From Patescibacteria group bacterium (GTDB lineage: Bacteria; Patescibacteriota; Minisyncoccia; Phycocordibacterales; JBHPGB01): a stretch of 64,000 bases of DNA. The stretch is taken from assembly GCA_042571085.1 (NCBI GenBank), contig JBHPGB010000002.1, positions 6,796 through 70,795 of the forward strand, read 5' to 3'. A model generated the notes under the pieces. That model saw only the letters and a program-made list of their open reading frames with translations. It was not told the origin of the DNA and did no database searches. Both the position numbers and the translations under genes were made by a program. Positions 1 through 64,000 of the stretch are shown one piece after another (position 1 is the first letter of the stretch; each line of letters opens with the position of its first letter).

Positions 1-33
1 AAAAACCAATTTGTCACCTAATAATATCACAAT

Positions 34-999
34 CTATTTACCTTCCAAAGTCAAAGCTACTATATGATCAAGAAATTCGGAAAGGTTTGAGCCCACGGCA
101 TCAAGCGCCTTAGGTAAAAGAGATTCTTCTGTAAGTCCTGGCAAAGAATTGGTTTCCAAAAAATAAATACCGCGCGGTGAAAGAATAAAATCAGATCTGG
201 AATAATGTTTTAAATCAAGCGCTTTGTGCATTTTTTTCGCAGCCTCTATAATCTGCTTTTTTTCATCTTTATTGAAATTCCCTGGGCATATCTTTCGTGC
301 TTTACCATTATATTTGAGCTCTTTATCAAAGATGTTATCTCCATCTGGAGTTTGTATTTCTACTACAGGTAAGGAGTATACATCTTCATTGCGAAACTTT
401 TCTATTATCGCACAAGTTGCTTCCCTGCCTTTTACATACTCTTCTACCAAAATAGAATCTGACACTGAAAGAGCTTTGTGTATGGCCTCGGTAAGCTCAT
501 CATACTTTTTCACAAAAGAAACACCTACGGATGACCCAAGTCTGGCCGGTTTTACAATAAGCGGAAATGACATTGAGTGAAATATGTCGTGTGTTTTTTG
601 ATTTACATCTTCATTTGCTTCCACGCGTACAAAATTTGGTGTTAAAATTCCAGCCTTTTTTGCAATATCTTTTGCGATCGGCTTATTCATTGCAAACACA
701 GACGCAAGTACTTTTGAACCAGTATACGGGATAGCAAATCTATTTAATTCTTTTTGTACTCCACCATCCTCACCATATTCCCCATGCAAGCAGTTGAAAA
801 TAATGTCTACTTTTCGAGACGCTTCCTCAATAGAAACAGGCACGCCACCAATATGCCATGTACCATCTTTTGTTATTAGAATATCCTCTTTAGAATATTT
901 TTGGGGTAAGTGTTTAAGTACGTTTGCGCCAGTCTGTAGAGACACATCATATTCGTGCCCAACACCGCCACGCAAAACTCCAATTCGTGTTTTCGACAT
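34..999 (-). CDS. ddl: D-alanine--D-alanine ligase; the ORF-track start at 1149 is an upstream in-frame extension
   Basis: Translation from MSKTRIGVLRGG has the ATP-grasp Ddl architecture. Starting at the MSK Met removes a 50-aa non-homologous extension. Confidence 0.85.
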   Translation of the reverse strand: MSKTRIGVLRGGVGHEYDVSLQTGANVLKHLPQKYSKEDILITKDGTWHIGGVPVSIEEASRKVDIIFNCLHGEYGEDGGVQKELNRFAIPYTGSKVLASVFAMNKPIAKDIAKKAGILTPNFVRVEANEDVNQKTHDIFHSMSFPLIVKPARLGSSVGVSFVKKYDELTEAIHKALSVSDSILVEEYVKGREATCAIIEKFRNEDVYSLPVVEIQTPDGDNIFDKELKYNGKARKICPGNFNKDEKKQIIEAAKKMHKALDLKHYSRSDFILSPRGIYFLETNSLPGLTEESLLPKALDAVGSNLSEFLDHIVALTLEGK

Positions 1000-1104
1000 A
1001 TCTCTATTGTACGACAAGTGAAGCCTATTGCACAATACATAAGGGTGGTGTAATCTATTAATCAGGTAAGTAACACTAACGCATATCTGTTTGGGAGAAT
1101 AGAC

Positions 1105-1380
1105 ATGAGCAGTGCGGCAAGACAACTTAAAAAACCTGATTCTATTCAAAATCCTGTAATATCAAAAGAGTTAGATGAACAGCTTTCGAATTTCGCAAAA
1201 AAAGAGCTTGCTAAGGTTGTTGGAGAAGTTGGCTGTAAATTAGAAGAAATGTTGTCTGAGACTGGTTTAGACTCAGGAACAAAACAACAGATCATAAGAA
1301 ACAAATTGCGAGAAGCTAGAAATAGCGGATTGGTACTCAGGGAAACCGAGCATCAGGTCAATGAAGAAGATGATGATTAG
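1105..1380 (+). CDS. small acidic hypothetical protein (91 aa)
   Basis: GGGAGA Shine-Dalgarno 6 nt upstream of ATG. Followed by a GGCGGGAGG...CCTCCCGCC hairpin with T-run. No recognisable domain. Confidence 0.5.
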   Translation: MSSAARQLKKPDSIQNPVISKELDEQLSNFAKKELAKVVGEVGCKLEEMLSETGLDSGTKQQIIRNKLREARNSGLVLRETEHQVNEEDDD

Positions 1381-1396
1381 GTGGGAATACAAAAAA

Positions 1397-1437
1397 GGCG
1401 GGAGGTCATTCAGACCCTCCCGCCGTTATTTTTTTAT
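1397..1437. terminator. bidirectional rho-independent terminator between ORF 1105-1380 and uvrC
   Basis: GGCGGGAGG-N9-CCTCCCGCC hairpin flanked by an A-run and a T-run. Confidence 0.7.
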
Positions 1438-2714
1438 TATTTCAAAGCTTTTCGCATCTTTTTTCTGTGTCCAGTAATTGAAAATCTGTGTGCTTCGTAA
1501 TTTACAAGCAGGATTTCTTTTTCACCCACAGGGCACTTCGCATATTTTTGCACCAATTCTTTTTTACCTAAGATTTCTTTTGGTCTGTGTTTTTCATCTT
1601 TTACAACAGCAAGTACTGGGATTTTTACACCAATTTCCTTCATAACTTTTTCCGCAGCATTCTTTTGCGCCTTTCCACCGTCAACAACAATCAACCTCGG
1701 ATATTGCCATTCAGGATGAGCAAAGCGCCTTTCAAGCACTTCTTTTAGGCTCGCTACATCATTCACACCATCAACTGTTTTAATATTAAACTTTCTGTAT
1801 TCATTTTTGTTTGGCTCAGAACCATCAAGTACTGTCATAACTCCAAGCATTCCCTTCCCGCTCAAATGCGCCACGTCGTATCCTTCTATCCTGAAACCAT
1901 TCGTTTTTGTACGATTTGAATAGTTCTCTTTTAGAAGAACGACATCTTGAATATGATTAAGTGCAAAAACTTGCCGCTTTAATTCTCCAGCCTTTTCAAA
2001 TTCCTTCTTCTTTGCGTAAGCACGCATCTCCTTCTCAAGTTTTTTAATCAAACCAGGCTTCTTGCCATTCAAAAGCATTTTTATATTTGTAATAATCTTA
2101 CGATACTCTCGCTTTGAAATCTCACCAGTACAAACTCCTGGACACAATCTAATCTGACGATTAAAACACGGCTTCACCAATTTGGTGCCCCGAGTACCAA
2201 ATTGAGAGCTCGGAGCTACCAATGGTACACACTTATCGCGGAATGGAAAAATCTTTCGCACAATTTTTAGCACATCTCTCAAAATTCCACCTTGAGGAAA
2301 CGGGCCAAATATTTCTTTGATTCCTTCTGTGTTTTTTTCTAATTCCCTACCACGCTTTATAAGCACGCGCGGAAAATCCTCATCAGTAATCACGATGTAA
2401 TTATGGCTTTTATCACTCTTTTCTTTTGAGTTATATTTTGGTTGATATTTTTTAATCAAGCTCACCTCAAGAATCAACGCCTCGAGTACGGAGTCTGTTT
2501 CTTGCCACTTCACATTATTTGCCTTTTCAACCATCTCAAAAACAACAGGTCCACGCTTTTCCATCAAATCACCAGCAAAATAGCTTCGCACACGTGTGCG
2601 AATACTGGTTGCCTTGCCTATGTATAACAACTCTTTTCCTTTAAAGAATAGGTACACTCCGGATTTATCAGGCAATTTATATTTTTTTATGTCTTGACTA
2701 TTCATATTTGCCAT
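1437..2714 (-). CDS. uvrC: excinuclease ABC subunit C, short form (GIY-YIG + UVR + RNase H-like endonuclease domain, no C-terminal HhH)
   Basis: N-terminal GIY-YIG motif (GVYLF...LYIGKA). UVR-like helix (EKEMRAYAKKKEFEKAGELKRQ). Central endonuclease region. Only 425 aa. Confidence 0.8.
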   Translation of the reverse strand: MANMNSQDIKKYKLPDKSGVYLFFKGKELLYIGKATSIRTRVRSYFAGDLMEKRGPVVFEMVEKANNVKWQETDSVLEALILEVSLIKKYQPKYNSKEKSDKSHNYIVITDEDFPRVLIKRGRELEKNTEGIKEIFGPFPQGGILRDVLKIVRKIFPFRDKCVPLVAPSSQFGTRGTKLVKPCFNRQIRLCPGVCTGEISKREYRKIITNIKMLLNGKKPGLIKKLEKEMRAYAKKKEFEKAGELKRQVFALNHIQDVVLLKENYSNRTKTNGFRIEGYDVAHLSGKGMLGVMTVLDGSEPNKNEYRKFNIKTVDGVNDVASLKEVLERRFAHPEWQYPRLIVVDGGKAQKNAAEKVMKEIGVKIPVLAVVKDEKHRPKEILGKKELVQKYAKCPVGEKEILLVNYEAHRFSITGHRKKMRKALK

Positions 2715-2756
2715 TATATATTAATAAGTAGACAAAGCTACTTAGGGAGAAGCCCT

Positions 2757-3260
2757 ATGAAGATCAGAGAGGTGAGACTTCTTTTACCGAGAATTTCTGG
2801 TCTAATCGAAACAGAACTTGGTAAACTCAAATTAAACCATATAGAATTTGAAGAGCTTGCACGTTTTATTCTAGAGGAAGGCTTGTTAAAAACAGAAGGT
2901 TCAGTGACTAAATCTTATAGGTTTAATAATTTTGTACGAGAATACAAAATACAAAAACTTCGGTCACTTACAACTGCCATTAATCAGGACCCTGAATGGA
3001 GATTGCACAACAATTCGATTTCCATAGTTGCTGCCATTGAGCATGTAAAAATATGCTTAATAAAATATGATAAAATTGTTTCATATGAGGCCGCGAGAAA
3101 GATTCTACTTAATATACAATCAGAACTCTCAAAGGTCCCGGAAACCAGGTATCTGAGCATTGCCGTAAGAAGAAAACTGAAAGGTAAGAAATGGACGATC
3201 GTGTATGAAGCACCGATTGAACACCATCTTGCCAAAATGTACCGTAATGGTGAATTATAG
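2757..3260 (+). CDS. hypothetical protein (start chosen at MKIREV after a GGGAGA RBS)
   Basis: ORF in the gap between convergent uvrC and uvrA. RBS GGGAGAAGCCCTATG. No domain recognised. Confidence 0.45.
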   Translation: MKIREVRLLLPRISGLIETELGKLKLNHIEFEELARFILEEGLLKTEGSVTKSYRFNNFVREYKIQKLRSLTTAINQDPEWRLHNNSISIVAAIEHVKICLIKYDKIVSYEAARKILLNIQSELSKVPETRYLSIAVRRKLKGKKWTIVYEAPIEHHLAKMYRNGEL

Positions 3261-3292
3261 TAGCGAGTAATATTTTTTTGCTCGCTCTTTTT

Positions 3293-5902
3293 TTATAAAT
3301 GTTTTTTCAAATACTCTCCTGTAATTGATTTTTTGTTATCGGCCACCTGCTCTGGTGTACCCTTCGCAATCAAATTTCCGCCACCCTTTCCTCCCTCAGG
3401 GCCGATGTCTACTATATAATCAGCTGTTTTTACTATATCTAAATTGTGTTCAATTAAAACAACCGTGTTTCCTTTATCTACTAATTTCTGTAAAATTTCA
3501 ATCAATTTTTTCACATCTTCATAATGCAAACCAACAGTTGGCTCATCCAAAAGATAAATAGTTTTTTGCACATGAGGACGATACAATTCTGAAGAAATTT
3601 TTACTCTCTGTGCTTCTCCACCAGAAAGCGTCGTTGCTGATTGTCCCAATTCCAAATACCCAAGCCCTACATCATTCAAACTTTTTAGACGATCGTGAAT
3701 TGCTGGAATATCTTCAAAAAATTCCAGAGCTTCTTCAACTGTCATTTTAAGCACATCGTAAATATTTTTCTTTTTATACTTTACTTCCAAAGTTTCTTTT
3801 TCAAATCTTTTTCCGCCACACACATCACACTTCACATACACAGTCGGCAGAAAATGCATTTCAACAGCTATCTGCCCATTACCTTGGCATGATTCGCAGC
3901 GACCACCCTTCACGTTAAAACTAAAGCGGTTAGCTTTCCAGCCACGAAATCGCGCTTCTTCTGTTGCCGCAAACAAATCTCTAATATGTGTAAACGAACC
4001 AGTATATGTAGCTGGGTTAGATCTTGGTGTGCGTCCAATCGGTGCTTGATCTATAAGAATAGAACGAGAAACATATTCAGAACCAGTAAAGTCTGCGCAA
4101 TTATATATATCATTGCTTCTATATTTTTTATCGAAACGCGCCCGTAAGTTTTTATACAAAATCTCATGCATCAAAGAGCTTTTTCCAGAACCAGATACAC
4201 CGGTAATCACACTCATTTTCCCAAGCGGAAAATCAACATTCATGTTTTTGATGTTAAATATATTTCCTCCGCGAATTTTGATTGAACCTTTGTCTTGATC
4301 GCGGCGTTTATGCGGTACTTCTATTTCAGTATCTCCACGCAAATAATCAAGTGTTAAAGATTTTGATGGGTTTGTTTTTGCTGATAAAAGTTTTTCCAAA
4401 TCATCTGCAACAACAATCTCACCGCCATGTATACCCGCCTTTGGACCGATGTCCACAATATAATCAGAAGCAAAAATAGTATCCTCATCGTGCTCGACAA
4501 CAATGATGGTGTTGCCAAGGTCACGTAGGTTTTGAAGTGTTTTTATGAGACGGTCATTATCACGCTGGTGTAGGCCAATAGTAGGCTCATCAAGCACATA
4601 CAGTGCTCCAACCAAGCGAGAACCAAGCTGTGATGCCAAGCGAATACGCTGTGCTTCTCCACCAGAGAGTGTGTTGGCGCGTCTATCTAATGTAAGATAT
4701 TCAATTCCAACATCAAGCATGAAAAATAACCGAGCTTCAATTTCCCTCATAACAGGCTCGGATATTTCTTTATCTCTAACAGACAATTTCAAACTAGTGA
4801 AAAATTCTGCTGCTTCGCCAATAGACATTGATGTCACTTCTACTATATTTTTACCCCCGATTAAAACATTAAGCGCTTCCGATCTTAATCTCGCACCTTT
4901 ACACGTATCACATACCTCTTTACCAAAGAAATGTTTTGTACCAAGGCCATTACAAGCCTCACAAGCACCATAAGGTGAGTTGAATGAGAAAAGTCTTGGC
5001 TCAACTTCTGGATATGAAAAACCATCCTCCGGACAAGAAAACTTCGATGAAAGTATTATTTCATCATCATCTATGCGCACGCGTACAAGCCCATCAGCTT
5101 CATCAAGAGCGCGCTCTAGAGATTCCTGTAAGCGTTGTTTAGTATCTTTCGCATTCTCTTTAAAATCAAGTAAATCAATTTCATCCACCAAAACGTCGAT
5201 GTCATGCTTCTTTGTTTTGGTGAGCACAATCTGGTCACGTAAAGATTTCATTTTTCCGTCAACTCGCACATTTATATACCCTTTGCCTAGTAAATCATAA
5301 AGAAGTTGGTAATACTCACCCTTTCTCCCACGCACCACCGGTGCAAAAAGCTGTACTGAGCTAGACTTATATTCCACACCCATTACTTTTTTTGTACCAT
5401 TTTTCTTTTGTGTCTTTCCTGCACCTTTCACTTTTTTCAAAACAAAATTCAAAATCTCTTCATTAGAAAGCTTTTCAATTTCCCTACCACACTCCAAACA
5501 ATGCGGCTTTCCAATACGCGCAAAAAGTACACGCATATAATCGTATATTTCTGTAATAGTCGCCACTGTTGAACGTGGGTTGTTTGATCTACTTTTCTGA
5601 TCAATAGAAATCGCTGGAGAAAGCCCGACGATCTCATCAACATCTGGCTTCTGCATTTGACGCAAAAATTGTCGCGCGTATGCAGACAAAGATTCTACAT
5701 AACGACGCTGTCCTTCAGCAAAAATAGTATCAAAAGCAAGAGAAGATTTTCCTGATCCAGATAATCCAGTAAACACAACCATCTTATTGCGAGGCATTTC
5801 TACCGTCACATCTTTGAGATTATGTGTGCGGGCACCTTTTACTATTATTTTGCCAGACTCGAACATGTCTGATTCTTTTTTGTTATTTGTATTCTTTTTC
5901 AT
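3293..5902 (-). CDS. uvrA: excinuclease ABC subunit A (start uncertain: MKKNT at 5902 or MFESG at 5866)
   Basis: Two ABC ATPase modules ([20 protein letters not shown]), zinc-finger CxxC pairs, LSGGEAQR signatures. Confidence 0.9.
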
Positions 5903-5966
5903 GACAGAAATCGCCCCCACATCATTCATAGGGGTTATATACAAATAAATATACCAGAATACTTAG

Positions 5967-6125
5967 AGCATGTCCAAAAATTCTAGACTGCTGCGAAATT
6001 GTGTTGCGAGCTGCGAATATCGGCTCAAAAAACTCACCGTAGCTACGGCTATGGCTCATTTTCCTCGCCGCATTCTCGCCTCGCAACCCAATCTCTCGCC
6101 ACGTCAATAGTTTTTGGACATGCTC
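5967..6125. repeat. long imperfect palindrome in the uvrA/ORF6205 divergent intergenic region, with perfect 15-bp terminal inverted repeats
   Basis: GAGCATGTCCAAAAA at 5967-5981 and TTTTTGGACATGCTC at 6111-6125. Inner arms partly complementary (TTGCGAGCTGCGAAT / ATTCTCGCCTCGCAA). Centre CCGTAGCTACGG. Confidence 0.6.
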
Positions 6126-6204
6126 TGCAATTACACAAACTCTTTGTTTTTTTGTAAATACGTGCTACCTTTGTGTTAGAAATGTTTTTAAAGAGGACAA
6201 AATC

Positions 6205-6558
6205 ATGGCAATTCCGCCCCAAATATACCCAGAGCTTATACCAGAACCCCTTTCAGAAAAACAAAAACTTGAGTTAGAAAATCTTATAAAGATTATTGAT
6301 AAAAAACTCGAGAAAGCAGACAGTCCTGATTTGGTACGAGTACGAATCTCAATGGAGTGCGAAATACCAGAATGCGCAGTATTATTTGGGGTTGGCCCTT
6401 TCTACATTAAGAAAGGCTGGTACGCAATACTCTTTGACACAGAACAGGCGAAGCTTTACGAGAGCCGTCTTGAGGGATTTTGGATTCTCGATTTTTACAA
6501 AAAATCACATCTTGTGTTTGGTACAAAAACATCCAACTGGGCAACCACACGCAAATAA
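6205..6558 (+). CDS. hypothetical protein (117 aa)
   Basis: AAGAGGA RBS. Followed by a perfect 13-bp-stem terminator at 6561-6600. Confidence 0.5.
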   Translation: MAIPPQIYPELIPEPLSEKQKLELENLIKIIDKKLEKADSPDLVRVRISMECEIPECAVLFGVGPFYIKKGWYAILFDTEQAKLYESRLEGFWILDFYKKSHLVFGTKTSNWATTRK

Positions 6559-6608
6559 AAAACCGGCTACATGTTGTACACATGTAGCCGGTATCTTTTT
6601 TGTTGAAA

Positions 6609-7070
6609 CTAATTTACTGAATCAGGCTTTTCAGGGAAATCACACCCGAGATGTTCGGAAAGATCTGCCGAATCAAACTCGGAAGACTGCATCTCTGCCG
6701 GCCCTTGTTCTTTTTCATCATCCTCATTCGAGTTTTCAGACTCAATGACTTTTTCTGAGCTTGCGAACATCTGCAGCAAATCATCTGTACTCATTGTTAT
6801 TGCTTCATTTTGTGCATAATATTCACAAAACTCTATTTGTAATTCATCATCACCGCTAAATAAATACATCATGATGCTCAACCGTGCATCAATTCCTTCA
6901 GAAAAATTTGATATTAATCTAAGATCTTTATATGGATACTTAGATTTTTCGCCGGTATCTTCAAGTGAGTTAAAGAGTTCCCCGTCACCAGAAAGCCTTG
7001 CCATATCATATATATCATCAACTAATATGGACATCAATTCAAATAAATATTCTTTCTTAAACTGTTTCAT
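6609..7070 (-). CDS. highly acidic hypothetical protein (153 aa, Asp/Glu-rich C-terminal tail), immediately downstream of uvrB on the same strand
   Basis: GAGGT RBS. Folded-looking N-terminal half, poly-acidic tail DDEKEQGPAEMQSSEFDSADLSE. Probably co-transcribed with uvrB. Confidence 0.5.
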   Translation of the reverse strand: MKQFKKEYLFELMSILVDDIYDMARLSGDGELFNSLEDTGEKSKYPYKDLRLISNFSEGIDARLSIMMYLFSGDDELQIEFCEYYAQNEAITMSTDDLLQMFASSEKVIESENSNEDDEKEQGPAEMQSSEFDSADLSEHLGCDFPEKPDSVN

Positions 7071-7114
7071 TGGAAACCTCGTTTTAATTAGCTCATTCTA
7101 ACCTATTTCTACCA

Positions 7115-9142
7115 TTATTTACCCATCTTTTCAAGAATTTCTATTTCGTCTCGAAGAATTGCAGCTGTTTCAAAATCTAGAATTTTTACCGCTGCATTCA
7201 TTTGTTTCTCCTTGGTCGCAATCACCTTCTTTAGTTTCTTAGGATTATCAGCAAATTTCTTTTTATCTATTTCCAGAAGTGCGTTGACTGCTTTACCGTG
7301 CTGGCTTTCCATTTGCTCGGTAATATCATGAATTTTTTTGATGATTGTTTTGGGGGTAATTCCGTGCTTTTTATTATATTCCATTTGCAATTTGCGACGA
7401 CGGTTTGTCTCCCCTACGGCTCGGTCAATTGAACCTGTAATGTTGTCGGCATACAAGATAACTTTACCTGCCGCATTTCGTGCCGCACGTCCGATAGTTT
7501 GAATAAGGGCTGTTTCGCTACGTAAAAAACCTTCTTTGTCTGCATCTAAAATTCCAATTAGTGTAACTTCTGGCAAATCCAACCCTTCACGCAAAAGGTT
7601 TACACCAACCAAACAGTCAAATTCACCCTTACGAAATTCCGTAAGAATTTTAATCCTATCTATTGTTTTTATATCACTATGCAGATATTCGGCTTTTATT
7701 CCTTTTTCTTTTAGAAATACACTCAGATCTTCCGCCATTCTTTTTGTGAGGGTTGTTGCGATGACGCGATTCCCTTTCTTGATTTCCTTCTCTGATTCAG
7801 CAATGAAATCTTTAATCTGCCCTTTGTACTTACCTTTTTCAATAATCGGTCGGATATCAATCTCTGGGTCCAGAAGTCCTGTTGGTCTAATTATCTGTTC
7901 AACAACATTACCTTTTGACTCTTCGATCTCATATTCGGCCGGTGTTGCAGATGTATATATTACTTGTCCAACTCTCTCATCAAATTCTTCAAATCGTAGA
8001 GGTCGGTTATCTAGCGCGCTCGGTAGTCGGAAACCATATTCTACCAAAGTACTCTTTCGTGACTGGTCACCTGCGTACATACCACGAACCTGCGGCACTG
8101 TTACGTGCGACTCATCTATTACTGTAAGAAAATCTGCACTCCCGTCTTCTTTGTGTGGAAAATAGCTAAGTAAAGTTTCCGCTGGCTCTCCAGCTTTTTT
8201 ACCAGAAAGATGTCGGGAATAATTTTCAATACCATTACAATATCCAACCTCTTTGATAAGTGCCAAATCATGATTGGTACGACGCCGCAATCTCTCCGCG
8301 TCTAATTCCTTCCCATCTTTTTCTAATTTTTTTAATTGCGTAGCAAGTTCAGCTTTGATAGCTTTAATTGCTCGCTTCTTTTTACTTTCGTCAGTTAAAA
8401 AGTGTTTTGCCGGGAAAAGAAATACGTCATCCACCTCTTCCAAAATTGTACCGGATACTGGATCAATATGAGTAATTCTCGCAATTGCCCCATTGGAAAT
8501 TTCAATACGATAAACAGTACGTTGTGATGTAGACATCACCTCTACAACATTACCAACACTTCTAAATGTGCCGGGTTTCAAATCAGCTGTTGTGCGTTCA
8601 AAAAACACTGAAACTAATTTACGCAAGAGCGTATTCCGATCCATTTTATCTCCAATCTTCAAAACCAAATTCATTTCCAGATATTCTTTTGGGCTTCCGA
8701 GGCCGTAAATACATGAAACCGATGCAACAATAATCACATCTTTTCTCGAAAGCAACGCTTGTGTGGAGGCATGGCGCAACCTATCGATTTCTTCATTAAT
8801 CTGCGCATCTTTCTCAATGTATGTATCTGTCACGGGCATATAAGCTTCTGGCTGATAGAAGTCGTAATAAGAAACAAAATAGTGCACCGCATTGTCTGGA
8901 AAAAACTCTTTGTATTCTTGCGCAAGCTGAGCTGCTAGAGTTTTGTTATGAGCAATCACAAGCGTTGGTTTTTGCACGTTCTCAATCACATTCGCAACCG
9001 TGAAAGTCTTTCCGGAACCAGTCACACCTAAAAGCGTCTGGTGCTCTATTCCATTTTTCACACCGTCAATCAGTTTTTTTATTGCATTCGGCTGATCCCC
9101 AGCAGGTTTATATTCGCTTTTTAACTTGAATTTTTTCGACAT
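7115..9142 (-). CDS. uvrB: excinuclease ABC subunit B
   Basis: GVTGSGKT Walker A, helicase motifs, beta-hairpin region, C-terminal UVR domain (ILRDEIEILEKMGK). Confidence 0.9.
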   Translation of the reverse strand: MSKKFKLKSEYKPAGDQPNAIKKLIDGVKNGIEHQTLLGVTGSGKTFTVANVIENVQKPTLVIAHNKTLAAQLAQEYKEFFPDNAVHYFVSYYDFYQPEAYMPVTDTYIEKDAQINEEIDRLRHASTQALLSRKDVIIVASVSCIYGLGSPKEYLEMNLVLKIGDKMDRNTLLRKLVSVFFERTTADLKPGTFRSVGNVVEVMSTSQRTVYRIEISNGAIARITHIDPVSGTILEEVDDVFLFPAKHFLTDESKKKRAIKAIKAELATQLKKLEKDGKELDAERLRRRTNHDLALIKEVGYCNGIENYSRHLSGKKAGEPAETLLSYFPHKEDGSADFLTVIDESHVTVPQVRGMYAGDQSRKSTLVEYGFRLPSALDNRPLRFEEFDERVGQVIYTSATPAEYEIEESKGNVVEQIIRPTGLLDPEIDIRPIIEKGKYKGQIKDFIAESEKEIKKGNRVIATTLTKRMAEDLSVFLKEKGIKAEYLHSDIKTIDRIKILTEFRKGEFDCLVGVNLLREGLDLPEVTLIGILDADKEGFLRSETALIQTIGRAARNAAGKVILYADNITGSIDRAVGETNRRRKLQMEYNKKHGITPKTIIKKIHDITEQMESQHGKAVNALLEIDKKKFADNPKKLKKVIATKEKQMNAAVKILDFETAAILRDEIEILEKMGK

Positions 9143-9211
9143 ATTGCCATATTACCACAAGAATGAAGAAGAAAAGAACCCCGATGAATCGGGGTTCTAA
9201 CATTTTGCCAT

Positions 9212-9514
9212 TTAAAGCGATTTTTGCGGCCAAGAAAGTAGTCCAAAATAGTAGATGAACATTTCATAATTATCTGCTGTCCAGCTATTCATCTGTCTCC
9301 ATACCACATTGCAGATTTGCTTTTCGGCAAGTTCACGACTTTTTGTGCCACTTGCTTTTATAGGAAATCGAAGCTTGTTGGCATCGCGAAGCTTTTGATA
9401 AGTCGCAAGTGTTTTTTTGTTTTTCATAAATCGGCGATACTTTACAAGAGTATTTAGAAACCTTTCTTCCTGTTTGTTTCTTGCCAAGATTTTGATATCA
9501 AATTCTATAGTCAT
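9212..9514 (-). CDS. hypothetical protein (100 aa)
   Basis: ORF only. Flanked by terminators. Confidence 0.4.
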   Translation of the reverse strand: MTIEFDIKILARNKQEERFLNTLVKYRRFMKNKKTLATYQKLRDANKLRFPIKASGTKSRELAEKQICNVVWRQMNSWTADNYEMFIYYFGLLSWPQKSL

Positions 9515-9637
9515 AAAATTATCCTCGGTTTTTCTATATGTATTTATATCATGAAAATAAATTTTGTCTAATCTTTATATGAACTTTAAAAAGCCTTGTT
9601 TTCAGCCATATTAATCGGCTCAACCGGGTTGAGCCGA

Positions 9638-10846
<1,209 letters not shown>

Positions 10847-10901
10847 TCACCGCAGTATAACACGAAAAAAGCGCCTTGTGCGGCGCTTTTTTCAAAGATG
10901 A

Positions 10902-12620
10902 TTATTGAATATATTTATCTACATTAATATATTTCTTTATATTAACGACCGTCTTTCTCATTGAGGCATATATTGTTTTTGATCTAAGTTGAAAGTCTTT
11001 AGGAACTCTTTTTTGAGTGGATAATAGAAGTTCAAGCTCATCAAGATTTTTAGCGAGAATGTCTGAAATTTTTTGAATGTCTCTATTAATTACCACACGG
11101 TACGCATATTTTTTCTTCTCGTTTTCATTGTAATACCAATAGCTACCTCCACCACCTACAATAATAAGGAAAGCGAGCAGCATCAATATTTCCAGTAAAG
11201 TTAAATCAATAGGACCAGCCGACAAAATATTTTTTGCACCAACTCTCAAAGTAATTTCTTCTGTAGAGTAGCTGACAGCACCTCTATTATCACGTGATGT
11301 GAATATTAATTTATATCTACCTTTATCTAGACCATCGTCAATCGTAACTTCCCATTTCCCTGAAATATCAACTTCCGCAACACCTGAATAGACCTCTTCT
11401 TCCTTTTTTGAAATAAGATAATCAACAAATTCTCCTGCAATTCCTTTACCAGAAGCATGAAAAGTATCTTCTAATGTAATGTCATCTGTAATAAAATCAA
11501 TCGTTGGCATCTCTAAAGGAAGGATTTCAAATTCCAATTCATTATCTATATGATTACCAGCTTCATCAAATACATCAACTCGTATTGTGTGTTTTCCAGG
11601 TTTTTGAGGCTTTAATGTGATTGTGGTACTTGCCAATTCATAAGGATTTTGGCCGTCAACAGAAACCATGGAATGAGAATACCCGGAAAGACTATCGCTT
11701 CCAATCCAACTCATTTCAGGTGTTGGATTATCAGAAACCAGAGATGGTGTCTTTATATCAAAAGCAATTGGAGAAGTTACATCAATAGATATTTTATAAT
11801 GAGCTACAGCACCCCAACCTTTGTTATTCTTGAATTGAACATGTATATAATGAACACCCTCATCCAAAATTCCTAAATTCTTACCTGTAAACAATTCTTC
11901 CTCAGCTTCTTGAGGCTCTGTTTTTGGTTTATTGTTTACAGAAACAGCTATCTTAATAACATCATCAGGTACATCCCAGAACACAACTGTTTCTCCTTGA
12001 TACGTATACCATCGCTCCTGATCTGCATATAAAGGTATGCTGAGATCTGGTTTTATAGGTAATTCCTTAGAAATAACAGCTTCTCTTACTATTATTTCTG
12101 GTTGTTCAATAACTTGTGGTTTTGAAACCCCTTCCACTGGGACAGTCCCTTCGCCTATTGTAATACTAAGATTTTTAACAGTATTTAAAACATTTGTTCC
12201 TTTCCCGTCATTTGCTGTGACTATTGGCTTAGATATTCTTATTTCAGCCAATCCTGAATTAAGTGTTTTAAAATTGATTCTCACGATGCGAAGATCTTCA
12301 CCTTCCAAACCGCGCGTCGTGCCACCAATAAAACTTACTGTTCCATCCTCATTTGAAAACACTGGTTCTTCCACCCAGAAATCAAAAACTGAATTTACTC
12401 TATCAACACTCACAACCTCCAAAAGATTTGGTGGAAAAGATACTACAGACTGCGCTGCGTTTATATAATCTTCATCTGTATCAACTAAGATATCTACATA
12501 AAATTCTGTTTGTGTATTAACAGTATTTTTTTCAGATGAAAAATATAGAATTGCTGCTTCTGCTTGAGCAGCAGCAGACATAAATAAAGTAACAAAAATT
12601 ATTAAAAGTATTTTTTTCAT
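10902..12620 (-). CDS. secreted, C-terminally membrane-anchored surface protein with N-terminal cohesin-like domain
   Basis: Signal peptide MKKILLIIFVTLFMSAAAQA. Cohesin-like block (EFYVDILVDTDEDYINAAQSVVSFPPNLLEVVSVD...GTVSFIGG). C-terminal TM helix plus GGGGSYWYY. Confidence 0.55.
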   Translation of the reverse strand: MKKILLIIFVTLFMSAAAQAEAAILYFSSEKNTVNTQTEFYVDILVDTDEDYINAAQSVVSFPPNLLEVVSVDRVNSVFDFWVEEPVFSNEDGTVSFIGGTTRGLEGEDLRIVRINFKTLNSGLAEIRISKPIVTANDGKGTNVLNTVKNLSITIGEGTVPVEGVSKPQVIEQPEIIVREAVISKELPIKPDLSIPLYADQERWYTYQGETVVFWDVPDDVIKIAVSVNNKPKTEPQEAEEELFTGKNLGILDEGVHYIHVQFKNNKGWGAVAHYKISIDVTSPIAFDIKTPSLVSDNPTPEMSWIGSDSLSGYSHSMVSVDGQNPYELASTTITLKPQKPGKHTIRVDVFDEAGNHIDNELEFEILPLEMPTIDFITDDITLEDTFHASGKGIAGEFVDYLISKKEEEVYSGVAEVDISGKWEVTIDDGLDKGRYKLIFTSRDNRGAVSYSTEEITLRVGAKNILSAGPIDLTLLEILMLLAFLIIVGGGGSYWYYNENEKKKYAYRVVINRDIQKISDILAKNLDELELLLSTQKRVPKDFQLRSKTIYASMRKTVVNIKKYINVDKYIQ

Positions 12621-12622
12621 AT

Positions 12623-15346
12623 TTATATTTTAGACATTGATTTTAGAAAAATACTAAAATCGCTAATATTAATTATACCATTATTATCAAAATCAAGTGC
12701 ATTACGCAGTGGATTATTTTCGTCTCCCCATCTAAAAAGAAAGATACTCCAATCTGTAATATCAATTGCATCATCATCGTTCAAATCTGTATTTGCTGAT
12801 ACTTGTCCAGAAACTTTAAAAGTTATCGGATATGAATACGTACTTGTTATTTCGTTCCAAGTTTGTCTGACTTTTGCAAAATAAATACCCTCTTCAATTT
12901 CGGATGCGGGAATTTCAAATAAATATGAACCATCTGAACCAGCATCTGTTTCAAACTTATAAGTCCCATCCAAACTAAGCTCCACAACACTATTTGCAGC
13001 CGTATGACCAAACACAATCAAGTTTTCACTGAGATTTAAGTATTCCTTTTCAATACTTATTGTTGGTGACATGAGAATATTTTCAACAACAAGACTTCGC
13101 TCTGAATTAAAATCAACCCTGAAAGACATTATTCCGGTTTCGTGCTCATCTTTATCTACTGCTTTTAAAGTAATGAAATATTTACCTGTCAGAAGTGCCG
13201 TATAATCGATATAAAATTCTCCATTTTCTGTAATCCTATTTATGGCAATGGGGATATTTTGAAAAGAAGGATTGACATCATTTACCATTGAAACTAAAAT
13301 TTGGCTTCTAGGAAAAGCTTGCCCGGAAAATCTAATTTTTGTTGCAGCAGATCCGCCGCCGCCTTCTAGTACGGTTATAGATGGTCCTTCTAGTGTTGTT
13401 TCATTTGTAACATTGGAGAGTGCTGACTCATTAGGTGCCTCATCTGAAGTTTTCATTGCAAAATAATATGTCGTACCTGAATTCAAACTAGAAACGGTCA
13501 TTGATTCGCCAGTACCTGCAATAGACGGAGTCGGTTCTCCTGTGGCCTGTGTCGCACTACCCCAATTACCATCATTAATAGTTGCTGTGGAATATCTCAC
13601 GTCATATGTTGTCGCAGTGCCACTAGATCCATCGTCTCCTGGAGCAGTCCAAGACAAATCTATCGCGTAACTAGCTGGGTTAGAAGCAGCAAGATCGGAA
13701 ACAGCTGCTGGTGGTGTGGAATCTCCAGATGAGGTTGTGGTATCACTCGCTACATTTGAAAGCCCTGACTCATTGGGAACTTCATCAGAAGTCTTCATTG
13801 CAAAATAATATGTTGTGCCAGCGCTCAGACCTGTGACAGTCATTGATTCGGCTGTACTTGCAACAGACGGTGATGGTTCATCCGGAACTACAGGTGTAGC
13901 GGAAGCCCAGTTGCCATCATTAATAGTTGCTGTGGAATATCTAATATCATATGTAGTCGCTGTGCCACTAGATCCATCGTCTCCTGGAGCAGTCCAATCT
14001 AAATCAATAGTAGTATCTGTTGGAGATGATGCTGCTAAATCTGAAGTGGTTGATGGTGGAGTTGAATCTCCAGACACCCCTGTTGCAGCACTCGTAACAT
14101 TAGAAAGTCCGGATTCATTTGGTACTTCATCTGAGGTCTTCATTGCAAAGTAGTACGTAGTATCTGCACTTAGTCCAGTAACTGTCATTGATTCAGCAGT
14201 ACTAGCAACGGATGGTGATGGCTCATCTGGAACAACAGGAGTTGCTGAGGCCCAGTTGCCGTCGTTGATAGTTGCGGTTGAGTATCTAATATCATAAGTA
14301 GTGGCAGTACCTGTACTTCCATCATCTCCAGGGGCTGTCCAATCAAGATCTATAGTAGAAGTAGTCGGGCCAGAAGCTGTAAGATCAGAAGTGGTTGCCG
14401 GTGGAGTTGAATCACCAGCAGGACTTGTTGCAGCACTCGTCACATTAGAAAGCGCAGACTCGTTTGGAACCTCATCTGATGTTTTCATTGCAAAATAGTA
14501 TGTTGTGCCAGCACTCAGACCTGTGACAGTCATTGATTCGGCTGTACTTGCAACAGACGGTGATGGTTCATCCGGAACTACAGGAGTTGCTGAGGCCCAG
14601 TTGCCGTCGTTGATAGTTGCGGTTGAGTATCTAATATCATAAGTAGTGGCAGTACCTGTACTTCCATCATCTCCAGGGGCTGTCCAGTCTAGATCTATAG
14701 TCGTGCTTGTTGGACCAGAAGCAGTCAGATCAGAGGTTGTTGCTGGTGGAGTCGAGTCTGCCGGGGTGTAGGTGATAACTGTTTTTAATTGAGAAATCCT
14801 CACATCCTTACCTGCGCTTGTGTCAATAATACCAATCTCTATATCACTCCCACTTGCTTTAGTATGACTCACTGAAAAAGACTGCGTTGCTTCTGCATAA
14901 CTATTCCCTGTTGTAAGATCTGCTCCAGAACTTGTACAGGCACCATCAAAACAATAACGAGTCTGAAATGTACCACCATTTGAACCCTCTTTAAAATAAC
15001 AAGCAGTAACATCTATATTAGTAATGGATGCACCATCTGGAATACCTGATTCATCAATATCAAACGTTTGACTCACGTCAACACCGTTACTATATATGTA
15101 TGAAATATCTCCATCCGAATTAGCACATTCAGCGCCAGTGGTTTCATCAACTTCCAAATAACAATCAGCGGCATTACATGCTGTAGCACCGGTATTTAAC
15201 CAACTTGCACTGTCTTCTCCACCATCAGCGGACGGCATCAAAGAAGAGGTAACGTCTGCAGACACACTAACAACCATTATTGCGATCCAAGCAATAATAA
15301 AAGCGCCTAAAAAAATGGAGAATTTTTTGATTTCAAATTTAATCAT
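12623..15346 (-). CDS. large surface protein with 4 tandem fibronectin type III-like repeats and a C-terminal type-I dockerin module
   Basis: N-terminal signal/TM. Four roughly 115-aa near-identical repeats (TPPATTSDL...TTYYFAMKTSDEVPNES). C-terminal duplicated Ca-binding dockerin repeats DLNDDDAIDITDWSIFL and DFDNNGIINISDFSIFL. Confidence 0.7.
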   Translation of the reverse strand: MIKFEIKKFSIFLGAFIIAWIAIMVVSVSADVTSSLMPSADGGEDSASWLNTGATACNAADCYLEVDETTGAECANSDGDISYIYSNGVDVSQTFDIDESGIPDGASITNIDVTACYFKEGSNGGTFQTRYCFDGACTSSGADLTTGNSYAEATQSFSVSHTKASGSDIEIGIIDTSAGKDVRISQLKTVITYTPADSTPPATTSDLTASGPTSTTIDLDWTAPGDDGSTGTATTYDIRYSTATINDGNWASATPVVPDEPSPSVASTAESMTVTGLSAGTTYYFAMKTSDEVPNESALSNVTSAATSPAGDSTPPATTSDLTASGPTTSTIDLDWTAPGDDGSTGTATTYDIRYSTATINDGNWASATPVVPDEPSPSVASTAESMTVTGLSADTTYYFAMKTSDEVPNESGLSNVTSAATGVSGDSTPPSTTSDLAASSPTDTTIDLDWTAPGDDGSSGTATTYDIRYSTATINDGNWASATPVVPDEPSPSVASTAESMTVTGLSAGTTYYFAMKTSDEVPNESGLSNVASDTTTSSGDSTPPAAVSDLAASNPASYAIDLSWTAPGDDGSSGTATTYDVRYSTATINDGNWGSATQATGEPTPSIAGTGESMTVSSLNSGTTYYFAMKTSDEAPNESALSNVTNETTLEGPSITVLEGGGGSAATKIRFSGQAFPRSQILVSMVNDVNPSFQNIPIAINRITENGEFYIDYTALLTGKYFITLKAVDKDEHETGIMSFRVDFNSERSLVVENILMSPTISIEKEYLNLSENLIVFGHTAANSVVELSLDGTYKFETDAGSDGSYLFEIPASEIEEGIYFAKVRQTWNEITSTYSYPITFKVSGQVSANTDLNDDDAIDITDWSIFLFRWGDENNPLRNALDFDNNGIINISDFSIFLKSMSKI
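13390..14765. repeat. four tandem direct repeats of about 345 bp (FN3-repeat coding units)
   Basis: Repeat anchors TTCATTGCAAA(A/G)TA at about 13452, 13794, 14140 and 14485 (spacing 341-346 bp). Units 1-3 are nearly identical at nucleotide level. Confidence 0.8.
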
Positions 15347-15391
15347 TAAAATACCAGACTTGTTCCCCGCGCAAAAAACAAATCGTATTAA

Positions 15392-15829
15392 TTATTTTAA
15401 AAAACTCTTTACCTTATCAATAATTTCAGCAACAGAATGTTTGGACTTAACAATATAATCATCAGCCCCCAAACTTAATCCTTTTTTAACATCATCATCA
15501 CTCCCAAGAGCAGTTATAATGATAACTGGAATATTTTTTGTATGGGAATCTTTTTTAATTTTTGTTAATATGTCAAAGCCGTGAACTTCAGGAAGCATAA
15601 GGTCCAATAAAATCAACTCCGGAAGCTCAGTCCTAACCATTCTTAATGCATCACCGCCAGAAAATACAGGCTTAACTGTAAACCCGGATTTTTCTAATTC
15701 ACCACTTATAACCTGAGACAAGGTTTTGTCATCTTCTATAAATAGAATTTTTTTACCTGATGTAATCGGCTCATTTATTTCGTCTATTTTATTTATTTCA
15801 TTTGTTTCGTTTACTTCTTCCATATTCAT
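15392..15829 (-). CDS. single-domain response regulator (REC only) with N-terminal EINE repeats
   Basis: CheY-like fold residues: acidic pocket EDD, phospho-acceptor D in ILLDLMLP, conserved K in YIVKS. No output domain. Confidence 0.75.
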   Translation of the reverse strand: MNMEEVNETNEINKIDEINEPITSGKKILFIEDDKTLSQVISGELEKSGFTVKPVFSGGDALRMVRTELPELILLDLMLPEVHGFDILTKIKKDSHTKNIPVIIITALGSDDDVKKGLSLGADDYIVKSKHSVAEIIDKVKSFLK

Positions 15830-15965
15830 TTAATTATACTAGAGTTTTTCATAAGTTCCCAGTATTATGCCGTGTATTATCCACACAAAACAAAAAGCAC
15901 TCTTGTGAAGTACTTTTTTAAAACACTATTGTAAACTTTAGATGTTTACTACGGTTTTGTGTATC

Positions 15966-16352
15966 TTATCTTTTGTGTATGTTATCAAAAAATTCTGTAA
16001 CCTTTTCTACAATTTCTGCTACTGCGTGTTGCGCCTTCACAATGTAATCATCCGCACCTAATTGAATTCCTTTTTTAATATCCTCATCACTACCGAGCAT
16101 GGTAATAATAATTACTGGAATCTCTTTTGTTTCGGGAGATTGTTTCAATTGCTGCAACACATCAAAACCATGTTTTTTGGGAAGTACTAGATCAAGTAGT
16201 ATTAAATCTGGTTTTTCTGACTTTATTATATCCCAAGCCTCTTCACCGTTGTATGCATTTGCTACCTCAAAACCAGCATCAGATAATTCCTCATAAACAA
16301 CTTTTGATAAAATTTTGTCGTCTTCAACCAAGACTATATTTCCTTTTTTCAT
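15966..16352 (-). CDS. single-domain response regulator (REC only)
   Basis: VLVEDD, LILLDLVLP, YIVKA motifs. 128 aa. Confidence 0.75.
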   Translation of the reverse strand: MKKGNIVLVEDDKILSKVVYEELSDAGFEVANAYNGEEAWDIIKSEKPDLILLDLVLPKKHGFDVLQQLKQSPETKEIPVIIITMLGSDEDIKKGIQLGADDYIVKAQHAVAEIVEKVTEFFDNIHKR

Positions 16353-16421
16353 AATAATTAATTTAATCGATAATTTGCTGTAATTATATACTGGACATTA
16401 TAACATGATTATCTGGATTTG

Positions 16422-18803
16422 TTATGCAAGTTTTTTTCCACCTTTTTTAGATACTGTAGATACTGATTTTATGGGCAATTCCACAAAGAATGTGGTCCCC
16501 TTATCTTCAACAGATTCAAACCATATTTTTCCACCAAGAAGATCGACGGCTTTTTTGGCTATGTACAAACCAAGACCAGTTCCTGATGTGTTTGTAAGTT
16601 TTGCGTTGTCACCCCTTGTAAATTTATCGAAAATGGTTTTCTGCGCGCTTATTGGAATACCTATACCAGTATCCTTAACAGTAAAAGTGAATGTTTTGTT
16701 ATCTTTTTTCTTTAGGACAATTTCTATCTTACCACCTTCGGGTGTATATTCAAGCGCATTTGAAATCAAAGATTGTATTATATTTCGCAAAGCACCCTTA
16801 TCTGTAAGTATTTCCAATGAATCTGGATGCTCGTCAAAAGTTATAGTTAAGCTTTTCTTTGTTGTCATTGGTACTATTTCATTCAAATATCTTTTCAAAA
16901 GATCAACAAGTTCTATCGGTTGGACTTGTACCTCTACAGCACCACCCTCAATACGAGATACATTAAGCAATATATCAACAAGTTCGGAAAGCTCTTCGGT
17001 GCTTGAGTGAATATCTTCAAGATATTCTTTTCCTTTTTTTGAAACCTTTTCTTTTTTCAAGAAATGTTCTATTACCCACCTGATACCGGTGATTGGTGTT
17101 CTCAACTGATGAGATGCTGTCGAAATGAAGTCCGTTTCCATTTTGTCAATTTCCCTTTCTCTAGTTACATCTCGAAAAACAACTACACAACCAAGAATTT
17201 TTCCATCCAGATCTTTTATCGGAGCAGCGCTATCATCAACAGGTATTTCCACTCCATCTTTATTGATTATTAAAGCGTCCTTTTCTATCTTTGTCTTTTC
17301 CCCCATTTGCATTGCTTTTGCAATAAAATCCTCAACTGGGGTTTTTTCAACCTCTGATATAAATTTAAGATACTTATCGTAATGCCTACCAGTAACTTCA
17401 CTAGCTGTAAAGCCAGTTAATTCTTCAGCAACGGCATTAAACAGCATAATCTTTCCATCTCCATCACAAGCCATAAGCGCATCACCAATGGAAGCCAAGA
17501 TTGCCTCATCTTTACTTTTTTCTTCTGCCAATTCCTGATTCTTTATATTCACATCTTCAGCGATATTTAACATTGCCTCTTTGACCCCTTCCAGATCTGT
17601 TATTTTTGCGGCCAACTCTTCTGTTCTCTTTTCAACCTTTTGCTCCAAACCAGCAGCGTATTCCTGTACCTTATCTTGAGATTGTCTCAGATCAGCTGAC
17701 ATTTTATCAAACGCCTTACCTAATTGAGAGACGTCATCACCCTCTTTATCATCGGCATTAGTGATTGATCCTACATCTTCTTGAAGCTCTTTAATAGGGC
17801 GGGCGATTATTTTCGCAAATAAAATCGCTGCAACAATAATAAAGAAGGCAAATAATGCGATCATAAATCCAAGCAGGAATCTCATACTAGCAATTGGAGA
17901 AAAAGCATCTTCCGTCTTAATTTCGGCCAACAACTTCCATCCTTCCTCTAGACACATAGATGCACCAATCACTTCTTCTGCTTTATGATTTGTGTAGATA
18001 TCAATAACCTCTACAGCATGAGAACATTGTTGTACCGGGTATGTGTTGATCACAAAATCATTTTCATCTTCTGAAATAAATGGATTAATAAATGCTATAT
18101 TGTCTTCGTTTACTATATATATTTTTAAAATTCCTGATAATTCTGAAAAGGTTTCTTCGAATATACCACTTCTGCTAAAATTAAATTGATTTGAAAAAAC
18201 ATTTCGAATATCATCAATATCAAATACATTTGCAATAACACCAATAATTTCTCTAGTGTTATCATCTTCAATAGGGGCAGTAACAACAAAAATATCTTTA
18301 ATTCCAAAATGTACATGCCTTTTGAGTTCTGTTGCAAATGAAATAGATTCCTTGCCATTAATAAAATAGGACTCATTGGATTCATTTTTACCAATTTCAC
18401 TATTGTCCGTTGAAGAAATAATTACACCATTCAAATCCATAATAAAAATGCCTTTGATGTTTTCATCCAATGGTTTTTTATTTTTTATTAAATGGTTGTT
18501 GAGATTTATTATTGAATTTTCTGTGTCATCACCAGATAAAATTTGTGTAAGACTATTTTTAATGAATTCGTCTAATGCAAAATCAGCTGTCCTGCCTTTG
18601 GTCGATTCTAAGTACATTTCAAGCTGGTGCTCTTGTGCCTCAGCCAAAAGCACGATCTTGTTGAAGATTTCAGTTTTTAAATTATCTCTAGTTTCTCGTA
18701 TACTTAAAACACCAAAAATTATTAGTGGTAATAATCCAACTAATAAAAAAGTAACCAGTAATTTTATATTAAAACTCCTTATGTGTGGTTTTTTTATTTT
18801 CAT
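16422..18803 (-). CDS. membrane sensor histidine kinase (TM / extracellular sensor / HAMP / PAS / HisKA / HATPase_c)
   Basis: Two TM helices. H-box ASHQLRTPITGIRW. PAS-like segment. G-box GTGLGLYIAKK. Confidence 0.8.
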   Translation of the reverse strand: MKIKKPHIRSFNIKLLVTFLLVGLLPLIIFGVLSIRETRDNLKTEIFNKIVLLAEAQEHQLEMYLESTKGRTADFALDEFIKNSLTQILSGDDTENSIINLNNHLIKNKKPLDENIKGIFIMDLNGVIISSTDNSEIGKNESNESYFINGKESISFATELKRHVHFGIKDIFVVTAPIEDDNTREIIGVIANVFDIDDIRNVFSNQFNFSRSGIFEETFSELSGILKIYIVNEDNIAFINPFISEDENDFVINTYPVQQCSHAVEVIDIYTNHKAEEVIGASMCLEEGWKLLAEIKTEDAFSPIASMRFLLGFMIALFAFFIIVAAILFAKIIARPIKELQEDVGSITNADDKEGDDVSQLGKAFDKMSADLRQSQDKVQEYAAGLEQKVEKRTEELAAKITDLEGVKEAMLNIAEDVNIKNQELAEEKSKDEAILASIGDALMACDGDGKIMLFNAVAEELTGFTASEVTGRHYDKYLKFISEVEKTPVEDFIAKAMQMGEKTKIEKDALIINKDGVEIPVDDSAAPIKDLDGKILGCVVVFRDVTREREIDKMETDFISTASHQLRTPITGIRWVIEHFLKKEKVSKKGKEYLEDIHSSTEELSELVDILLNVSRIEGGAVEVQVQPIELVDLLKRYLNEIVPMTTKKSLTITFDEHPDSLEILTDKGALRNIIQSLISNALEYTPEGGKIEIVLKKKDNKTFTFTVKDTGIGIPISAQKTIFDKFTRGDNAKLTNTSGTGLGLYIAKKAVDLLGGKIWFESVEDKGTTFFVELPIKSVSTVSKKGGKKLA

Positions 18804-18822
18804 AAAAAAATAACTAAACTTA

Positions 18823-19539
18823 TTATATACTGAACAGTAACTTAATACCTATTAAAAACAGAGCAATTAACACAACTTTTCTAAATGTTTCTGTAGGTAT
18901 TTTCTGTACTATTTTTTTGCCAAAAAGTGTCCCGACAAATGCGATTATTATCAAAATTGGTATGTAATAATAATGCATCGTATCCAACACTATACCGTCC
19001 ATTAAGTATACTGGGATTCTGGTCATATCAATCACCAATGCAATCATTGCTGATGTTGCTATATATATTTCTTTTGGTAATGAAAAAGCATTCAAAAAAA
19101 GTGAGCGTATTGCACCTCCGGTGCCAATAAGCCCGGCAAGAAAACCTGATGCCAATCCACCGCTCACAGCAACACAATTTGTTGGCTTAAATTTAACAAC
19201 ATTTACAAGAAAGGAATACGCAACAAAGGCAACAAGAAATAACCCGAAAATAACCTGTATTGTTTCTGTATTTAGTGTTGTTATAAGCTTAGCTCCAATA
19301 AAAGCCGTCAAAATACTAGGAATTCCAAATTTCAAAAATATTTTCCAATCAATCTTTTTAAAAATAGCAATCTTGGATAAATTTCCAAATAAATGAAAAA
19401 AAGCAACTAAAACAATCGCTGTTTTTATATCCAAAATCAATAAGCTAAATGGAATTAAAATTGTCGACGTGCCGAAACCAGCCACAGCACTAATTGTGGT
19501 GGCTATAAAAGCTATTATAAAAAAGAAAATGTGCTCCAT
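18823..19539 (-). CDS. TauE/SafE (DUF81) family membrane permease
   Basis: Polytopic membrane protein with internal duplication and the GxGGG motifs typical of sulfite-exporter TauE/SafE. Confidence 0.6.
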   Translation of the reverse strand: MEHIFFFIIAFIATTISAVAGFGTSTILIPFSLLILDIKTAIVLVAFFHLFGNLSKIAIFKKIDWKIFLKFGIPSILTAFIGAKLITTLNTETIQVIFGLFLVAFVAYSFLVNVVKFKPTNCVAVSGGLASGFLAGLIGTGGAIRSLFLNAFSLPKEIYIATSAMIALVIDMTRIPVYLMDGIVLDTMHYYYIPILIIIAFVGTLFGKKIVQKIPTETFRKVVLIALFLIGIKLLFSI

Positions 19540-19591
19540 AAAAAATATTGGTGCGAGGTATAAAGAGAGATTTTATTTTTATATATTCTGT

Positions 19592-19972
19592 CTATTTAAT
19601 CTTGCTTTCAACCATTTTTATAAGATCTTCAACAGACCACTTTGTTTTAGTAAGATAATCACTTGTTCCATATTCAACAGCTTTAGCTATTCTTTCAGAA
19701 TCACTAAGATTTGTAAGGATTATTACCTCAGCATTTTTACCCCATTCATCTTCCCGCAACTCTTTAAGCATGTCCATCCCATGCATCACAGGCATAACGA
19801 TATCAAGCAAAATAACATCTGGATGTTCAGCAAAAGCAACATCTAAACCTTCTCGTCCATTTTCAGCTTTAAATACATCGAAGCCATGGTCACTGAATTC
19901 ATTATCAAGTATTCGAAGTAACTTTTCATCATCTTCAACTATTAAAATCTTCTTTTTATCTTCTGTAGTCAT
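19592..19972 (-). CDS. single-domain response regulator (REC only, CheY-like)
   Basis: ILIVEDDE, VILLDIVMP, YLTKT motifs. 126 aa. Confidence 0.75.
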   Translation of the reverse strand: MTTEDKKKILIVEDDEKLLRILDNEFSDHGFDVFKAENGREGLDVAFAEHPDVILLDIVMPVMHGMDMLKELREDEWGKNAEVIILTNLSDSERIAKAVEYGTSDYLTKTKWSVEDLIKMVESKIK

Positions 19973-20116
19973 AAATAAATATTACGGATTAATTATTAAG
20001 TTTTTATTTGATTGCATTTATTATATCAAACAAATACGTAATAAAAAATAGTGCCTGTGTGTAACACAGGCGCTATTATGATGAAAGGGTTGGAAAACCC
20101 TTGAGTGTGTTGGAAA

Positions 20117-20896
20117 TCATTTTTTTGTTTCCTCGTAATCAAGCCAATACGAGAGACGTGAGCGTAAGCGCAGGACCGCCTGACTATGGATCTGACACGC
20201 CCGTGACTCACTGACCCCTAACACCTGACCGATCTCTCTCAAATTAAGTTCTTCATCGTAACGTAGAGTTATCGCCAAGTGTTCTCGTTCTGGTAGAGAT
20301 TTTATGGCATGATCAAGATCTTTTTTAAGCTGCTTTTTCTGCAAGTTTGCAAACGGTTCAGACATAGTATCACAAGCAACGGATGTTCTTGAAACCTTAT
20401 TATTGCGGTTGTCATTACTGTCATCATGATTATCTTCAAACAAAGCACCGTCTAAACTAAAGACCCGGCAGCTTGATACATCACTTAATACAGCATGATA
20501 ATCCTTAATCCTCATATCCAGAGCTCTGGCAACTTCCATATCACTAGCCTCGCACCCCTGCTCATTTTCAATCTCACGTCTAGCCTCCGAAATCATGCGT
20601 GCCTTGCGATATACCGATCGTGGCGTCCAGTCACTGCGCCGAATCTCATCCAGCATAGCGCCGCGAATACGGATGCCTGCATAGGTCCCAAAGCTGGCAC
20701 CCTGGCTAGGATCATAGTTTCGACTTGCCTCAAGCAAACCGAGCATTCCATTCTGGATCATATCATCCGCCTGCACATTTGGCGGCAATCGATTCATCAG
20801 ATGATAGGCAATGCGCTTCACCAACGGCGCATGCCGAGTCACCAATTCATCAAAACTAGGGGGTTCCAGTGCAACAACACTATTTATTTTACTCAT
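20117..20896 (-). CDS. fliA: RNA polymerase sigma factor, FliA/sigma-28 family; GC about 48-50% versus about 35% in flanking genes
   Basis: Translation closely resembles gammaproteobacterial FliA as I recall it (APLVKRIAYHL, DMIQNGMLGLLEA, GASFGTYAGIRIRGAMLDEIRR, YDEELNLREIGQVLGVSESRACQIHSQAVLRLRSRL). Host-like AGGGAG RBS and AT-rich flanks with terminators on both sides. Confidence 0.8.
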   Translation of the reverse strand: MSKINSVVALEPPSFDELVTRHAPLVKRIAYHLMNRLPPNVQADDMIQNGMLGLLEASRNYDPSQGASFGTYAGIRIRGAMLDEIRRSDWTPRSVYRKARMISEARREIENEQGCEASDMEVARALDMRIKDYHAVLSDVSSCRVFSLDGALFEDNHDDSNDNRNNKVSRTSVACDTMSEPFANLQKKQLKKDLDHAIKSLPEREHLAITLRYDEELNLREIGQVLGVSESRACQIHSQAVLRLRSRLSYWLDYEETKK

Positions 20897-21011
20897 GATA
20901 TTCTCCCTTTCTTTTGTGTACCTATTTCAAATATATGTAAAACAGTCTCATGTGTCAAGGAAAAAATCCCACCAGAATTTTGGTGGGATTTTTCTATAAA
21001 TAACTCAAGCT

Positions 21012-21755
21012 CTAGTTAAAAAGTTTTACGAACCAACCAAATAGACTGAATTTGTCTTCATTCTCTTCTATAAATGCCTCTGCATTAGCCTTTACTTCAT
21101 TAAGTGCTTCGATTTCTGCCCCGAGCTCTGTTTTTAATTCTTCAACAACCACGGATTCTAAAACTCTTGTTAAGCGATTGATGTGATTCTCTGTGGTAAC
21201 AATCTCACTACGCAAACCACCTAAATTTTTATAATCAGCACCAATCAAAAATGTCTTAAGCTTCCCTCTTTTCCCAATCTCTTCCATAGAATTTGCAATA
21301 CGTTCTTTTGAATCATTTTGCTCTTGTGCAACTATTCGCACTTCTTCACCAATAACACCAGCTTTTTCAGCCGTATCCTTTAATTCCTTAACGAGTTCAG
21401 CGACGGCACTGCGGTGCTCGTCACCTCTTTTTTTATACTCCTTACCTTTCCCACGGCCCATTCCTTCATCTTCACCCTCCTCAATGTCAGTAGCATCTTC
21501 AACGTACTCCTCATCAGTACCATCATTTGCACTATAATCAGTAGCATTATCAACAGCGTCGTTATATGCATCATCGTCGGCAGCATTAACGTCGCCAAGA
21601 TCAGCATCAGCATCGTCTATGTTACTGGTAGTCATAACCCCAACAGCATCATTATCATCATCAGCAAATGCTGGAATTGCGGCAATAGAAAAAGTTGCCA
21701 CAAAAGCAAAAACTATAAAAGGTATTATATATGTGGATAAATTGTATGTCTTCAT
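21012..21755 (-). CDS. secreted hypothetical protein with acidic low-complexity region
   Basis: Signal peptide. D/A/N-rich low-complexity segment. Coiled-coil C-terminal half. Confidence 0.5.
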   Translation of the reverse strand: MKTYNLSTYIIPFIVFAFVATFSIAAIPAFADDDNDAVGVMTTSNIDDADADLGDVNAADDDAYNDAVDNATDYSANDGTDEEYVEDATDIEEGEDEGMGRGKGKEYKKRGDEHRSAVAELVKELKDTAEKAGVIGEEVRIVAQEQNDSKERIANSMEEIGKRGKLKTFLIGADYKNLGGLRSEIVTTENHINRLTRVLESVVVEELKTELGAEIEALNEVKANAEAFIEENEDKFSLFGWFVKLFN

Positions 21756-21922
21756 AATTATTATAATAGTTATTAATTAATAAGTAGACCAATAGAAAGC
21801 CTTTATTGATTTAATTGTACACTCACATTTAAAATAATGCCATAACAACTTATCTACAGTTACGATTGGCAATAAAAAAAGCCCGCCAGAGTGGCGGGCT
21901 TATCTCTACGACGAGGTGTTTG

Positions 21923-22429
21923 TTACTCCTTTTTTACAAGCCGCAAATCCGGCTTCTTTTGTGAAAGGCTATGTAAATGATGCAACTCTTTAGATTGTTC
22001 ATTAACAACATCTCTAAAATCAAAAAACTTTTCCGACATATTGCTAAACATTTTTCCTGCTGATGCTAATGGGTGTTTATATCTAGATGGAACACTATCT
22101 GCATGAGCTTGCAATACTCGCAATTTTAACTGATATGCGGGTTTTGCACTAACTATTAATCTATCTGCGAGTTCACGCCTCATCTGATCAACACCATCAG
22201 CATCTATCTCTGCTAATCTTTTTATATAGTCAAAATTTGACCACAAGGCATTGTCAATTTTTGCTTGAATTTCTCTCGAGCCTTGTTGACCCCGATCAAA
22301 TGAATTTGCTATACACTCCCTTATGCATACCGCGGCTTTTTGTTCAAATGCAATGGGATCCTTATGGATTAATTCAAGTAATGTTTCGAAGTCTTTTTCA
22401 AATAACTTATCTTCAAATACGGGCATCAT
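21923..22429 (-). CDS. hypothetical protein (168 aa)
   Basis: ORF with terminator hairpin (AAAAAAAGCCCGCCAGAGTGGCGGGCT) just downstream. No domain recognised. Confidence 0.4.
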   Translation of the reverse strand: MMPVFEDKLFEKDFETLLELIHKDPIAFEQKAAVCIRECIANSFDRGQQGSREIQAKIDNALWSNFDYIKRLAEIDADGVDQMRRELADRLIVSAKPAYQLKLRVLQAHADSVPSRYKHPLASAGKMFSNMSEKFFDFRDVVNEQSKELHHLHSLSQKKPDLRLVKKE

Positions 22430-22546
22430 AATGGCGTCCTCAAAGATTGTCTAATTCCATCCTAACCATATCTTCTGCATTAGTCAAGTAATTAAACCGC
22501 TGTACACCCTAAATACACAGCAGCTTTAATTATAGTTTTTTTGTTT

Positions 22547-23011
22547 TTAATTATCTGTATTGCGGACAAATTCCAATGTGTTTCCTCTATCAAGATAAAT
22601 AAGTGTTAGATTTGTATCTGTTACAGACTCAACAATATAAAACATTACCTCGCCATCACTTTCTTTGATAAGAAATGGTCCATCTGTAGCATTTGGATAT
22701 TGCTCGCTTATTTTTTCTGGCAATGTTTCCGCAATGCTCCATGAGCCAATACTTACAACTTCACCATCATAATATTCTTCAAGAAAAGCATTTTCACCAT
22801 GGGATACTTCGTATTTATTATCATCCACACTTACCCACTTGCCAATAAATTGCACTTCATTTATTTCATTACTTTCGTTAGCAGAAGCCGCAACATTATT
22901 TTCTACATTTATATTTGTTTTAACATCTTCGCTCGCTGTCCTACCACTCAGAAAAAAGAAGGTTGCCGCAATAATTATTAATATAAAAATTGTATAAAAT
23001 ATTTTTTTCAT
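22547..23011 (-). CDS. secreted/lipoprotein-like hypothetical protein (154 aa)
   Basis: N-terminal hydrophobic signal. No recognisable domain. Confidence 0.45.
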   Translation of the reverse strand: MKKIFYTIFILIIIAATFFFLSGRTASEDVKTNINVENNVAASANESNEINEVQFIGKWVSVDDNKYEVSHGENAFLEEYYDGEVVSIGSWSIAETLPEKISEQYPNATDGPFLIKESDGEVMFYIVESVTDTNLTLIYLDRGNTLEFVRNTDN

Positions 23012-23166
23012 GGGTTAATTGTATCATACGTCAAAACACACGTCAGTACTGACGTGTGTTTTGTGAAAAATTGATTCACGTCTTGGTGCCCTTTGTAGGA
23101 GCATCCGCGATGCGAATTCGAGCTTTGTGATACAGAAGCTTCGCTTCGTATCACAAACCCTAATTC

Positions 23167-23281
23167 GGCTGCCAGATAGGGACTCGCCTCTCACAAATCA
23201 AAGATTTGTTCCGAAACGCACTATTTTTATAATCGCTTCGCTCTTTAAAAATAGGCGCCTACGGTTCGAGTCCTATATCTG
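23167..23281. repeat. tRNA-associated element copy 1: conserved core of about 76 nt flanked by an inverted and a direct copy of the tRNA-Gln 3' end
   Basis: GGCTGCCAGATAGGGACTCG (reverse complement of the tRNA-Gln T-arm/acceptor 3' strand), then core CCTCTCACAAATCAAAGATTTGTTCCGAAACGCACTATTTTTATA...AAAAATAGGCGCCTAC, then GGTTCGAGTCCTATATCTG. Same core at 40405-40522. Confidence 0.75.
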
Positions 23282-23332
23282 AAAAACACGCAATAAAACA
23301 GACCTCACAAAAGAGGTCTGTTTTATTGCGAG

Positions 23333-23403
23333 CTGCCAGATAGGGACTCGAACCCCAATAGACGGCACCAAAAGCCGTAGTCCTACCATTAGACGATCTG
23401 GCA
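23333..23403 (-). tRNA. tRNA-Gln (anticodon TTG)
   Basis: Manual fold: acceptor TGCCAGA/TCTGGCA, D-stem GTCT/GGAC, anticodon stem ACGGC/GCCGT with loop TTTTGGT, T-arm TGGGG-TTCGAGT-CCCTA. CCA not encoded. Confidence 0.75.
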
Positions 23404-23475
23404 ATGATTATATTTATAGTGCATTCATCACAACACACTCGGCCGTCAATAGCGGCACCAGCTATCTAAAAACTG

Positions 23476-23505
23476 CGTAGTCCTACCATTAGACGATCTG
23501 GCAAT
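23476..23505 (-). pseudogene. exact duplicate of the 5' 28 nt of tRNA-Gln (5'-half pseudo-copy) about 70 nt upstream of the tRNA
   Basis: CGTAGTCCTACCATTAGACGATCTGGCAAT is identical to the 5' part of the tRNA gene at 23376-23405. Confidence 0.7.
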
Positions 23506-23613
23506 AAATTAGACTTGTGATCTAATAGTCTATAATTTACCGTAAAAACGGTCATTTAGCAACTTAAGAAGCGGCGAAAAGCAAAGCTTTTCGCCGCCTT
23601 CTACTATTGTTGA

Positions 23614-24645
23614 TTATTTATTATCAATCAATTTTATCACAGCAAGTTCAAGTGGCAGATGCGGAAGGTATGAATTCCCTATTTTTGTATACGCATCTAG
23701 GAATTCTTTTAGTACTTCGGAATTAATATGTGCTTCCTTGTCTTTTGCCAAGTCGGAAAGAAACGCATTATCCTCTTCACTGAAATCACTCTCAATAACT
23801 TGTGTCAAATTTTGCGCAAATCTCATAAGAAGCACTGCTCGCAATTTTCGTAAAATAAGTTTTGCATACACTGTCATATCTACATTGTATTCTGTTGCTG
23901 TATGAATTGCACCAAGAGCTTTCTCTGAATCTTTTACTGCAATTGCATAAATTAAATCATTTACCAACTTAGCACTCGGGGCGCCAAGTACTTTTTCTAC
24001 CTCCTCGCGGGAAATTTCTTTATCTGCGGATGCACTAATTACCTTTTGCACAATTCCGAGTGTGTCGCGAAATGATCCATCACCAAGCATTGCGATTAAA
24101 TCGGCAGATTCTTTTTCAATTGCGAAACCTTCTTTCTTTGCAGTATCAAGCGCAAGTTTTTTAAGCACCTCGTGACCCGGCTTTTTAAATGTAAATGTTT
24201 GGCAACGTGACACGATTGTGTCAGGTAATTTTTGTATTTCAGTAGTAGCAAGCATAAAGATGGCGTGCTTTGGTGGCTCTTCAAGTGTTTTCAAAAGCGC
24301 ATTAAAAGCCTCCTTTGTAAGCATGTGCACCTCATCAATAATATACACTTTATATGGTGACTCAAGTGGCAACACTCTCACAGCTTCTCGCAACTCACGA
24401 ATATCATCAATACCACGATTGCTCGCTGCGTCTATTTCTTGTAAGTCATTTACAGAGCACCCTATTTCATGCGCCAAAATTCTAGCAATTGTTGTTTTGC
24501 CTGTACCTCGTGTGCCAGCAAAAAGATATGCGTGAGAAATATTACCTTCTTTCACGGCGTTTTTGAGTACATCTATTACATGATCCTGACCAAGCACATC
24601 TCCCCATTTCTCCGGCCGATATTTTCTATATAAAGCTAATGACAT
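23614..24645 (-). CDS. dnaX: DNA polymerase III subunit gamma/tau, short form (start at MSLALY; the ORF-track extension to 24705 runs through the dus terminator hairpin)
   Basis: YRPEKWGDVLGQ, GTRGTGKTT Walker A, IDEVHMLT Walker B/sensor. Confidence 0.8.
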   Translation of the reverse strand: MSLALYRKYRPEKWGDVLGQDHVIDVLKNAVKEGNISHAYLFAGTRGTGKTTIARILAHEIGCSVNDLQEIDAASNRGIDDIRELREAVRVLPLESPYKVYIIDEVHMLTKEAFNALLKTLEEPPKHAIFMLATTEIQKLPDTIVSRCQTFTFKKPGHEVLKKLALDTAKKEGFAIEKESADLIAMLGDGSFRDTLGIVQKVISASADKEISREEVEKVLGAPSAKLVNDLIYAIAVKDSEKALGAIHTATEYNVDMTVYAKLILRKLRAVLLMRFAQNLTQVIESDFSEEDNAFLSDLAKDKEAHINSEVLKEFLDAYTKIGNSYLPHLPLELAVIKLIDNK

Positions 24646-24835
24646 TGCAGATAGTATATCATAATTGAATGTTCTAACGAAAAAATGCGCCTCCTCAAGG
24701 CGCACCTTTAAAACAAATTGGAAAATGGCGATATAAAATATTCAATATACGCCAAAGGAAAGAACATGAGCAAAAATAATACTTTAAACATTTAATTTTA
24801 CCTTGGAATCAACTGTGCAAGATAGTATCATTTAT

Positions 24836-25807
24836 TTATTTTTTGTGCAAAAATTTGTCAACAATTCCTTCAACCTCATCTGCATTTTTGGCATCCATTA
24901 ATTCAATTCGTAATTCTTTTGCGCCATCAAAACCTTGCACATATGCTTTGTAATGCTTTTTCATAAGTGCAAAATTTTTCACATCACCTAGCTTTTCTTC
25001 AAAAAGCTTCGTGTGTTCTACCATTATCTTTAATCGATCATTTAATTCTGTGATTTGATCACCAAAAAACCAAGGCGTGCCAAATACAGCGCGGCCGACC
25101 ATAACACCATCTGCGCCAGACTCTTTCGCTTTTTCTTTTCCATCTTCCAAACTCTCCACATCTCCATTACCTATTATTACAGCATCGCTCCCCAACTCAT
25201 CACGAATTTCTACCACACGCTTTACATGCTCCCAGCGCGCTGGCACATCACTCATTTCTTTACGAGTACGTGTGTGAACCGTAAGCGCATAAATTCCAGT
25301 GTTCAAAAGTATCGGAATCCAATCCTCAATCTCATTTTTATTGTAACCAATACGAGTCTTAACAGAGAGCGGAATATTTTTACAAGAATCTTCAATCCCC
25401 TTCTGTGTAGCCTCAATTATTTTCACAGCAAGTTCTGGATTTTTCATTAAGCTCGCACCAGCTCCTTGCTTCTCAATAATTTTATGCGGGCAACCCATGT
25501 TTATATCAATTCCATCAAAGCCGAGTTCTGCAATTATTTTTGCTGATTCATAAAAATTCTCTGGCTTCCCACCAAAAATCTGAGCAACGATTGGACGCTG
25601 CGCTTCCGTGTACTCTAAATCGCGCAGAAGCGCTTTTTTACCCTCTGGATGAGTGAGTCCATCACAAGCAACAAATTCAGTCCAAAAGACGTCTGGTGAC
25701 CCATAGCGTGCAAACATTTCTCGAAACGCCACATCTGTCACATCTGCCATCGGTGCCAGCGCAAAAAACGGGTTCTTCTTCTTTTGTAATTCTTTCCAAA
25801 AAGTCAT
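24836..25807 (-). CDS. tRNA-dihydrouridine synthase
   Basis: Dus family TIM barrel: LAPMADVTD, DINMGCP (catalytic Cys), FMN-binding residues. Confidence 0.85.
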   Translation of the reverse strand: MTFWKELQKKKNPFFALAPMADVTDVAFREMFARYGSPDVFWTEFVACDGLTHPEGKKALLRDLEYTEAQRPIVAQIFGGKPENFYESAKIIAELGFDGIDINMGCPHKIIEKQGAGASLMKNPELAVKIIEATQKGIEDSCKNIPLSVKTRIGYNKNEIEDWIPILLNTGIYALTVHTRTRKEMSDVPARWEHVKRVVEIRDELGSDAVIIGNGDVESLEDGKEKAKESGADGVMVGRAVFGTPWFFGDQITELNDRLKIMVEHTKLFEEKLGDVKNFALMKKHYKAYVQGFDGAKELRIELMDAKNADEVEGIVDKFLHKK

Positions 25808-26652
25808 TAATCTATAAATTTGTAGAATACCTTATTGCCAAATCGTAAGTCAATATACTCGAGTGGCTCTGTACTAGTTTGTATCGTATCGATTGATGAA
25901 TCTAGATTTTCAAGCAAATCATCAAAGTTTTGTTCTTCATTAAATATAATTTTTGAATCATCCGTTAAAAGTAACTCGAAATCATTTTCTTCTTTTTCAA
26001 CAAATCCAATAGTTTCAAATCCTATTTTTTCAACTTCTTTCTTGAATGCAATAAATTTTTCAAATTCACTTATTTCAAAAAGCTGATTACCAAGCACGCC
26101 ATCATCAGAATCATTCCGGAGATTAAATTCACGAGGTGTATAGAATGTAAAGAATACAGATCCTGAAAATTGAGGAGCTTCCACAAATATGTACCCAAGC
26201 TCATCCATGAAAAAACACTTTTCGCCTGTTTCTGTTTTAGATTCACACCATACATACTCTGGTTTACGTTCAAAAATTTCAACCGCAACTGAGGTCAAAG
26301 AATCTCTGTGTATATTAAGTGCTCGTATTCTTTTGTCTATAGCAAAAACAGCTTCTTCTATATCCCCTTTTGGATATATAAAAATATTATCCTTACGGAA
26401 GAGCCATAAATATTTTCCAAGCATTTCTTTACGCACACTTTCTTGTATATCAGACTCCTTCACAATTTCATTACCCGACACAGAAATTTCAGAAATCACA
26501 ACCTTTTCATTTCCAGATTGCCAAGCAAGTATCCCCATTACAAAAAGTAGGATAATAAAAATTATCAGAACCTTTCGCACAACGGTCTGACCTTTTGCAA
26601 CAACCTTTTTATATCGCGTCTTTTTAATTATAGATTTTCTTGAATAAATCAT
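25807..26652 (-). CDS. ftsQ: cell division protein FtsQ/DivIB-like (TM + POTRA)
   Basis: N-terminal TM helix then POTRA-like VISEISVSGNEIVKESDIQE. Position next to other division/wall genes is not conserved here. Confidence 0.55.
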   Translation of the reverse strand: MIYSRKSIIKKTRYKKVVAKGQTVVRKVLIIFIILLFVMGILAWQSGNEKVVISEISVSGNEIVKESDIQESVRKEMLGKYLWLFRKDNIFIYPKGDIEEAVFAIDKRIRALNIHRDSLTSVAVEIFERKPEYVWCESKTETGEKCFFMDELGYIFVEAPQFSGSVFFTFYTPREFNLRNDSDDGVLGNQLFEISEFEKFIAFKKEVEKIGFETIGFVEKEENDFELLLTDDSKIIFNEEQNFDDLLENLDSSIDTIQTSTEPLEYIDLRFGNKVFYKFID

Positions 26653-26720
26653 GATTTGTTATCTCAATTATATCATAGAAAAAAGGCGGGCTTTGCCCGC
26701 CTTTTTTCTATGATATAAGA

Positions 26721-27986
26721 TTATTTTGTTATCAAATCTTTTCCGCCCATATATTTCTGAAGTACTTCTGGAATTTTTACTGAACCATCTGCTTGCTGGA
26801 AGTTTTCTATAAGAGATACTAAAATTCTCGGGGTTGGAATAGCAGTACAGTTCAGCGAGTGAGCAAACTGCTGTTTACCAGACTCATCTTTATATTTAAT
26901 ACCAAAGCGTCGTGTTTGAAAATCATGGAAATATGAAGCTGATGAAATCTCTCTATATTTTTCTTCCATTGGCACCCACAACTCAATGTCATACTTTTTC
27001 ACTTGCCCTAATCCTAGATCACCTCCGCAGTTTATAACTGTGTGGTAAGGAATATTGAGTGACTCAATAAATTCTTCTGTATTTCTATTCAGCCAATCAT
27101 GATACTCTACAGACTTTTGATGATCTGCTTCACATAAAATCACTTGTTCTAATTTATAAAATTCATGCACACGAATAAGCCCCTTTGTATCTTTTCCATA
27201 TGAACCAGCTTCACGTCTGTAGCAGGGTGAAAAAGATAGAAACTTTTTGTCCCCATCTTTAAAATCAATTACTTCATCAGAGTAATAGCCCATCGTTGCA
27301 ACTTCAGCAGTACCAGAAAGATAGTCGCCATCTTGTGTTTCGTATAAGTCTTCTGCTTCGGTCGGTAAATGACCAGTTCCATATAAATTTGCCTTCTTAA
27401 CAATCGCAGGAACTATCATTGGTGTAAACTCTTTTTTCAAAAAGAAATCCTGTGCGTAATTCCAAATCGCCCAAGAAAGAAGTGCCCCGTCATTCTTTAA
27501 ATAATATCCACGAAATCCGTGTACTTTACTTCCCCGTTCAAAATCAACCATGTCTAGATTTTTCATAATTTCAACATGGTCGCGTGGCTCAAAATCAAAC
27601 TTTGGTTTTTCTCCCCATGTTTTAGTCTCCACATTTTCTTCATCACTTTTTCCTTCTGGCACAGACATGTCGGGGATATTTGGCACTTGTAGCATGAGTG
27701 TTTGCCACTTGGTCATAATTTCTTTCAACTCTTTCTCTTTTTCTTGTAGTGAGTCTTTTAAAATCTGCATCTGTGAGATTTTGGCATCTCTTTGTTCAGT
27801 TGGCACATTTGCAATTTGCCTTGAAACAACATTCTGTTCTGCTTTCATTTCTTCAACTTTAGACAAAAATGCTTTTCGATCATCATCAACTTTAAGTAAT
27901 TCTTCCACGTCAAATTTTACATGCTTTTTCTTAGCACCAGCTTGAATCAAATCCTTGTTTTCCCTGATGAATTTTATATCTAACAT
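26721..27986 (-). CDS. serS: serine--tRNA ligase
   Basis: N-terminal coiled-coil arm. Class II motifs 2 and 3 (FRREAGSYGKDTKGLIRVHEF, GLGQVKKYDIELW). Confidence 0.9.
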   Translation of the reverse strand: MLDIKFIRENKDLIQAGAKKKHVKFDVEELLKVDDDRKAFLSKVEEMKAEQNVVSRQIANVPTEQRDAKISQMQILKDSLQEKEKELKEIMTKWQTLMLQVPNIPDMSVPEGKSDEENVETKTWGEKPKFDFEPRDHVEIMKNLDMVDFERGSKVHGFRGYYLKNDGALLSWAIWNYAQDFFLKKEFTPMIVPAIVKKANLYGTGHLPTEAEDLYETQDGDYLSGTAEVATMGYYSDEVIDFKDGDKKFLSFSPCYRREAGSYGKDTKGLIRVHEFYKLEQVILCEADHQKSVEYHDWLNRNTEEFIESLNIPYHTVINCGGDLGLGQVKKYDIELWVPMEEKYREISSASYFHDFQTRRFGIKYKDESGKQQFAHSLNCTAIPTPRILVSLIENFQQADGSVKIPEVLQKYMGGKDLITK

Positions 27987-28021
27987 GTGTATATACTACT
28001 ATAAATGTTAGAATTAATAAA

Positions 28022-28882
28022 ATGCAAAAGGATATCAAAATTTTAAATAAAAATGAAGTTCCAGAGCAGCTTTTAGAAATTCCGGAGCCACCAGAAAAAT
28101 TATATCTACGTGGTGAATTACCAAGCGCCGATACTAAATTACTATGTGTCATTGGCTCACGCAAATATTCAAACTATGGTAAAGACGTTTGTGAAGAATT
28201 AATTAAAGGACTTGCAGGATACGACATTGCAATTGTTTCTGGGCTCGCAATTGGAATTGATGCAATTGCCCATCATGCAGCAATTAAAGCTGGACTCAAA
28301 ACAATCGCGGTTCCAGGGTCTGGAATTTCAGAAGATGTGCTTTATCCAGCAAGCAACCAACCACTTGCCAGAGAAATACTCTCTCATGGTGGTGCTCTAA
28401 TTTCAGAATTTGAGCCGAACTTCCGTGCAACTGTGTGGAGCTTTCCTAAACGCAACAGAGTAATGGCCGGTTTGTGTGATGCTGTATTAATTATCGAAGC
28501 GGCCGAAAGGTCCGGTACGCTCATTACAGCGCGACTCGCACTTGATTATAATCGCGATGTGCTCGTTGTCCCTAACTCAATATTTTCTGAACACGCAAAG
28601 GGTTCAAACTCTCTTGTGCGCCGTGGCGCAACACCAATCACCTCAAGTGCTGATTTGCTCCAGGAGCTCGGTTTTGACCAGTCTCATAAAAAAGTATCTT
28701 CTATTGAAAAGAATTTATCTGAAAACGAGCAAAAAGTAATTAGTCTACTCAACGAACCACTTGCTCGGGATGATCTAATCCGCCAACTCAAAATAGAAAC
28801 GAGCGAAGCAAATATTTTACTTTCTGCAATGGAAATTAAAGGGCTTATAAAAGAGTCTCTTGGTTTATTGCGTAAAAGTTAA
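28022..28882 (+). CDS. dprA: DNA-processing protein DprA (SMF family)
   Basis: Rossmann-like DprA core: VSGLAIGIDAIAHHAA, GTLITARLALDYNRDVLVVP. Confidence 0.85.
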   Translation: MQKDIKILNKNEVPEQLLEIPEPPEKLYLRGELPSADTKLLCVIGSRKYSNYGKDVCEELIKGLAGYDIAIVSGLAIGIDAIAHHAAIKAGLKTIAVPGSGISEDVLYPASNQPLAREILSHGGALISEFEPNFRATVWSFPKRNRVMAGLCDAVLIIEAAERSGTLITARLALDYNRDVLVVPNSIFSEHAKGSNSLVRRGATPITSSADLLQELGFDQSHKKVSSIEKNLSENEQKVISLLNEPLARDDLIRQLKIETSEANILLSAMEIKGLIKESLGLLRKS

Positions 28883-28938
28883 AATTAAAGTAATGTAAAA
28901 ATAGCAACAGTAATGAACTTGGATTTGGGAGAAAAATC

Positions 28939-29049
28939 ATGAATACTGGCTTCATATATTTTAGTATTGTTGTACTTGCTGTTATTGCAGTAATACCCAT
29001 TTTTTACGCCATGAGAATCGCAGAAAATGACGACGGATATCATGAATGA
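28939..29049 (+). CDS. possible 36-aa single-TM small protein
   Basis: GGGAGAAAAATC-ATG RBS. Hydrophobic MNTGFIYFSIVVLAVIAVIPIFYAM. Followed by a GGCCAGC...GCTGGCC terminator. Below the ORF-track length cutoff. Confidence 0.3.
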   Translation: MNTGFIYFSIVVLAVIAVIPIFYAMRIAENDDGYHE

Positions 29050-29295
29050 TAAGACAGTAGAAAAAGTTTACATCGGCCAGCACTTCGCTGGCCCTTTTCT
29101 TATGTTTTCAACATGTTAAATTTTTTGAAATTTGCATTATTCTGTTAGACTTGCTATAAACTGCTGATCAAATATGAATCCCGTTAGAGATATAAACTGT
29201 TATTTTTGAGATACGGGAAAATAATATGATATTTATGAATTATCAATCAAACATTAATCAGATACGTAAATCTTCGATTTACTATCTCTAACGGG

Positions 29296-31503
29296 ATGAA
29301 ATTAGTAATCGTTGAGTCCCCCGCTAAAACAAAAAGTGTGGGTAAATATTTAGGATCAGAATATACCGTCACTTCTAGTGTCGGCCATATTCGTGACCTT
29401 CCTAAAAGCAATAAAGCCGCAATTGATATTGAGGCTGGTTTTGTGCCGCATTATGAGGTAAGCAAGGGAAAGGAAAAGGTTGTTGCTGAAATAAAGCGCT
29501 TGGCAAAAAAAGCAGATGAGATATATCTCGCAACCGACCCCGATAGAGAGGGTGAAGCTATTGCATACCACGTGGCAGAAGTAGCTGGAGCGAAAAATCC
29601 AAAGCGTATCGCATTTAATGAAATTACAGAATCTGCTGTACAAGAAGCGATCAAACACCCGCGTGAAATTGATCAAAATCTTCTTAAGGCTCAAGAAGCT
29701 CGTCGGGTATTAGACCGACTTTTTGGTTATGACCTATCAGGCCTTATTTGGAAAAAAGTGCGCTACGGGCTTTCCGCCGGGCGCGTGCAATCTCCTGCAC
29801 TACGTATACTTATGGAGCGCGAACGAGAAATCCGAGCGTTTGACCCTGTTACTTACTGGACAATCAATGCAGAAGTAAAAAAGGATAAGATAGAATTCCC
29901 TCTTGTTTGTGCAGAAGAACCGCGTGAAAAGAAAGAGATGGAGCGAATTTTGGAAGAAGGTAAAAAAGGCGAATGGTCTGTAATGGATGTAAAAGAATCT
30001 GAACAAAAAAGATCTCCAAAGCCTCCGTTTACTACTTCAACTCTACAACAAGCCGCCAGTACACGTCTTGGTTTTGCACCAAGCCGCACCATGGGTGTTG
30101 CACAAAAATTGTACGAGGCAGGACACATCACATATATGCGTACTGACAGCACGACTCTTTCAAAAGATGCGGAGAAACAAATTGTTTCTTTCGTGCAGTC
30201 TGAATATGGAAAAGAATATACTGCGCCACGTACATACAAAACAAAAAGTAAAACTGCCCAAGAAGCCCACGAAGCTGTGCGTCCTTCTAACATCAAAAAA
30301 GAATCTGCTGGAATGAATGAGGACCAGAAAAAACTTTACCGTTTAATTTGGGCCAGAACAGTAGCTTCACAAATGAGTGACGCGAAATTACTCAAGACAA
30401 AAGTTGTTGCAAACATCAAAGAAGAGTCTATTCCAAACTTTTCTATAAATGGTTCACGCGTAATATATGACGGTTGGCTTAAGGCTGATCCTGAAGCGCG
30501 CGGTGAAGACACAGAGGTTCCAAAAGTAGCAAAGGGAGATACACTCAATTTGATTGATATAAGCTCAGAAGAAAAAGAAACAGCGCCACCAGGGAGATAC
30601 ACAGAAGCTGGACTCATAAAAGAATTAGAAAAGCGAGGCATTGGTCGCCCTTCTACGTATGCGTCTACTATTAAAACGGTTGTTGATCGTGGCTACGTAG
30701 AAAAACAAGGACGCACTCTTTTCCCTACCGACACCGGTGATGTTGTCAGCTCTTTCCTTGAAGAACATTTCGCGAAATATATTAGTGATTCTTTTACAGC
30801 AGAAATGGAAGATGAGCTTGATGATATTGCAAATGGTGATCGTGAATATGTGAAAACCCTTAAAGACTTCTATACTCCATTCACAAAAGATGTTGCTTCA
30901 AAAGAAAGTATGGAAAAAATCACAAACATGGGTGAGGCAGATCCAAAATACAAATGTCCTGAGTGTGACGGCAAAATGGTAATCAAGCTCAGCAAAGCTG
31001 GAAAATTTATGTCTTGTGCAAAATTCCCAGAATGTACTGGGGCGCGAACTATTGAAGGAGAAGAATTGGAGGGTCCCAAAAAAATCGGTAAGAAGTGTCC
31101 AAAATGTGGTGACCCAAAACAATCAACCAGAAAAAATGCTAAGAAAAAAATTCCTGGTGAGCTTGTTGAAAGAGATGGACGCTTCGGTAGATTTATATCT
31201 TGTTCAAATTATCCAAAGTGTAAATATATAGAAGAAAGTGCAGAAGAAGTTGCAAAGAAAAATACTGGCGTAAAGTGTACTGAATGTAAGGATGGTGAAA
31301 TGATAGAACGCACAGGGCGCTTCGGAATATTTTACAGCTGTTCAAACTACCCAGAATGTAAGCATGCGATTAAAGCAAAACCTACTGGCAACAAATGTAA
31401 AATGTGTGACAAGCTTATGATGGAAGGGACAAAGACTATTCCGGAAAGATGTTCCGATAAAGCATGTCCAAATCATAGACCAGACAAATTGGATAAGAAA
31501 TAA
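29296..31503 (+). CDS. topA: DNA topoisomerase I with C-terminal zinc-ribbon repeats
   Basis: TOPRIM (MKLVIVESPAKTKSV), catalytic Tyr region, three C4 zinc ribbons at the C-terminus. Confidence 0.9.
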   Translation: MKLVIVESPAKTKSVGKYLGSEYTVTSSVGHIRDLPKSNKAAIDIEAGFVPHYEVSKGKEKVVAEIKRLAKKADEIYLATDPDREGEAIAYHVAEVAGAKNPKRIAFNEITESAVQEAIKHPREIDQNLLKAQEARRVLDRLFGYDLSGLIWKKVRYGLSAGRVQSPALRILMEREREIRAFDPVTYWTINAEVKKDKIEFPLVCAEEPREKKEMERILEEGKKGEWSVMDVKESEQKRSPKPPFTTSTLQQAASTRLGFAPSRTMGVAQKLYEAGHITYMRTDSTTLSKDAEKQIVSFVQSEYGKEYTAPRTYKTKSKTAQEAHEAVRPSNIKKESAGMNEDQKKLYRLIWARTVASQMSDAKLLKTKVVANIKEESIPNFSINGSRVIYDGWLKADPEARGEDTEVPKVAKGDTLNLIDISSEEKETAPPGRYTEAGLIKELEKRGIGRPSTYASTIKTVVDRGYVEKQGRTLFPTDTGDVVSSFLEEHFAKYISDSFTAEMEDELDDIANGDREYVKTLKDFYTPFTKDVASKESMEKITNMGEADPKYKCPECDGKMVIKLSKAGKFMSCAKFPECTGARTIEGEELEGPKKIGKKCPKCGDPKQSTRKNAKKKIPGELVERDGRFGRFISCSNYPKCKYIEESAEEVAKKNTGVKCTECKDGEMIERTGRFGIFYSCSNYPECKHAIKAKPTGNKCKMCDKLMMEGTKTIPERCSDKACPNHRPDKLDKK

Positions 31504-31548
31504 AAAGAGCCGCGACTTATGTCGCGGCTCTTTAGAGCACTAAAACAT

Positions 31549-32217
31549 CTACAACAACACATCCTTATCCATTCTGTTATTAAGAACTCGCCACAACCCG
31601 ATACGATCTGAACTACCAACACGTTGTTCATTACCGAGTCTTTTAATAAGCCAAAGGCTTTCGCCATTAAAATTATAGACTGGCTGCAAATCCCTACGCT
31701 GGGATACTGGTTTAATCACACCTGTGAGATTATCTAGTACCAACGGCTCAGCATGACTGTGTTCATAATATATAAGAACCATATGTGCCACATTCAGCTT
31801 CAAAGATTTTACATAGGTTATGCGAAGTTTCTCAACAGACACACCCATCTCAAGCAAAGTAAAATATTTGGCGATAGAGTAATCTTCACAATCCGCTTGC
31901 CAAACAAAGAGCACCTCGGTCGGTGTTGCCCAATAATCTTCCCTTCCCCAAATTTCATAATCTGATCCGTATTCAGCTTTGTTGAAGAAATCATTAACTA
32001 ACTCAAGTTTTTCATGTTCGGACTTGTCTCTATTGTTTACAATAAGTCCGTGCAATTCTGTAATTCGATTTTTTACAGCTATGTCATGATCTTTGGAAAT
32101 AGCCGTATGTGAAAAAAGAATGACACATATAAAACATGAGAGAATTAGATGGGATGTTTTTTTAAAAAGATCTGTTTCTGTGCGAGATACGCACAGAAAA
32201 TTAATGCGATATTTCAT
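31549..32217 (-). CDS. bacterial transglutaminase-like cysteine peptidase (BTLCP) family protein (start at MKYRINF after a GGAGGA RBS)
   Basis: Signal peptide. Cys motif QADCEDYSIAKY, His in NVAHMVLIYYEH, Asp in LDN, matching the BTLCP Cys-His-Asp arrangement. Confidence 0.6.
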   Translation of the reverse strand: MKYRINFLCVSRTETDLFKKTSHLILSCFICVILFSHTAISKDHDIAVKNRITELHGLIVNNRDKSEHEKLELVNDFFNKAEYGSDYEIWGREDYWATPTEVLFVWQADCEDYSIAKYFTLLEMGVSVEKLRITYVKSLKLNVAHMVLIYYEHSHAEPLVLDNLTGVIKPVSQRRDLQPVYNFNGESLWLIKRLGNEQRVGSSDRIGLWRVLNNRMDKDVLL

Positions 32218-32435
32218 GTCCGTATCCTCCTTAAAAACTGGATGTTCCAAAATTAAATACTGGTTGTAAGTATAACTTAAAATTTAAAAAAGTCAAATAC
32301 TTCCATACGTACATAATACTTGTGAAAAACACCCTAAAAAAGTTTCTTACATTAAACAAAGCCGCGCTAAAGCGCGGCTTTTTGTGGAAATTGGTATCCA
32401 CTCAGAGGCACGGTCGTAAAAGACCTCATTCACAC

Positions 32436-32717
32436 CTATTTTTGATCAAGTTCAAATGGTGTTCGAGGTAAATACATACCATAAACATACCCGCCAAATG
32501 AAAACATGAAAGATAATCCGATTATACCCTGTGCGACGCCTGAAAGCGCAAAACAAAGCACGGTAATGATGGCACATACAATACCACCAATGCAGTATAT
32601 TGGAAACTTTGTATCTGCCCTACTACCGAAATACCAAGAAACTGCTCCGAGTATCATCGAGATAACAAACGCCGCAACCAAACACAAAACAACCAAAAGG
32701 CTCGTATCACTGATCAT
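32436..32717 (-). CDS. small polytopic membrane protein (93 aa)
   Basis: Three predicted TM helices. Downstream terminator AAAGCCGCGCTAAAGCGCGGCTTT. Confidence 0.4.
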   Translation of the reverse strand: MISDTSLLVVLCLVAAFVISMILGAVSWYFGSRADTKFPIYCIGGIVCAIITVLCFALSGVAQGIIGLSFMFSFGGYVYGMYLPRTPFELDQK

Positions 32718-32740
32718 GACCTATCTCCTAAAGATTTGAA

Positions 32741-33022
32741 TTAATCCGCAATCTTACCGCCGCCACTATCAACATTTCGTTTTAGCATATTATTTACAAT
32801 GACAAACCGCACAATCACAAACGAGACAAGTGCTACTGCTAAGCTTACCACGAGAATAATACCAAGTACTTGATCCGGGACAAAAAACATTACTGGTATA
32901 CCAACGCAAAAAGATAGAACGAGTCCATCAAAATCTCCACCAATTCTTCTGAAAGCAAATAATACACCAAGTAATGCAGAGCACCCTGCACATCCAATGA
33001 GGTACCAAATAAAGTCGGTCAT
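32741..33022 (-). CDS. small polytopic membrane protein (93 aa), similar size and topology to the neighbouring gene
   Basis: Three predicted TM helices. Confidence 0.4.
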   Translation of the reverse strand: MTDFIWYLIGCAGCSALLGVLFAFRRIGGDFDGLVLSFCVGIPVMFFVPDQVLGIILVVSLAVALVSFVIVRFVIVNNMLKRNVDSGGGKIAD

Positions 33023-33093
33023 TTTAAACTCCCTCTAACCGTATAATATTGTAATATATTGCCAATCTTCTATTTTTGAGTATACTGAAATAT

Positions 33094-34566
33094 ATGAATG
33101 ATGTCAAAGAAATCATTGATCTAATGAGTGAGCCCTCAGAAAAAGATGCCGCTTTAATACGCAAGGCTTACGAAGTGTCGCAAAAAGCACACGATGGGCA
33201 AACTCGGTACACTGGCGAACCATATTTTTGTCACGTTTTTGAAACCGCAAAAACATTAGCTGAATTACACATGGACTCAGAAACAATCGCTGCTGGATTA
33301 TTGCACGACTCAATTGAAGATGAGCGGTTAAGTGAAGAAAATATAAAAAAGGAATTTGGAGAAGATGTATTGTTCCTAATAAATGGAGTCACAAAACTAG
33401 GTAAACTTAAATACAAAGGACTAAAACGACATGCGGAAAGTTTGCGTAAGCTCTTTATTGCGACGTCACAAGACATGCGTGTGCTTATTATTCGCCTTGC
33501 GGACCGTTTACACAATGTAAAAACTTTGGAAGGACACCCTTCTAAAGAAAAAAGAAAGCGAATAGCAACAGAAACATTAGAAGTTTTTGCTCCACTAGCA
33601 CACCGATTAGGTATGTGGCATCTTCAAGGAGAGCTTGAAGACAACGCTTTTAAGTATGCACTCCCGGAAGAATACAAAAAAATGAAAGAGCTCTTAAAAA
33701 ACAGAAGTAAATTTGATGAAAAACTTATGGAGAAAGTAAGAAGGGCTCTCCAAAAAGAATTGGCACAACATGAAATAAAACCTGTACAAATGAGCTACAG
33801 AACGAAGCGACTTTACAGTTTATATAAAAAACTTTCACGCAAAAAGAGTATTGATGAAATATATGATTTTATAGCGATACGCGTAATAGTTGAAAATGTT
33901 GAAGATTGTTATCGCACACTTGGGATTGTTCACAAAATCTGGCAGCCATTACCAGAGCGTATCAAGGATTACATAGCAATACCAAAACCAAATGGATATC
34001 AAAGCATCCACACAACCATTTTTACCGGGGATGGTGCTGTTGTTGAAATACAAATCAGAACAGAGCAAATGAACAAAGATGCAGAATTAGGTATCGCATC
34101 ACACTTGGCATATAAAGAAGTTGGCGACAGTATCAATAAAAATCATAGATACAAAAAAACTCCTGCTTGGATTGAACAAATACTTGAATGGCAAAAAGGT
34201 GTGTCTGAATCTGGAGAATTCCTAGAACATCTTAAAATGGATTTCTTTAGTAACCGGGTATTCGCATTCACCCCCGAAGGAGATGTGATTGATCTTCCTG
34301 AAGGGTCGAGTGCTGTTGACTTTGCTTATGCAATCCACACAGATGTGGGGCAGCATATCTCTGGAGCAAAAATAAATGGAAAAATGTCGTCATTAGAAAA
34401 CACCCTACACAATGGCGACATTGTTGAAATCCTTACAAATAAAAATAGTCACCCAACAAGCAAGTGGTTAAAGTATGCAAAAACAACGCTCGCAAACAGG
34501 CGTATAAAAGCATATCTTGCAGAACATGACAGCTCAATATTTAATTTTCTTCCAAAGATTGGTTAG
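33094..34566 (+). CDS. rel: bifunctional (p)ppGpp synthetase/hydrolase, short form (HD + synthetase + TGS, no ACT); the ORF-track start at 33076 is a TTG
   Basis: HD motif HDSIED. Synthetase RelA/SpoT motif (DFIAIRVIV, YQSIHTTI). TGS domain (DVIDLPEGSSAVDFAYAIH). Confidence 0.85.
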   Translation: MNDVKEIIDLMSEPSEKDAALIRKAYEVSQKAHDGQTRYTGEPYFCHVFETAKTLAELHMDSETIAAGLLHDSIEDERLSEENIKKEFGEDVLFLINGVTKLGKLKYKGLKRHAESLRKLFIATSQDMRVLIIRLADRLHNVKTLEGHPSKEKRKRIATETLEVFAPLAHRLGMWHLQGELEDNAFKYALPEEYKKMKELLKNRSKFDEKLMEKVRRALQKELAQHEIKPVQMSYRTKRLYSLYKKLSRKKSIDEIYDFIAIRVIVENVEDCYRTLGIVHKIWQPLPERIKDYIAIPKPNGYQSIHTTIFTGDGAVVEIQIRTEQMNKDAELGIASHLAYKEVGDSINKNHRYKKTPAWIEQILEWQKGVSESGEFLEHLKMDFFSNRVFAFTPEGDVIDLPEGSSAVDFAYAIHTDVGQHISGAKINGKMSSLENTLHNGDIVEILTNKNSHPTSKWLKYAKTTLANRRIKAYLAEHDSSIFNFLPKIG

Positions 34567-34600
34567 TAAGAAAAAACCCCGCACAAGCGGGGTTTTTTTC

Positions 34601-35755
34601 TTACAATGAAAAATTCTTCATTGAATATAATTCTTCCTGATCATCCTCATCTTTTTTTTCATTATTACCTTCATTAAATGTTGTAGATTCTGAATCAGCA
34701 ATCTTATCTTCTGATTCTGAGTTTTGTATATTGTATAGATCCTCATCTGCATCACCGCCAAAAAGATTGTCACTCTCGTGAATATCATTTGAAGTATTTT
34801 TATTTTCCTGACCTGACATTTCAGCAACACTTACATATTTTTGACTTGGGTGCTCCGGAACCGAAGTGCCAAGATTTTCAATCGTGTATCCTTCGGTAAC
34901 ATTTGTTTGCATTGTCTCTAAAATTTTTCGCAAATCATCATTTGAAAAGAAATCAATAGTAACCTTTCCACCGTTTTCCTTTTTATCTATTTGTACTCGA
35001 GTACCAAATGTTACTTTAAGTTTTTGTTCTATCTCTATTATTTCAGGGTCTAAATTACTCTTTTTCCGAACTTTGTCATACGCAACACGGCGAGCAATCC
35101 CCTCTGCATCACGCACAGTAAGCTTCTTAAATGTAATCTCTTTATAGAGTGTTATTTGCTCATCTGGACGGTCTACAAGCATCAAAAGTGGTCGTGTGTG
35201 CCCTTCGGTAATCTTACCAGCGACTAATGAATCTAGGATTTCTTGCGGGAGCATAAGCATGCGCAATGTGTTTGCCACATATTCCCTACTTCTTCCAATT
35301 TTTCGCGCAACATCAGCTTTGGAGAATCCAAAATCATCAACAAGCTTTTTGAAGGCAAGTGCTCGATCAAGTGGATTTAAATCTTCACGTTGTAAATTTT
35401 CAATAATTGCAAGCTCCAATTTCATTCTGTCACTATCTTCTGTAGCCCTAATCACTGCTGGAATTTGTGACAAACCTGCAATTTTTGATGCGCGTGTTCG
35501 TCTCTCACCAGAGATCAGCTCATACTCTGTGACCAAGCCGCCATCTGACGTTTCAACTTCTCTACGAGTTACTACGATTGGTTGCAAAATTCCATATGCT
35601 CTAATTGAGCTAGCGAGTTCTCGCAACTTACTCTCATCAAATTCACGTCGTGGTTGATACGGGTTTGGTTTTATTTTTTCAGTTTCTATATAGAAAACAG
35701 AATCATATACTTTGCTTTCTTGTGTTCTATTATCGTTGTTGTTCATGATGCTCAT
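34601..35755 (-). CDS. parB: ParB/Spo0J-family partition protein with long acidic C-terminal tail; no parA in the window
   Basis: ParB box II GERRTRAS. HTH region. Acidic low-complexity C-terminus. Confidence 0.75.
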   Translation of the reverse strand: MSIMNNNDNRTQESKVYDSVFYIETEKIKPNPYQPRREFDESKLRELASSIRAYGILQPIVVTRREVETSDGGLVTEYELISGERRTRASKIAGLSQIPAVIRATEDSDRMKLELAIIENLQREDLNPLDRALAFKKLVDDFGFSKADVARKIGRSREYVANTLRMLMLPQEILDSLVAGKITEGHTRPLLMLVDRPDEQITLYKEITFKKLTVRDAEGIARRVAYDKVRKKSNLDPEIIEIEQKLKVTFGTRVQIDKKENGGKVTIDFFSNDDLRKILETMQTNVTEGYTIENLGTSVPEHPSQKYVSVAEMSGQENKNTSNDIHESDNLFGGDADEDLYNIQNSESEDKIADSESTTFNEGNNEKKDEDDQEELYSMKNFSL

Positions 35756-35835
35756 ATTTTAACACATGAAAATTAAAATCTAAAGTTCTGGAAATGTTTG
35801 ATTTTTATAAACTTTTTCAGTAGTATATGTGCATT

Positions 35836-35899
35836 GCCGGAGTGGTGGAATTGGTATACACGCACGACTCAAAATCGTGTTCCGCAAGGATTGAGGGTT
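35836..35899 (+). pseudogene. truncated tRNA-Leu(CAA) copy: the 5' 64 nt are identical to the complete gene 200 nt downstream, then diverge
   Basis: GCCGGAGTGGTGGAATTGGTATACACGCACGACTCAAAATCGTGTTCCGCAAGGATTGAGGGTT followed by GAACTCCGAGC instead of the T-loop/acceptor. Confidence 0.65.
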
Positions 35900-35931
35900 G
35901 AACTCCGAGCTAGACGAGGAGTGAAAAACCT

Positions 35932-35987
35932 TTTGAGGTAGATTAGAGTGAGGTACGAACGAATAATGTACCCAAAAGGTGTACTGA
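35932..35987. repeat. conserved tRNA-cluster motif (family 2), copy at the Leu(CAA) locus
   Basis: TTTGAGGTAGATTAGAGTGAGGTACGAACGAATAATGTACCCAAAAGGT. Related copies at 50976-51032, 51405-51452, partial at 49932-49947. Confidence 0.65.
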
Positions 35988-36033
35988 TCCTGTAAGGATC
36001 AAGTCCGGACTTGAACCCTTTAAAATTAAATAT

Positions 36034-36115
36034 GCCGGAGTGGTGGAATTGGTATACACGCACGACTCAAAATCGTGTTCCGCAAGGATTGAGGGTTCAA
36101 GTCCCTCCTCCGGCA
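36034..36115 (+). tRNA. tRNA-Leu (anticodon CAA), type II with long variable arm
   Basis: Acceptor GCCGGAG/CTCCGGC. Anticodon stem CACGA/TCGTG, loop CTCAAAA. T-arm GGGTTCAAGTCCC. Confidence 0.8.
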
Positions 36116-36228
36116 CAAAAAGAAAAATCTCAAGTTTTGCTTGAGATTTTTACTTTTTACAAACTAGACAAATGTAATCAAAAAGACTACTATGCTGCCA
36201 GGCTTCCTATGATCTAATGGAGAATATA

Positions 36229-36384
36229 AATGCCTCAGAAAAAACCTGAGCAAAAAATCCCAAAAACCAAACGTTTCGCTGTATCACATAATGTTGTGTG
36301 CCCAAACTGCTGTAAAATGAGCCGTAATGTTAAATTGGGCACACAAACATGTGTGTATTGTTGCAAAAAAATGCACGTCTATTA
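36229..36384 (+). CDS. possible 51-aa Cys-rich zinc-ribbon small protein
   Basis: GGAGAATATAA-ATG RBS. CPNCC...CVYCC motifs. Followed by a strong terminator AAAACCCTTGATC...GATCAAGGGTTT. Below the ORF-track cutoff. Confidence 0.4.
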
Positions 36385-36423
36385 AAAACCCTTGATTCTT
36401 TTTTGATCAAGGGTTTCTTTTAT

Positions 36424-36924
36424 TTACGATTGCTTTTCAATCTCAGTCCCATATTTTTCAAATATAATTTGCCGTAATTCATCTACATACTCCATTCCAA
36501 CTTTCTCCGCAATCGCCAGGGCAAAATATTCCGAAAGATATGGATTCCCTCTTCCAGATAGAATTCCTCCAACACACTCACCACATGGATGTACACCATT
36601 CACAATATCATCTAAACAAGTACACGAAGCTCCTTTACCATGCCATGGATCAAGCGCAATACAAGTGACACATGGTTTTTCTAAACAACATCGATATTCC
36701 CCTTCCATCATCATGTGTTCAATTATTGCATCTTTTTCAGTAATAAAAGCCATCCTATGCTCATCTCCACCATCCATACTCATACTCATGTGTTCATGAT
36801 TCATATCATGCATGCTGTGATTACTTGCGTCCATATTCATTCCACCAACAAAAGATATCCCAGCAACAACAGCCAATATACCAATCATAGATACAAATTT
36901 ATTTAGTTTTTTATTTATTTCCAT
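36424..36924 (-). CDS. secreted Met/His-rich and Cys-rich putative metal-binding protein
   Basis: Signal/TM. HSMHDMNHEHMSMSMDGGDEH Met/His motif. Cys cluster CCLEKPCVTCIALDPWHGKGASCTC. Confidence 0.5.
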   Translation of the reverse strand: MEINKKLNKFVSMIGILAVVAGISFVGGMNMDASNHSMHDMNHEHMSMSMDGGDEHRMAFITEKDAIIEHMMMEGEYRCCLEKPCVTCIALDPWHGKGASCTCLDDIVNGVHPCGECVGGILSGRGNPYLSEYFALAIAEKVGMEYVDELRQIIFEKYGTEIEKQS

Positions 36925-36929
36925 ATAGT

Positions 36930-37421
36930 TTAAAGTGTTAGATATGATGAAACTTCTCCATCAATTAGTTGATAAATTTCCCAAGGTTTTGTTTTGATAC
37001 CAGGCATTCCTGGAGTTCCAGCTGGCATATTTGGTAATGCAATGCCATCAATCTCTGGCTTCTCTTCAATCAAATCATTTACTACAGAAATCGGCACATG
37101 TCCTTCAATAAAGTATCCATCTATTACTGACGTATGACAACTTTCCATTTCTCTTGGAATATTATGTTCCTTTTTTACTGTGCTCATGTCTTCTATCACA
37201 ACCATATTCACATCAAAGCCTTCTTTTTCTAACTCACCAACATACCCAACACAACATCCACATGTTGGAGATTTATACACAGTAATTTTTGGTCCAACTG
37301 AGCTTTCGTTTTGCATCATACTTTCTGTTATGTTTTCTGTTTTATTTTCTTGCCCGAATATGTAGTATCCGCCCAAAGCAACAAAAATCATAACAAATGC
37401 TGTTAATATATCATTTTTCAT
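36930..37421 (-). CDS. DUF411/CopG-like metal-binding protein
   Basis: Signal peptide then YKSPTCGCCVGY plus a conserved His, as in DUF411 copper-resistance proteins. Confidence 0.6.
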   Translation of the reverse strand: MKNDILTAFVMIFVALGGYYIFGQENKTENITESMMQNESSVGPKITVYKSPTCGCCVGYVGELEKEGFDVNMVVIEDMSTVKKEHNIPREMESCHTSVIDGYFIEGHVPISVVNDLIEEKPEIDGIALPNMPAGTPGMPGIKTKPWEIYQLIDGEVSSYLTL

Positions 37422-37486
37422 AATTTGTTTTCTAAATTTAAAAGCACCTATTAAAAAATAGGTGCATGAATAAAGGTTATCGATTA

Positions 37487-37939
37487 TTATTTAATCGATA
37501 TGTTTTCATACACCAAAGTGTGTGAGAAAGAATCTTTATTCCTAATTAAAGCAAGCCATTTTTGTACTGCATACATAAAACGATTTGGTTTAATTTTTTT
37601 ATCAACATTAAATACAGAAATTAATTCTGTATTTAGCTCTAGATACTCTTTATTATTATGTATAAACAATACTGCCAAAAAAGCGAGTGCGACCAAAGAA
37701 AGTAGTAGCAAACTCACGTTCGAATTAAGTATAGATTGCATCAAAGCTTGAAATCCGGAAATATGGTGCAGTGTCATCGCAAAAGCTGTTGTAATATCAG
37801 AACACATAGCACTGGAAAGTACCGCAAACGGACAATCCATATTTCCACCATGCATAGCCATCTCAAACGCAAAAATACCAAACATCCCAACGAGCAGGAC
37901 AGACAAAATCATTAAAATTGAAGTTAATTTAAATTTCAT
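37487..37939 (-). CDS. membrane hypothetical protein with MHGGNMDCP motif
   Basis: Three or four TM helices. Met/His/Cys motif near the N-terminus. Confidence 0.4.
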   Translation of the reverse strand: MKFKLTSILMILSVLLVGMFGIFAFEMAMHGGNMDCPFAVLSSAMCSDITTAFAMTLHHISGFQALMQSILNSNVSLLLLSLVALAFLAVLFIHNNKEYLELNTELISVFNVDKKIKPNRFMYAVQKWLALIRNKDSFSHTLVYENISIK

Positions 37940-37973
37940 TGGTTTATTATATCAAACATGTAAATATTTATAC

Positions 37974-38441
37974 TTAATTCAGCATCAAAAGCGAGTAATT
38001 AAGATATGTAGCGAATGATACCCATGCAAGATATGGGATGAATAGATAGGTGGCGCGATGGTCGATACGCCAGAACAGAACCATTAGTATTATGAGTGTC
38101 GCAAGCACTGCGATAATATCCACAAAAGCAAACAGGATATTTTGCGCGCCGAAAAATAAGATTGACCAAATACCATTCAAAAAGATATGCAAAAAGAAGA
38201 GAAGAAAAACTCTTCGATTATATGTACTATCGAATGCTTTTTGCCATATTAAATAAAATGCAATACCGATAAGTATATACAAAGTAATCCAAACAGGTCC
38301 AAAAATCCAACTCGGTGGATTAAGCGCCGGTTTTGCAATGGTGCTATACCAAGTACTTACTGAAGACATTGTAAAGAGTGACCCGATAAATCCTGCCAGC
38401 TGTGGTATTAAAATTGAAACGATGAGTTTTTTGTAGTTCAT
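37974..38441 (-). CDS. tspO: TspO/MBR family tryptophan-rich sensory protein
   Basis: Five TM helices. NPPSWIFGPVWITLY motif. Confidence 0.75.
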   Translation of the reverse strand: MNYKKLIVSILIPQLAGFIGSLFTMSSVSTWYSTIAKPALNPPSWIFGPVWITLYILIGIAFYLIWQKAFDSTYNRRVFLLFFLHIFLNGIWSILFFGAQNILFAFVDIIAVLATLIILMVLFWRIDHRATYLFIPYLAWVSFATYLNYSLLMLN

Positions 38442-38443
38442 AG

Positions 38444-38956
38444 TTATATTTTACGTGAATCATACGCCCAATGCAAAAGGGCTTGGCGCTGACGTGGGCG
38501 GCACACCAAGTCTTTTGCATTACAATTATTCCTTACCGCACTTGCGTGTCTACGAAACCCTTTCCAGCGTTTTATTTGTCGCTCATCATCCTCATGTCGC
38601 CTACCCATATAGTACCTACAGTACCACTGAAACCATCCTCGCGGATCATCTTTGTGAATCCAACCTTTTTTACGCCACACAGAAAGCGGTTGACTCGCAT
38701 TTATTTTGAAATAATTTATATTTTTGTCGCGCATTTCAGGCGAGAGCTTTGCTTTAGCAAACCAGCTTGCAGGAAACTCTTTTTTACAATCTGTCATATA
38801 CTTCCCACCAAAAACACCGAGCTCCAGCATCTCTTTGGGCGTAAGCTCTGGTTTGAAATCTGGTGCAAAATTCTTTCCCACCGGTTGACTGAGCATATAT
38901 GTATACCCTTTCTGCATCTTATCCCGCACAGTAACTTTTTTCACTCTCTTTTTCAT
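38444..38956 (-). CDS. hypothetical basic protein (170 aa)
   Basis: ORF with conserved-looking Trp/Tyr-rich block WFQWYCRYYMGRR. No confident family assignment. Confidence 0.45.
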   Translation of the reverse strand: MKKRVKKVTVRDKMQKGYTYMLSQPVGKNFAPDFKPELTPKEMLELGVFGGKYMTDCKKEFPASWFAKAKLSPEMRDKNINYFKINASQPLSVWRKKGWIHKDDPRGWFQWYCRYYMGRRHEDDERQIKRWKGFRRHASAVRNNCNAKDLVCRPRQRQALLHWAYDSRKI

Positions 38957-39017
38957 AATTTAGCTTTTAAAATACGGCTCATTTGAAATGAGCCGTATTT
39001 TACACTTAAAAATAAGG

Positions 39018-39317
39018 TTAATCTAGCGTGTAAAATGTTCCTTTTGATTCTCCGCGCTGAGTGATTTTCCCTTCTTTTTCTAACTCGTCTAGATATCTAG
39101 TGGCTGTTGCATCTGAAACACCGAGCAATTCTTCAATATCATTATTTCTTATCTCTCCATTTTTTCGCAAAAAATCTAATATTTGGCTTTTGTTTTTTTC
39201 TTTTTTCTTACTGCGAGCTGAAAGCCGCTGAACTCCTCGATGAGTTATCGCACCTATATAGTACCCAACCATGATGCTTGCGAATATTATAAAAAATAAA
39301 GTTATCGTGTTTATCAT
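39018..39317 (-). CDS. membrane-anchored winged-helix (HTH) protein
   Basis: N-terminal TM helix. C-terminal MarR/ArsR-like HTH ([40 protein letters not shown]). Confidence 0.45.
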
Positions 39318-39404
39318 ATAATTTATTGTACCATATTCAATTCTTTAAAAACAAAACCTGCTCACAGGTGAGCAGGTTTTGTTTTTTATTTTAAAGATTA
39401 CTCG

Positions 39405-39545
39405 TTAAAATTCTTCCTCAATATCTACACCACAACCTTCTTCATCTTCAAAATCAGTGTCGTAATTGCCTTCTGAATCACATACAAGACAAAGCCCGTC
39501 TTCATCAAGTTCAACGTCACATTTAGAACAAAAATTTTGATCCAT
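39405..39545 (-). CDS. possible 46-aa acidic zinc-ribbon peptide
   Basis: MDQNFCSKCDVELDEDGLCLVCDSEGNYDTDFEDEEGCGVDIEEEF with two CxxC pairs. Below the ORF-track cutoff. No clear RBS. Confidence 0.3.
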   Translation of the reverse strand: MDQNFCSKCDVELDEDGLCLVCDSEGNYDTDFEDEEGCGVDIEEEF

Positions 39546-39677
39546 ATGTTGTACAAAACAATTAAATTATAATTTACTTAGTACTATACAAATACTAAGG
39601 CAAGAAATATTATTTCCTATTTCAATTATAATGTCAATACTTTTTCAGGCCTTTTTTATGTGGAAAAATGAACCATC

Positions 39678-40337
39678 TCACAAAGACCAATTTATTGGTT
39701 TTTTGTTGTTTTTTGTAAGATATTCGTTAGCTTTTTTAAAATGATCACAACCGAAAAAACCACTATATGCAGAAAAAGGAGACGGGTGTGGGGCTTCTAA
39801 TATAAGATGTTTATTTTTATCTATAAGTACAGATTTTGCACGTGCATAATTTCCCCATAGCACAAATACAACATTTTCTTTTTCATCCGATATTTTTTTA
39901 ATTACAAAATCAGTGAAACCTTCCCAGCCTTTTCCTGCATGAGACGCTGGAGAATTTTTAATCACTGTTAGTACCGCATTTAGCATAAGCACTCCCTGCT
40001 TTGCCCAACCTTCTAAATCACCATTCTCTCTTTCAATACCTACTTCTTTTAAAATATTTTTAAGAGATGGTGGAAGTTTAATTCCTTCATTTACTGAAAA
40101 ACAAAGTCCATTTGCTTGCTCTGCTCCATGATATGGATCTTGCCCGAGTATTACCACTGAAACTTTACTGAACGGACACAAATCAAAAGCACGAAAAATC
40201 TGCTTTGGTGGCGGATAAACTTCTTTTGATACATATTCTTTTTCCACAAAATCAGTAAGTGCTTGAAAATCTTCTCGTTCAAAATACTCATTCAAAATCT
40301 TTTTCCAAGATTTTTCTATCTTTATGTCTTTTGTCAT
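39678..40337 (-). CDS. ung: uracil-DNA glycosylase, family 1
   Basis: GQDPYH water-activating motif. Leu-intercalation loop region HPSPFSA. 219 aa. Confidence 0.85.
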   Translation of the reverse strand: MTKDIKIEKSWKKILNEYFEREDFQALTDFVEKEYVSKEVYPPPKQIFRAFDLCPFSKVSVVILGQDPYHGAEQANGLCFSVNEGIKLPPSLKNILKEVGIERENGDLEGWAKQGVLMLNAVLTVIKNSPASHAGKGWEGFTDFVIKKISDEKENVVFVLWGNYARAKSVLIDKNKHLILEAPHPSPFSAYSGFFGCDHFKKANEYLTKNNKKPINWSL

Positions 40338-40404
40338 GTTGGGTATTATACAATAGATGCATCACAAACAAAAAAAGAGCTGTCGCTCTTTTTTTTGGTG
40401 AAAT

Positions 40405-40522
40405 GTGCGCCGAGTAGGATTTGCCTCTCACAAATCAAAGATTTGTTCCGAAACGCACTATTTTTATAGTCGTTAAACACTCCTTAAAAATAGGCGCCTA
40501 CGGTTCAAACCCTACTCGGCAT
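40405..40522. repeat. tRNA-associated element copy 2: same conserved core flanked by an inverted and a direct copy of the tRNA-Tyr 3' end
   Basis: GTGCGCCGAGTAGGATTTG (reverse complement of the tRNA-Tyr 3' end), core identical to the 23187-23262 core over its first 46 nt and last 16 nt, then GGTTCAAACCCTACTCGGCAT. Confidence 0.75.
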
Positions 40523-40572
40523 AATAAATATAAAAAACGATAATCTTTTCAGATTACCGTTTTTTATGTTTA

Positions 40573-40658
40573 TGGTGCGCCGAGTAGGATTTGAACCTAC
40601 GTAGGACAAGTCCGGCAGATTTACAGTCTGCTGCGATTGACCACTCCGCCATCGACGC
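40573..40658 (-). tRNA. tRNA-Tyr (anticodon GTA), long variable arm, CCA encoded
   Basis: GCGTCGATGGCGGAGTGGTCAATCGCAGCAGACTGTAAATCTGCCGGACTTGTCCTACGTAGGTTCAAATCCTACTCGGCGCACCA. Confidence 0.8.
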
Positions 40659-40742
40659 ATTTATTCAATTGAATACTTAAATAATGTACCATAAAAAAAC
40701 AATCGGCTCAATAGATTGAGAGCCGATTGTTTTTTTATGTGT

Positions 40743-43454
40743 CTACACTGTTGTGGTTTTTCTTTTTGCTTTTGTAATCTTTCTTACTGTCTTTTTCTTT
40801 GTGCCCGCATTGCCACTTTTCTCTGCAGTGACAACAATTTCACCTGCTTTCATATCTACCGAAACCTTACCACCATCCACTACTCCGCGCGCAACCATCA
40901 TATTTGCGACCGCTGTGAGAATTTTATCTTGGATAAGACGCTTGAGTGGTCGTGCCCCATATTGAGGATTGTATCCTTCTTTACCAAGATAGGTAAGCGC
41001 TTTATCTGAAACAGTAAGTTTAATCCCCTTTTCTGCCAATCTTTTTGTAACAATATCAATTTGCACATCTACAATATTTCGTATTGCTTCTGGAGAAAGG
41101 ATGTCAAACACAACAATTTCATCCAATCGATTCAAAAATTCTGGGCGGAAATGATCACGCAAGCTTCCCAACACCTTATCTTTCGCATCGCTGTAATCCT
41201 CTTCGGCATCCTTGTTTGAAAATCCAATTGATTCCATTTTGTCTATATATTCTGCGCCGATGTTTGAAGTAAGAACGATAATAGTATTTTTGAAATTAAT
41301 TTTTCGGCCTTTTGCATCTGTAAGCTGACCTTCATCAAGCACTTGTAGAAGTACGTTGAACACCTCAGGGTGTGCCTTTTCAACTTCATCAAAAAGAATT
41401 ACTGAATATGGACGATGTCGTACCGCTTCTGTTAGTTGCCCTGCTTCTTCGTGCCCCACATAGCCCGGAGGTGAGCCCATAAGCTTTGAAATTGAGTGTG
41501 ATTCCATATATTCGCTCATATCCACACGCACAAGCGCTTTGTCGTCATCAAACATAAACTTGGCAAGGGTTTTGGTAAGCTCTGTCTTTCCAACCCCTGT
41601 TGGACCTAAGAATATAAATGATCCGATTGGACGATTTGGGTCTGAAATACCCACCCGTGAGCGCTTCACGGCATCTGCAACCTTTCTCACTGCTTCACTT
41701 TGTCCAATTACTCTTTCCTCCAAAACCTCTTCCATGCGCGCTAATTTTTCTGCTTCTTCTTCAAGCATGCGTGATGTTGGTACACCAGTCCATCGGGCCA
41801 CCACTTCTGCAATATCTTCCTCAGTAATTTCCTCTTTCAATATTCTGCGTGTTTTCTGTAATTTCTTTAATTTTGCAACTTTAATTTTCAGTTCCTTTTC
41901 TAGAACCGGAATTTTTCCGTATCGAATTTCTGCAGCAGTTCCGAGGTCTGCATGTATTTCTGCATTCTCTGCTTCAATACGAAATGTTTCCAATTCTTTC
42001 TTTATTGTTTTAATGCTTGTGTGTAATTCTTTTTCATTTTTCCATTTAAGCTCAAGCTCGCGTGTTTTCTCGCGCAAGTTTGCAATCTCCTTATCAATTA
42101 CCCGTACACGAGCACGCGCTTTTTTTGCGACAGCGGTTTCCCCCTCTTTTACTTCTTTTTTAAGTGCCTCTTTCTCAACATCTAGTCGCATAATCGAACG
42201 ATGCGTAGCTTCGAGTATCACCGGCTTATTTTCAAGTGTCATACGAAGAGCTGCTGCGGCCTCATCAATAAGATCGACTGATTTGTCCGGCAAAAATCGG
42301 CTTGTGATATATCTACTTGAAAGCTCCACGGAAGCAATAATCGCATCATCAGTAATACGCACGCCGTGATAAAGCTCATATTTTTCTTTAAGCCCGCGCA
42401 TAATTGCTTTTGCATCTTCTAAAGATGGTTCATCTACATAGATGGACTGGAAGCGTCGTGCAAGTGCCGCGTCCTTCTCAATATATTTTTGGTATTCTTT
42501 GATTGTTGTTGCACCAATTGCACGTAGCTCACCACGCGCCAGTGCAGGCTTTAACATGTTTGATGCATCCATTGATCCTTCTGCAGATCCAGCACCAACA
42601 ATAGTATGAATCTCATCTATAAAGAGGACAATCTTCCCTTCTGATTTTTCAACTTCCTTAATTACATTCTTTAGACGCTCTTCAAACTCACCGCGAAATT
42701 TTGTTCCAGCAACAAGAAGTCCTAGATCGAGACTCACCAATTCTTTATCTTTTAAAGAATCAGGAACCTCTCCTTTTGCAATACGCACAGCGAGCCCTTC
42801 TGCAATCGCTGTTTTTCCAACCCCTGGTTCACCAATTAGCATTGGATTATTTTTTGTACGACGAGAAAGTATTTCCATCACACGACGAATTTCATTATCA
42901 CGCCCAATAACAGGGTCTAGCTTATCTTCGGAAGCGAGTTTTGTTAGGTTGCGAGTATATTTTGCAAGAGTGCGGTATTTTTTTTGCCCTGTATCAATAT
43001 CAGTAATATTTGAACTACGTAACTCTTCTAGAATTTTTTCTGCACTATCTCTTTCAACCTTAAAACGAGCCAGTAATTCTTTTGCTGGGTTAGCTGACCC
43101 AAGCATAGAAAGGAATAGGTGCTCCGTAGAAACAAACTCGTCTTTCAATTTCTGTGTCACTTGCATTGATTCTTCTAAAATACGAGCAAGTTCGGGTGTA
43201 AGATAAATCTGGTATGAAGGAGAAACTGTGTTTGAGCTTTCGCCCTCAATGACTTCTAGAGCTGTATCAATAAGTAGTGGTGTATCTACTTCCATTCTGT
43301 CTAACATAGAAATAACCATTGATTCTTCTTGGAGTAACATTGCTGTAAGCAAATGCACTGGATTCACATGATTTTGACCACGTTCAATAGCGAGCTCGTG
43401 GGCCCGCTTAATTGCTTCTTTTGCTTTTGTTGTAAATGAATTTAGTGGTGGCAT
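40743..43454 (-). CDS. clpB: AAA+ chaperone ClpB (two NBDs with coiled-coil middle domain)
   Basis: Clp N-domain repeats, two Walker A/B modules ([16 protein letters not shown]), long M-domain coiled coil. Confidence 0.85.
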
Positions 43455-43712
43455 CGTTTACTTTTAAAGAGTAAGTAAGGTTATTTTATAAACTCACTTA
43501 CTCCTATTTAATTATCTTTAATAAGTGCAGTATAAAACACATCCCCTTATTTTTCAAGGCAAAATTAAAACCCCCGCAGTGTTAGTGCGGGGGGTGTTGA
43601 TGCGAAGTCATAGACTCCTTGTAGATATCATCCGGCGAAATCATTTCACCTTCAATTGATTATCTCTTTAAAGAACAAATTCCTTTTCGCTCTAGCCGGT
43701 GATCGATTGTGA

Positions 43713-43847
43713 TCAGGCGCAGGTCGCGGACGGTGCGGGCAGGCCGATGGTGCCGGTGTCGCGGGTCAGGCCGATGGCAGTGGTCAGGTTGGCGGTTGCA
43801 ATATTGGCATCAATACAGGTCTTGGTCAAACGGTGTCGATGGTGCAT
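43713..43847 (-). CDS. candidate small protein A (44 aa, MHHRHRLTKTCIDANIATANLTTAIGLTRDTGTIGLPAPSATCA) in a roughly 60%-GC island
   Basis: Strong SD AAGGAGAG 7 nt upstream of ATG. Near-consensus promoter TTGACA-N16-TACACT. Terminator AAAACCCCCGCAGTGTTAGTGCGGGGGGT downstream. In-frame paralogue at 61271-61357. Confidence 0.4.
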   Translation of the reverse strand: MHHRHRLTKTCIDANIATANLTTAIGLTRDTGTIGLPAPSATCA

Positions 43848-43913
43848 CGTGTCTCTCCTTACTGGCCGTTTTGGCGAAGTGGGTCAGCAACGCTTTTGCT
43901 AACCTCCCTCGTA

Positions 43914-43940
43914 GTGTACACGCCACACAAAATTTGTCAA
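43914..43940 (-). promoter_or_regulatory. sigma-70-type promoter of locus A (TTGACA -35, TACACT -10)
   Basis: Minus strand reads TTGACAAATTTTGTGTGGCGTGTACACT. Confidence 0.5.
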
Positions 43941-44031
43941 GCCTTTTCTTCAACTAACAAAACTTACTCTCCTACACACTAAAAAAATTGCTTAAAATAT
44001 AAATATTTTAAGCAATTTTCATTTTTTATAA

Positions 44032-44895
44032 TTATTCCGTTGCGGTATCAGCCTCACTTAAAGAGAGCTTTGAGCTGTAAATAAATCCTTCTATTGTGCC
44101 AGATGGAACAGTAAACACATTAGCATCTCGCACCAAATTCATTCCGGCAATATTACCGCTTACATCAAATAACATACTGCCTGAATCGTATTTTTTAAGA
44201 GTTATGTTTGTATAAATTGCGTACAAATAAGATTCTGTTGTGCTTCCTTCATCTTCCTCACCAGCAACTTCCCTTTCAGACATTTTTAAATTTGAAATGA
44301 ATCCAGAAGAAATTTTATTATTGCTGATTCCGCTTAGAGTAATCACAGTTTCCCCAAGAGAAAGCGTGCTTTCATTAGCAAAAGCAACTGGTGTAAATAA
44401 GGTGTCTACGCTTTCATTAGGAGAAAGTATGGCAATACCAACACTTTCGGTTTGATCAACCACACTCATACTAAACTCGCTACCATCACCAAGTACAATT
44501 AAGTAATCTATATCTGCACCGACTAATGCACTGTCTGTAACAACCATTCCGTCTTCTGAAACAACAAAACCAAGTGCTATAAATTCATCTTCTCCATCTT
44601 CTCCTATCGCAGCTTTTTTAATGCGTACCAAACTCTGCTTATTCTTTGCCACTGCCTCAACCAAAGCATCATCTTTTTCAACAACGATAGTTTTCACAAC
44701 TGTTGATCCTTGAGTTTTTTCGGGCACAACGGTTTCAATTGTTTTTTCAACGACCTTACTGATTGTATGTGTCATACCTGGTGGCGCTTGATCCATAAGA
44801 GAAACCGTTACAATACCAGTCGCGATTGAGGTCACAAAGCTTGTGAGCAATGTAAGGAGAATTATTTGAGATTTGTTTAGTTCCTCTATGTTCAT
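44032..44895 (-). CDS. membrane-anchored trypsin-like (S1C/HtrA-like) domain protein, possibly catalytically inactive
   Basis: N-terminal TM. Blocks resembling the HtrA His and Ser regions (TDSALVGADIDYLIVLGDG, YDSGSMLFDVSGNIAGMNL), but the His position is not conserved. Confidence 0.4.
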   Translation of the reverse strand: MNIEELNKSQIILLTLLTSFVTSIATGIVTVSLMDQAPPGMTHTISKVVEKTIETVVPEKTQGSTVVKTIVVEKDDALVEAVAKNKQSLVRIKKAAIGEDGEDEFIALGFVVSEDGMVVTDSALVGADIDYLIVLGDGSEFSMSVVDQTESVGIAILSPNESVDTLFTPVAFANESTLSLGETVITLSGISNNKISSGFISNLKMSEREVAGEEDEGSTTESYLYAIYTNITLKKYDSGSMLFDVSGNIAGMNLVRDANVFTVPSGTIEGFIYSSKLSLSEADTATE

Positions 44896-44922
44896 ATTAC
44901 GTATAGTATACTGTATTTTGTA

Positions 44923-45492
44923 TTATGCTCCAAATCTTTCACTAGCCATATCCCAGTTTATTTGCTTCATAAATGTGGAAATATAATCCGCACGAGCAAG
45001 TCCATAGTCTCTGATATAAGCATGTTCAAATACATCCATCACAATTAGTGGTTTTGCTCCGATCAAATGTCCTACATCATGTTCATTTATCCAAATATTG
45101 AAAAGTTTTCCTGAGTCTCCATCTTGAGCTAGTACCACCCAACCAATTCCTCGCATCGCACCTGTTGCTTTAAAATCTTCAGCCCATTTTTCAAATGAAG
45201 TAAACTGCTCAGTAATTTTTTTATGAAGCTCTGAATCTTCACTTAAATTTTGTGCATCTTTGCTCAAATTTCCAAAATACAATTCGTGCATACGCATACC
45301 GTCCCATTCCCAACCAAAGCGACGCTTCAACTCTGCGTATTCTGGCGTACCTGATTCCATATCATATCCTTTCTCCATGAGCTTGTTTGTATTTGCAACA
45401 TAACCTTCATATAATTTGAAGTGGTCTTGTAAGAGCTCGTCACTAAATCCTTCAGTTCCTAATAAGTGTGTAAAATCTTTTTTTTCGTACAT
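44923..45492 (-). CDS. sod: Fe/Mn superoxide dismutase
   Basis: C-terminal signature DVFEHAYIRDY. Metal ligands HELYF, WINEHD. Confidence 0.85.
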   Translation of the reverse strand: MYEKKDFTHLLGTEGFSDELLQDHFKLYEGYVANTNKLMEKGYDMESGTPEYAELKRRFGWEWDGMRMHELYFGNLSKDAQNLSEDSELHKKITEQFTSFEKWAEDFKATGAMRGIGWVVLAQDGDSGKLFNIWINEHDVGHLIGAKPLIVMDVFEHAYIRDYGLARADYISTFMKQINWDMASERFGA

Positions 45493-45653
45493 AATTTTAA
45501 GTTGTTAATTGTTAAAATATTTTATAATAACCCTCTTGCACAAGATACATAAACAATATATACTATAAGAACAAATGGCCTTCGGGCTCCGAGACTTTCT
45601 TCGCGAGGAGAAAGATCGTTGCAAAAACATCTCTTTTGAGATGTTTTTGTTTT

Positions 45654-46052
45654 TTACAAAAATTCTTTTACTAAATTTCTAACCTTTTCAAACTCTTCTT
45701 CAGAAAAGGTACGGACCTTTCTCAAAAGCCTTTTACTGCTTATTGTTCTAATTTGAGACAATATAATTGAATATTTTTCTCCATTATATTCAAATTGGTA
45801 ATAATACTTCCCTGTTTTGTTTTTGCTCGTAAGTGGCAATATCCATAACATATCTTTATTAAACTTTTTCAAAATAAGTATAGGTCTTTCAAACTTTTCA
45901 TTCTTTCCGTCTTGCTCATACCCAATATTAGCACCTAGACTTGCCCACCAGATTTCTCGTTCCTTAAAATATGGTAATTCCTCTTCGGAAATATAAATTC
46001 TAACTTTTAACTTCGTCCATTCTACGAACTTTAATAATATTTCCCTATTCAT
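45654..46052 (-). CDS. mazF: PemK/MazF-family endoribonuclease toxin homologue; start overlaps the iscS stop (ATGA)
   Basis: MazF-like blocks IWWASLGANIGYEQDG and ERPILILKKFNKDMLWILPLTS. No antitoxin ORF upstream. Confidence 0.55.
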   Translation of the reverse strand: MNREILLKFVEWTKLKVRIYISEEELPYFKEREIWWASLGANIGYEQDGKNEKFERPILILKKFNKDMLWILPLTSKNKTGKYYYQFEYNGEKYSIILSQIRTISSKRLLRKVRTFSEEEFEKVRNLVKEFL

Positions 46053-47233
46053 ATTTTAACAACCTTAAAAATATTCTTCAAACTTTTTATTGTGTAATCT
46101 AAATCTCTTTTTGTTGTACTGCGCCCCATACTGAACCTTATTGCGCTTTCGGGGTGATGTCCTTTGCCGAGTGCGCTGATCACATAAGAAGCATCCTTAT
46201 CGCTCTCACACGCGCTGCGCGATGCAACCGCGATCCCTTTCGCATCTAGCCGTAAAATCAATTCTTCACTGCCAACTCCCGGGAAAGAGACGTTCACCAT
46301 GTTCGGCAATATCTCTCCTTCACCATTAAATACGGCTTTTGGAAATTCCTTTTCTATTCTATCAACAAAATATTCACGCAATTCCTGCAGACGCGCGTTT
46401 TCTTCTTCTTTTATTTCTGCAGAGATTTTCACGGCCTCACCACAACCAACTATTCCGGTCACGTTTTCAGTACCAGCGCGCAACCCACTCTCCTGTTTTC
46501 CGCCATAAATAATATGTTCAATTTTTACTCCTCTTCTTACATACAGTATTCCAGCTCCTTTTGGCCCGTATACTTTTGACCCACTGCCTGAAAGTAAATC
46601 AACATGTAGTTTGCGTATGTCCGTTTCTAAATAGTTTAGCGCTTGTGCTGTGTCTGTGTGAAGTATAGTCTTCTGACTTCCATTTTTGTTATGTTCACGA
46701 ATTACTTTTGCAATTTCTTTAATTGGCTGTATGACTCCTGTTTCATTATTGGCATACATTATAGAAACCATTACTGTATTTTCACGCAGCGCTTCTTTTA
46801 TTTCTTTAGGATCAACAGCTCCATTTTCACCGACTTCAAGATATGTGACTTCAAGACCTCTTTTTTCAAGCCCGCGAAACACATCAAGTATTGAAGGGTG
46901 TTCGATCTTGGTCGTAATCGCATGTAATTTGCTGTCTGGTGTGCCAAATGATTCCAAGGCGTTAAAAAAGCCAGCAATCGCAAGATTGTTTGATTCGGTA
47001 CCACCACTAGTAAACACTATCTCATCTGGTGGGCACGCAAAAAAGTCTGCGACTTTTTTGCGTGCATCTTCAAGTGCTTTTTTTGCTTCTACACCTTCTT
47101 TGTGGATTGATCCTGGATTACCAAAATTTTTTCTACTGTATTCATCCATCATCTTTTTAACTCGTTTGTCTATTGGAGTGGTTGAAGCATGATCTAGGTA
47201 GATTCGTTTTTTGTTGAACATGTTTATTATCAT
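46049..47233 (-). CDS. iscS: cysteine desulfurase (IscS/NifS family, class V aminotransferase)
   Basis: PLP-lysine motif SGSGSKVYGPKG. Catalytic Cys loop SRSACESD. Confidence 0.85.
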   Translation of the reverse strand: MIINMFNKKRIYLDHASTTPIDKRVKKMMDEYSRKNFGNPGSIHKEGVEAKKALEDARKKVADFFACPPDEIVFTSGGTESNNLAIAGFFNALESFGTPDSKLHAITTKIEHPSILDVFRGLEKRGLEVTYLEVGENGAVDPKEIKEALRENTVMVSIMYANNETGVIQPIKEIAKVIREHNKNGSQKTILHTDTAQALNYLETDIRKLHVDLLSGSGSKVYGPKGAGILYVRRGVKIEHIIYGGKQESGLRAGTENVTGIVGCGEAVKISAEIKEEENARLQELREYFVDRIEKEFPKAVFNGEGEILPNMVNVSFPGVGSEELILRLDAKGIAVASRSACESDKDASYVISALGKGHHPESAIRFSMGRSTTKRDLDYTIKSLKNIFKVVKI

Positions 47234-47300
47234 TAACTTTAATTGTAAAGCATTTTTATATTAATGTAAAAAGTGTGAAATTTTTATTATTTACGATATA

Positions 47301-47792
47301 ATGAAGGGCATGAATTTTGATTTTATAACAACAGATATACTTGTGTACACACTTATCAGCCTACTCATAATCACGGTAATTTTAATCCTGCTGATTATTC
47401 GTCTAGAAATTAAATTGCGTGGAATACTGCGCGGTAAAAATGCGAAGACTCTTGAAGACACAATCAACTCTTTAGGTAACGAAATAAAAAACCTACACGT
47501 ATCAAGAGAAGAAATCGAGACTTACTTAAAAAGTGCGGAAAAGCGAATCAAAAGAAGCACGCAAGGGATAGCTACTGTGCGGTTCAATCCATTCAAAGGT
47601 ACTGGTTCTGGAGGCAATCAGAGTTTCGCCACTGCTTTTGTAGACGAACACGGAGACGGTGTTGTGATTTCAAGCCTGTATAGTCGTGACCGCATGAGTG
47701 TATATGCAAAACCGCTCAATAATCACAAGTCAGAGTTTGAACTAACGACGGAAGAAAAGGAGGCTGTCAAAAAAGCAAGTTTAAACAATTGA
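47301..47792 (+). CDS. membrane-anchored hypothetical protein (resembles the DUF4446 family)
   Basis: N-terminal TM, coiled coil, then VRFNPFKGTGSGGNQSFATAFVDEHGDGVVISSLYSRD block. Confidence 0.4.
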   Translation: MKGMNFDFITTDILVYTLISLLIITVILILLIIRLEIKLRGILRGKNAKTLEDTINSLGNEIKNLHVSREEIETYLKSAEKRIKRSTQGIATVRFNPFKGTGSGGNQSFATAFVDEHGDGVVISSLYSRDRMSVYAKPLNNHKSEFELTTEEKEAVKKASLNN

Positions 47793-47859
47793 TTACTATA
47801 TTAGCCTACTGGCTTATTACAAATTGCGCTTAGGCGCAATTTGTTGTATTCTACACAGC

Positions 47860-49365
47860 ATGACTGAAAAAACTGAACAAAAAAATATCATTGAACGACC
47901 ACCTGTAATTGCTGTTATGGGGCATATTGATCATGGTAAATCAAAATTGCTTGATTATATCCGTAAGTCAAACGTGGTAGAGGGTGAATCAGGAGGCATT
48001 ACACAACACATCTCAGCATATGAAGTTGAGAGAAAAGATGCCGAAGGAAATGTGAGACACATAACATTTCTTGATACACCAGGACATGAGGCTTTTTCAG
48101 CTATGCGTGAACGTGGTGCAAACATAGCCGATATTGCAGTTTTGATTGTGTCAGCAGAAGATGGTGTGAAGGCACAAACACTTGAGGCCCTAGAGTCAAT
48201 AAAAAATGGTGGCATACCTTTCATTGTTGCGATAAATAAAATAGACAAGCCTGCAGCAAATGTACAGAAAACAAAAAACGAACTCGTAGAACATGGTGTT
48301 TACATCGAAGGAATGGGTGGTGATATTCCATTTGTGCCGATATCAGCAATAACCGGAGAAGGTGTTGATGATCTTCTAGATACAATGCTTCTTGTTGCAG
48401 AAATGGAGGAACTCACAGCAAATACAGATGAGCCAGCAAGTGGGTTTGTATTAGAATCAAATGTTGATCCTACAAAAGGAATCTCGGCAACACTAATAAT
48501 AAAAAATGGCACACTTAAAAAAGGAATGTGTATTAGTGCAGGAGAATCAATGTCCCCTGTTCGTGCAATTGAAAACTTCTTAGGAAAACATATTGATGAA
48601 GCAAAGTTTTCTTCACCGGTTAGAATAATAGGATTTAACAGTGCTCCGGAGACAGGTGTTTCGTTTTCATCTTTTGCAGCCAAAAAAGAAGCCGAGGCTG
48701 CTTGCGGTGCATTCGAGTCACAACAAAGCTCAATTGAAATAATTGGAAATCCTGAAGCGAGTGTAATAATTCCACTTATCATAAAAACTGACGCACTTGG
48801 TACACTTGAAGCAGTAGAAAAAGAATTGGCGAAAATAAAGCACGAAAAAGTTGGTTTCAGAATAATACAAAAAGGTGTAGGTAATATTGCTGAAAATGAT
48901 ACCAAGGTTGCCTCTGGCTCACCAAACACAATCATAATTGGCTTTAGGGTAAAAGCGGACAGAGACGCAACAGCATACGCAGAAAAATTTGATATGCCTG
49001 TAAAAACATTTGCTATCATATACAACATTACTGATTATTTGGAAGAGGTTGTTAAAGAGCGAGTGCCGAAAGAACGTGTTGAGGAAGCGACAGGTAAAGC
49101 AAAAATTATTCGTATTTTCAGCAAAACGAAAGACAAGCAGGTGTTGGGTGCAAAAATGCAAGAAGGAGAAATTTCTTTGAAAGCACGTATAAATATTCTT
49201 CGCAGAGATGTTGAAATAGGTAAAGGAGTCGTGTTGGAACTGCAAGAGCAAAAAGTAAAAAAAGACAAAGTTTCTGAAGGTGCTGAGTTTGGACTTATGG
49301 TAGAATCAAAAATGGATATTGCAGAGGGAGATAAGTTAATACCATTTACAATCGTAGAGAAGTAA
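47860..49365 (+). CDS. infB: translation initiation factor IF-2, short form (start at MTEKTEQ; the ORF-track start at 47824 lies inside a hairpin)
   Basis: G-domain GHIDHGKSKLLD, DTPGH, NKID. IF-2 domain II and C-terminal beta barrels. Confidence 0.85.
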   Translation: MTEKTEQKNIIERPPVIAVMGHIDHGKSKLLDYIRKSNVVEGESGGITQHISAYEVERKDAEGNVRHITFLDTPGHEAFSAMRERGANIADIAVLIVSAEDGVKAQTLEALESIKNGGIPFIVAINKIDKPAANVQKTKNELVEHGVYIEGMGGDIPFVPISAITGEGVDDLLDTMLLVAEMEELTANTDEPASGFVLESNVDPTKGISATLIIKNGTLKKGMCISAGESMSPVRAIENFLGKHIDEAKFSSPVRIIGFNSAPETGVSFSSFAAKKEAEAACGAFESQQSSIEIIGNPEASVIIPLIIKTDALGTLEAVEKELAKIKHEKVGFRIIQKGVGNIAENDTKVASGSPNTIIIGFRVKADRDATAYAEKFDMPVKTFAIIYNITDYLEEVVKERVPKERVEEATGKAKIIRIFSKTKDKQVLGAKMQEGEISLKARINILRRDVEIGKGVVLELQEQKVKKDKVSEGAEFGLMVESKMDIAEGDKLIPFTIVEK

Positions 49366-49559
49366 AAATTAAACAGGAGTGACTATTTGAAACAAACCCC
49401 AGTGAAATATCATAGTTGTAATATGTTTTTGCAAAAACATATTACAACTATGACTATTTTAAAATTTTCTAAGAAAGGAAAATTTTAAAAATCTTTCACG
49501 GGGTGATGATTTTTATAGTCATAAAATCACTTTGTGATTTTATTCCTTAAAAATCTATC

Positions 49560-49886
49560 ATGCCTGAAAACTATTCAAAAAAGAAAGTGAGTGAGGTTTT
49601 GAAAACACTCGCTGCCGATTTTCTTCAAAAGGAGTCTAGCGGCAAATCGCTCATAACGGTGACCGATTGTACGGTTGCAGACAACCAGCGTAATGCGGTA
49701 ATATTCTTTAGTGTACTCCCAGCAGAAGCAGAGGAAGAGGCGCTGAACTTCACTAAACGACAAAGGAGAGAGTTTCGTGAGTATATAAAAAAACATTCAA
49801 GATTGCGATATGTTCCTTTTGTAGATTTCGAAATTGATCTCGGTGAAAAGAATAGACAAAGGATTGAGGAATTATTAAATGAATAA
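49560..49886 (+). CDS. rbfA: ribosome-binding factor A
   Basis: KH-like RbfA fold motifs. Conserved infB-rbfA order. Confidence 0.8.
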   Translation: MPENYSKKKVSEVLKTLAADFLQKESSGKSLITVTDCTVADNQRNAVIFFSVLPAEAEEEALNFTKRQRREFREYIKKHSRLRYVPFVDFEIDLGEKNRQRIEELLNE

Positions 49887-49893
49887 ATAGAAA

Positions 49894-49921
49894 GGTCTGG
49901 TGGCGAAGTGGTAACGTAGCG
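49894..49921 (+). pseudogene. tRNA-Cys-like 5' fragment (26 of 28 nt identical to the 5' part of tRNA-Cys 120 nt downstream)
   Basis: GGTCTGGTGGCGAAGTGGTAACGTAGCG versus GGCCTGGTGGCGAAGTGGTAACGCAGCG. Followed by a family-2 motif fragment (AAAGGAGTGAAGCGAC) rather than an anticodon arm. Confidence 0.55.
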
Positions 49922-50041
49922 CTCAATGAAGAAAGGAGTGAAGCGACTATTCTGAATTAGTGCAAAGCCGATAATCGATTCCCGTACATTATCATGTTAG
50001 AATTGTTACAATATTAAAATAAGCAAAGCTTGAAATTATAA

Positions 50042-50113
50042 GGCCTGGTGGCGAAGTGGTAACGCAGCGGTTTGCAAAACCGATATGCGCGGGTTCAATT
50101 CCCGCCCAGGCCT
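50042..50113 (+). tRNA. tRNA-Cys (anticodon GCA)
   Basis: Acceptor GGCCTGG/CCAGGCC. Anticodon loop TTGCAAA. T-arm GCGGG-TTCAATT-CCCGC. Confidence 0.75.
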
Positions 50114-50200
50114 CAATTTTCCATGCGATTTAATTATTAAACAGGTAAACGCATATATTTACGTATTGCGTATTGGTTTACCTAATGATATTATGAATAA

Positions 50201-50692
50201 ATGCACGGAAAAGAGAAAAAAAGAAGATGGTCAGAAGATGACTTAAAAAATGCTGTGTTGAATTCTACAAGTATTCGACAAGTTCTGGGTAAGCTTAATT
50301 TAAAACAAGCTGGTGGAAATTATGTGCAGGTCAAATATTATATTAAAAAATATAATATTGATATAAAACATTTTACTGGACAAGGCTGGAACAAGGGAAT
50401 GCGCGGCATTGGTAAACCTAGAATTTCTTTAAAAGAAATTCTAACAAAAAATAGTTCTTTTCAAAGTTATAAATTAAAAAAAAGACTTTTTAAAGAAGGT
50501 CTAAAAAAACCACAATGTGAAGAGTGTGGCTGGGCAAAAAAATCTAAAGACGGAAGAATTCCTTTAGAGTTAGATCATGTGAATGGTACCCGAACAGATA
50601 ATCGATTAGAAAATTTACGAGTACTATGCCCAAACTGCCATAGTCTAAAACCTACACATCGTGGATTGAACAAAAAAAAGGGCCAGTGGTGA
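50201..50692 (+). CDS. free-standing HNH endonuclease (homing-endonuclease-like), embedded in the tRNA cluster; the stop overlaps the 5' end of tRNA-Leu(TAA)
   Basis: HNH motif CEECGW...LELDHVNGTRTDNRLENLRVLCPNCH. Basic N-terminal DNA-binding-like region. Confidence 0.7.
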   Translation: MHGKEKKRRWSEDDLKNAVLNSTSIRQVLGKLNLKQAGGNYVQVKYYIKKYNIDIKHFTGQGWNKGMRGIGKPRISLKEILTKNSSFQSYKLKKRLFKEGLKKPQCEECGWAKKSKDGRIPLELDHVNGTRTDNRLENLRVLCPNCHSLKPTHRGLNKKKGQW

Positions 50693-50762
50693 AATCGGTA
50701 TACACGCAACACTTAAAATGTTGTCCGCTTTGCGGGTGAGGGTTCAAGTCCCTCCTGGCCCA
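50680..50762 (+). tRNA. tRNA-Leu (anticodon TAA), type II
   Basis: Acceptor GGGCCAG/CTGGCCC. Anticodon stem CAACA/TGTTG, loop CTTAAAA. Long variable arm. T-arm AGGGTTCAAGTCCCT. Confidence 0.75.
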
Positions 50763-50826
50763 CAAAATCTAATGCAGATTTTACGAATCTGTGTTAATAT
50801 TTTTAAATTAATGAATTGATACATAT

Positions 50827-50899
50827 CCGCCTGTAGCTCAGTTGGTAGAGCATCCGACTCTTAATCGGCAGGTCGAAGGTTCAAATCCTTCCGGGCGGA
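50827..50899 (+). tRNA. tRNA-Lys (anticodon CTT)
   Basis: CCGCCTGTAGCTCAGTTGGTAGAGCATCCGACTCTTAATCGGCAGGTCGAAGGTTCAAATCCTTCCGGGCGGA. Confidence 0.8.
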
Positions 50900-50975
50900 C
50901 ACGCAGCGTTAGCGTAGTGCACAACCGGAAGCACAGCAATTTTGAAAAAATTGCGTCATGCGGATTTGAAAAGCT

Positions 50976-51032
50976 TTTGAGATAGATTGGAGTGCGGAGC
51001 ACGAACAATATATCCAAAAGGTTGAAGTGTGA
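50976..51032. repeat. conserved tRNA-cluster motif (family 2), copy downstream of tRNA-Lys
   Basis: TTTGAGATAGATTGGAGTGCGGAGCACGAACAATATATCCAAAAGGTTGAAGTGTGA. Covarying triloop hairpin GTGC-GGA-GCAC (GTG-AGG-TAC and TGC-GAA-GCA in other copies). Confidence 0.65.
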
Positions 51033-51134
51033 TTTTTATGAACACTGAAAGACCATTTGAGTTAATTTCGAATCTGAAAGATGAAGAAAATAACCAAATG
51101 GTATACTGCTCATGTAATGAGGGCAGAATCTGTA

Positions 51135-51162
51135 AGATTCAAATCCTTCCGGGCGGACACGC
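51135..51162 (+). repeat. direct repeat of the 3' 28 nt of tRNA-Lys, about 230 nt downstream of the gene
   Basis: GATTCAAATCCTTCCGGGCGGACACGCA versus tRNA GGTTCAAATCCTTCCGGGCGGACACGCA (27 of 28 nt). Confidence 0.7.
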
Positions 51163-51185
51163 AATTTAGCGTAAAATTAAATAAT

Positions 51186-51267
51186 GCGGGTGTGGTGGAA
51201 TTGGTATACACGCTAGTCTTAGGAACTAGTGCCTCACGGCTTAAGAGTTCGAGTCTCTTCACCCGCA
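51186..51267 (+). tRNA. tRNA-Leu (anticodon TAG), type II
   Basis: Acceptor GCGGGTG/CACCCGC. Anticodon stem CTAGT/ACTAG, loop CTTAGGA. T-arm GAGTTCGAGTCTC. Confidence 0.8.
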
Positions 51268-51404
51268 CAAAACAAAAAAGTGTGATGCGTCAGCATTACA
51301 CTTTTATTGTTTTGTAGTGTGGTGGAGAAACTCGAAAAAAGCTTCCGGTATACAAGAAGCGACTGGAAGGAGCTTCTTGTCGGAAGCGACGGGGTCGCGT
51401 AGCT

Positions 51405-51475
51405 TAGATATTTTGGAGTGCGAAGCATGAACAAAATATCAAGCGAAGGCGACCGAGTCTCTTCACCCGCACAAA
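51405..51475 (+). repeat. family-2 motif copy fused to a 22-nt direct repeat of the tRNA-Leu(TAG) 3' end
   Basis: TAGATATTTTGGAGTGCGAAGCATGAACAAAATATCAAGCGAAGGCGAC followed by CGAGTCTCTTCACCCGCACAAA (identical to the tRNA 3' end plus 3 flanking nt). Confidence 0.7.
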
Positions 51476-51638
51476 TAAAAGACGAAAATGCTATGCATTT
51501 TCGTCTTTTTGCTTGTATTTAAAAAGTGATACTACCTTGACTTTTAACCTATTTTATGCTTAAATATAGCCAGAACAGTTCGGGGCTTTAGGGATTAATT
51601 CCCTCCCCTTTTGACAATTTTTTGACTGGAGAATAATC

Positions 51639-52787
51639 ATGAGTAAATTCGACTTATATTCCTATGGAATAGTTGGACTAATCATATTGCTGATTGTGTC
51701 ACTAATTATCTTTAGTAAACGCAAAAAAGCTAGAAAACCTGTTGATATTGAGATCATTGCTGAAGATGCTCTTGCGCAACGATGCGTATGGTCACGTAAC
51801 ATACATTTTGTATTTATAACAGCACTTGCTGCGTACACACCTTTCTTTGTGTCAGATTTACTATACGTCAAACTTGTACCACATCTCGGTGCGTGGTTTA
51901 GTGAATTTGAAACACCTAGAGCTACAATAATGGCTCTTTGTGTATACATAGTATGGGGCATGTATGGATACTTTCTACCGCGTAGGCTGTTGACCTTCGT
52001 GCCAAAAGTCAAGGGTTTTGTTTCGCAAGACATCTTCAAAAAAAGAGATGTAATGGTTCCTTATGGGCCAGGTCTTCATGCGTCATTCTTTTGGGAAGCT
52101 CGAGACAAAGACAGTAACGTGCCACTGGAGACATTTTCATGGTCAGATACAGTCACCATACCTACGAGCACCTCTGCTGTGGAGTTTGAATACACAGTAG
52201 TATGTCGTGCATACATGCCAAAACTGCCAGAGTTTCATGCTACAGATGAAACTGTATTGAGAGAAAAGTTTTTGCAAATATATGAAACCTTTCTTTCAGT
52301 CTGGGTAAATAAAAATATAGACGATGAGGTGAATGGTTCCATAGAAAAAGATGTTGCCTATATCGTAAAGAACGGTGTGCATGATGTAAATGAAGCATTG
52401 AAAAAAGTTTTCACCTTTAAACCTGGAGAAAGATACGTGCCAGAACAGGACGAGGAGAAACTTTTCGCATACCAGCACGGGACTCTCATCATAAGTACTG
52501 GCGTAAACAAAGTTAAATTGCCAGATGAAGTACAAAAAACTCGTGATGCACTTGCTGAATCCGAAACCATATTTGCAGGAACCGCAAGTATCCTCGGATT
52601 AAAATCAAATGAACTACGACAACGTCTTGACGGTGAAACAGTGTCGCATGAGCAATATGAGGCCGCACGAGCTGTATATCTGTCAACAAGTGGCAATGCA
52701 AAACTAGACTTTATAAACGTCACAGGAACGGCAGCCGATGCAGTAAATGCGCTAATTGGCAAACATCTGAAAGGAGGTGTTCAATGA
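51639..52787 (+). CDS. membrane protein, possible SPFH/band-7-like domain
   Basis: GGAG RBS. Two N-terminal TM segments. PGLH block reminiscent of stomatin/prohibitin-like proteins. Weak assignment. Confidence 0.45.
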   Translation: MSKFDLYSYGIVGLIILLIVSLIIFSKRKKARKPVDIEIIAEDALAQRCVWSRNIHFVFITALAAYTPFFVSDLLYVKLVPHLGAWFSEFETPRATIMALCVYIVWGMYGYFLPRRLLTFVPKVKGFVSQDIFKKRDVMVPYGPGLHASFFWEARDKDSNVPLETFSWSDTVTIPTSTSAVEFEYTVVCRAYMPKLPEFHATDETVLREKFLQIYETFLSVWVNKNIDDEVNGSIEKDVAYIVKNGVHDVNEALKKVFTFKPGERYVPEQDEEKLFAYQHGTLIISTGVNKVKLPDEVQKTRDALAESETIFAGTASILGLKSNELRQRLDGETVSHEQYEAARAVYLSTSGNAKLDFINVTGTAADAVNALIGKHLKGGVQ

Positions 52788-53239
52788 GTGCTCATGCCAA
52801 TGCGATTACTGAGGCCAAAAAGGACGGTACAGAGCGTTATGAAGTTTTCCGTACCACAACCTGGAAAATTGCTCGCCGTGTTACAAAAGCTGTTGTTTTG
52901 ATTATTATTCTTGGAACAGCGGTATTGAGTGACACACAAAAATGGCTTGCAATGCCTGATTCAGACCCGGGTGTAAATCCGGAAAAAACAGTAATGACCT
53001 CAAAAACTACGGCAAAACAACCAACCATTACACTTTCAAAAGGAGGTGTGTATGGACCATACCACGCAAGAAGGTTGTCGGAATGGAAAGTTATAAAAGG
53101 ATGTGTGCTTGTGCAACTATCCGATAGAAAGGATTATAACAAATGCGCTGGTGCGCCTGATGTACGTATTGACGTTAGTCGCCACACAACAGTGAGCTTT
53201 TTAGTACTCAGCAATACTGCTGAACTGCTGATTCGCTAA
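52784..53239 (+). CDS. hypothetical protein (151 aa) overlapping the previous gene by ATGA
   Basis: One TM helix. Terminator GGGTTACCAACCTAGTTGGTGACCC downstream. Confidence 0.45.
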   Translation: MSAHANAITEAKKDGTERYEVFRTTTWKIARRVTKAVVLIIILGTAVLSDTQKWLAMPDSDPGVNPEKTVMTSKTTAKQPTITLSKGGVYGPYHARRLSEWKVIKGCVLVQLSDRKDYNKCAGAPDVRIDVSRHTTVSFLVLSNTAELLIR

Positions 53240-53349
53240 GTTGAGCAATATTTGAGTGAGGGTTACCAACCTAGTTGGTGACCCTCTTTTTTTATTTTAT
53301 ACAAAAAACACCAGCACTATGCTGGTGTTTTTTGTAAACATTTATTTAT

Positions 53350-53649
53350 CTAAACAGGGTTTGTGAATCCAAAAGTATTGGCTAAGAATGTAACTATGCC
53401 CATAACGGAAATCATAATAAACATACCAAAGAGCCCCCACATGATATGCTTCTTGCCTTGCTCACGCGCATTTTCATCATTTGCTTGAAACAAGAAGCGT
53501 GCGATTCCCCAAAGGAATAATACAAGGGCAAGTGCAAACAAAAATCCAATAAGAGGATTTATTATGTTGTCTACAACCCTATCAATAAGTGGCTCAAGCC
53601 CAGACTCTACTACCGCAGCATGCACTGTTTGTACATTTAGAACATTCAT
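53350..53649 (-). CDS. VirB2/TrbC-like small membrane protein, paralogue 1 (start at MNVLNV; the ORF-track start at 53697 would overlap the upstream paralogue)
   Basis: Two hydrophobic helices separated by a conserved charged loop ANDENAREQGKKH. Confidence 0.45.
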   Translation of the reverse strand: MNVLNVQTVHAAVVESGLEPLIDRVVDNIINPLIGFLFALALVLFLWGIARFLFQANDENAREQGKKHIMWGLFGMFIMISVMGIVTFLANTFGFTNPV

Positions 53650-53653
53650 AGAT

Positions 53654-53977
53654 TTATATTCTTGGTAATGTGATTGTACCACCTGTCTGTACACCAAATG
53701 TATTAGCTACAACTTCAACAAGACCCCACACCGCAACCATCACGAAGAGTGCCAAGATACCATAGATCATGATGCTCTTTCCTTTTTCTTTATCTTCATC
53801 AGCCTTGAAGATGTACTGTGCCAATCCATAGAAAAATCCAATAAGAGCAACAGTCATCACAATTGGAATAATTAAATCCAATATTTGTTTAAACTTGTTT
53901 AAAACAGATATAGCATCTGCTGCCAATGCAACACTAGGAAGTGCTACTGCACCAGCAATAATAAGAAATCTTTTCAT
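53654..53977 (-). CDS. VirB2/TrbC-like small membrane protein, paralogue 2
   Basis: Signal peptide. Two TM helices. Loop KADEDKEKGKS. Confidence 0.45.
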   Translation of the reverse strand: MKRFLIIAGAVALPSVALAADAISVLNKFKQILDLIIPIVMTVALIGFFYGLAQYIFKADEDKEKGKSIMIYGILALFVMVAVWGLVEVVANTFGVQTGGTITLPRI

Positions 53978-54117
53978 ACAAATAAAATTAATTGATTAAA
54001 TTGATTAAAAAAATTAAAAGCGACCTTGTAATTTATACTTATATAATAGCCAATATACTCACAAATAACAAATCAAATGTGGAAAATTAATTTTCAACCT
54101 ACAAAATAAAGGTGTTA

Positions 54118-54459
54118 TTAAAAACCGAAAAATGTTCTCCGTACAGCAATCGCAATTCCCCACACTGCAATAAGAGCAAATAAGGCAAAAATACCAAATA
54201 CCATAGCTTTGCGCCCTTCCTCGCGAGCATTTGCATCGTCTGCCTTCAATACCATCTTCGCAATTCCCCAAAAAAATCCTGCCAAAGCGGCTGTTATTAG
54301 AATAGGGATCGCAATATCAAAAATACGTGTGAAAATACCTAGAAAATCTGCAAAATTTGTAGGAGCCGCAGCAAAAGAAATGGTTGGGCTAAGTAATAAT
54401 ACCACGTATAAAATTGCCGTAGATAAGATATTTATTCTTCTGTTTTTTAAATTTAACAT
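54118..54459 (-). CDS. VirB2/TrbC-like small membrane protein, paralogue 3
   Basis: Signal peptide. Two TM helices. Loop KADDANAREEGRK. Confidence 0.45.
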   Translation of the reverse strand: MLNLKNRRINILSTAILYVVLLLSPTISFAAAPTNFADFLGIFTRIFDIAIPILITAALAGFFWGIAKMVLKADDANAREEGRKAMVFGIFALFALIAVWGIAIAVRRTFFGF

Positions 54460-54547
54460 TTTTAAATTTCACGACTCGGCTTCGCCTCGCTGCACTGCGT
54501 TTTGTATTCAATCACTGCGTTCTTGAACAAAACGGGAGCATAATAAT

Positions 54548-54904
54548 TTACCTTAATGTGCTTATTGTTCCGCCTATCGCCTCTGCAAGAACCCATGCGC
54601 CAAGTATAATCGCTCCGCCAATGATAGACCACGTAAGTGCTGTTTTTGCTTCTCCAAGCTTTGTTTCATTACCTTGTGCCTTAATATACAAAAATCCAGA
54701 ATACACTATTGCAAGCACAACAACAGGAAAACCGATGTCAGCTACAACCTTAAGTACTTTCTGCAAAAATATATATATAGTATCAGTGCCCCTAAGAGGG
54801 TTTTCCAAATCCTGACTTATTACTGGCGTGTCTGCAAAAACAGTGTTTACGGAAGCAAAAAAAGCAACGAGTGATGTGTAATAAATTTTATTAAATAATT
54901 TCAT
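54548..54904 (-). CDS. VirB2/TrbC-like small membrane protein, paralogue 4
   Basis: Signal peptide. Two TM helices. Loop KAQGNETKLGEAK. Confidence 0.45.
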   Translation of the reverse strand: MKLFNKIYYTSLVAFFASVNTVFADTPVISQDLENPLRGTDTIYIFLQKVLKVVADIGFPVVVLAIVYSGFLYIKAQGNETKLGEAKTALTWSIIGGAIILGAWVLAEAIGGTISTLR

Positions 54905-54928
54905 AAGATTTTTATTAAAAGTATTAAA

Positions 54929-55333
54929 TTATCTCCCAAGTCTAATTGCCCAATCTTCTGCACCAAGACCTACAAGAATTGCTTTCACAATAAGCCACGC
55001 TGCAAGTATTATTACCAAGCCAATAAAAACAGATGTGAAAATTCCGTGTGCTTTTTTTATCTGTCCTGTATCCCCAGCTGCTGTAATATACATCCACCCA
55101 GCATACGCAAATGCAACCGCAGCAACAAATGGTGACGCCATTATTATAAATTCAATAATATTTTGAGCGAGTTGTACAAGCATATTAAAATCACAGTCTG
55201 GTTGTCCACTACCACCACATGGAACAAGTTTCTTCTCAGCGGCAAAAACAATAATCGGCATAAATAGCACCATACTCAATACTGTTGCATACAAAACCTT
55301 TATTATTTTGTTTTCATGTTTTAATGTTTTCAT
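54929..55333 (-). CDS. VirB2/TrbC-like small membrane protein, paralogue 5 (extra Cys pair)
   Basis: Signal peptide. CGGSGQPDC. Two TM helices. Loop AAGDTGQIKKAH. Confidence 0.45.
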   Translation of the reverse strand: MKTLKHENKIIKVLYATVLSMVLFMPIIVFAAEKKLVPCGGSGQPDCDFNMLVQLAQNIIEFIIMASPFVAAVAFAYAGWMYITAAGDTGQIKKAHGIFTSVFIGLVIILAAWLIVKAILVGLGAEDWAIRLGR

Positions 55334-55336
55334 AAT

Positions 55337-56644
55337 CTATTTAATCCTCTCCATTTGTGCATCGGCACTCATCACAGCTTCACTAGTTCGGAATCTCCCA
55401 GAAGTAACACTCTCAACCATGTCTTTAAATATAGTATATGTTTCTTTTGGATTTGGATCAAACCATCCGCGACTCAATAAAGCACTTTCATAAAAAACGG
55501 CCTTATACGCATCGCTTTGTTTTTGTGACAGCAAATCTCTGCGTATCGGTGGCACATTAATTGCTTCAGACAACTTGCCTGAAAAATCTATGCCAGACAA
55601 TATAAGAGCAACCTGAAGTGCCGTCATAGGATTGTCAGAATTTTTTGCAATTGCAACAGCACTAACGCGTCCATAAGTAAGCCTGTTTTTAACATCTTTT
55701 ATTTGTGGCACCACAGCAACGTCAAAATTTAAGTGTGGATTTTTTGTTCTTATGTCACTCAATTCACTAGCATAACCAAAGTAAATTGCTAACTCTTCAG
55801 ATATAAATGCATTTTTTGAATTCGCAATAGATCTATTCCATGAATACAGAGGGTTTGCTGTGTTTGAAAAGTCTGTATAAAAGCGAAGTACTGATTCTAC
55901 TGGTTGACTAGAAAAACCTTCGATAACTTCAGTAAGTACCGGCTCTATGACACCCTGCATATTGAATTCTGTAATATTGTTTCCTGTCTGAAGTATAAGC
56001 ATTGAAATAATATCTTTGGCGTGCAAAACATTTGAAAATTCTCCGAATGAAACCGCTGATTGTATGATGTGTTTTGATTCACCTACCTGTGTTAATTGTG
56101 GAGTAATTGATTTCAATTCAGCCCAAAACTTAGGTGGAGTTGCAATATTAGCTGATGAAAACATATCTCTGTTCCAATACATCACAAGAGGATTAACATA
56201 AAGAGGTAATGCGAGTATGCTATTTTCAGTGAGATATAATTCACCTTCTTCAGCAAATGTGCTCTTAAAATCTCTTTCAGAAATAAGCTCAAAAGAAATT
56301 GGTGACACCTTATCTTCATGACGCAATATTAAATCATGCGAAAGAAAGAACAGGTCTGGACCAACACCAGCAGCAAGTGCCTCAACTAAATCAGATTCAA
56401 ATGTGTTAGTATTTTTTTCCTCATATAAAAATGAAAATTCACCGCTGTGATCACTATTTAATTCACCCACGAGTGGATTCATGGTTTCCTCCGGTATAAT
56501 TCCCCACATTAAAACCTCTCCACCAACGCCAGTTGGAGCTTTTTGAAAACCTGGCAACACACCAGCAAAAATAAGTACTGCAATTACAATAAATCCTCCG
56601 AAAACGATTCTTAGTATTAGTTGGAAATTAGATGTTTTGGCCAT
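55337..56644 (-). CDS. membrane-anchored extracellular solute-binding-protein (family 1)-like protein
   Basis: N-terminal TM anchor. SBP-like fold length and motifs. Immediately downstream of the VirB2-like array. Confidence 0.5.
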   Translation of the reverse strand: MAKTSNFQLILRIVFGGFIVIAVLIFAGVLPGFQKAPTGVGGEVLMWGIIPEETMNPLVGELNSDHSGEFSFLYEEKNTNTFESDLVEALAAGVGPDLFFLSHDLILRHEDKVSPISFELISERDFKSTFAEEGELYLTENSILALPLYVNPLVMYWNRDMFSSANIATPPKFWAELKSITPQLTQVGESKHIIQSAVSFGEFSNVLHAKDIISMLILQTGNNITEFNMQGVIEPVLTEVIEGFSSQPVESVLRFYTDFSNTANPLYSWNRSIANSKNAFISEELAIYFGYASELSDIRTKNPHLNFDVAVVPQIKDVKNRLTYGRVSAVAIAKNSDNPMTALQVALILSGIDFSGKLSEAINVPPIRRDLLSQKQSDAYKAVFYESALLSRGWFDPNPKETYTIFKDMVESVTSGRFRTSEAVMSADAQMERIK

Positions 56645-56659
56645 AATCTTTGATAGAAA

Positions 56660-57187
56660 TTATACTTTTGTAAATACGAACCCGTAATGATGCTCTCCTG
56701 CATCAAATTCTTCTTCTAATGCAAATCCGGCACCTCCAAATAAATGCTTCGCTTTAGCTTTTTGAACGACATGTTCTGGCTGTGGCCCAAGTCCAGAAAA
56801 AGATTCTGACCATTCAACCACTAAAATCTTTCCTCCTGATTTTAATATTCTATTTGTTTCTGCAAGTAAGCCATCTTTATCTTCTGTTTGAAATAATATG
56901 TTTGAAATAATTACCGCATCAACAACATTATCAGCAATCTTGCTGCCGCCTTTTTCTTCAACATCTCCCCAAAGCACTTCCACGTTTTCAAGTTTGGCAC
57001 CAAGTGCACCGTTTCTTATTTTAGACACGAGGTCTTTCTGTACTTCCACTGCATATACCTTTCCAGACTTACCAATTTTTCTGGCAGCAGCAAATGAGTA
57101 CGCACCAATACCAGCACCAAGGTCTGCAACCTGATACCCTTCTCTAAGATGTAAATGATTTATATTTTGTTCTGGATCAGTAAACAT
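56660..57187 (-). CDS. class I SAM-dependent methyltransferase
   Basis: Motif I VADLGAGIG. Motif post-I YAVEV. Motif II DAVIISNIL. Confidence 0.75.
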   Translation of the reverse strand: MFTDPEQNINHLHLREGYQVADLGAGIGAYSFAAARKIGKSGKVYAVEVQKDLVSKIRNGALGAKLENVEVLWGDVEEKGGSKIADNVVDAVIISNILFQTEDKDGLLAETNRILKSGGKILVVEWSESFSGLGPQPEHVVQKAKAKHLFGGAGFALEEEFDAGEHHYGFVFTKV

Positions 57188-57282
57188 AGATTATTGGATA
57201 CATTATATCATCCAGTGATTTTTTTACATCTTTTATCGTTGAAAACTTTTTCAAAAATATGAAATGTTTATTGCAAAAAATC

Positions 57283-59757
57283 TTACAAGCAAACTAGTGA
57301 CGCGATACTGTCTCCTGCACGCAATTTCATGAGTCGCACACCTTGTGTTTGTCTACCAAGTGCAGGGATATCTTTCATGTCCATGCGGATCACTTGTCCT
57401 TTCTTTGAGATAGCAATTATTTCTGCATCTTCACTTGAAACAACATTAGCGGCGATAAGATCTCCAGTCTTTGAAGTAACTTTTGCTGTTTTAATACCCG
57501 AGCCACCGCGATTTTGTACTTTATATTCTTTAATGTGTGTTTTCTTTCCATATCCACCAGAACCAATAACCATCAAATCAAGGTCTCCTTTACCTCCTTT
57601 CACAACACCAGCACCAACAAGCTCATCAGCCTTGCCAAGCTTAATAGCACGCACACCACCAGCAACACGCCCCATAACCCTAATATCAGATTCATCAAAT
57701 CGAATTGATTGACCTTTTGAAGAAACTAGTGAGATTTCATCTTTCTTTTCAACAAAGAGCGCGGACAGCAATTCGTCACCCTTAGAAAGCTTGATAGCAA
57801 TAAGACCACTTCTGCGCACGTCTTTGAAACTTTCTGTACTTACCTTCTTTGCAGTACCGTGCTTTGTAACCATAAATAGATTTGAATCTTTAGACTCTTT
57901 TATTTCTTTTGTCATTGGCAATACAGAAGTAACCTTCTCATCTCCTTCAAGAGCCAAGAAGTTTACTATCGACTTGCCTTTTGTTGCACGCTTCCCTTCT
58001 GGTATTTCATACATTTTCATTTGATATACTTTTCCTTTATCAGTAAAAAACAAAAGATCGCTGTGTGTGCTTGTTGTCAAAAAGATAGTCACAAAATCTT
58101 CATCTTTTGTGTTCATATCAATAACACCCACACCGCCGCGCTTTTGCTTCTTGTATTCATCTGGATCTGTGCGCTTTATATAACCACCCTTTGTGAGTAC
58201 AAGAACTGATTCTTTTTCTTCAACCATATCTTCAGGAGAAATTGTTGTCGCTGTCCCTTTCACAATTTTAGTTCTACGATCATCACCGAATTTTTCTTTT
58301 ACTGCCTTTAGCTCATCTTTAATGATCTTTAAAATCTTTTTAGGATCAGCTAGAATCGCTTTCAATTCTTTAATCAAATCTTTCTTTTCTTTAAGCTCCT
58401 CTTCAATATTTTTTCGCTCAAGACCAGCGAGCTTTTGCAGCTTCATTTCCAAAATCGCTGATGCTTGTATATCAGAAAACTTGAATTCTTTTACCAAATT
58501 AGCATGTGCTGTTGGAGTATCTTTTGATTTCTTAATCGTCTTAATGATTTTATCAATGTGATCAAGTGCTTTTTTCAAACCTTCCAGAATATGTGCTCGG
58601 TCTTCTGCTTTTTTAAGCTCAAATTTTGTGCGACGGGTCACAACCTCTACACGGTGCGCAACAAATTCCTGAAGTATGCCCTTCAGTGACATAATTTGCG
58701 GTACTCCATCCACAAGCGCAACCATGTTGAAATTAAAGCGACTCTCAAGCTCTGTGTGTTTATATAGATAATTAAGCACCTTTTGTGGCTGTGCACCAGA
58801 TTTCAAATCAATCGCGATACGAATATCTTTTGCTGATTCATCTCGCAAACCTTTAATGCCGTCTATCTTTTTCTCGCGCGTAAGATCAGCAATTTTCATA
58901 ATCAAATCTGCTTTATTCACACGGAATGGAATAGTCGTAATTATAATTTGGAAAGATCCTGCTTTACCTTCTATAATTTCAGCTTCACCTCGACAAGTCA
59001 CCCCACCGCGACCTGTTGCGTAGGCATGATGCAAATCTTTTTTACCAAATACAATTCCACCAATTGGAAAATCAGGACCTTTCACAAATTCAAGAAGGTC
59101 TTCTGTTGTTGCTTTTTTATTTTCTGCTAGATGAATCGTTGCGTCTACAAGCTCCCCAAGATTGTGTGGTGGGATGTTTGTTGCCATACCAACAGCAATA
59201 CCAAGCGTTCCATTTAAAAGAAGTTGCGGAACAGCAGCTGGCAGGAATGCTGGCTCTTGCTTGGTCCCATCAAAGTTTGGATTCCAATTCACTGTATCTT
59301 TTTCAATATCACGAAGCATCTCATCAGCAAGCTTACTCATCTTTGCTTCTGTATACCTGTACGCAGCAGCTTTATCTCCGTCAATTGATCCGAAGTTTCC
59401 TTGTCCTGCTACCATAGGGTATCGTGCAGCGAAATCTTGTGCCATCTTTACCATTGCTTCATATACGGACGCATCTCCATGTGGGTGGTAAGAACCAAGA
59501 ACATCTCCAACCACTGTCGCAGATTTTTTAAACTTCGCGGAATAAGAAAGCCCATTCTTATGCATTGCGAAAAGAATACGGCGGTGCACTGGCTTCAAAC
59601 CATCTCGCACGTCTGGCAGAGCACGTTCAACGATCACACTCATCGCATAATCCAAAAAAGAACTCTTCATTTCAGAGCTTATGTTGATCGGTACTATATT
59701 GTCTTTTGTTTGAATTTCTTTTGATTCAGAATTTTCCTCTTTTTTCTTTTTCGCCAT
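57283..59757 (-). CDS. gyrA: DNA gyrase subunit A
   Basis: Active-site region [10 protein letters not shown] (Tyr). QRDR-like [20 protein letters not shown]-terminal beta-pinwheel repeats. Confidence 0.9.
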
Positions 59758-59896
59758 ATATGTTTTTCTTATCTTTTGCTTTTTTATTTACTCAAGTTGC
59801 ACTTATTTTAGCATATTTCTACACAATATTCCACCAAAAATGTGCATATTGTGTGCACAAACACATCCTAAAATATGGCTCAACTACAACATATTA

Positions 59897-60160
59897 TCAG
59901 TTTCCAATATCTGATTTTATTTTATTAATTCCACCAACAAAATCTTGAAATATTACTGATGTGCTATCTTTAAGAACTTTAAATGGAGACGGGGTAGATA
60001 TTGTTTCCTCAGCTTGGATTTCTTTTTCTGGAAGCACATGCCCTCGTATTGTCCAAACCCACAAGGAAACAACAACCAACATGCAAACAAAAAGGGTCGC
60101 ATATAATATTCTCCACCGTACGTATTCTGGCTTGTTTTGAATGTTTTGTAAAAAGTTCAT
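59897..60160 (-). CDS. hypothetical single-TM protein (87 aa)
   Basis: ORF with one TM helix. Confidence 0.35.
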   Translation of the reverse strand: MNFLQNIQNKPEYVRWRILYATLFVCMLVVVSLWVWTIRGHVLPEKEIQAEETISTPSPFKVLKDSTSVIFQDFVGGINKIKSDIGN

Positions 60161-60194
60161 TTAATTAGAAAAAGTAAAATGTCTCTTCTTATTC

Positions 60195-60818
60195 TTATAG
60201 TGATTTTAGTACTACAATCTCACCTTCTTTACTCTCCACATCTTTCTTTTTTATCGTAAGTTTGTCTACAGCCTTAAGCGATTCTGATCCGGCTTCTTTC
60301 AAAAACTGTTTCAAAGATTTGTCGTCATAATCCATTGGAATAATGATACTTGGTCCAAGTTTGGTAGATAGCTTGTGAGCCTCTTCTGGTGCAAGTACCT
60401 CACCACCCCCTGTTGGTACAAAAAGAATATCAATACCGTCAAGACCTTCTTTAATTTCATTTGAAAGTTCTGGGGTATTCAATACACCAAGAAATGCAAT
60501 ATTTATATTATCAATCAAAATTGAATAGATGGTATTTATTTTATTTTCCTTTTCGTAAGAAGATTCTGCTCCAAAACCTTTTACAAAAATACCACTCCTT
60601 TCATATTCACCTGGTCCTGTGATCGCAAACGGAACCTTGTCTCCGTATTTCATATCCTCAACACCATTGAAATCAACATGATTAAGAGAAGAGACAGCAA
60701 TATCCGCGCCGAATTTCGCGGCTTTAATTTTTGATTTTTTTCCGACAGGATTAATTGCGACCGTTGTATCGCCTTGTTGGATTTTGAAAAATTGTTTTCC
60801 GTAGTAAGTTATTATCAT
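60195..60818 (-). CDS. MBL-fold metallo-hydrolase
   Basis: Metallo-beta-lactamase fold length and His/Asp metal-ligand blocks (SSLNHVDFNG, VPTGGG, IPMDYDD). Confidence 0.65.
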   Translation of the reverse strand: MIITYYGKQFFKIQQGDTTVAINPVGKKSKIKAAKFGADIAVSSLNHVDFNGVEDMKYGDKVPFAITGPGEYERSGIFVKGFGAESSYEKENKINTIYSILIDNINIAFLGVLNTPELSNEIKEGLDGIDILFVPTGGGEVLAPEEAHKLSTKLGPSIIIPMDYDDKSLKQFLKEAGSESLKAVDKLTIKKKDVESKEGEIVVLKSL

Positions 60819-60990
60819 GGGCTACAGTATATCGTATTTTGTATTCTGTATCCAGTATTAAAAATGTTTATAAATGGCTTGATAAATTTTTAACTAATGT
60901 TATATTTGAATTAGAAATTAATCAGTAAAAAGAATTGTGGTGTACACTGGTGTATACCATACATACCTCCGGATATTTTATTCGGAGAAG

Positions 60991-61057
60991 AAAGGAGGTG
61001 ATCCGAGCCTTGGGGAGCAATGCAAAAACATTGACTCCTTGTATCTACGACTTCACC
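60991..61057 (-). ncRNA. isolated 16S-rRNA 3'-terminus-like segment (h44 3' strand + divergent h45 + anti-Shine-Dalgarno), with no 16S body
   Basis: Minus strand reads GGGTGAAGTCGTAGATACAAGGAGTCAATGTTTTTGCATTGCTCCCCAAGGCTCGGATCACCTCCTTTCT. Compare canonical GGGGTGAAGTCGTAACAAGG...GGATCACCTCCTT. Confidence 0.5.
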
Positions 61058-61135
61058 CTTCCCTTCAACCCTGGGTGCACCTCTTTGAGGTGCACCCATA
61101 GCTTTTTATATAAAATAAACAAGTAGGTGTTGGGG

Positions 61136-61163
61136 TTGACAAATCCTGTGGGTATGCTAAGAT
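61136..61163 (+). promoter_or_regulatory. sigma-70-type promoter of locus B (TTGACA-N16-TAAGAT)
   Basis: TTGACAAATCCTGTGGGTATGCTAAGAT. Confidence 0.5.
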
Positions 61164-61270
61164 ATCCACAGGTTCAGTTAGCGCGAGTAACATTGCTGCT
61201 GACCTAGCGAAGGTTCTGTGGCGACTGCCACAGCCTATATTGCCCTCTAGCCATACAAGGAACCAAGCCT

Positions 61271-61357
61271 ATGATTGTTCTCAATTTCAGTGCCATCGGC
61301 ACTTATCTTGATAATTCTGACACCATCCTGGCCACCGGCATCGTTGCCATCGCCTGA
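61271..61357 (+). CDS. candidate small protein B (28 aa, MIVLNFSAIGTYLDNSDTILATGIVAIA), in-frame paralogue of the locus-A peptide
   Basis: AAGGAA 12 nt upstream. Shares the in-frame blocks GCC ATC GGC, GAC ACC ... ATC ... CTG and terminal GCC TGA with the ORF at 43713-43847. 5'UTRs also homologous (GTTAGC...TTGCTGACC). Confidence 0.3.
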   Translation: MIVLNFSAIGTYLDNSDTILATGIVAIA

Positions 61358-61732
61358 TTGTCTGCCACCGGCGTAGCCCCTAAAGCAGGGCTCTCAAAGA
61401 GCAGTAGCCGTCTGGAAAACAGCTGAACGAAACGCTTGTTTTCCAGCCGGCTGGCCGCAAACCGCCAAATAACCCAAAACAATGCACGGAGGTGCACATG
61501 GGGCTATCGTATTGTACCTAATGGCGCAATGGATTGTGCCTGAACATCTGGTGTTCTACCAATAAAGGATTCGGTAGATGGTGTTCCTCATCAAGCAAAA
61601 GGGGTTTTCTCTGTCACACTAATAAAGCGCCCGTTCGGTGCTTCGCATCAAGATTGAAAGTCACTTGTTCTTCCGAGAATAAAACTTCAAAACTTAAGCA
61701 AATGCAATTTTTACGACAGTGAAAATCTAGCA

Positions 61733-61821
61733 GGACCCGCAGACGTCAAAAACGTCCCGGGTCCTTTTATTTTTTACATGGCTGGCGAGCGAAGCTCGCC
61801 AGCCATTTTTGAACTTTTGAT
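61733..61821 (+). terminator. two consecutive rho-independent terminators ending the locus-B transcript
   Basis: GGACCCGCAGACGTCAAAAACGTCCCGGGTCC followed by a T-run. GGCTGGCGAGCGAAGCTCGCCAGCC followed by TTTTTG. Confidence 0.65.
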
Positions 61822-62080
61822 TTGATGTTTTGGATTTAATATTGTATACTCTCTCCATTAACAGCGGGATTTTAAGATAACACTTTGTCGTCCACAAAAG
61901 GCAGTTTGACAAAGACTCTTGAGATTATTAACTTATCCGCATAAATTAAGCGGATTTTTTTGTGAAAATAAATGGAGTGGGTATTTGAACATACCCGCCA
62001 AATTTTTCTCTCGACAAACTCGAGAAAACTTAGGCGGGTAATATTTTTCTAAACTCACTTCGTTCATTAAGAAAAATATT

Positions 62081-63220
62081 ATGAGCATAGCAGAAACAAT
62101 AAAAGAAAAAGTTGCTGAAAAAATCGGCAAAAAAGATGACGATGAGAAACAAGCCGAAGTCAAAACAAGTGTAATGACTAAGCATATGGCAGATTTGCCT
62201 AATCCACCAGAAGTTGGTGAATTGGTAGACGGTGTAATCGTTGGATTTGGTCGTGGAGCAGTTTATTTAGACTTACCCCCATTTGGCACAGGTATTATAT
62301 ATGGACGTGAGTACATAAATGCGCGCGATGTTGTTAAAAACAGTAATATCGGCGACATGATAACAGCGAAAGTTGTTGATGTAGAAAGCGAAGATGGATA
62401 TATAGAACTATCTTTGAAAGAAGCGCGCCAGGCACTCATCTGGGGTGAAGCTGAATCAGCAATCAAAAACAAAACTCTTCTTGAACTCCCAGTAAAAGAA
62501 GCAAACAAAGGAGGTCTTATTATTGAATGGCAAGGTATCGCAGGATTCCTTCCAGCATCACAGCTTTCAGCAGAACATTACCCACGCGTAGAAGATGGAG
62601 ATAAAGACAAAATTTTATCTGAATTGCGAAATCTTGTTGGACAAAAAATATCTGTCCTTATGATCAACGCAGATCCAAAAGAAGGAAAGCTTATCTTTTC
62701 TGAAAAAGGAATCGTTGATACAGATAAAACAGAAATTATTGAGAAATATTCTGTTGGTGACGATGTTGATTGTGAAGTTACAGGTATTGTGGACTTCGGT
62801 GTATTCCTTAAGATTGAAGATGGTCTTGAAGGACTTGCGCACATCTCAGAACTTGATTGGGGCTTGGTAGAAGATCCAAAACAGCTCGTAAAAGTTGGAG
62901 AAAAAGTGAAAGCAAGAATAATTGAAATCAAAGACAACAAAATTTCTCTATCAATCAAAGCACTTAAACCAAACCCATGGGAAGGTATCGAAAAGAAATA
63001 CAAGAAAGACGATACTGTGGACGGAGTGGTTATTAAATTCAATAAATACGGTGCGCTCGTATCAATTGAAGAAGGTATTGCTGGTCTAGCACATGTTTCA
63101 GAATTTGGAGATGAAGAAAAATTGAAAGCGGCTCTTGAGCTCGGTAAAACATACAAATTCAAAATCTCTTTGTTTGAACCAAAAGAACATAAGATGACCT
63201 TAAGTCTTCAAGCGGAGTAA
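62081..63220 (+). CDS. rpsA: 30S ribosomal protein S1-like (four S1 domains)
   Basis: Repeated S1 OB-fold motifs (GELVDGVIVGF, GDMITAKVVDV, GDDVDCEVTGIV, DDTVDGVVIKF). Confidence 0.8.
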   Translation: MSIAETIKEKVAEKIGKKDDDEKQAEVKTSVMTKHMADLPNPPEVGELVDGVIVGFGRGAVYLDLPPFGTGIIYGREYINARDVVKNSNIGDMITAKVVDVESEDGYIELSLKEARQALIWGEAESAIKNKTLLELPVKEANKGGLIIEWQGIAGFLPASQLSAEHYPRVEDGDKDKILSELRNLVGQKISVLMINADPKEGKLIFSEKGIVDTDKTEIIEKYSVGDDVDCEVTGIVDFGVFLKIEDGLEGLAHISELDWGLVEDPKQLVKVGEKVKARIIEIKDNKISLSIKALKPNPWEGIEKKYKKDDTVDGVVIKFNKYGALVSIEEGIAGLAHVSEFGDEEKLKAALELGKTYKFKISLFEPKEHKMTLSLQAE

Positions 63221-63275
63221 AGACACGAAAAATAAAAAGCGGCTGCCTCTGGCAGCCGCTTTTTATTGCTTAAAT

Positions 63276-63857
63276 TTAATTAAACTTATTTGCCGCTTTC
63301 TCTCTTCCCTCTTTTATAATCATGTCGATTGCCTGCACAGCTTTTGTGGAGATTTCTTTTACAGCCTCTGCTTCGCGCGCGGTGAACTTTCCAAGTACAA
63401 ATCTTGATTGATCGCGTTGCTTTTTAATTTTTCCGAAAATATTTTTTTGCGCCACACCGATGCGCACGCGTGTGAAATTTTTTGTTCCAATATGTTTAAT
63501 AATTGAATCAATACCATTATGTCCACCTGTTCCCTTCCCGTAAGAAATTTTTATTTCTCCGAGGGGTAAGTACATATCATCGTGCACCACGATAAGATTT
63601 TCTACATCAGCATCAGACTTCACAAAATACTTCACAGACTCGCCAGAATTGTTCATATAATTATCTGGTTCTACAAGCACAGCTTCCTTATTGCCAATCA
63701 TATTTTTTACAACAAGAGATTTTGAATACTTATCTGCACTCCAATCAGAAAATCCACGCGCTTCGCGAATGGCATCAAGAACAACACGGCCAACATTGTG
63801 TCGCGTATCTTCGTATTTTTCTTCTGGATTTCCTAAACCAACGATTGTGTAAGTCAT
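63276..63857 (-). CDS. pth: peptidyl-tRNA hydrolase
   Basis: GLGNPEEKYEDTRHNVG, HDD..LPLG, GHNG motifs. Confidence 0.85.
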   Translation of the reverse strand: MTYTIVGLGNPEEKYEDTRHNVGRVVLDAIREARGFSDWSADKYSKSLVVKNMIGNKEAVLVEPDNYMNNSGESVKYFVKSDADVENLIVVHDDMYLPLGEIKISYGKGTGGHNGIDSIIKHIGTKNFTRVRIGVAQKNIFGKIKKQRDQSRFVLGKFTAREAEAVKEISTKAVQAIDMIIKEGREKAANKFN

Positions 63858-64000
63858 ATTAGTACTAGTATACCCAAAGGGCTACCGTTTTGTTCAAATT
63901 TTAATTTGATTACAAAACGCAGTGCTTTAGTGTACAGGTAAAGTATAAAGTATTTAATAAGAATTAGGAAATTAAAATAAAAAAATCAGACCGCCTTTTG

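Follow-up and report, generated by a model that had tools for sequence, protein, structure and literature searches.

An operon-encoded cohesin–dockerin pair that probably tethers variable proteins to the surface of patescibacterial cells

The window, the whole 64-kb stretch of DNA analysed here, contains two minus-strand open reading frames (ORFs) separated by 2 nt, one encoding a secreted FN3-repeat protein (the carrier) and the other a membrane protein (the anchor). Both lie exactly where the initial annotation had placed them, and its reading of a 907-aa FN3 dockerin protein beside a membrane-anchored cohesin protein was confirmed for both ORFs and their domains. Its interpretation of the two as a docking pair is supported by the analyses below. 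Exactly one cohesin and one dockerin are present in the window. The features of the locus are as follows:

10902..12620, minus strand: anchor gene (572 aa; type I membrane protein with N-terminal cohesin; ORF)
10905..11129, minus strand: cytoplasmic helical tail, conserved and Lys/Arg-rich (anchor residues 498-572)
11130..11204, minus strand: single transmembrane (TM) helix with GGGG (anchor residues 473-497, LTLLEILMLLAFLIIVGGGGSYWYY)
11205..12107, minus strand: stalk of about four Ig-like beta domains (anchor residues 172-472; all-beta in the AF2 model)
12147..12554, minus strand: cohesin domain (anchor residues 23-158; Pfam Cohesin, AF2 and Foldseek)
12186-12212, minus strand: invariant DGKGTNVL loop of the cohesin
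12561..12620, minus strand: anchor signal peptide (residues 1-20, MKKILLIIFVTLFMSAAAQA; cleavage-type A-Q-A; read from sequence)
12623..15346, minus strand: carrier gene (907 aa; secreted FN3-repeat protein with C-terminal dockerin; ORF and Pfam fn3)
12626..12787, minus strand: dockerin module (carrier residues 854-907; two Ca-loop/helix repeats; Pfam Dockerin_1 and invariant ligands)
12635-12658, minus strand: dockerin helix 2
12659-12694, minus strand: dockerin Ca-loop 2 (D885-F-D-N-N-G-I-I-N-I-S-D896)
12728-12751, minus strand: dockerin helix 1
12752-12787, minus strand: dockerin Ca-loop 1 (D854-L-N-D-D-D-A-I-D-I-T-D865)
12806..13330, minus strand: conserved two-Ig-like cassette directly before the dockerin (carrier residues ~673-847)
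13385..14758, minus strand: four tandem FN3 domains (carrier residues 197-654; Pfam fn3, 4 stretches, E 9.5e-32)
14759..15256, minus strand: carrier N-terminal cargo domain (residues 31-196; four conserved Cys)
15257..15346, minus strand: carrier signal peptide (residues 1-30, MIKFEIKKFSIFLGAFIIAWIAIMVVSVSA; basic n-region, hydrophobic core, V-S-A cleavage-type motif)
15392..15829, minus strand: REC-only response regulator (145 aa; 45 nt upstream of the carrier; Pfam Response_reg only)
15966..16352, minus strand: second REC-only response regulator (128 aa; Pfam Response_reg only)
16422..18803, minus strand: sensor histidine kinase (793 aa; dCache-PAS-HisKA-HATPase by Pfam)

Signal peptides and membrane topology of both proteins were read by eye from the sequence. 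Beyond its signal peptide, the carrier showed on this reading neither another hydrophobic segment nor a sortase motif. Its N-terminal cargo domain, which has no sequence match in Pfam or in the PDB, is found in 13/82 carriers, with C30, C35, C105 and C110 (alignment numbering) invariant, together with ADGG, EVDE and QTF motifs. The FN3 region that follows is a tandem repeat at the DNA level (345 nt x 3.9 copies, 13407-14759). The two-Ig-like cassette gives weak matches to Big_6 and Y_Y_Y and is common to all carriers examined, whatever their cargo; by analogy, it may be comparable to the X-modules of XDoc dyads. The C-terminal part of the carrier is 100% identical to the NCBI record 'fibronectin type III domain-containing protein, partial' (P0121), and the protein ends in ...TDLNDDDAIDITDWSIFLFRWGDENNPLRNALDFDNNGIINISDFSIFLKSMSKI.

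Judged by its sequence features, this C-terminal module is a genuine dockerin, composed of two 12-residue Ca-loop plus helix segments with Asp/Asn ligands. The duplicated segments that the initial annotation had quoted as a Ca-binding dockerin end correspond to residues 854-873 and 885-904. On alignment of 129 non-redundant orthologues the Ca-ligand positions are present and near-invariant; a loss of the coordinating Asp/Asn residues, which had been envisaged as the counter-case, is not seen. Asp at positions 1 and 12 of the two loops occurs in 129/129, 129/129, 129/129 and 128/129 sequences, while the residues are N/D/S at position 3, D/N(/S) at position 5 and predominantly D/N at position 9. 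The dockerin family profile matches the solved dockerins 2yik, 2y3n_B, 4fl4_A, 1daq, 2mte and 2jnk (E 2.8e-5 to 8e-3), with both Ca-loops in register. With Pfam Dockerin_1 (PF00404), the score of the window module is 13.6 bits within the full protein and 17.2 bits for the isolated module, over profile positions 2-51 of 57, below the curated gathering score of 22.9 bits; among orthologous modules, however, 7/10 pass this cutoff, at 27.5-38.9 bits.

The anchor is identical to the NCBI hypothetical protein ACFLY0_02335 (P0001). A signal peptide, a C-terminal membrane anchor and a Gly-rich segment had previously been ascribed to this downstream protein, and all three can be read in the sequence, with the GGGG lying within the TM helix. 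Its full-length AF2 model (mean pLDDT 88) has residues 2-15 of the signal peptide as a helix, a continuous helix over residues 475-535 that includes the TM helix, and a second helix over 541-565. After the hydrophobic stretch comes NENEKKKYAYR, as expected under the positive-inside rule, and R513, D514, K517 and Y564 of the tail are near-invariant (116 relatives). The stalk matches Pfam Big_13 (E 9e-12), with a weak PKD match, and its Foldseek matches are multi-Ig adhesins and S-layer proteins.

By its family-level sequence matches and predicted fold, the N-terminal domain of the anchor is a genuine cohesin. The AF2 domain model (pLDDT 91.3, pTM 0.82) is all-beta, with a beta-sandwich (jelly-roll) fold superimposable on solved cohesins. 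The initial annotation had called this domain cohesin-like, and the best 50 Foldseek PDB matches of the model are indeed all cohesins (E 5e-8 to 1e-6, TM 0.62-0.76), of types I, II and III and including the non-cellulosomal 2xdh, 2jh2 and 2vo8. Among 1.84 billion representatives, the closest relative proved to be a scaffoldin with 9 cohesins, for which the Pfam Cohesin (PF00963) score is 275 bits. The window domain itself scores 16.8 bits on this model in context and 21.4 bits when isolated (E 3.1e-4; match spanning 11-138, or 128/139 profile positions), below the curated gathering score of 24.1 bits. In contrast, 8/32 relatives match at E<0.01 (best 1.9e-8), and some anchor relatives carry a precomputed PF00963 match or the NCBI name 'cohesin domain-containing protein'. 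In the two HMM checks that the initial annotation had proposed, the window proteins fall short while some of their relatives reach significance. Given the family-level sequence, fold and synteny evidence, we take both domains as genuine despite their own Pfam scores.

Full-length alignments of the window anchor with 115 relatives show 32-78% identity. Anchor relatives among species-representative genomes number 502, and matches at E<=1e-30 form 434 clusters at 50% identity. We define here a patescibacterial ~575-aa cohesin-anchor family by a signal peptide, an N-terminal cohesin, a Big_13-type stalk, one TM helix, a helical tail and a gene directly upstream that ends in a 2xIg+dockerin cassette; the window anchor has all of these features. 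For 83/86 assessable cohesin genes, the directly upstream gene carries a dockerin at its C-terminus, with a median spacing of 88 nt between the two domains in paired loci. Sampling dockerins first, we found a cohesin gene directly next in 72/76 loci. In the remaining 4/76, the carrier is followed immediately by a gene for a single-domain (REC-only) response regulator; three of these loci have the cohesin gene just past it, and the contig of the fourth (L091) stops after the REC gene. One locus (L066) has a cohesin gene with no dockerin within 8 kb. Synteny of the two genes is conserved in >150 loci, the two modules are encoded together almost without exception in hundreds of genomes, and such near-obligate co-occurrence is hard to explain unless exactly these two modules are directly coupled in function.

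Carrier sizes span about 110 to 2600 aa; the proteins contain FN3, TIG, Ig-like or other beta domains, with no enzyme or catalytic domain in the window carrier or any sampled carrier. Because the cargo is swapped among such domains and the sample contains no enzymes, the pair likely acts in adhesion or surface architecture rather than in catalysis. Attachment to a host or substrate is a plausible guess.

Genes for a sensor kinase and receiver proteins often accompany the pair. Of 63 assessable loci, 45 have a REC ORF as the immediate upstream neighbour of the carrier, a REC gene sits between carrier and anchor in some lineages, and kinases similar to the window sensor kinase are found upstream in loci L001, L003, L004, L005 and L006. 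Neither the linked sensor kinase nor the REC-only regulators featured in the earlier reading of the locus. These two-component genes probably control the cohesin–dockerin pair. A bolder proposal, which we hold to be quite unlikely, is an integrated sense-and-attach module in which the RECs, phosphorylated by the dCache kinase, would act post-translationally on the anchor tail, or the tail would report tether load to the RECs. If true, these minimal cells would possess a two-way connection, akin to that of integrins, between signalling inside the cell and an exchangeable adhesin on its surface.

We consider it likely that the two genes encode a non-cellulosomal cohesin–dockerin surface-tethering pair, by which variable surface proteins are probably held on these very small patescibacterial cells. 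After export via its signal peptide, the anchor would be fixed in the cytoplasmic membrane through a single C-terminal helix, bearing its one cohesin at the tip of the ~four-Ig stalk. The carrier would be secreted via its own signal peptide and, having no anchor of its own, would plug its C-terminal cassette of two Ig-like domains and a Ca-loaded dockerin into the anchor cohesin. In this way the N-terminal Cys-containing domain and the FN3 repeats of the carrier would stay exposed at the cell surface. Plug and socket are conserved across the lineage while the part to be displayed is swapped, and the pair would usually be co-transcribed with the dCache sensor kinase and the REC-only receivers. 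The analysis establishes the identity of both domains, the Ca-ligand residues, the topology as read from the sequence and the conserved pairing of the genes. Physical binding of the two modules, for which synteny gives indirect support, is inferred from there, as are its Ca dependence and the surface display of the carrier.

Alternatively, the two domains may be true cohesin and dockerin homologues that do not bind each other and are neighbours merely as surface components made together. The EF-hand pair would then be a Ca-dependent stability or folding module, or would bind some other target, for instance cell wall or host, and the cohesin-like sandwich would bind another ligand. Consistent with this, maximum inter-protein covariation for the cohesin does not exceed that of the stalk control (MIp 0.230 versus 0.243), and EF-hand models and a sarcoplasmic Ca-binding protein likewise match the dockerin module. 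Furthermore, two-cohesin anchors have one adjacent dockerin carrier only, so that cohesin number does not track local carrier number. Peer and colleagues are said to have described, in 2009, many non-cellulosomal cohesin and dockerin modules without a demonstrated partner, which we count on the same side. However, the near-obligate co-occurrence is seen whichever module is sampled first and over highly divergent genomes and cargoes, and cohesin and dockerin are the most conserved regions of their respective proteins. Without docking, moreover, the carrier would have no means of cell retention. Dockerin type also shifts along with cohesin subfamily: the divergent two-cohesin subfamily keeps the pairing, and its dockerin has diverged in step. 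We judge the lack of mutual binding to be unlikely.

It is very improbable that the pair belongs to a true cellulosome, a polysaccharide-degrading multi-enzyme complex on a scaffoldin. Cellulosomes have cohesin and dockerin as their hallmark modules, and the 9-cohesin scaffoldin, of a related cohesin subtype, adjoins a GH44 in another organism. Yet the anchor has a single cohesin, no catalytic domain was found in the sampled carriers, and the 64-kb window contains no glycoside hydrolase and no second dockerin. A multi-cohesin scaffoldin recruiting dockerin-bearing enzymes, usually with a CBM, is not what this locus encodes, and cellulosome membership is effectively refuted for it. The 'cellulosome-style' label of the initial annotation therefore holds for the plug and socket, but not for enzymes or multiple cohesins. 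A chance or compositional artefact, with low-complexity D/N-rich repeats beside a generic beta-sandwich, could be suspected from the sub-threshold Pfam scores of the window domains, but is refuted, to the point of being negligible, by family-level Pfam significance of both domains, fold matches exclusively to cohesins (best 50 PDB), invariant ligand positions and the synteny.

The proposed tethering pair shares parts with several known systems. At the domain level, the anchor has the same overall architecture as the animal TMEM132 family, in which a cohesin homologue and tandem bacterial-Ig-like domains are followed by a single TM helix and a cytoplasmic tail, and which has been proposed as an adhesion molecule linking outside to inside (PMC6030884). 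Unlike the window anchor, TMEM132 is eukaryotic and has no known dockerin partner. A plug and socket outside cellulose degradation is found in the glycoside-hydrolase toxin complexes of Clostridium perfringens (2jh2, 2vo8, 2w1n, 2ozn/2jnk) and in the Archaeoglobus fulgidus cohesin (2xdh); cohesins of this set are among our fold matches and the dockerin 2jnk among the profile matches. The C. perfringens modules, however, join secreted enzymes to one another rather than a protein to a membrane anchor, without a conserved 1:1 operon or two-component genes.

The anchoring scaffoldins OlpA, OlpC and SdbA of Clostridium (Acetivibrio) thermocellum are single-cohesin surface anchors for dockerin-bearing proteins (type I/II). 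The duplicated Ca-binding F-hand dockerin is common to that system and the window carrier, whose repeat symmetry (D-W/F-S-I-F-L in both) resembles dual-binding-mode type I dockerins. The C. thermocellum complexes 4dh2 and 3ul4 are fold matches of the window cohesin, at a sequence identity to C. thermocellum cohesins of only 11-19%. In contrast to the window pair, these anchors use SLH domains in cellulolytic Firmicutes and bind, through dockerins, enzymes or scaffoldins encoded at dispersed sites in the genome.

In Ruminococcus flavefaciens, the cell-anchored single cohesin of ScaE tethers the non-enzymatic, XDoc-bearing adhesion protein CttA (type III). By analogy, the window pair resembles this system in having a single anchored cohesin and a non-enzymatic partner with a C-terminal dockerin preceded by accessory Ig-like/X modules, and the ScaE cohesin 2zf9 is among the Foldseek matches. 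Sortase links ScaE to peptidoglycan, and ScaE also serves as anchor for a large enzyme-bearing cellulosome, whereas the window anchor relies on a TM helix, followed by a conserved cytoplasmic tail, with its partner in the same operon and no enzymes.

The carrier, a secreted 907-aa protein with FN3 repeats, and the anchor, a 572-aa membrane protein, are encoded by consecutive minus-strand genes with a gap of 2 nt. The initial annotation described adjacent dockerin-bearing and cohesin-bearing genes here, an observation that we confirm, and read their products as a cellulosome-style docking pair. That reading is borne out for domain identity and genetic coupling; we infer binding and biological role. 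The two genes and those directly upstream are:

12623-15346, minus strand: carrier, ORF of 907 aa
10902-12620, minus strand: anchor, ORF of 572 aa
15392-15829, minus strand: REC-only response regulator, directly upstream of the carrier
15966-16352, minus strand: second REC-only response regulator, same-strand upstream gene
16422-18803, minus strand: sensor kinase (dCache-PAS-HisKA-HATPase), upstream

Going upstream from the carrier, the gaps to the two regulators and the kinase are 45, 136 and 69 nt, and the gene downstream of the pair is tgt. The remaining genes of the window are housekeeping (uvrABC, clpB, gyrA, topA, relA/spoT, infB, serS and seven tRNAs). An Rfam scan of the window returned tRNA as the sole family, and the pair neither contains nor adjoins any Rfam or tRNA feature. 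Across the pair region, promoter-like sites were no commoner than in shuffled sequence and terminator-like sites were modestly above shuffles; none of either informs operon structure. Between tgt and a small ORF (9212-9514), at 9610-9642, there is a strong, perfect hairpin of 15 bp bordered on each side by T-runs; it is likely a bidirectional terminator at the downstream end of a transcription unit that may include the pair. Plus-strand ORFs overlapping the pair (for example 12037-12468 and 13815-14153) were rejected as antisense artefacts, lying inside well-supported genes and having no homology evidence.

The anchor has the same sequence as an NCBI 'hypothetical protein' of Patescibacteria group bacterium (P0001). 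Its AlphaFold2 full-length model has a mean pLDDT of 88, with two long helices predicted for the cytoplasmic tail. Its parts are:

residues 1-20: signal peptide, with A-Q-A at the end
residues 23-158: beta-sandwich (cohesin), followed by a short disordered linker
residues 172-472: about four beta domains (Big_13, E 9e-12)
residues 473-497: hydrophobic helix with GGGG
residues 498-572 (window 10905-11129): basic helical tail

In Pfam, the cohesin assignment is significant for some orthologues and below the cutoff for the anchor itself. The anchor domain scored 16.8 bits in context and 21.4 bits isolated (E 3.1e-4), below the cutoff of 24.1, with a match covering 128 of 139 profile positions, whereas 8 of 32 orthologous domains were significant (best 1.9e-8). 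Against the PDB, the family profile gave weak matches to Ruminococcus scaffoldin cohesins (E 0.005-0.007), and single-sequence phmmer with the anchor returned only noise (a beta-lactamase at E 0.4). We take the structural test, made on a predicted model, to be the decisive one for cohesin identity. With the domain-only AlphaFold2 model (pLDDT 91.3, pTM 0.82), the best 50 Foldseek matches in the PDB were all cohesins (TM up to 0.76, E about 5e-8), and these included types I, II and III, both cellulosomal and non-cellulosomal. When the full 572-aa model was used, generic multi-Ig proteins dominated and a cohesin first appeared at rank 39.

When 1.84 billion representatives were searched exhaustively with HMMER, 434 clusters reached E<=1e-30 and 4,890 reached E<=1e-10. 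The best match, a protein of 2,276 aa, has nine cohesins that are significant in Pfam as well as a dockerin of its own. Together with the Pfam and structural results, this makes the anchor cohesin subtype continuous with classical scaffoldin cohesins. The region encoding this protein (related locus L167, 4650-11480) is a cellulosome-like cluster: the nine cohesins, of the anchor's subtype, are separated by Big_7 and FN3 spacers and followed by the C-terminal dockerin, and the genes around it encode three further cohesin proteins, two cupredoxins and a GH44 protein whose C-terminus is weakly dockerin-like.

For the C-terminal part of the carrier, NCBI has a matching record named 'fibronectin type III domain-containing protein, partial' (P0121). 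The carrier is built as follows:

residues 1-30: putative Sec signal peptide, read from the sequence, ending V-S-A
residues 31-196 (window 14759-15256): domain of ~165 aa with four conserved Cys
residues 197-654: four FN3 domains (Pfam E 9.5e-32)
residues ~673-847: two Ig-like domains
residues 854-907: dockerin, DLNDDDAIDITD-WSIFLFRW ... DFDNNGIINISD-FSIFLKSM

A tandem DNA repeat with a 345-nt unit (window 13407-14759, 3.9 copies, 78% matches) codes for the four FN3 domains. The NCBI copy of the carrier lies on a 5.7-kb contig; its partial status probably reflects an assembly break within this repeat, whose copy number may vary between strains. Residues 31-196, which have four invariant Cys and the motifs ADGG, EVDE, SDGDxSYI and QTF, matched nothing in Pfam or among PDB profiles, and a word-index search with this domain returned a single homologue. 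The domain occurs in 13 of 82 carriers, with several copies in some. We conclude that it is an unannotated cargo domain family.

The dockerin module gave a Pfam Dockerin_1 score of 13.6 bits in context and 17.2 bits isolated, below the cutoff of 22.9, with a match spanning profile positions 2-51 of 57. In seven of ten modules from related loci, Dockerin_1 reached 27.5-38.9 bits and was the best or near-best family. A profile of seven modules matched the solved cellulosomal dockerins 2yik, 2y3n_B, 4fl4_A, 1daq and 2mte as well as the non-cellulosomal C. perfringens dockerin 2jnk, and both Ca-loops were in register in the alignments to solved dockerins. Across 129 non-redundant orthologues, Asp occupies positions 1 and 12 of the two loops in 129, 129, 129 and 128 cases; N/D/S fills position 3, D/N(/S) position 5 and, in most cases, D/N position 9, and D-(W/F)-S-I-F-L follows each loop. 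Loss of the Ca ligands, which the initial annotation had named as an observation that would count against its reading, was thus not seen. Judged by its sequence, the carrier module is a genuine, if divergent, dockerin, and its two near-symmetrical helices recall, by analogy, the type I dockerins with dual binding modes.

The carriers differ widely in what precedes this module. Their lengths run from about 110 to 2,600 residues, and their cargo includes FN3, TIG, InlB-B-repeat-like, Big_6, CBM96 and unannotated beta domains; no catalytic domain was found among the sampled carriers. Common to all is a C-terminal cassette of ~250 aa, consisting of two Ig-like domains and the dockerin.

Anchor relatives number 502 among 185,579 species-representative genomes. 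For 83 of 86 assessable cohesin genes, the immediately upstream same-strand gene ends in a dockerin, and the median distance from dockerin end to cohesin start is 88 nt, essentially the anchor signal peptide. One locus (L066) has a cohesin gene and no dockerin within 8 kb. Sampling from the dockerin side, in metagenomes, placed a cohesin gene directly next in 72 of 76 assessable cases. In the four exceptions a REC-only response regulator gene directly follows the carrier gene, with the cohesin gene just past it in three and the contig stopping after it in the fourth (L091). Conservation also peaks in the cohesin and the dockerin, whose majority-residue frequencies are 0.59 and 0.61-0.65, respectively, against 0.27-0.53 in the rest of the two proteins. 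A divergent subfamily of two-cohesin anchors likewise has a dockerin carrier directly upstream, its dockerin having diverged in parallel (DFSILLYxW in both repeats); no second adjacent carrier was found, with one carrier each in L168-L170. At the level of gene order and sequence, this pairing is the strongest new evidence that cohesin and dockerin belong together.

The family is spread over many Parcubacteria lineages and also occurs in at least one Peregrinibacteria MAG. The latter pair (L052/L114, on a 154,843-bp contig of Candidatus Peribacteria) lies outside the dominant Parcubacteria lineages, and the range within the candidate phyla radiation therefore exceeds one class. Parcubacteria-type clusters were also seen in records labelled Gammaproteobacteria or Saccharibacteria (L041/L004, CAYFPM010000001.1; L079; L080), and many 'uncultured Candidatus Saccharibacteria' TPA records carry one, some on contigs of several hundred kb (one of 621 kb); the taxonomy given for these third-party assemblies seems unreliable. 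A Harrisonbacteria MAG has tandem cohesin-anchor genes (L047, 7707-8150 and 9446-9883), the first alone preceded by a carrier. At a contig end in L168 (6532-6825, minus strand), an ORF fragment joins a cohesin end to a dockerin in one polypeptide, an adaptor-type protein that could chain these modules.

We consider it quite probable that the carrier is displayed on the anchor by Ca-dependent dockerin–cohesin capture. The anchor would be a type-I membrane protein presenting its single cohesin about four Ig domains from the membrane. CPR envelopes are Gram-positive-like, and this reach should be enough to clear the wall. The carrier has no hydrophobic segment beyond its signal peptide, and no sorting motif; since it carries no retention signal of its own, it would be secreted and then caught through its dockerin, putting its variable N-terminal part on display. 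The Ig-like domains beside the dockerin may stabilise it, as X-modules do in type II/III XDoc dyads. Because the cargo is non-enzymatic and adhesin-like, a role in adhesion (to host, substrate or sister cells) or surface architecture is the most plausible.

Homologous modules that do not bind each other are an unlikely explanation, given near-obligate synteny in both sampling directions across swapped cargo. MI-APC covariation over 129 non-redundant natural pairs gave a cohesin–dockerin maximum of 0.230 (99.9th percentile 0.192), a signal no stronger than that of the Ig-stalk control (0.243 and 0.157), which weighs neither for nor against binding; K140, in the invariant DGKGTN loop, recurs among the top covarying pairs. 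A true cellulosome is effectively excluded for this locus: the sampled carriers hold no enzymes, and the whole 64-kb window has one cohesin and one dockerin of this type, with no glycoside hydrolase and no other dockerins. Chance resemblance is excluded by fold, conservation and synteny.

Dockerin–cohesin display may also be tied to signalling. In 45 of 63 assessable loci the gene immediately upstream of the carrier encodes a REC-only protein, at a median gap of 61 nt, and sensor kinases recur upstream of the pair. This link is real but looser than the cohesin–dockerin pairing. In some lineages a REC-only gene sits between the carrier and anchor genes (L118, 3909-4343; L137, 4226-4624; L138, 4282-4677; and probably L091, 754-1212, where the contig stops after the REC gene), which suggests that the receiver protein is integral to the module, beyond a mere neighbour. 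In the anchor tail, R513, D514, K517 and Y564 are near-invariant across 116 relatives; such conservation is unexpected in a passive anchor. Direct contact between REC protein and tail could be imagined from these residues, but is speculative and its chances are slim.

Patescibacteria (the candidate phyla radiation) contribute a large part of bacterial diversity. Many of them are believed to live attached to other cells, and we know of no account of the means by which most of them construct and vary their surfaces. The simple rule suggested by this locus, widely conserved in the lineage, is one membrane-anchored cohesin socket and one operon-encoded dockerin plug, with the displayed part freely exchanged. 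If binding holds true, this would be a major non-cellulosomal use of cohesin–dockerin recognition with a new anchoring mode (TM helix and cytoplasmic tail), a genomic handle on candidate attachment proteins of uncultured episymbionts, and a ready-made orthogonal pair for protein engineering. The tight REC-only regulator link offers a testable entry to surface control in these organisms.

By analogy, the plug-and-socket of the pair is the classical cohesin–dockerin interaction. In function the pair comes nearest to R. flavefaciens ScaE, where a single cohesin anchored to the cell retains CttA, an XDoc protein that is not an enzyme. The C. thermocellum anchoring scaffoldins OlpA, OlpC and SdbA, each with a single cohesin, are also close, and non-cellulosomal precedents exist in C. 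perfringens toxin complexes and an A. fulgidus cohesin; all of these are among the Foldseek structural matches. In place of SLH domains or sortase, the anchor has a TM helix and a conserved cytoplasmic tail; the pair also differs in its dedicated partner in the same operon, swappable non-enzymatic cargo, frequent two-component system linkage and occurrence in Patescibacteria. The anchor architecture (cohesin, Ig domains, TM helix, tail) parallels animal TMEM132 (PMC6030884). Some relatives already bear the automatic name 'cohesin domain-containing protein' or have hits to PF00963/PF00404. In the literature on cohesin or dockerin with Patescibacteria, CPR or Parcubacteria we found no description of the pair, the nearest being a remark on a dockerin-domain protein essential in a cultivated saccharibacterium (PMC10633639). 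Set beside the known systems, the pair brings no new principle, yet for a poorly understood lineage it is a widespread, undescribed and directly testable surface-display module.

Follow-up and report, generated by a model that had tools for sequence, protein, structure and literature searches.

A gene for the flagellar sigma factor FliA (sigma-28) was detected in a Patescibacteria genome region that contains no flagellar genes. We consider it likely, at a probability of roughly 70%, that this gene is a domesticated orphan: captured by horizontal transfer, driven by a host promoter, vertically kept, and with its targets elsewhere in the genome. The DNA analyzed is a 64-kb stretch of contig JBHPGB010000002.1 from a Patescibacteria group bacterium, referred to here as the window, and the features discussed below are listed in Table 1. 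A literature search for FliA in Patescibacteria brought up no paper.

In the model that we favor, a Parcubacteria/Paceibacteria-like lineage would have captured fliA from a gammaproteobacterial donor similar to Sedimenticolaceae/Chromatiales, taking the fliA ORF alone out of a flhA-flhF-flhG-fliA-cheY flagellar operon. A single landing downstream of tRNA-Gln would have placed it between the native gene p247 and a native gene for a receiver-domain (REC) protein. A sigma-70-type promoter, a ribosome binding site (RBS) and a terminator of the host would either have been in place there or have been gained later. Since then at least three lineages would have passed the gene on by vertical descent, with purifying selection acting on it. 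The housekeeping sigma factor would transcribe fliA as a single-gene unit, with a predicted transcript start about 7 nt past 20930, and the product would bind the core RNA polymerase of the host. Transcripts of the REC, kinase and adhesin genes are predicted to begin at sigma-70-type promoters of their own.

Table 1. Features of the fliA locus, with positions in the window
Feature	Position	Strand	Basis or remark
572-aa surface protein, cohesin-like N-terminus and Big_13	10902..12620	-	Big_13 45.8 bits
Surface protein, four FN3 domains and dockerin-like C-terminus	12623..15346	-	Pfam fn3, four matches
REC3, stand-alone receiver domain	15392..15829	-	Pfam 82.4 bits
REC2, stand-alone receiver domain	15966..16352	-	Pfam 93.8 bits
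Sensor histidine kinase: dCache_1, weak HAMP, PAS, HisKA, HATPase_c	16422..18803	-	Pfam
TauE/SafE-family permease	18823..19539	-	Pfam TauE 124 bits
REC1, stand-alone receiver domain, native	19592..19972	-	Pfam Response_reg 89.8 bits
Intrinsic terminator of fliA	20053..20071	-	8-bp stem followed by T-run
fliA, sigma-28 factor of gammaproteobacterial origin, 259 aa	20117..20896	-	NCBIfam FliA and closest relatives
RBS of fliA, AGGGAG, 6 nt ahead of ATG	20903..20908	-	sequence reading
Promoter of fliA, sigma-70-type, TTGACA-17-TATATT	20930..20958	-	11 of 12 consensus positions matched
Terminator of p247 gene	20961..20989
p247, native secreted or anchored acidic coiled-coil protein	21012..21755	-	conserved upstream neighbor of fliA
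Terminator of DUF3135 gene	21879..21901
DUF3135-domain protein, 168 aa, third member of conserved triad	21923..22429	-	Pfam PF11333 75.5 bits
tRNA-Gln(ttg)	23332..23403	-	boundary between conserved synteny block and lineage-specific block with fliA

Identity and origin of the sigma factor gene

The product of fliA contains Pfam domains Sigma70_r2, r3 and r4 and lacks region 1.1, the composition that defines the FliA subfamily. It scored 279.3 bits with the NCBIfam FliA model NF005413 (cut-off 201) and 261.7 bits with the FliA/WhiG model TIGR02479 (cut-off 189.6). Among PDB entries a 254-aa FliA (9wsf) ranked first with 243 bits, followed by E. coli FliA (181), the WhiG-type entry 6pfv (161) and Aquifex FliA (99), with FliA placed above the WhiG-type and SigA matches. 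In the two segments that recognize promoter DNA (regions 2.4/3.0 and 4.2), the protein reads YAGIRIRGAMLDEIRRSDWTPRSV and LREIGQVLGVSESR(A/V)CQIHSQA, which match the consensus of 119 FliAs fully or almost fully. These results confirm, at the level of sequence, that the gene encodes a true FliA. One peculiarity is a 14-aa insert rich in N and D in the linker between regions 3 and 4, which none of the relatives has. Of 130 invariant FliA columns, the protein keeps 113 (125/130 in the orthologue of the related locus L083 and 110/130 in the solved FliA 9wsf), and at variable columns it has the consensus residue at just 12 of 40. Substitutions that avoid invariant positions in this way show the mark of purifying selection. 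Conservation alone suggests that the protein would act as a sigma-28 factor in its host.

The gene also stands out by composition. Its GC content and GC3 are 46.2% and 43.1%, against means of 37.3% and 29.1% over the 55 genes of the window, and it ranks first for both. Its synonymous-codon fit is the poorest of all, and |z| is about 3 for each of the three measures. The original prediction had given the gene a GC content of about 48-50%; indeed no other gene of the window deviates as strongly in composition, although values of 48-52% are reached only in blocks, in its 5' half and at its 3' end. The flanks of fliA have 32% and 29% GC, and GC3 is 22.8% in REC1. A jump in GC and codon usage that is confined to the ORF could also arise by assembly or binning, if a gammaproteobacterial fragment were misjoined to a Patescibacteria contig. 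This explanation is effectively refuted. The gene lies in the middle of the contig between AT-rich flanks with host signals, and the same junction is found in a second assembly of this genome (the two are 100% identical, so perhaps not fully independent). Orthologous junctions are found in two further lineages in NCBI, ENA and JGI data, and no gammaproteobacterial sequence among 5.8 billion proteins exceeds 60-68% identity to the window FliA. An integrated gene, not a contig chimera, had been proposed, and the junctions bear this out.

The top 119 relatives of the window FliA are 60-68% identical to it, and all named ones are gammaproteobacterial, with Sedimenticola, Thiodiazotropha and Chromatiales best. 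Two other Patescibacteria FliAs, from loci L083 and L084, are closer to gammaproteobacterial FliA (82-83% identity). The two group together in 295 of 300 bootstraps, and their clade is nested in one gammaproteobacterial subclade. In the donor-type gammaproteobacterial loci L002 and L089, fliA is embedded in a flagellar and chemotaxis cluster, flhA-flhF-flhG-fliA-cheY-cheZ-cheA. The identities and the composition support horizontal acquisition of fliA from a gammaproteobacterium, in agreement with the resemblance noted originally. The phylogeny is less clear for the window copy itself, which sits on a long branch and does not group with the other two: a clade of all three was recovered in just 53 of 300 bootstraps, and at conserved columns no derived residue is common to the three proteins.

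Conservation of the locus in three lineages

The tRNA-Gln gene marks a border in the window. Up to this point relatives in the Paceibacterota share the conserved order topA-dprA-serS-p281-dus-dnaX-tRNA-Gln; past the tRNA, nothing matches them. In L083, where dnaX is 90% identical to that of the window, the genes follow in the same order as in the window: DUF3135, p249, sigma factor, REC, histidine kinase, REC, REC and FN3 protein. L084 and L092 have DUF3135, p258 and fliA, again in this order. The proteins encoded directly upstream of fliA are orthologues of p247 (54% identity in L083 and 59% in L084), a protein with a C-terminal domain of a family that many Patescibacteria have. The terminator of fliA and the start of REC1 can be aligned between the window and L083, and orthologues are 80% (REC1), 68% (histidine kinase, with the same architecture), 90% (REC2) and 79% (FN3 protein) identical; the TauE permease is found in the window genome only, and L083 has no such gene between REC1 and the kinase. 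When metagenomes were scanned for further carriers by means of the conserved fliA promoter block, L092 alone was recovered, from the same population as L084.

Because the DUF3135, p247-like and fliA genes in the same order and a homologous fliA promoter occur in three lineages, together with a homologous terminator in L083, the loci indicate one old insertion that was then inherited vertically. As the window FliA falls outside the group formed by the copies of L083 and L084, the idea of a single acquisition builds on synteny, on homology of the junctions and on an assumed acceleration of rate in the window lineage. Homologous junctions in three lineages also speak against an acquisition that was recent or unique. 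Pfam scans of the window ORFs gave no integrase or transposase. Exact fragments of tRNA-Gln flank the tRNA itself, and no copy lies beyond fliA as an integration scar. Likewise, no empty site without fliA was recovered: GTDB representatives are syntenic only as far as dnaX and tRNA-Gln, and distant p247 homologues occur in unrelated contexts.

Another possibility is that fliA is a non-functional passenger, a leftover of the transfer that drifts neutrally and has no role in the host. The long branch and low-complexity insert of the window copy would fit such a fate, as would the result that no target promoters were found in the DNA scanned (see below). However, an unbroken ORF is present in each of three lineages (the window, L083 and L084/L092) that have diverged to 60-74% identity, the substitutions fall at variable rather than invariant columns, and promoter, RBS and terminator are conserved. 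We regard neutral drift as very improbable and retention of a functional sigma factor as the better explanation.

Transcription signals and search for sigma-28 promoters

The sigma factor gene had been predicted to head the locus that follows it. It does not head an operon: a conserved promoter and a terminator belong to fliA alone. The promoter block, CTTGACAC..TTTTACATATATT, is kept in L083, L084 and L092, and L083 and L084 have GGAGA at the position of the window RBS, a host-type RBS that the original prediction had correctly noted, as it had the AT-rich flanks of the gene. The terminator hairpin of L083 is homologous to that of the window, and the differences between them are compensatory changes. 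These independent transcription signals show that fliA, as read from the DNA, is a monocistronic unit with a host-type promoter and terminator. The neighboring genes are organized in a similar way, each with a terminator and a conserved sigma-70-like promoter. Conserved -10-like blocks precede REC2, and a conserved terminator and a TATAAT promoter precede REC3.

Since the DNA-recognition segments of regions 2.4/3.0 and 4.2 are essentially unchanged, FliA should read canonical sigma-28 promoters of the type TAAA-N15-GCCGATAA. We scanned about 95 kb of Patescibacteria DNA (the window, L083, L093, L084 and L092), roughly a tenth of what a Patescibacteria genome typically comprises, for TAAA-N14-16-GCCGATAA and for core CCGATA sites. 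There were no TAAA-N15-GCCGATAA sites with up to one mismatch in these 95 kb, and none of the sites of either kind in the five loci was in promoter position. With up to two mismatches the window has 24 sites against 23 expected, and chance also accounts for the counts in the other loci. The sole intergenic GCCGATAA is at 49968 (+), before tRNA-Cys, and is not accompanied by a -35 element. L002 and L089 served as a positive control, and in each of them the same scan picked up TCAA/TTAA-N16-GCCGATAA ahead of the donor-type fliA. Alignment of intergenic regions between the window and L083 revealed conserved sigma-70-type elements before DUF3135, p247, fliA, REC2 and REC3, and no GCCGATAA-like block in any of them.

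These results bear on the proposal of a repurposed regulon for attachment to surfaces, in which the acquired sigma-28 factor would itself switch on the REC, kinase and adhesin genes beside it and possibly the pilin genes as well. The genes listed downstream in that proposal, namely a REC protein, a TauE-like permease, a PAS/HAMP kinase, two more REC proteins and the surface proteins, are all present as ORFs on the minus strand. In two of three lineages fliA adjoins the REC-HK-REC-REC-FN3 series, surface proteins are encoded in the locus, and the window also has five VirB2-like pilin paralogues (53350-55333). The surface proteins were described as dockerin/FN3 and cohesin-like. The four FN3 domains are clear, and the dockerin and cohesin matches are near full-length and encoded by adjacent genes, yet both are below their cut-offs (Dockerin_1, 16.4 bits against 22.9; Cohesin, 21.0 bits against 24.1). 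Shared strand is uninformative here, since the minus strand carries all genes between 34 and 27986. Moreover, a terminator separates fliA from REC1, a convergent gene rather than REC1 follows fliA in L084, and the aligned intergenic regions have sigma-70-type elements in place of a sigma-28 motif. At pilin and adhesin genes no sigma-28 site with up to two mismatches is in promoter position, although the scan works on the donor-type loci. The REC, kinase and adhesin genes carry conserved sigma-70-type promoters of their own and no sigma-28 motif. A local regulon is thus quite improbable. Control of the neighboring signaling and adhesin genes by the sigma factor is not supported; what connects it to the two-component locus is adjacency in two of the three lineages. 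Under the preferred reading of a domesticated orphan, FliA would probably serve a few non-flagellar genes elsewhere in the genome. The existence and location of such a regulon are inferred, as is the way in which FliA activity would be controlled.

Signaling genes and possible control of FliA

Flagellar, motor and chemotaxis genes were not detected in the 64-kb window (Pfam, 55 ORFs), in 9 kb beyond it (gene calls) or in 19 kb of L083, which extends the earlier remark that none were in sight. CheA, CheW and MCP genes were looked for among the 55 window ORFs and were absent. Loss of flagellar genes has been placed on the CPR stem (bioRxiv 10.1101/2020.07.15.205187). Similarly, no family match to FlgM was found among the 55 window ORFs, in the 9 kb beyond or among the L083 genes.

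The three REC proteins had been described as CheY-like. They are indeed single receiver domains, in which an acidic pocket, Thr and Lys can be recognized by eye from the translations. However, they are 41-56% identical to each other (REC1 and REC2 41%, REC2 and REC3 56%), while the identity of REC1 to the CheY that follows fliA in Sedimenticola is just 32%. Their best NCBIfam matches are receiver domains of PhoB, PleD and AtoC, and no CheY model reached its cut-off. By these comparisons the REC proteins are native paralogues and not CheY. We also considered that REC1 could be a cheY transferred together with fliA, as cheY follows fliA in donor-type loci, and rejected it, REC1 being closer to the local paralogues.

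Stand-alone RECs and the dCache-PAS kinase might nevertheless act on FliA post-translationally, by a partner-switch or anti-sigma-like mechanism that replaces FlgM and involves no link at the level of promoters. Factors of the sigma-28 family are known to have dedicated partners such as FlgM (PMC5655016). In the locus FlgM is not detectable, and fliA adjoins the well conserved REC1 in both the window and L083. Against this, the one basis for the link is adjacency, REC1 is not beside fliA in L084, and the three RECs are paralogues of a kind, REC-only proteins, that is common in these bacteria. We find this kind of control unlikely.

The DUF3135 protein is a second candidate partner. The L083 orthologue comes closest to it, at about 30% identity, and the other named relatives are gammaproteobacterial, with their genes in non-flagellar contexts. 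The AF2 model is all-helical (pLDDT 75.6) with no fold match. As to a role as anti-sigma factor, a profile search against the PDB gave nothing, and the best Foldseek E-value with the model was 1.8. A broader and speculative version of our model, to which we give a low probability, is that the sigma factor was taken from a gammaproteobacterial host, of the sulfur-oxidizer type, of episymbiotic Patescibacteria. It would provide an extra transcription program, with DUF3135 or the kinase-fed RECs as a new anti-sigma or partner-switch control in place of FlgM. If this were true, both the host lineage and a new way of regulating sigma-28 would have been identified.

Comparison with other sigma-28 factors

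Patescibacteria have very small genomes with few regulators and lost flagellar genes early, and the case of fliA would show that their transcription machinery can be extended by transfer across phyla. The ecological partner of these uncultured bacteria may be hinted at by the donor clade (Sedimenticolaceae/Chromatiales-like). Also, a FliA that is still expected to read GCCGATAA-type promoters offers a handle on what a "flagellar" sigma factor does in cells without flagella.

The window protein belongs to the same family as the FliAs of Sedimenticola, Thiodiazotropha and Pseudomonas, with the same regions 2, 3 and 4 and near-identical DNA-recognition segments. The settings differ: donor-type fliA lies in a flagellar and chemotaxis cluster and is preceded, at a distance of some 100 nt, by a sigma-28-type site, whereas the window gene stands alone behind a sigma-70-type promoter, in a region free of flagellar genes, and encodes the linker insert. 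The effect on general knowledge is modest, as an orphan sigma-28 is already known from Legionella oakridgensis, in which the flagellar regulon is missing and functional FliA and FlgM are kept (PMC5655016). Both would be cases of a functional sigma-28 kept in a bacterium without flagella. However, FliA in L. oakridgensis is a relic of flagellar loss that was kept with FlgM, while the window FliA would be a gain from another phylum with no FlgM seen in the locus.

Sigma-28 of Chlamydia and WhiG of Streptomyces are further orphan members of the sigma-28 family, with non-flagellar regulons. They resemble the window protein as FliA/WhiG-family factors serving programs other than motility. They differ in being ancient residents of their own lineages rather than recent imports, and the window protein belongs to the gammaproteobacterial FliA subfamily. 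Its scores with the corresponding equivalog models are far below the cut-offs (WhiG, 208 bits against 343; Chlamydia-type, 139.5 bits against 378).

Gammaproteobacterial origin of the sigma factor gene

The 259-aa product of the sigma gene contains sigma-70 regions 2, 3 and 4 (Pfam). Among NCBI curated models, it exceeds the cut-offs of the FliA model NF005413 (279.3 bits, cut-off 201) and of TIGR02479 (261.7 bits, cut-off 189.6) and stays below those of the WhiG, Bacillus-type and Chlamydia-type equivalogs. Among solved structures, a 254-aa FliA (9wsf, 243 bits) ranks ahead of E. coli FliA (181), WhiG-type (161) and Aquifex FliA (99). Among 5.8 billion proteins there is one identical entry, a FliA annotated to a Patescibacteria group bacterium, and the following 119 matches, at 60-68% identity, have Sedimenticola, Thiodiazotropha, a Solemya gill symbiont, Chromatiales and Polarisedimenticolaceae as named sources. 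Two such genomes show the donor-type context fliL...flhA-flhF-flhG-fliA-cheY-cheZ-cheA-cheB-motAB. The window dnaX has at most 61% identity to any GTDB representative, the best being Paceibacterota, Parcubacteria and Nomurabacteria MAGs; the host is a Parcubacteria/Paceibacteria-type organism. Loss of flagellar biosynthesis genes has been reported for the CPR stem (bioRxiv 10.1101/2020.07.15.205187). Together, the FliA relatives, the donor flagellar context, the host type and this loss make horizontal acquisition from Gammaproteobacteria, as proposed in the original prediction, well supported.

At 46.2% GC and 43.1% GC3 (means of 55 window genes, 37.3% and 29.1%), the sigma gene ranks first in both and last in synonymous-codon fit (each |z| about 3), which bears out the expected deviation from host composition. 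The predicted 48-50% GC holds for blocks inside the gene and not for the whole gene; its flanks have 29-32% GC. Since fliA of the closest donor-type locus has a similar value (47.5%), GC is a poor guide to when the transfer took place. The next compositional outliers, at 38444-38956 and 47301-47792, may likewise be of foreign origin. One is a 170-aa ORF adjoining TspO (GC3 40.9%, no Pfam match) and the other a DUF4446 gene that ranks second from last in codon fit.

All ORFs listed in the original prediction are present on the minus strand. In Pfam scans of all 55 substantial window ORFs, none matched a flagellar, motor, chemotaxis or FlgM family. Among these ORFs are a MazF toxin gene and housekeeping genes (ddl, uvrABC, tgt, dnaX, serS, topA, relA/spoT, parB, clpB, infB, gyrA, rpsA, pth), and the 9 kb past the right end are housekeeping too, in line with the reported lack of flagellar and chemotaxis genes nearby. 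The dockerin-like and cohesin-like labels reflect full-length matches scoring under Pfam cut-offs.

Features around the sigma gene, with protein identity to the related locus L083
Feature	Position	Strand	Identity to L083	Remark
dus			82%	
dnaX			90%	
tRNA-Gln	23332-23403	-		
DUF3135	21923-22429	-	about 30%	
p247	21012-21755	-	54%	directly upstream of fliA
fliA promoter	20958-20930			
fliA	20117-20896	-	63%	
fliA terminator	20071-20053			
REC1	19592-19972	-	80%	downstream of fliA
TauE permease	18823-19539	-		downstream of REC1
Sensor kinase	16422-18803	-	68%	dCache/HAMP/PAS/HisKA/HATPase
REC2	15966-16352	-	90%	
REC3	15392-15829	-	66%	
FN3 protein	12623-15346	-	79%	4 FN3 domains, dockerin-like tail (Pfam)
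Cohesin-like protein	10902-12620	-		cohesin-like N-terminus (Pfam)

Three further loci may be mentioned. Five tandem VirB2/TrbC-like T4SS_pilin paralogues (107-134 aa) at 53350-55333 lie directly 3' of a same-strand solute-binding protein gene. A BTLCP/LapG-like transglutaminase-like cysteine protease, of a family that functions in adhesin release in Proteobacteria, is encoded at 31549-32250 within a conserved housekeeping block. An HNH endonuclease gene (50201-50692) lies among four clustered tRNA genes (Cys, Leu, Lys, Leu) and at its 3' end overlaps the start of tRNA-Leu(taa).

Insertion site and inheritance

Synteny with Paceibacterota relatives (parB...topA-dprA-serS-p281-dus-dnaX-tRNA-Gln) ends at tRNA-Gln, and the window genes downstream have no counterparts in these relatives. 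Exactly there, tRNA-Gln is accompanied on both sides by exact copies of its 5' 30 nt (23476-23505) and 3' 19 nt (23168-23186), which suggests scars of past integration or excision. Around fliA itself there is no bracketing repeat, and an integrase is absent. An 88-bp direct repeat (23180-23267 and 40417-40506, 90% identity) lies directly 3' of a tRNA gene in each copy (Gln, Tyr), and the first copy contains T-arm-like sequence. The repeat may derive from a tRNA or represent a small mobile element. Between dnaX and tRNA-Gln the window has only tRNA fragments, and L083 has a 281-aa ORF (5945-6790, 47% GC, no Pfam match), further evidence for an insertion hotspot.

The gene is integrated and not part of a contig chimera, as had been argued: the DUF3135, p247, fliA, REC1 junction is identical in another assembly of this population (GCA_042577165.1), and gene order is shared with L083. 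This contig of a Patescibacteria MAG (GCA_042568055.1), reached via a remote DUF3135 relative (P0122), carries dus, dnaX, tRNA-Gln, DUF3135, p249 (the p247 orthologue), sigma, REC, dCache-PAS kinase, REC, REC and FN3. A third lineage, L084, reached via the closest full-length homologue of p247, has DUF3135, p258 and fliA; L092, from a JGI metagenome, is the same population. In more distant homologues of p247, the neighbouring genes include no sigma factor. The family of the p247 C-terminal domain occurs widely among Patescibacteria, and p247 is thus native.

DNA 5' of fliA is alignable across lineages, with CTTGACAC-N2-G-N4-T-N-TTTTACATATATT (TTGACA-17-TATATT) and a GGAG-type RBS. On the 3' side, the terminator hairpin of the window recurs in L083 with compensatory changes, and the REC1 start comes next in both. 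Homologous DNA on both sides would be hard to explain other than by one insertion followed by vertical inheritance. The protein tree agrees only partly: L083 and L084 FliA group together in 295 of 300 bootstraps within one gammaproteobacterial subclade (82-83% identity to it), and window FliA forms a long branch (0.35), with the three-way Patescibacteria clade in 53/300. No derived residues at conserved columns are common to the three. The pairwise distances, we infer, fit a nearly star-like divergence in which the window lineage evolved roughly twice as fast; in situ replacement of the window copy would be a less likely alternative.

Conservation and transcription

Of 130 columns invariant in 119 gammaproteobacterial FliAs, window FliA keeps 113, L083 125 and 9wsf 110, while at variable columns the window matches consensus at only 12/40. 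Regions 2.4/3.0 and 4.2 are essentially unchanged, and the sole structural novelty is an N/D-rich insertion of 14 aa, placed in the linker that varies most. Conservation extends to the promoter, RBS and terminator. Such a pattern points to purifying selection rather than to a passenger in decay.

The sigma-28 gene had been proposed to head a locus or regulon of receiver, kinase and adhesin genes, which the evidence does not support. The promoter and terminator of fliA are its own, and aligned orthologous intergenic regions show conserved sigma-70-like promoter elements before DUF3135, p247, REC2 and REC3 (with a terminator ahead of them in three cases) and no conserved GCCGATAA-like element. 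Scanning the window for TAAA-N14-16-GCCGATAA, including the adhesin, pilin and REC genes for which such a search had been suggested, gave 0 sites at ≤1 mismatch and 24 at ≤2 (23 expected). No site in promoter position was found in L083, L093, L084 or L092. Both donor-type loci have TCAA/TTAA-N16-GCCGATAA about 100 nt upstream of fliA, so the scan works and the donor-type site was not carried over. REC1, predicted to be CheY-like, has only 32% identity to donor-type CheY versus 41% to REC2 (REC2 versus REC3, 56%) and is a paralogue of REC2 and REC3. Co-orientation with fliA carries no information because all genes from 34 to 27986 are on one strand. L083 lacks TauE, fliA in L084 is followed by a convergent gene, and the two-component and adhesin block adjoins fliA in two of three lineages; the conserved core is DUF3135, p247 and fliA.

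A possible role for orphan FliA

We consider it probable (about 0.7) that fliA is a domesticated orphan sigma-28, transcribed alone and directing polymerase to a handful of non-flagellar genes in other parts of the genome. The housekeeping holoenzyme would transcribe fliA on its own, and FliA should guide core polymerase to canonical sigma-28-type promoters of these predicted targets. Orphan sigma-28 in a non-flagellated bacterium is an already known kind. The closest precedent, L. oakridgensis, lacks the flagellar regulon and keeps functional FliA and FlgM (PMC5655016); the window case differs in that fliA was gained by cross-phylum transfer and FlgM is apparently missing. Our literature search found no paper mentioning FliA in Patescibacteria.

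DUF3135 accompanies fliA in every one of these Patescibacteria (L083 10001-10705; L092 18-398), and the other named family members are gammaproteobacterial, with no flagellar context for their genes. It evolves very fast relative to dnaX (table), and internal duplication makes it vary in length (126, 168, 234 aa). As a candidate FliA partner, it matches no solved structure in sequence or fold.

Candidate noncoding RNAs

Near the right end, a 1.26-kb gap without called genes (60819-62080, no ORF >64 aa, no Rfam match) holds the stretch with the highest GC in the window (50-56%) and folds far better than shuffled sequence (z = -4.4 on the plus strand, -12 on the minus strand). A candidate plus-strand ncRNA, about 600 nt long, is bounded by a TTGACA-16-TAAGAT promoter (61136-61163) on one side and a tandem pair of terminators (about 61733-61815) on the other. 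At 60988-61090, minus strand, GGGUGAAGUCGUA...GGCUCGGAUCACCUCCUUUC is a degenerate copy of the 16S rRNA 3' end including the anti-Shine-Dalgarno, with none of the remaining 16S gene around it. It is flanked on the plus strand by a promoter (60879-60906) and a terminator (61072-61098), and the plus-strand transcript of ~170 nt would be complementary to the 16S 3' end.

Follow-up and report, generated by a model that had tools for sequence, protein, structure and literature searches.

The question raised by this locus is why one structured, non-coding core of 76-78 nt lies shortly 3' of two different tRNA genes, tRNA-Gln and tRNA-Tyr, in each case between flanks that match the adjoining tRNA. 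The window analysed here, that is, the whole stretch of 64 kb, comes from a Patescibacteria group bacterium (GCA_042571085.1, contig JBHPGB010000002.1). An earlier note had proposed an uncharacterised tRNA-targeting small element, and the same reading is reached here: the unit carrying this core, termed core-F, is a member of a large, apparently undescribed family of protein-less tRNA-gene insertions in Patescibacteria. As far as literature searches showed, the arrangement has not been described.

Anatomy of the core-F units

To locate the units, both tRNA genes were placed on the minus strand using ARAGORN and Rfam (Table 1), and copies of the core were sought across the whole 64 kb, where it occurs exactly twice. 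The 35-mer CCTCTCACAAATCAAAGATTTGTTCCGAAACGCAC is found at 23187 and 40424 and AAAAATAGGCGCCTAC at 23247 and 40486, against dinucleotide-shuffle expectations of 0.00 and 0.02, respectively, for 64 kb, confirming that the same core is present at two tRNA loci. On alignment, the two copies share 45-46 identical bases at one end and ~23 at the other, around a variable centre of 15-17 nt. Core-F comprises two hairpins, H1, whose stem is AU-rich and whose loop reads GAG(Y)G...CGA, and ACAAATC-TTT-GATTTGT, together with a 3' tail, GAGAGG. Differences between the Tyr and Gln copies are confined to the H1 loop.

In the tRNA sense, the order at both loci is tRNA, terminator (T1), inverted copy (A'), core, direct copy (A) and native trailer. 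A is a perfect copy of tRNA positions 56-74 (23168-23186 equals 23332-23350 and 40405-40423 equals 40575-40593, 19/19 each), and A' is an imperfect inverted copy of positions 52-70 (Gln, 17/18) or 52-71 (Tyr, 18/19), so that the flanks match the neighbouring tRNA as had been claimed. The sole internal mismatch of the Tyr A' gives a G·U pair on the tRNA-sense strand. Since the tRNA genes lie on the minus strand, the flank previously described as a reverse complement in fact repeats the 3' end of the tRNA gene in direct DNA orientation and without a mismatch, and the supposed degenerate direct copy is the inverted flank. The earlier statement that this is not a simple att-site direct repeat was therefore mistaken, as the perfect 19-nt flank is a direct repeat running from T-loop position 56 to position 74. 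Taken together, positions 52-76 of the tRNA, T1 and A' make up a single long, imperfect palindrome whose centre is the terminator loop.

Both T1 and T2 (the latter at the Tyr locus) possess the G+C hairpin and T-run of an intrinsic terminator. No promoter-like site was found between tRNA and unit at the Gln and Tyr loci, and co-transcription with the tRNA, another earlier suggestion, would be possible only via read-through of a strong terminator. No gene is called between the direct repeats in the window, which hold only ORFs of 51-68 aa without a family match, and the neighbouring genes are housekeeping genes: dnaX, clpB and the uracil-DNA glycosylase gene.

Table 1. Positions of the parts of the two core-F units and of related elements in the window.
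Feature	Coordinates	Strand	Evidence and remarks
tRNA-Gln(UUG), intact	23332..23403	-	ARAGORN; Rfam tRNA 55.9 bits; positions 56-74 are the first direct-repeat copy
T1 (Gln), terminator hairpin directly 3' of tRNA-Gln	23289..23330	-	Terminator scan; 18 pairs then TGTTTTT
A' (Gln), inverted copy of positions 52-70, CAGATATAGGACTCGAACC on tRNA-sense strand	23263..23281	-	17/18 match; pairs with A in predicted fold
Core-F (Gln), 76 nt	23187..23262	-	Sequence matches, consensus fold, covariance model 127 bits
A (Gln), perfect 19-nt direct copy of positions 56-74	23168..23186	-	BLAST 19/19; exact 16-mer match; read as displaced native tRNA 3' end
tRNA-Tyr(GUA), intact, CCA encoded	40573..40658	-	ARAGORN, Rfam; identical to tRNA-Tyr in L129
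T1 (Tyr), terminator directly 3' of tRNA-Tyr	40530..40567	-	Terminator scan; flipped relative to L129
A' (Tyr), inverted copy of positions 52-71, TGCCGAGTAGGGTTTGAACC	40502..40521	-	18/19 match; identical to L129 A'
Core-F (Tyr), 78 nt, second copy	40424..40501	-	Sequence matches; covariance model 124.5 bits
A (Tyr), perfect 19-nt direct copy of positions 56-74	40405..40423	-	BLAST/exact match; followed by native-like trailer ATTTCA...
T2 (Tyr), second terminator 10 nt past A	40370..40395	-	Terminator scan; read as original tRNA-Tyr terminator
Element after tRNA-Lys: split A', long type-1 core, perfect 21-nt tRNA-Lys 3'-end copy (51138-51158)	50901..51158	+	
Element after tRNA-Leu(UAG): T1, A' (51316-51335), type-2 core ending GGCGAC, perfect 19-nt 3'-end copy (51454-51472)	51269..51472	+	
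Upstream variant, tRNA-Leu(CAA)	35836..36018	+	Copy of tRNA nucleotides 1-64, type-1 core, positions 56-62, inverted 51-62

Related elements and orthologous loci in Patescibacteria

To determine how widespread the arrangement is, the window and 129 loci, each no longer than 8 kb and drawn from over 100 Patescibacteria genomes, were surveyed for perfect tRNA 3'-end copies of at least 15 nt. Such a copy is present 34-262 nt downstream of 45 tRNAs of 17 isotypes, about 30% of the tRNAs sampled, and no repeat lies further than 262 nt from its tRNA in the 8-kb loci. The repeat ends 0-3 nt from the tRNA end in 36 of 44 cases and its start is set by the core type, T54 for type-1 cores and C56 for the GTGAC type and core-F, with two cases starting in the anticodon loop (position 37). 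The core motifs CCAAAAGGTGTAC...CTGTAAG are exactly conserved across classes of Patescibacteria, and type-1 cores sit at the dyad centre (...TYGAA-core-TTCRA...). The same cores are also found away from tRNAs, inside unrelated local inverted repeats beside terminators. The window itself contains further elements of the same layout but with other cores after tRNA-Lys and tRNA-Leu(UAG), and a variant upstream of tRNA-Leu(CAA), where the partial copy of nucleotides 1-64 ends at T-loop position 55 and the intact tRNA is located at 36034.

A metagenome scan for core-F gave five matches, one of which (L007) is a chance match within a coding region, and core-F adjoins two or three further tRNA 3' ends in the remaining contigs (L005, L006, L008 and L009), with the junction at C56 every time. 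An invariant core with flanks that track the local tRNA, as had been proposed, is therefore a feature of the Gln and Tyr loci and of two or three metagenome tRNA ends; no copies of this core with flanks unrelated to a tRNA occurred, and the copies do not belong to a longer segmental duplication. The arms differ by locus while the core is identical. The earlier view that the unit is not an IS element with element-encoded terminal repeats is likewise supported. A core-F 19-mer had no match in a scan of GTDB genomes, and across 776 kb of related loci a core-F covariance model recovered only the two window copies. Weak matches of the model at 54466 and 63500 of the window lie inside coding sequence and were dismissed. 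Neither core-F (two patterns) nor type-1 cores matched any of 2.9 million viral contigs.

Orthologous loci were compared to determine whether the sites vary in occupancy. At tRNA-Tyr, the insertion is present in the window and in the related locus L129, but the orthologous locus in L130, a more distant relative, contains only one tRNA-Tyr 3' end and neither A' nor T1, and constitutes an empty site whose native trailer resembles the sequence past the second A in the window. The window and L129 have T1, A' and A in common at this locus, with core-F in the former and a type-2 core in the latter, and the core junctions are identical, the left one ending ...GAACC and the right one beginning CAAATCC. 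T1 and A' are ~99% conserved between the two, compared with roughly 85% for the upstream spacer, and the window T1 is flipped, matching that of L129 at 47/51 positions as its reverse complement and at 44/51 in direct orientation. A core-F element in L009, located at another tRNA, has a T1 homologous to the Gln T1 (38/51 identical, shuffle maximum 34). Because the L130 empty site lacks T1 and a homologous T1 occurs at a different tRNA, T1 is likely to arrive with the insertion.

At tRNA-Gln, four relatives all carry elements, with different cores. In L001 two units stand in tandem, identical at 163/163 positions, and in L002 the distal A has decayed. Elements in L132, the only same-strain contig recovered, via homologues of a 382-aa protein, are identical to those of the window and therefore uninformative on polymorphism. 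Neither an excised form nor a presence/absence polymorphism within the population was seen. Exact-protein look-ups with the window DnaX, the uracil-DNA glycosylase and their 100%-identical cluster representative gave no match.

Fold, covariation and candidate enzymes

The predicted fold of the unit is a long stem topped by a branched loop that the core forms (z-scores -4.1 to -7.0), in agreement with the stem-and-loop structure proposed earlier. Predicted stability is greater for the tRNA-sense (minus) strand, at -44.1 and -52.9 kcal/mol, than for the opposite strand, at -35.7 and -38.5 kcal/mol. In the core-F consensus fold, H1 is supported by four compensatory pairs and one G·U to A-U change. 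Across the type-1 core, 88.8% of cells are paired compared with 73.8% in shuffles, and 156 double-change cells are observed compared with 51, levels reached in 0/500 shuffles in both cases. On the tRNA-sense strand, G·U pairs are more frequent than A·C pairs (17:5 and 19:2). In the A'/A helices, counted in the 14 ungapped cases only, the ratio is an indecisive 17 to 11.

To identify any known RNA family, the whole window was searched with Rfam at gathering thresholds, and four sub-regions and L004 were searched in E-value mode; tRNAs alone reach threshold in both. The non-tRNA matches to the unit are weak microRNA-family matches on the A-T1-A' hairpin (28.1 bits against a gathering threshold of 85), and YrlA scores 15 against 69 bits. 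No hammerhead, twister, HDV, hatchet or pistol ribozyme motif was found by eye or in Rfam.

The search was extended to enzymes that could mobilise the units. None of the 28 window ORFs scanned encodes an integrase, transposase or reverse transcriptase, and an all-against-all BLAST of the ORFs flanking 57 type-1 copies in other genomes revealed no recurrent protein family. Likewise, no autonomous element with the same cores was found in the 129 loci of up to 8 kb or in the viral contigs. An HNH endonuclease encoded at 50201-50692 was considered, but its homologue is present in only two of about 130 loci and is syntenic there, indicating no general link to the elements.

A proposed integrative mini-cassette and its rivals

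These observations are best read, tentatively and with slightly less than even confidence, as an att-like integrative mini-cassette that lacks an integrase and whose structured core can be exchanged. Such a protein-less, non-autonomous cassette would lodge at the 3' end of a tRNA gene and bring, in the tRNA direction, a replacement A (positions 56-74/76), its own T1, the antisense arm A' and the structured core. The replacement A would now complete the functional tRNA, and the original 3' end, displaced downstream ahead of the native trailer and terminator, would be the perfect 19-nt direct repeat, in the manner of attL and attR. The moving unit is likely to be A-T1-A'-core, with A as the identity block and recombination between cassette and tRNA gene falling within it. 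A must remain perfect because it is part of an essential tRNA, and A' would stay complementary to A because both are arms of one hairpin, through pairing selection and/or quasi-palindrome correction. The core would be a separate module that folds single-stranded in the tRNA sense, is exchangeable among tRNA-specific scaffolds, and is probably the cis-acting part recognised by a mobilising factor supplied in trans, while the A/A' hairpin may be a folded single-stranded att site on the incoming DNA. The upstream variant at tRNA-Leu(CAA), with its 5' partial copy and inverted 12-mer, is not cleanly derivable from the cassette model, and the exact conservation of core motifs across the phylum is also compatible with a role in the host. 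Also counted against the cassette reading were the poor suitability of 150-250-bp circles for protein-mediated recombination and the failure to find, in the loci and contigs searched, a mobilising enzyme, an autonomous partner element, an excised form or a presence/absence polymorphism.

Tyrosine integrases use sublocations within tRNA genes that include the T-loop and the anticodon loop (Williams 2002, cited in PMC9897764), and the attL and attR of their elements resemble the present arrangement in combining one intact tRNA with a displaced partial copy (Williams 2002; Reiter 1989; PMC9897764). The repeats reported here likewise start in the T-loop or anticodon loop, finish at the 3' end and leave the tRNA intact; in both systems an identity block runs from one of these loops to the tRNA 3' end, the element supplies a new 3' end, and tandem arrays occur. 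However, the insert is only ~95-260 bp, with no integrase or other protein encoded, and repeats 34-262 nt apart leave no room for a kilobase-scale integrase-bearing element. The unit also differs in that it brings a terminator of its own, repeats the tRNA segment a second time in inverted orientation, has a core showing RNA-like covariation, and combines one and the same core with the identity blocks of different tRNAs. The classical integrase model alone explains neither a 100%-identical core in different-tRNA scaffolds nor the RNA-like covariation with G·U bias in the arm region.

Other known mobile units share some of these features. CIMEs are att-flanked elements without recombination genes that are mobilised by a related integrative element (PMC5704250), and resemble the cassettes in their non-autonomy, att-like bounding repeats at a tRNA gene and tandem accretion. 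They are, however, kilobase-scale deletion derivatives of a recognisable ICE, whereas the units here are 10-100 times smaller and structured, and no parent was found in the loci searched. MITE-like repeats of bacteria (REPIN/REP, Correia, BOX, RUP) are also short, multi-copy, hairpin-forming, intergenic and non-coding, and are often near terminators, but their terminal inverted repeats are element-encoded and the same in every copy, with target duplications of 0-10 bp. In the present units the inverted arms come from the tRNA and are specific to the locus, and a direct repeat of 17-22 nt has the tRNA end as its boundary. Core-F does not fall among the MITEs, as the Gln, Tyr, L009 and L005 copies have one identical core between wholly different arms, and the tRNA-bounded repeat is 19 nt. 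Integron attC sites and the CTX-phi attP(+) hairpin, acted on by IntI or host XerCD, are similar in being long, imperfect, bulged hairpins that are possibly recognised by structure and in allowing cassette-like exchange and arrays; a host-encoded recombinase of this kind would permit tiny protein-less elements. Unlike attC, the units lack GTTRRRY/RYYYAAC boxes and have T-loop sequences of opposite polarity adjoining the core, and their target is a tRNA gene rather than attI or dif. Assignment to integron attC was rejected, since a hairpin is present but the conserved sequences are T-loop halves (TYGAACC-core-CRA). TIGR and IS110-type dual guides consist of two short guides that read adjacent stretches on opposite DNA strands between box C/D-like flanks (PMC12045711). 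By comparison with that description, a dual guide was also rejected, as A' (52-70) and A (56-74) correspond to a single stretch and form a helix together.

The foremost alternative to the cassette, although an unlikely one, is a host-encoded functional RNA module tied to tRNA genes. Transcription continuing beyond T1 would produce an A'-core-A RNA whose closing helix holds the tRNA T-arm/acceptor 3' strand, and which could undergo processing, receive a CCA tail or be bound as a tRNA minihelix is; its core, an S-turn-like hairpin and a hairpin with a 7-nt loop, would bind a factor conserved in Patescibacteria, and A would be kept perfect by selection for mimicry of the cognate tRNA. The phylum-wide core motifs, the strong covariation, and the G·U excess and stabler folds of the tRNA-sense strand all suit such an RNA, as do the higher conservation of T1 and A' than of the spacer between the window and L129 and the persistence of a perfect A even beside a diverged trailer, for example at tRNA-Lys. 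Against a host function stand the presence of a copy at only about 30% of tRNAs, orthologous loci that vary in core family, copy number and presence or absence, and the occurrence of identical tandem units and decayed copies. A strong terminator without a promoter-like site separates tRNA and unit, the same cores also occur away from tRNAs, and the A'/A helix lacks the top 2-3 acceptor base pairs, and so is not a faithful minihelix.

Replication template switching at hairpins is a rather improbable explanation, in which A, T1, A' and A would arise without integration machinery or att function, by a tandem inversion duplication or quasi-palindrome extension at the terminator/T-arm, and the core would be a repeat that seeks hairpin loops. 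Tandem inversion duplications and quasi-palindrome switching, known from Salmonella and E. coli genetics, produce a direct-inverted-direct order, hairpin junctions and a flipped hairpin tip. All three likenesses are seen here: the palindrome centred on the terminator loop and the flipped T1 of the window relative to L129 are as expected, as are the dyad-centred type-1 cores and the long locus-specific inverted repeats beside terminators in copies away from tRNAs. Tandem inversion duplications, however, bring no conserved foreign core and terminator and ignore tRNA boundaries, whereas T1 is not native at these sites, most repeats stop exactly where the tRNA does, and every core family has its own fixed junction position.

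The units are very unlikely to be scars of larger integrase-bearing prophages or islands that inserted at the T-loop and lost their interior, with juxtaposed attL/attR arms forming the apparent core. Although att-like direct repeats at classical sublocations (PMC9897764) would be expected of such scars, independent deletions would not yield one core of 76-78 nt, identically bounded, at the Gln, Tyr and other tRNA genes, compensatory hairpin changes are not required of integrase arm sites, and neither distant repeats in the 8-kb loci nor copies in the viral contigs were detected. The primer-binding site for tRNA-primed reverse transcription raised in the earlier note, or flanks templated on tRNA molecules, is the least probable explanation by far: complementarity of A' to the tRNA over 18-19 nt beside a conserved element recalls the primer-binding site of LTR retroelements, but that site pairs with the 3'-terminal 18 nt including CCA in an element encoding reverse transcriptase, whereas A' stops 4-6 nt before the 3' end without an NCCA complement and no reverse transcriptase is encoded among the ORFs examined. 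Genes without an encoded CCA also have none after A, and trailer or terminator sequence is part of some copies; both facts point to DNA or a precursor as the source rather than mature tRNA.

A broader version of the mini-cassette reading, in which confidence is low, is that Patescibacteria carry phylum-wide protein-less mobile cassettes that insert at the tRNA T-loop, with sense and antisense arms re-created for each new tRNA by target-templated synthesis or hairpin correction, and with a conserved host enzyme that integrates them under the guidance of a single-stranded hairpin, folded so as to resemble the target duplex. If true, this would be a new mode of self-retargeting, site-specific DNA integration. 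If the mini-cassette reading itself is right, around a third of the sampled tRNA genes hold tiny gene-preserving insertions that are invisible to annotation pipelines, and the resulting tRNA fragments and pseudo-tRNAs can mislead tRNA calling and island finders. Integration at tRNA genes would then be feasible for units of 100-250 bp without a recombinase gene, pointing to a trans-acting enzyme, possibly host-encoded, and to an att site based on a hairpin or structure. Compact DNA insertion beside a chosen tRNA gene, with the gene kept intact, would be of mechanistic and practical interest. The cores would represent a covariation-supported RNA-like fold with no Rfam match in more than 100 species-level genomes, and would offer RNA-seq and biochemical work on cultivable Saccharibacteria and other Patescibacteria a concrete object of study.

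Core-F and its flanks at tRNA-Gln and tRNA-Tyr

An earlier note had described a core shared downstream of tRNA-Gln and tRNA-Tyr and flanked by copies of each tRNA's 3' end, and its coordinates and description of core and flanks were correct. The window has two copies of this core, termed core-F, and no more: the 35-mer CCTCTCACAAATCAAAGATTTGTTCCGAAACGCAC is found at 23187 and 40424 (shuffle expectation 0.00) and the 16-mer AAAAATAGGCGCCTAC at 23247 and 40486 (expectation 0.02). Aligned with each other, the two copies are identical over 45-46 bases at one end and about 23 at the other, around a centre of 15-17 nt that varies. At both loci, the order along the tRNA direction is tRNA, an intrinsic terminator (T1), an inverted copy of the tRNA 3' end (A'), core-F and a direct copy of that end (A), and the core/A junction falls between T-loop positions 55 and 56. 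The stretch made up of tRNA positions 52-76, T1 and A' is a single long, imperfect palindrome with the T1 loop at its centre, and no promoter-like site was detected on either strand between T1 and the unit at either locus. Directly after the Gln A, a hairpin at 23125-23158 (-), TTTGTGATAC-GAAGCGAAGCTTCT-GTATCACAAA, has a loop resembling the loop motif of the cores; it may be what is left of an older element, or else the native terminator. The same architecture, with other cores, follows tRNA-Lys and tRNA-Leu(UAG); the tRNA-Lys copy extends into 5 nt of trailer, and its tRNA part is perfect while the copied trailer hairpin has diverged.

Cassette features in the window, with positions listed in the tRNA direction for the terminators
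Feature	Position	Strand	Details
tRNA-Gln(UUG)	23332-23403	minus	ARAGORN and Rfam
T1, Gln	23330-23289	minus	intrinsic terminator; terminator scan
A', Gln	23263-23281	minus	inverted copy of tRNA positions 52-70; imperfect, 17/18 match
core-F, Gln	23187-23262	minus	76 nt
A, Gln	23168-23186	minus	perfect 19-nt copy of positions 56-74; CGAGTCCCTATCTGGCAGC
Hairpins after A, Gln		minus	tRNA-Gln locus
tRNA-Tyr(GUA)	40573-40658	minus	ARAGORN and Rfam
T1, Tyr	40567-40530	minus	intrinsic terminator; terminator scan
A', Tyr	40502-40521	minus	inverted copy of tRNA positions 52-71; imperfect, 18/19 match
core-F, Tyr	40424-40501	minus	78 nt
A, Tyr	40405-40423	minus	perfect 19-nt copy of positions 56-74; CAAATCCTACTCGGCGCAC
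T2, Tyr	40395-40370	minus	second terminator, after A
Upstream variant, tRNA-Leu(CAA)	35836-36018	plus	copy of nucleotides 1-64 (to T-loop position 55) fused to type-1 core
Element after tRNA-Lys (50827-50900)	50901-51158	plus	split inverted arm, long type-1 core, perfect 21-nt 3'-end copy (51138-51158)
Element after tRNA-Leu(UAG) (51186-51268)	51269-51510	plus	T1, A', type-2 core ending GGCGAC, perfect 19-nt copy (51454-51472), second terminator

The genes flanking the core-F loci (dnaX, dus, clpB and the uracil-DNA glycosylase gene) are housekeeping genes. The window also encodes DprA (DNA processing protein A; 28022-28882, +), consistent with single-stranded DNA uptake by natural transformation in the host. 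An HNH_3 endonuclease ORF at 50201-50692 (+) lies between tRNA-Cys and tRNA-Leu(UAA), overlapping the start of the latter, and a homologue with 67% identity occupies the syntenic position in locus L090; no homologue was found near elements elsewhere, so this endonuclease was rejected as a general partner of the elements.

Distribution and folding of the cores

A metagenome scan with a core-derived 19-mer recovered four real core-F copies, in contigs L005, L006, L008 and L009. In L009, core-F has a degenerate inverted arm on one side and, on the other, 19 nt (CGAATCCTACTCGCGGAGC) identical to the 3' end of an adjoining tRNA that is different from the tRNA-Gln and tRNA-Tyr of the window, and two further tRNA-like 3' ends adjoin the copies in L005 and L008. 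The junction in the metagenome copies is always C56, and the 3' 45 nt of core-F are invariant in 6/6 copies. The proposal that the core is constant while its flanks track the local tRNA is thus upheld by the Gln, Tyr and L009 loci and the tRNA-like ends in L005 and L008, and the core-F copies checked at further tRNA ends revealed neither flanks unrelated to the nearby tRNA nor recurrence solely within longer duplicated segments. The core/flank finding is real and reaches well past the two reported loci.

All cores have in common a helix P1, an AU-rich hairpin with a GAG(Y)G...CGAA loop and a small second hairpin just before A. The type-1 motif, CCAAAAGGTGTAC-N2-8-CTGTAAG, is present in at least 119 stretches in a GTDB scan, and the matches listed are from Patescibacteria in all but one case, a chance match, with Paceibacteria, Nomura-, Kaiser-, Taylor-, Lloyd-, Zambryskii-, Adler- and Vogelbacteria and MAGs labelled Saccharibacteria among them. 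Two type-1 cores, in L039 (reverse strand, about 1600-1770) and L032 (about 4430-4610), have no adjoining tRNA and lie inside long (17-20 bp) locus-specific inverted repeats, beside which L039 has a terminator. Unrelated hairpins may thus be another kind of site at whose tips the core can lodge.

In the predicted fold, A' can pair alternatively with the downstream A to leave core-F as a branched loop, with energies of -44.1 and -52.9 kcal/mol on the tRNA-sense strand versus -35.7 and -38.5 kcal/mol on the opposite strand and z-scores down to -7.0. Pairing in core-F hairpin H1 is kept across the six copies through three U-A to A-U changes, one A-U to C-G and one G·U to A-U. An alignment of 47 type-1 cores contains 88.8% paired cells versus 73.8% in shuffles and 156 double-change cells versus 51, neither value being attained in any of 500 shuffles, and slid controls were far lower. 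In a set of 107 distinct copies, G·U is commoner than A·C (17:5 in P2 and 19:2 in P3), indicating that the tRNA-sense strand is the folding strand, as RNA or single-stranded DNA. This covariation and the phylum-wide conservation of the motif speak for the cassette as a host RNA module, a reading weakened by its patchy occurrence, its rapid turnover and the position of a terminator upstream of the unit. The elements have no match in Rfam, the viral contig collection contains none of the cores, and no description of this arrangement was found in the literature; of the catalogued RNA and mobile-element families that could be tested, none fits the cassette.

Orthologous loci and exchange of modules

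The tRNA-Tyr locus lies between clpB and the uracil-DNA glycosylase gene. A relative, L129 (GCA_042568055.1; glycosylase 85% identical), is like the window in its tRNA, T1, A' (including the single mismatch) and A, but has a type-2 core in place of core-F, with identical junctions (...GAACC| and |CAAATCC). The T1 hairpin between tRNA-Tyr and A' has opposite orientations in the two genomes, with both arms unchanged (window 40530-40567 against L129 2008-2058, 47/51 as reverse complement versus 44/51 direct), which indicates a flip between inverted repeats or template switching, and implies that the A and A' arms interact. In the more distant L130 (GCA_054015055.1; glycosylase 75% identical), the site is empty, with one tRNA 3' end and no A', and the native trailer resembles the window sequence after the second tRNA-Tyr A.

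At the tRNA-Gln locus, beside dnaX, all four relatives carry elements and the cores differ. Downstream of tRNA-Gln in L001 (12881-13206) are two tandem units with 163/163 identity (trailer, interrupted A', core and A), in which an additional hairpin interrupts the inverted arm, and upstream partial copies are also present; another relative has a decayed distal A and a duplicated terminator. The window Gln T1 shares 38/51 positions with T1 of the L009 element at another tRNA (shuffle maximum 34), with compensatory changes, and on this sequence evidence the two are homologous. Together, these comparisons indicate that T1 comes in with the insertion, that the scaffold A-T1-A'...A can outlast its own core, and that cores are exchangeable modules. 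If the cassette were a by-product of template switching, the palindrome and the T1 flip would be accounted for, but the imported T1 and the tRNA-bounded repeat would be left unexplained. Two observations contradict the idea that the cassettes are scars of larger elements: their boundaries are identical from one tRNA to another, and no long version was found.

Copies of tRNA 3' ends and an integrative reading

Of the 141 tRNAs in the listed type-1 loci and the window that are followed by 400 nt or more of sequence, 43 have an exact repeat of 15 nt or more of their own 3' end 34-262 nt downstream. This proportion (30%) is biased upward because loci were picked for carrying a type-1 core, and no copy in this survey lay farther than 262 nt from its tRNA. 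In a slightly wider set, copies accompany 45 tRNAs of 17 isotypes; in the window alone, they accompany 4/7. The copy ends 0-3 nt from the tRNA end in 36/44 cases, lacks CCA where the gene lacks CCA and sometimes includes trailer, so the source of the copies is DNA rather than mature tRNA. This origin and the positions covered by A' contradict the earlier suggestion that the arm complementary to the tRNA is a primer-binding site. The start of the copy depends on core family: T54 for 11/22 type-1 cores, C56 for 7/8 cores ending in GTGAC and for core-F, and the anticodon loop in two cases. An inverted-orientation element in L092 (about 620-690) and L063 has a 38-nt direct repeat from tRNA-Ile position 37, in the anticodon loop.

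Elements integrated into tRNA genes, in the account given in PMC9897764 (citing Williams 2002 and Reiter 1989), have a signature repeat from the T-loop or anticodon loop to the tRNA 3' end, leave one tRNA intact and form tandems, and the cassette is alike in all of these respects. The most economical reading is that the inserted unit is A-T1-A'-core, which would provide a replacement tRNA 3' end and terminator and displace the native 3' end downstream. A would stay perfect because it serves as the identity block for recombination and also belongs to an essential tRNA. A', as the other arm of the same hairpin, would track A by selection or by quasi-palindrome correction. Like CTX-phi attP(+) and integron attC, the A/A' hairpin may allow single-stranded DNA to mimic the duplex of the target.

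The integrative-unit model does not cleanly explain the upstream variant at tRNA-Leu(CAA), where the core is followed by positions 56-62, inverted 51-62 and the intact tRNA at 36034, an arrangement that recurs upstream of tRNA-Gln in L001 (12330-12808). Decayed 5' partial copies, each followed by an insert, also lie upstream of intact tRNA-Gln (nucleotides 1-28; 23476-23503, -) and tRNA-Cys (nucleotides 4-28; 49897-49921, +; insert containing a GGAGTGAAGCG motif), with an equivalent in L002 (10600-10628), suggesting a second insertion position near the D-arm/anticodon-stem boundary. The integrative reading is weakest in its putative mobilising factor. The 28 window ORFs scanned include no integrase, transposase or reverse transcriptase, and no protein family recurs beside the 57 type-1 copies examined.

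Unlike every described integrative element, the cassette measures 95-260 bp and encodes no protein, and it differs further in having an antisense copy of the identity block, a structured core, and one core combined with the identity blocks of different tRNAs. The cassette is classified as a newly seen variant of tRNA-targeted integrative elements, with a substantial, though less than even, chance that the mechanism itself is new.

Follow-up and report, generated by a model that had tools for sequence, protein, structure and literature searches.

Results

An interrupted second tRNA-Leu(CAA) upstream of the intact gene

The tRNA-Leu(CAA) gene in the 64 kb of Patescibacteria DNA analyzed here (the window) is preceded by a second copy of itself that is interrupted in the T-loop. 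In the reading we prefer, to which we give about an even chance of being correct, this T-loop-interrupted second tRNA-Leu(CAA), lying between the ancestral promoter and the working gene, belongs to a tRNA-linked cassette family generated by breakage and capture at the T-loop. All features of the locus are on the plus strand. The ancestral promoter of tRNA-Leu(CAA) is a promoter-like TTGATT-17 nt-TAGTAT arrangement at 35798..35826, recognized as conserved columns in a six-genome alignment; because it scored 8/12, under the 9-of-12 threshold of the promoter scan, its promoter function is deduced from conservation and position. A repeat search identified an exact copy of tRNA-Leu(CAA) positions 1-64 at 35836..35899, ending at T55 of the T-loop (GAGGGTT/, the slash marking the junction) and forming the 5' part of the interrupted gene copy. 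When extended beyond 64 nt the repeat covered 72 nt at 97%, with a spacing of 198 nt, and the exact 64-nt repeat cannot have arisen by chance. Between T55 and C56 of the copy lies a 100-nt non-coding family-2 cassette (35900..35999). The non-tRNA sequence after the 64-nt copy opens with GAACTCCGAGC, and the cassette hairpins are h1 at approximately 35902-35922, h2 at 35929-35979 and h3 at 35986-36000.

The sequence TCAAGTCC at 35999..36006 corresponds to T-loop/T-stem bases 55-62 of the interrupted copy, its place being taken by CAAGTCCC or CAAATCCC in the alignment of relatives. As bases 56-62 are present past the cassette, the upstream copy, described in an initial annotation of this DNA as a 5' fragment, is indeed tRNA-derived but represents a T-loop-interrupted gene copy rather than a simple truncation. 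The adjoining GGACTTGAACCCT (36007..36019) is an inverted copy of T-arm bases 50-62 and a 13/13 reverse complement of the T-arm at 36092-36104. It abuts TCAAGTCC to give a loop-less palindrome and is degenerate in L001, L016 and L002 (L numbers denote related loci). An A+T-rich spacer of 14 nt (36020..36033) separates the palindrome from the intact tRNA-Leu(CAA) at 36034..36116, which was predicted by ARAGORN and scored 60.2 bits with the Rfam tRNA model; the downstream copy alone was called as a tRNA by the two methods. The initial annotation had correctly noted the exact, tRNA-derived 64-nt duplication, the family-2 motif, which is shared with an element downstream of tRNA-Lys (nhmmer E=1e-13), and the palindrome, although it placed the last 18 nt instead of 14 nt before the intact tRNA.

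No ORF with a domain was found in the 198-nt unit (35836-36033). The sole intrinsic terminator of the unit is at 36123..36151 and none was predicted between the 35836-35899 copy and the intact tRNA-Leu(CAA), so that co-transcription is predicted, with the unit forming a leader of approximately 200 nt transcribed from the ancestral promoter. The same arrangement was seen in independent assemblies (L004, an ENA assembly with the same sequence, as well as L001, L016 and L002/L003), which rules out an assembly artefact.

The unit was inserted at an ancestrally single tRNA gene

Orthologous loci were compared according to the identity of their ParB to that of the window. The site is empty in L010 (ParB identity 74%), where a promoter-like TTGATTTTTAT...TAGTAT stands directly before a single tRNA, and likewise in L011 (61%); the upstream copy is also absent from the more distant L005 and L006 (64% and 56%, respectively). 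Promoter, 64-nt copy, cassette and intact gene are present in the window (100%), in L001 (85%) and in L016. In L002/L003 (87%) the copy is cut to approximately 25 mismatched nt and the main hairpin is deleted, with the 3' part of the cassette still recognizable. A scan of contigs with ParB provided 2 useful loci, both distant. The single tRNA behind the same promoter in distant relatives demonstrates that the 198-nt unit is an insertion, a relationship absent from the initial annotation and established by the ortholog comparison. A single insertion therefore took place in the ancestor of the group defined by a ParB identity of at least 85%; it has since decayed in one lineage and been maintained in three. 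The initial annotation had envisaged that related genomes might reveal only a decaying tandem duplicate lacking the motif; instead, the motif accompanies the copy in L001 and L016, where the copy remains identical to the gene, and decay was seen in L002/L003.

The 64-nt copy evolves in concert with the gene

Among the window, L001 and L016 the non-tRNA part of the unit differs at 18-20 of 133-134 positions (13-15%), and the promoter region of the window differs from that of L001 or L016 at 7-9 of 42-44 positions (16-20%). The 64-nt copy showed 0/64 differences from its own resident tRNA in each of the three genomes. The tRNA-Leu(CAA) of the window is distinguished from that of L001 and L016 by 4 compensatory changes in the variable arm (TTCCGCAAGGAT versus TGGCGCAAGCCT), and these 4 lineage-specific changes are mirrored in both copies within each genome. 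Passive decay would have left several differences between the copies, so the copies are homogenized, and the 64-nt copy evolves in concert with the gene. Divergence of the copy from the gene at a neutral rate, as expected of a decaying tandem duplicate, was found only in L002/L003. Presumably the 64-nt repeats are homogenized by gene conversion or by unequal crossing-over with each other. The contig of L004 matches the window exactly over 1,521 nt, after which the unit restarts following a second 64-nt copy (GAACTCCGAGCTAG); the terminal 141-mer of L004 is absent from the window. This restart junction hints at a tandem or circular variant, albeit from only 14 nt at a contig end that could be an assembler artefact, and is in line with ongoing exchange between the repeats.

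Related elements accompany other tRNA genes

Partial tRNA copies were detected near 6/7 tRNAs of the window, the exception being tRNA-Leu(TAA), so the suggestion in the initial annotation that all seven are repeat-associated has to be relinquished. Element B, downstream of tRNA-Lys (50901..51163, plus strand), comprises an inverted T-loop copy (50962-50970), two family-2 hairpins and a direct copy of the tRNA-Lys 3' end (51138-51158) with flank. Element C, downstream of tRNA-Leu(TAG) (51314..51472, plus strand; fold z -6.1), comprises an inverted copy, two hairpins and a direct copy of the tRNA 3' end from C56 (51454-51472). On the minus strand, element E downstream of tRNA-Tyr (40405..40520; fold z -7.3) consists of an inverted copy (40502-40520), a core and a direct copy from C56 (40405-40423), and element D downstream of tRNA-Gln (23168..23273; fold z -4.9) has the same core as E (89-95% identical) with inverted and direct copies of the Gln type. 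The 3'-side elements at the Gln, Tyr, Lys and Leu(TAG) genes are 105-260 nt long; they end in an exact tRNA 3' copy from C56 and open with an inverted copy of that region. The inverted T-arm copy, linked in the initial annotation to the Gln and Tyr loci, is in fact common to the Leu, Gln, Tyr, Lys and Leu(TAG) elements. Upstream duplications are also present at two further genes: positions 1-28 of tRNA-Gln, copied exactly and continued by a degenerate remainder (23476..23503, minus strand), and, preceding the intact tRNA-Cys, a 5' fragment (positions 1-28) of a tRNA-Cys that is of the GGTCTGG type, as is the L020 resident gene (49894..49921, plus strand). In the tRNA cluster at 49.9-51.5 kb, to which duplicated 3' ends had been attributed, the tRNA-Cys duplication is 5' and not 3'.

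Three core families were defined, each recurring at different tRNA genes. The family-2 core is found in the Leu(CAA) unit and the Lys element of the window and in the Leu(TAG) element of L021; the F core at Leu(CAA) in L001 and at Lys in L020 and L021; and the D/E core at Gln and Tyr in the window. The segments flanking each core match the local tRNA and not the tRNA that neighbors the homologous core elsewhere. In nhmmer profile searches of 159 kb of CPR DNA every match was tRNA-adjacent and in the tRNA sense, and the same architecture was observed after tRNA-Tyr in the distant L006 (ParB identity 56%). Cassettes nested in hairpin loops were also seen, as a 70-nt insert in the h3 loop of L001, an insert in the F core of L021 and a duplicated hairpin in B. 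A metagenome scan for the family-2 hairpin returned 1 true match and 5 chance matches, indicating a narrow distribution. Cores at different tRNAs have diverged about as far as species have (roughly 10% or more); movement is therefore rare or ancient, and ongoing movement is not demonstrable. A generic 'stem-GA-loop-GA-stem' regular expression was rejected as a cassette marker, giving 36 matches versus approximately 23 in shuffled sequence and missing true members.

Junctions fall within the T-loop

The element boundaries coincide with T-loop positions 54-56, the last base being T55 in the 5' copy and the complement of T54 in inverted copies, and the first base being C56 in direct 3' copies. 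The inverted copy starts +52 to +58 nt past the tRNA end in six elements. At 7/9 loci the terminator's right arm and the inverted copy together mirror the tRNA segment that runs from T54 to the end of the gene and the terminator's left arm; identity extends to 36-42 of the 39-47 positions aligned, and the center of the palindrome lies +18 to +22 nt past the tRNA end. This mirroring of tRNA and terminator was first spotted through miRNA-like Rfam matches. The mirrored segments establish the order of the 3'-type architecture as direct copy, inverted copy, core and direct copy, with both inner junctions in the T-loop. The inverted copy follows the sequence of its gene, with TTCGAAT accompanied by ATTCGAA in L020 and TTCAAAT by ATTTGAA in L021; the distal direct copy of L021 retains CGAAT.

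The core of the F, C and L006 elements contributes a generic 5' strand of a T-stem (AGGGT or GGGGT), after which come a hairpin and then C56; judged from these sequences, the pattern reads as a T-arm with a hairpin inserted in its loop. The Leu(CAA) locus follows the same logic mirrored, as tRNA 1-55, cassette, bases 56-62 and fold-back. The 3'-type elements may have brought a tRNA 3' end of their own and entered at the T-loop, or they may have entered after the terminator; no empty 3' site was recovered.

Cassette hairpins are conserved by compensatory change and their folding favors the sense strand

The 134-nt region of the Leu(CAA) unit gave a fold z of -3.5, and z-scores over the elements ranged from -3.5 to -7.3. 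In h1 the pairing CTCC/GGAG is replaced in relatives by CTCT/AGAG; the stretch CTCCGAGC, regarded in the initial annotation as acceptor-like, is better explained as the 5' strand and loop start of this hairpin. In h2, GGTA/TACC is replaced by GATA/TATC and ATTA/TAAT by ATTG/CAAT, L016 having a G-U intermediate. Pairing in helices h1 and h2 amounts to 98-100%, and 3 of the pairs are compensatory; in a covariation test on only four sequences, for which the statistics are modest, the observed value was reached by 23/500 shuffles. The sense strand folds more stably in 10/10 elements (by 2.7-15.5 kcal/mol), and there are 27 G-U pairs on the sense strand versus 11 on the antisense strand over the ten elements. 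These data point to selection on the transcript or on the sense strand as single-stranded DNA.

None of the Rfam 15 covariance models, even with permissive settings, matched the Leu(CAA) cassette, only tRNAs passing, and no credible sub-threshold match was found over elements A (the Leu(CAA) unit), B, C, E and F to group I/II introns, ribozymes, T-box, tmRNA or sRNAs. A hammerhead, K-turn or sarcin-ricin motif was considered for the GAG...CGAA loop and rejected, as the core consensus was unmet by inspection and lacked Rfam support. A group I intron, considered because of a U ahead of the junction and a terminal G, was likewise discarded, since only D and E end in G, the elements are too small and there was no Rfam match, as was a retroviral-type primer-binding site for the inverted copy, which does not reach the tRNA 3' terminus.

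Genomic context and search for an enzyme or parent element

Neighboring genes are of housekeeping type and include parB, a relA/spoT-like gene, clpB, infB, gyrA and uvrABC; the nearest database entries to ParB are annotated 'Patescibacteria group bacterium'. Approximately 50 ORFs of the window were compared with Pfam and no integrase, recombinase, transposase, HUH nuclease or Y1_Tnp/RAYT was found, nor did the genes called at related loci include an integrase or recombinase. The window has just one nuclease-like mobile gene, which encodes a free-standing HNH endonuclease (50201-50692) at the tRNA-Cys locus; its product resembles phage homing endonucleases. This locus consists in the window of a 5' remnant of a resident-type tRNA-Cys, an intact tRNA-Cys and the HNH gene, and in L021 of an intact tRNA-Cys, a 5'-truncated copy and the HNH gene; the HNH gene and the tRNA-Cys copy are both absent from L020 and L022. 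Scans and blastn searches of viral contigs and annotated phages revealed no autonomous parent or phage relative of the cores. The 382-aa protein encoded downstream of the tRNA cluster, used as a query, matched only itself, and a contig reached via the gene beside the tRNA stops before the tRNA. No description of such elements was found in the full-text literature searched, coverage of which was incomplete, so that this amounts to absence of evidence only.

Discussion

Nature of the elements and a proposed mechanism

The elements described here are a real and non-trivial family linked to tRNA genes, and probably represent a new variant of tRNA-targeting miniature mobile DNA. The family comprises small (about 130-260 nt), lineage-specific, structured elements devoid of ORFs that, in the sequences compared, are located only beside tRNA genes, in the tRNA orientation, in a clade of the CPR. 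In the mechanism that we favor, a trans-acting enzyme not encoded in the window would break or nick the T-loop of a tRNA gene, and repair or recombination of this break would capture a cassette. The adjoining tRNA segment would be duplicated, and partly inverted, by fold-back or template-switch synthesis primed at the hairpins of the T-arm and the terminator, with one intact tRNA gene surviving every time. Gene conversion or unequal crossing-over may afterwards keep the 64-nt copy identical to the gene, and the element would be transcribed as a 5' leader that RNase P removes.

A more far-reaching possibility, which we put forward only tentatively, is an undescribed class of genetic element, either T-loop-specific protein-less mobile cassettes in CPR bacteria or a co-transcribed tRNA-mimic 'shadow' RNA for each gene. 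Such cassettes might move through hairpin or single-strand intermediates, re-templating direct and inverted copies of the local tRNA to give a target-mimicking stem. If either form of this proposal were true, the implied enzyme would recognize the universal T-loop, either as DNA or as RNA.

Relationship to known systems

The closest known kind are the tRNA-targeting integrative elements of the T-loop class (prophages, ICEs and islands with a tyrosine integrase), with which the units share association with tRNA genes, a boundary in the T-loop, a duplicated segment, one intact gene and presence/absence polymorphism. They differ in measuring 130-260 nt with no ORF and no integrase nearby, in the duplication at Leu(CAA) of the 5' part (1-55) and not the 3' part, and in carrying an inverted tRNA copy inside the unit and different tRNA segments around the same core according to site. 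A direct repeat of a tRNA segment beside an intact gene is present, the 5' segment being atypical, whereas an integrase at one end of the element was found neither among the approximately 50 window ORFs nor at related loci, and in place of a constant attP per family the flanks of the D/E, F and family-2 cores are local. MITEs, REP/BIME sequences and IS200/IS605-derived PATEs are similarly small, non-coding, hairpin-rich, multi-copy, non-autonomous and sometimes nested; unlike these, the units described here show no short fixed target-site duplication, have terminal inverted repeats copied from the local target, are exclusively associated with tRNA genes in one orientation and are accompanied by no RAYT/TnpA in the window. 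Duplications are of 19-64 nt, where a MITE would have constant terminal inverted repeats and a short fixed duplication, and assignment to REP/BIME-RAYT or PATE is contradicted in the window by the lack of a Y1 (HUH) domain and by duplication of the target, hairpins notwithstanding.

In the attP(+) site of CTXphi, recombined by XerCD, and in integron attC sites, an inverted repeat with a structured spacer folds into a target-mimic duplex, the structure being formed on one strand with variable sequence and conserved architecture. The present units may be analogous in both respects, although their target is the tRNA T-loop and not dif or attI. A hairpin mimic of the T-arm and acceptor duplex does exist in the units, the sequence of which is, by reading, neither dif-like nor attC-like; an integron attC in particular fits poorly, as the T-loop (GTTCRAN) misfits G/TTRRRY and the 3' junctions are TT/C and not G/TT. 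Free-standing homing endonuclease cassettes occur in tRNA clusters, an example being SegB of phage T4, and the HNH gene of the window similarly lies in a tRNA cluster with a duplicated tRNA-Cys segment. Unlike such cassettes, the Leu(CAA) element and its relatives encode no protein, there being no ORF of this kind within 35836-36033. The direct-inverted-direct order, with pivots at the terminator loop and T-loop, also resembles fold-back inverted duplications; these are known mainly from eukaryotic gross rearrangements, whereas here approximately 100 nt are involved, at many tRNA genes, with a conserved cassette at one pivot.

Alternative explanations

Classical site-specific integration would make the units cargo-less miniature derivatives of integrase-mobilized elements, or fused att arms left by internal deletion, with recombination in the T-loop and one side of the gene carried by the unit to restore the tRNA; a variant invokes a folded single-strand att site that imitates the duplex of the target, on the model of CTXphi or integron attC. 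The hallmark of T-loop-class integration is a duplicated tRNA segment with its boundary in the T-loop, element sizes of 170-260 nt approach that of a complete attP, and the predicted order of host 1-55, a unit of 56-76, terminator, inverted copy and core, and host 56-76 is that observed. The L004 junction corresponds to the attP junction of a circular form, and the inverted copy forms with the direct one a duplex that mimics the target. We nevertheless consider this explanation unlikely: no integrase is encoded in the 64 kb or the fetched loci, a fixed attP fails to explain one core with different, locally matched tRNA segments, duplications of the 5' side (1-55) and 3' side (56-end) would require different crossover regions, and the hairpins are under RNA-like selection on the sense strand. 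That last property is, together with compensatory changes, what would be expected if the units were functional RNAs, namely tRNA-derived 'shadow' leaders or trailers with stems that mimic or sequester the cognate T-arm and acceptor. They could have a role in how pre-tRNAs fold, are processed or decay, or could be decoys for proteins that bind or cleave tRNAs, the tRNA fragments then being working parts and not insertion scars. The 10/10 sense-strand folding advantage and the 27 versus 11 G-U pairs accord with this, as do strict co-orientation with the tRNAs, the tracking of the local T-loop by the inverted copy (L020 versus L021), the same architecture in the distant L006, the predicted necessity that element A be transcribed as a leader and the correct order of tRNA-like segments kept in element C. 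A functional requirement sits poorly, however, with the lack of the element in L010 and L011 and its decay in L002/L003 with the tRNA retained, and with the occupation of one site by different core families from genome to genome (at tRNA-Lys, B versus F). As 3'-type elements lie behind terminators, poor transcription is expected; the inverted T-arm copy of the Leu(CAA) locus is not conserved in relatives and no Rfam family matches, and we regard a primary RNA function as quite improbable.

The units could alternatively be scars of homing endonuclease activity, an HNH enzyme such as that encoded at 50201-50692 having cut tRNA genes, with error-prone repair by fold-back priming and template switching between tRNA loci leaving copies and filler and with no dedicated mobile cassette. 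The HNH gene does lie within the tRNA cluster and travels with the tRNA-Cys copy, L020 and L022 being without both; its protein resembles phage homing endonucleases, and a direct-inverted-direct order is typical of fold-back repair, which is established in eukaryotic and some bacterial systems. Random filler would not be expected to form conserved families of structured cores with compensatory changes, the HNH gene is linked to tRNA-Cys only and the 55/56 junctions are precise in unrelated tRNAs, making this origin very unlikely. An ordinary tandem tRNA duplicate in decay, its likeness to other loci due to shared tRNA-like sequence, or an assembly artefact, has been largely refuted and retains hardly any probability. 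The decayed upstream copy of L002/L003, and in L022 a plain pseudo-copy after tRNA-Leu(TAA) without a cassette, are what such a process would produce, but 0/64 differences in three genomes compared with 13-15% in the adjacent cassette, a cassette core common to other tRNA sites, covariation in the hairpins and recurrence of the arrangement in at least 5 independent assemblies are not.

Implications

Genes for tRNAs are classic landing sites of mobile DNA, and the known agents are kilobase-sized, bear an integrase and duplicate the 3' end. In this reduced CPR genome 6/7 tRNA genes in 64 kb are accompanied by tiny non-coding, structured units in which either side of the gene is duplicated, with the break at the same T-loop bond, and which carry an inverted copy of the target and swap cores between tRNAs. 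The perfectly kept 64-nt copy provides a clean natural case, from an uncultured lineage, of gene conversion over a short tract. In Patescibacteria, both the annotation of tRNAs and the assembly of MAGs will be confused by such units. Should the preferred mechanism of a T-loop-specific nick or break followed by hairpin-primed repair prove correct, it would explain the origin of partial tRNA genes and would constitute a new route by which selfish DNA exploits the most conserved 7 nt in biology.

Variation of the hairpin cassette upstream of tRNA-Leu(CAA)

The upstream unit of tRNA-Leu(CAA), which in the window comprises promoter, exact 64-nt tRNA copy (35836-35899) and hairpin cassette ahead of the intact gene (36034-36116), was compared between the close relatives L001 and L016. 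A single difference was counted over 42 positions of the promoter and none over 64 of the tRNA, with 18 differences over the 133 positions of the cassette, concentrated in the loop of hairpin h2 and in the region of the inverted T-arm copy. The cassette therefore evolves much faster than its flanks, and does so patchwise. An apical loop motif, GAG(T/C)GAACTTGTGA(A/G)CGAA, was common to the family-2 hairpin of L016 (approximately 1335-1355) and the unrelated F-family hairpin of the compared loci L020 (approximately 8385-8405) and L021 (approximately 5470-5490), whereas in the window and in L001 the family-2 orthologues of the L016 hairpin have another loop. As read from the sequences, this distribution suggests either exchange of loops or cassettes, or a motif that may be bound by a protein.

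Over 1,521 nt the window is matched without a difference by locus L004, which comes from an independent ENA assembly. Past the second 64-nt copy of L004 the unit begins again (GAACTCCGAGCTAG; positions 1-14 of L004 on the reverse strand, corresponding to the window from 36098), a junction not present in the window, suggesting either that the population includes a variant in tandem or circular form or that the assembler introduced an artefact. Close 3' of the tRNA-Leu(CAA) terminator lies a 51-aa ORF (36230-36385) with two CxxC pairs, which on sequence grounds would encode a zinc-ribbon-like protein; it gave no Pfam match.

In L022 (8101-8190) a partial tRNA duplicate lacking a hairpin cassette was observed behind tRNA-Leu(TAA), a pseudo-copy truncated at its 5' end and starting at the D-arm. 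The 3' part of this pseudo-copy is exact over 42 nt, with GCTGATTTAAATTCGC in place of the anticodon loop.

Other genes in the window

Three to four tandem repeats of 345 nt, 73-77% identical, were observed at 13394-14569 within an ORF of 907 aa that contains fibronectin type III domains and whose predicted product is a repeated-domain surface protein. A gene for a MazF/PemK-like toxin (45654-46052) starts before a cysteine desulfurase-like gene (Aminotran_5) has ended, so that the two overlap there. Three neighbouring small paralogous genes at 53350-55333, adjoined by a solute-binding protein gene, match a T4SS pilin family (PF18895), one of the three also matching TrbC/VirB2. Immediately 3' of the tRNA cluster is a 382-aa ORF (51639-52787) with no Pfam domain, for which a search of 5.8 billion proteins returned itself and no other homologue.

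An HNH endonuclease gene accompanied by tRNA-Cys

The interval between tRNA-Cys and tRNA-Leu(TAA) contains an inserted, free-standing gene for an HNH endonuclease (163 aa; Pfam HNH/HNH_3), and its product had 257 phage matches by tblastn, annotated as HNH or homing endonucleases. Within the element upstream of tRNA-Cys, positions 49969-50057 matched Rfam RAGATH-28 weakly (23.5 bits, E=0.18; gathering score 45.3), probably by chance. Across the compared loci a tRNA-Cys copy accompanies the HNH gene, neither being present in L020 (7883-8077) or L022 (7869-8100). L021 (4323-5059) carries the HNH gene, an intact tRNA-Cys and a 5'-truncated tRNA-Cys, and the window (49894-50692) carries the HNH gene and an intact tRNA-Cys whose acceptor is of another type than that of the resident-type tRNA-Cys, the latter being reduced to a remnant of 28 nt. 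The arrangement resembles the outcome of intron-less homing in which the resident gene was replaced.
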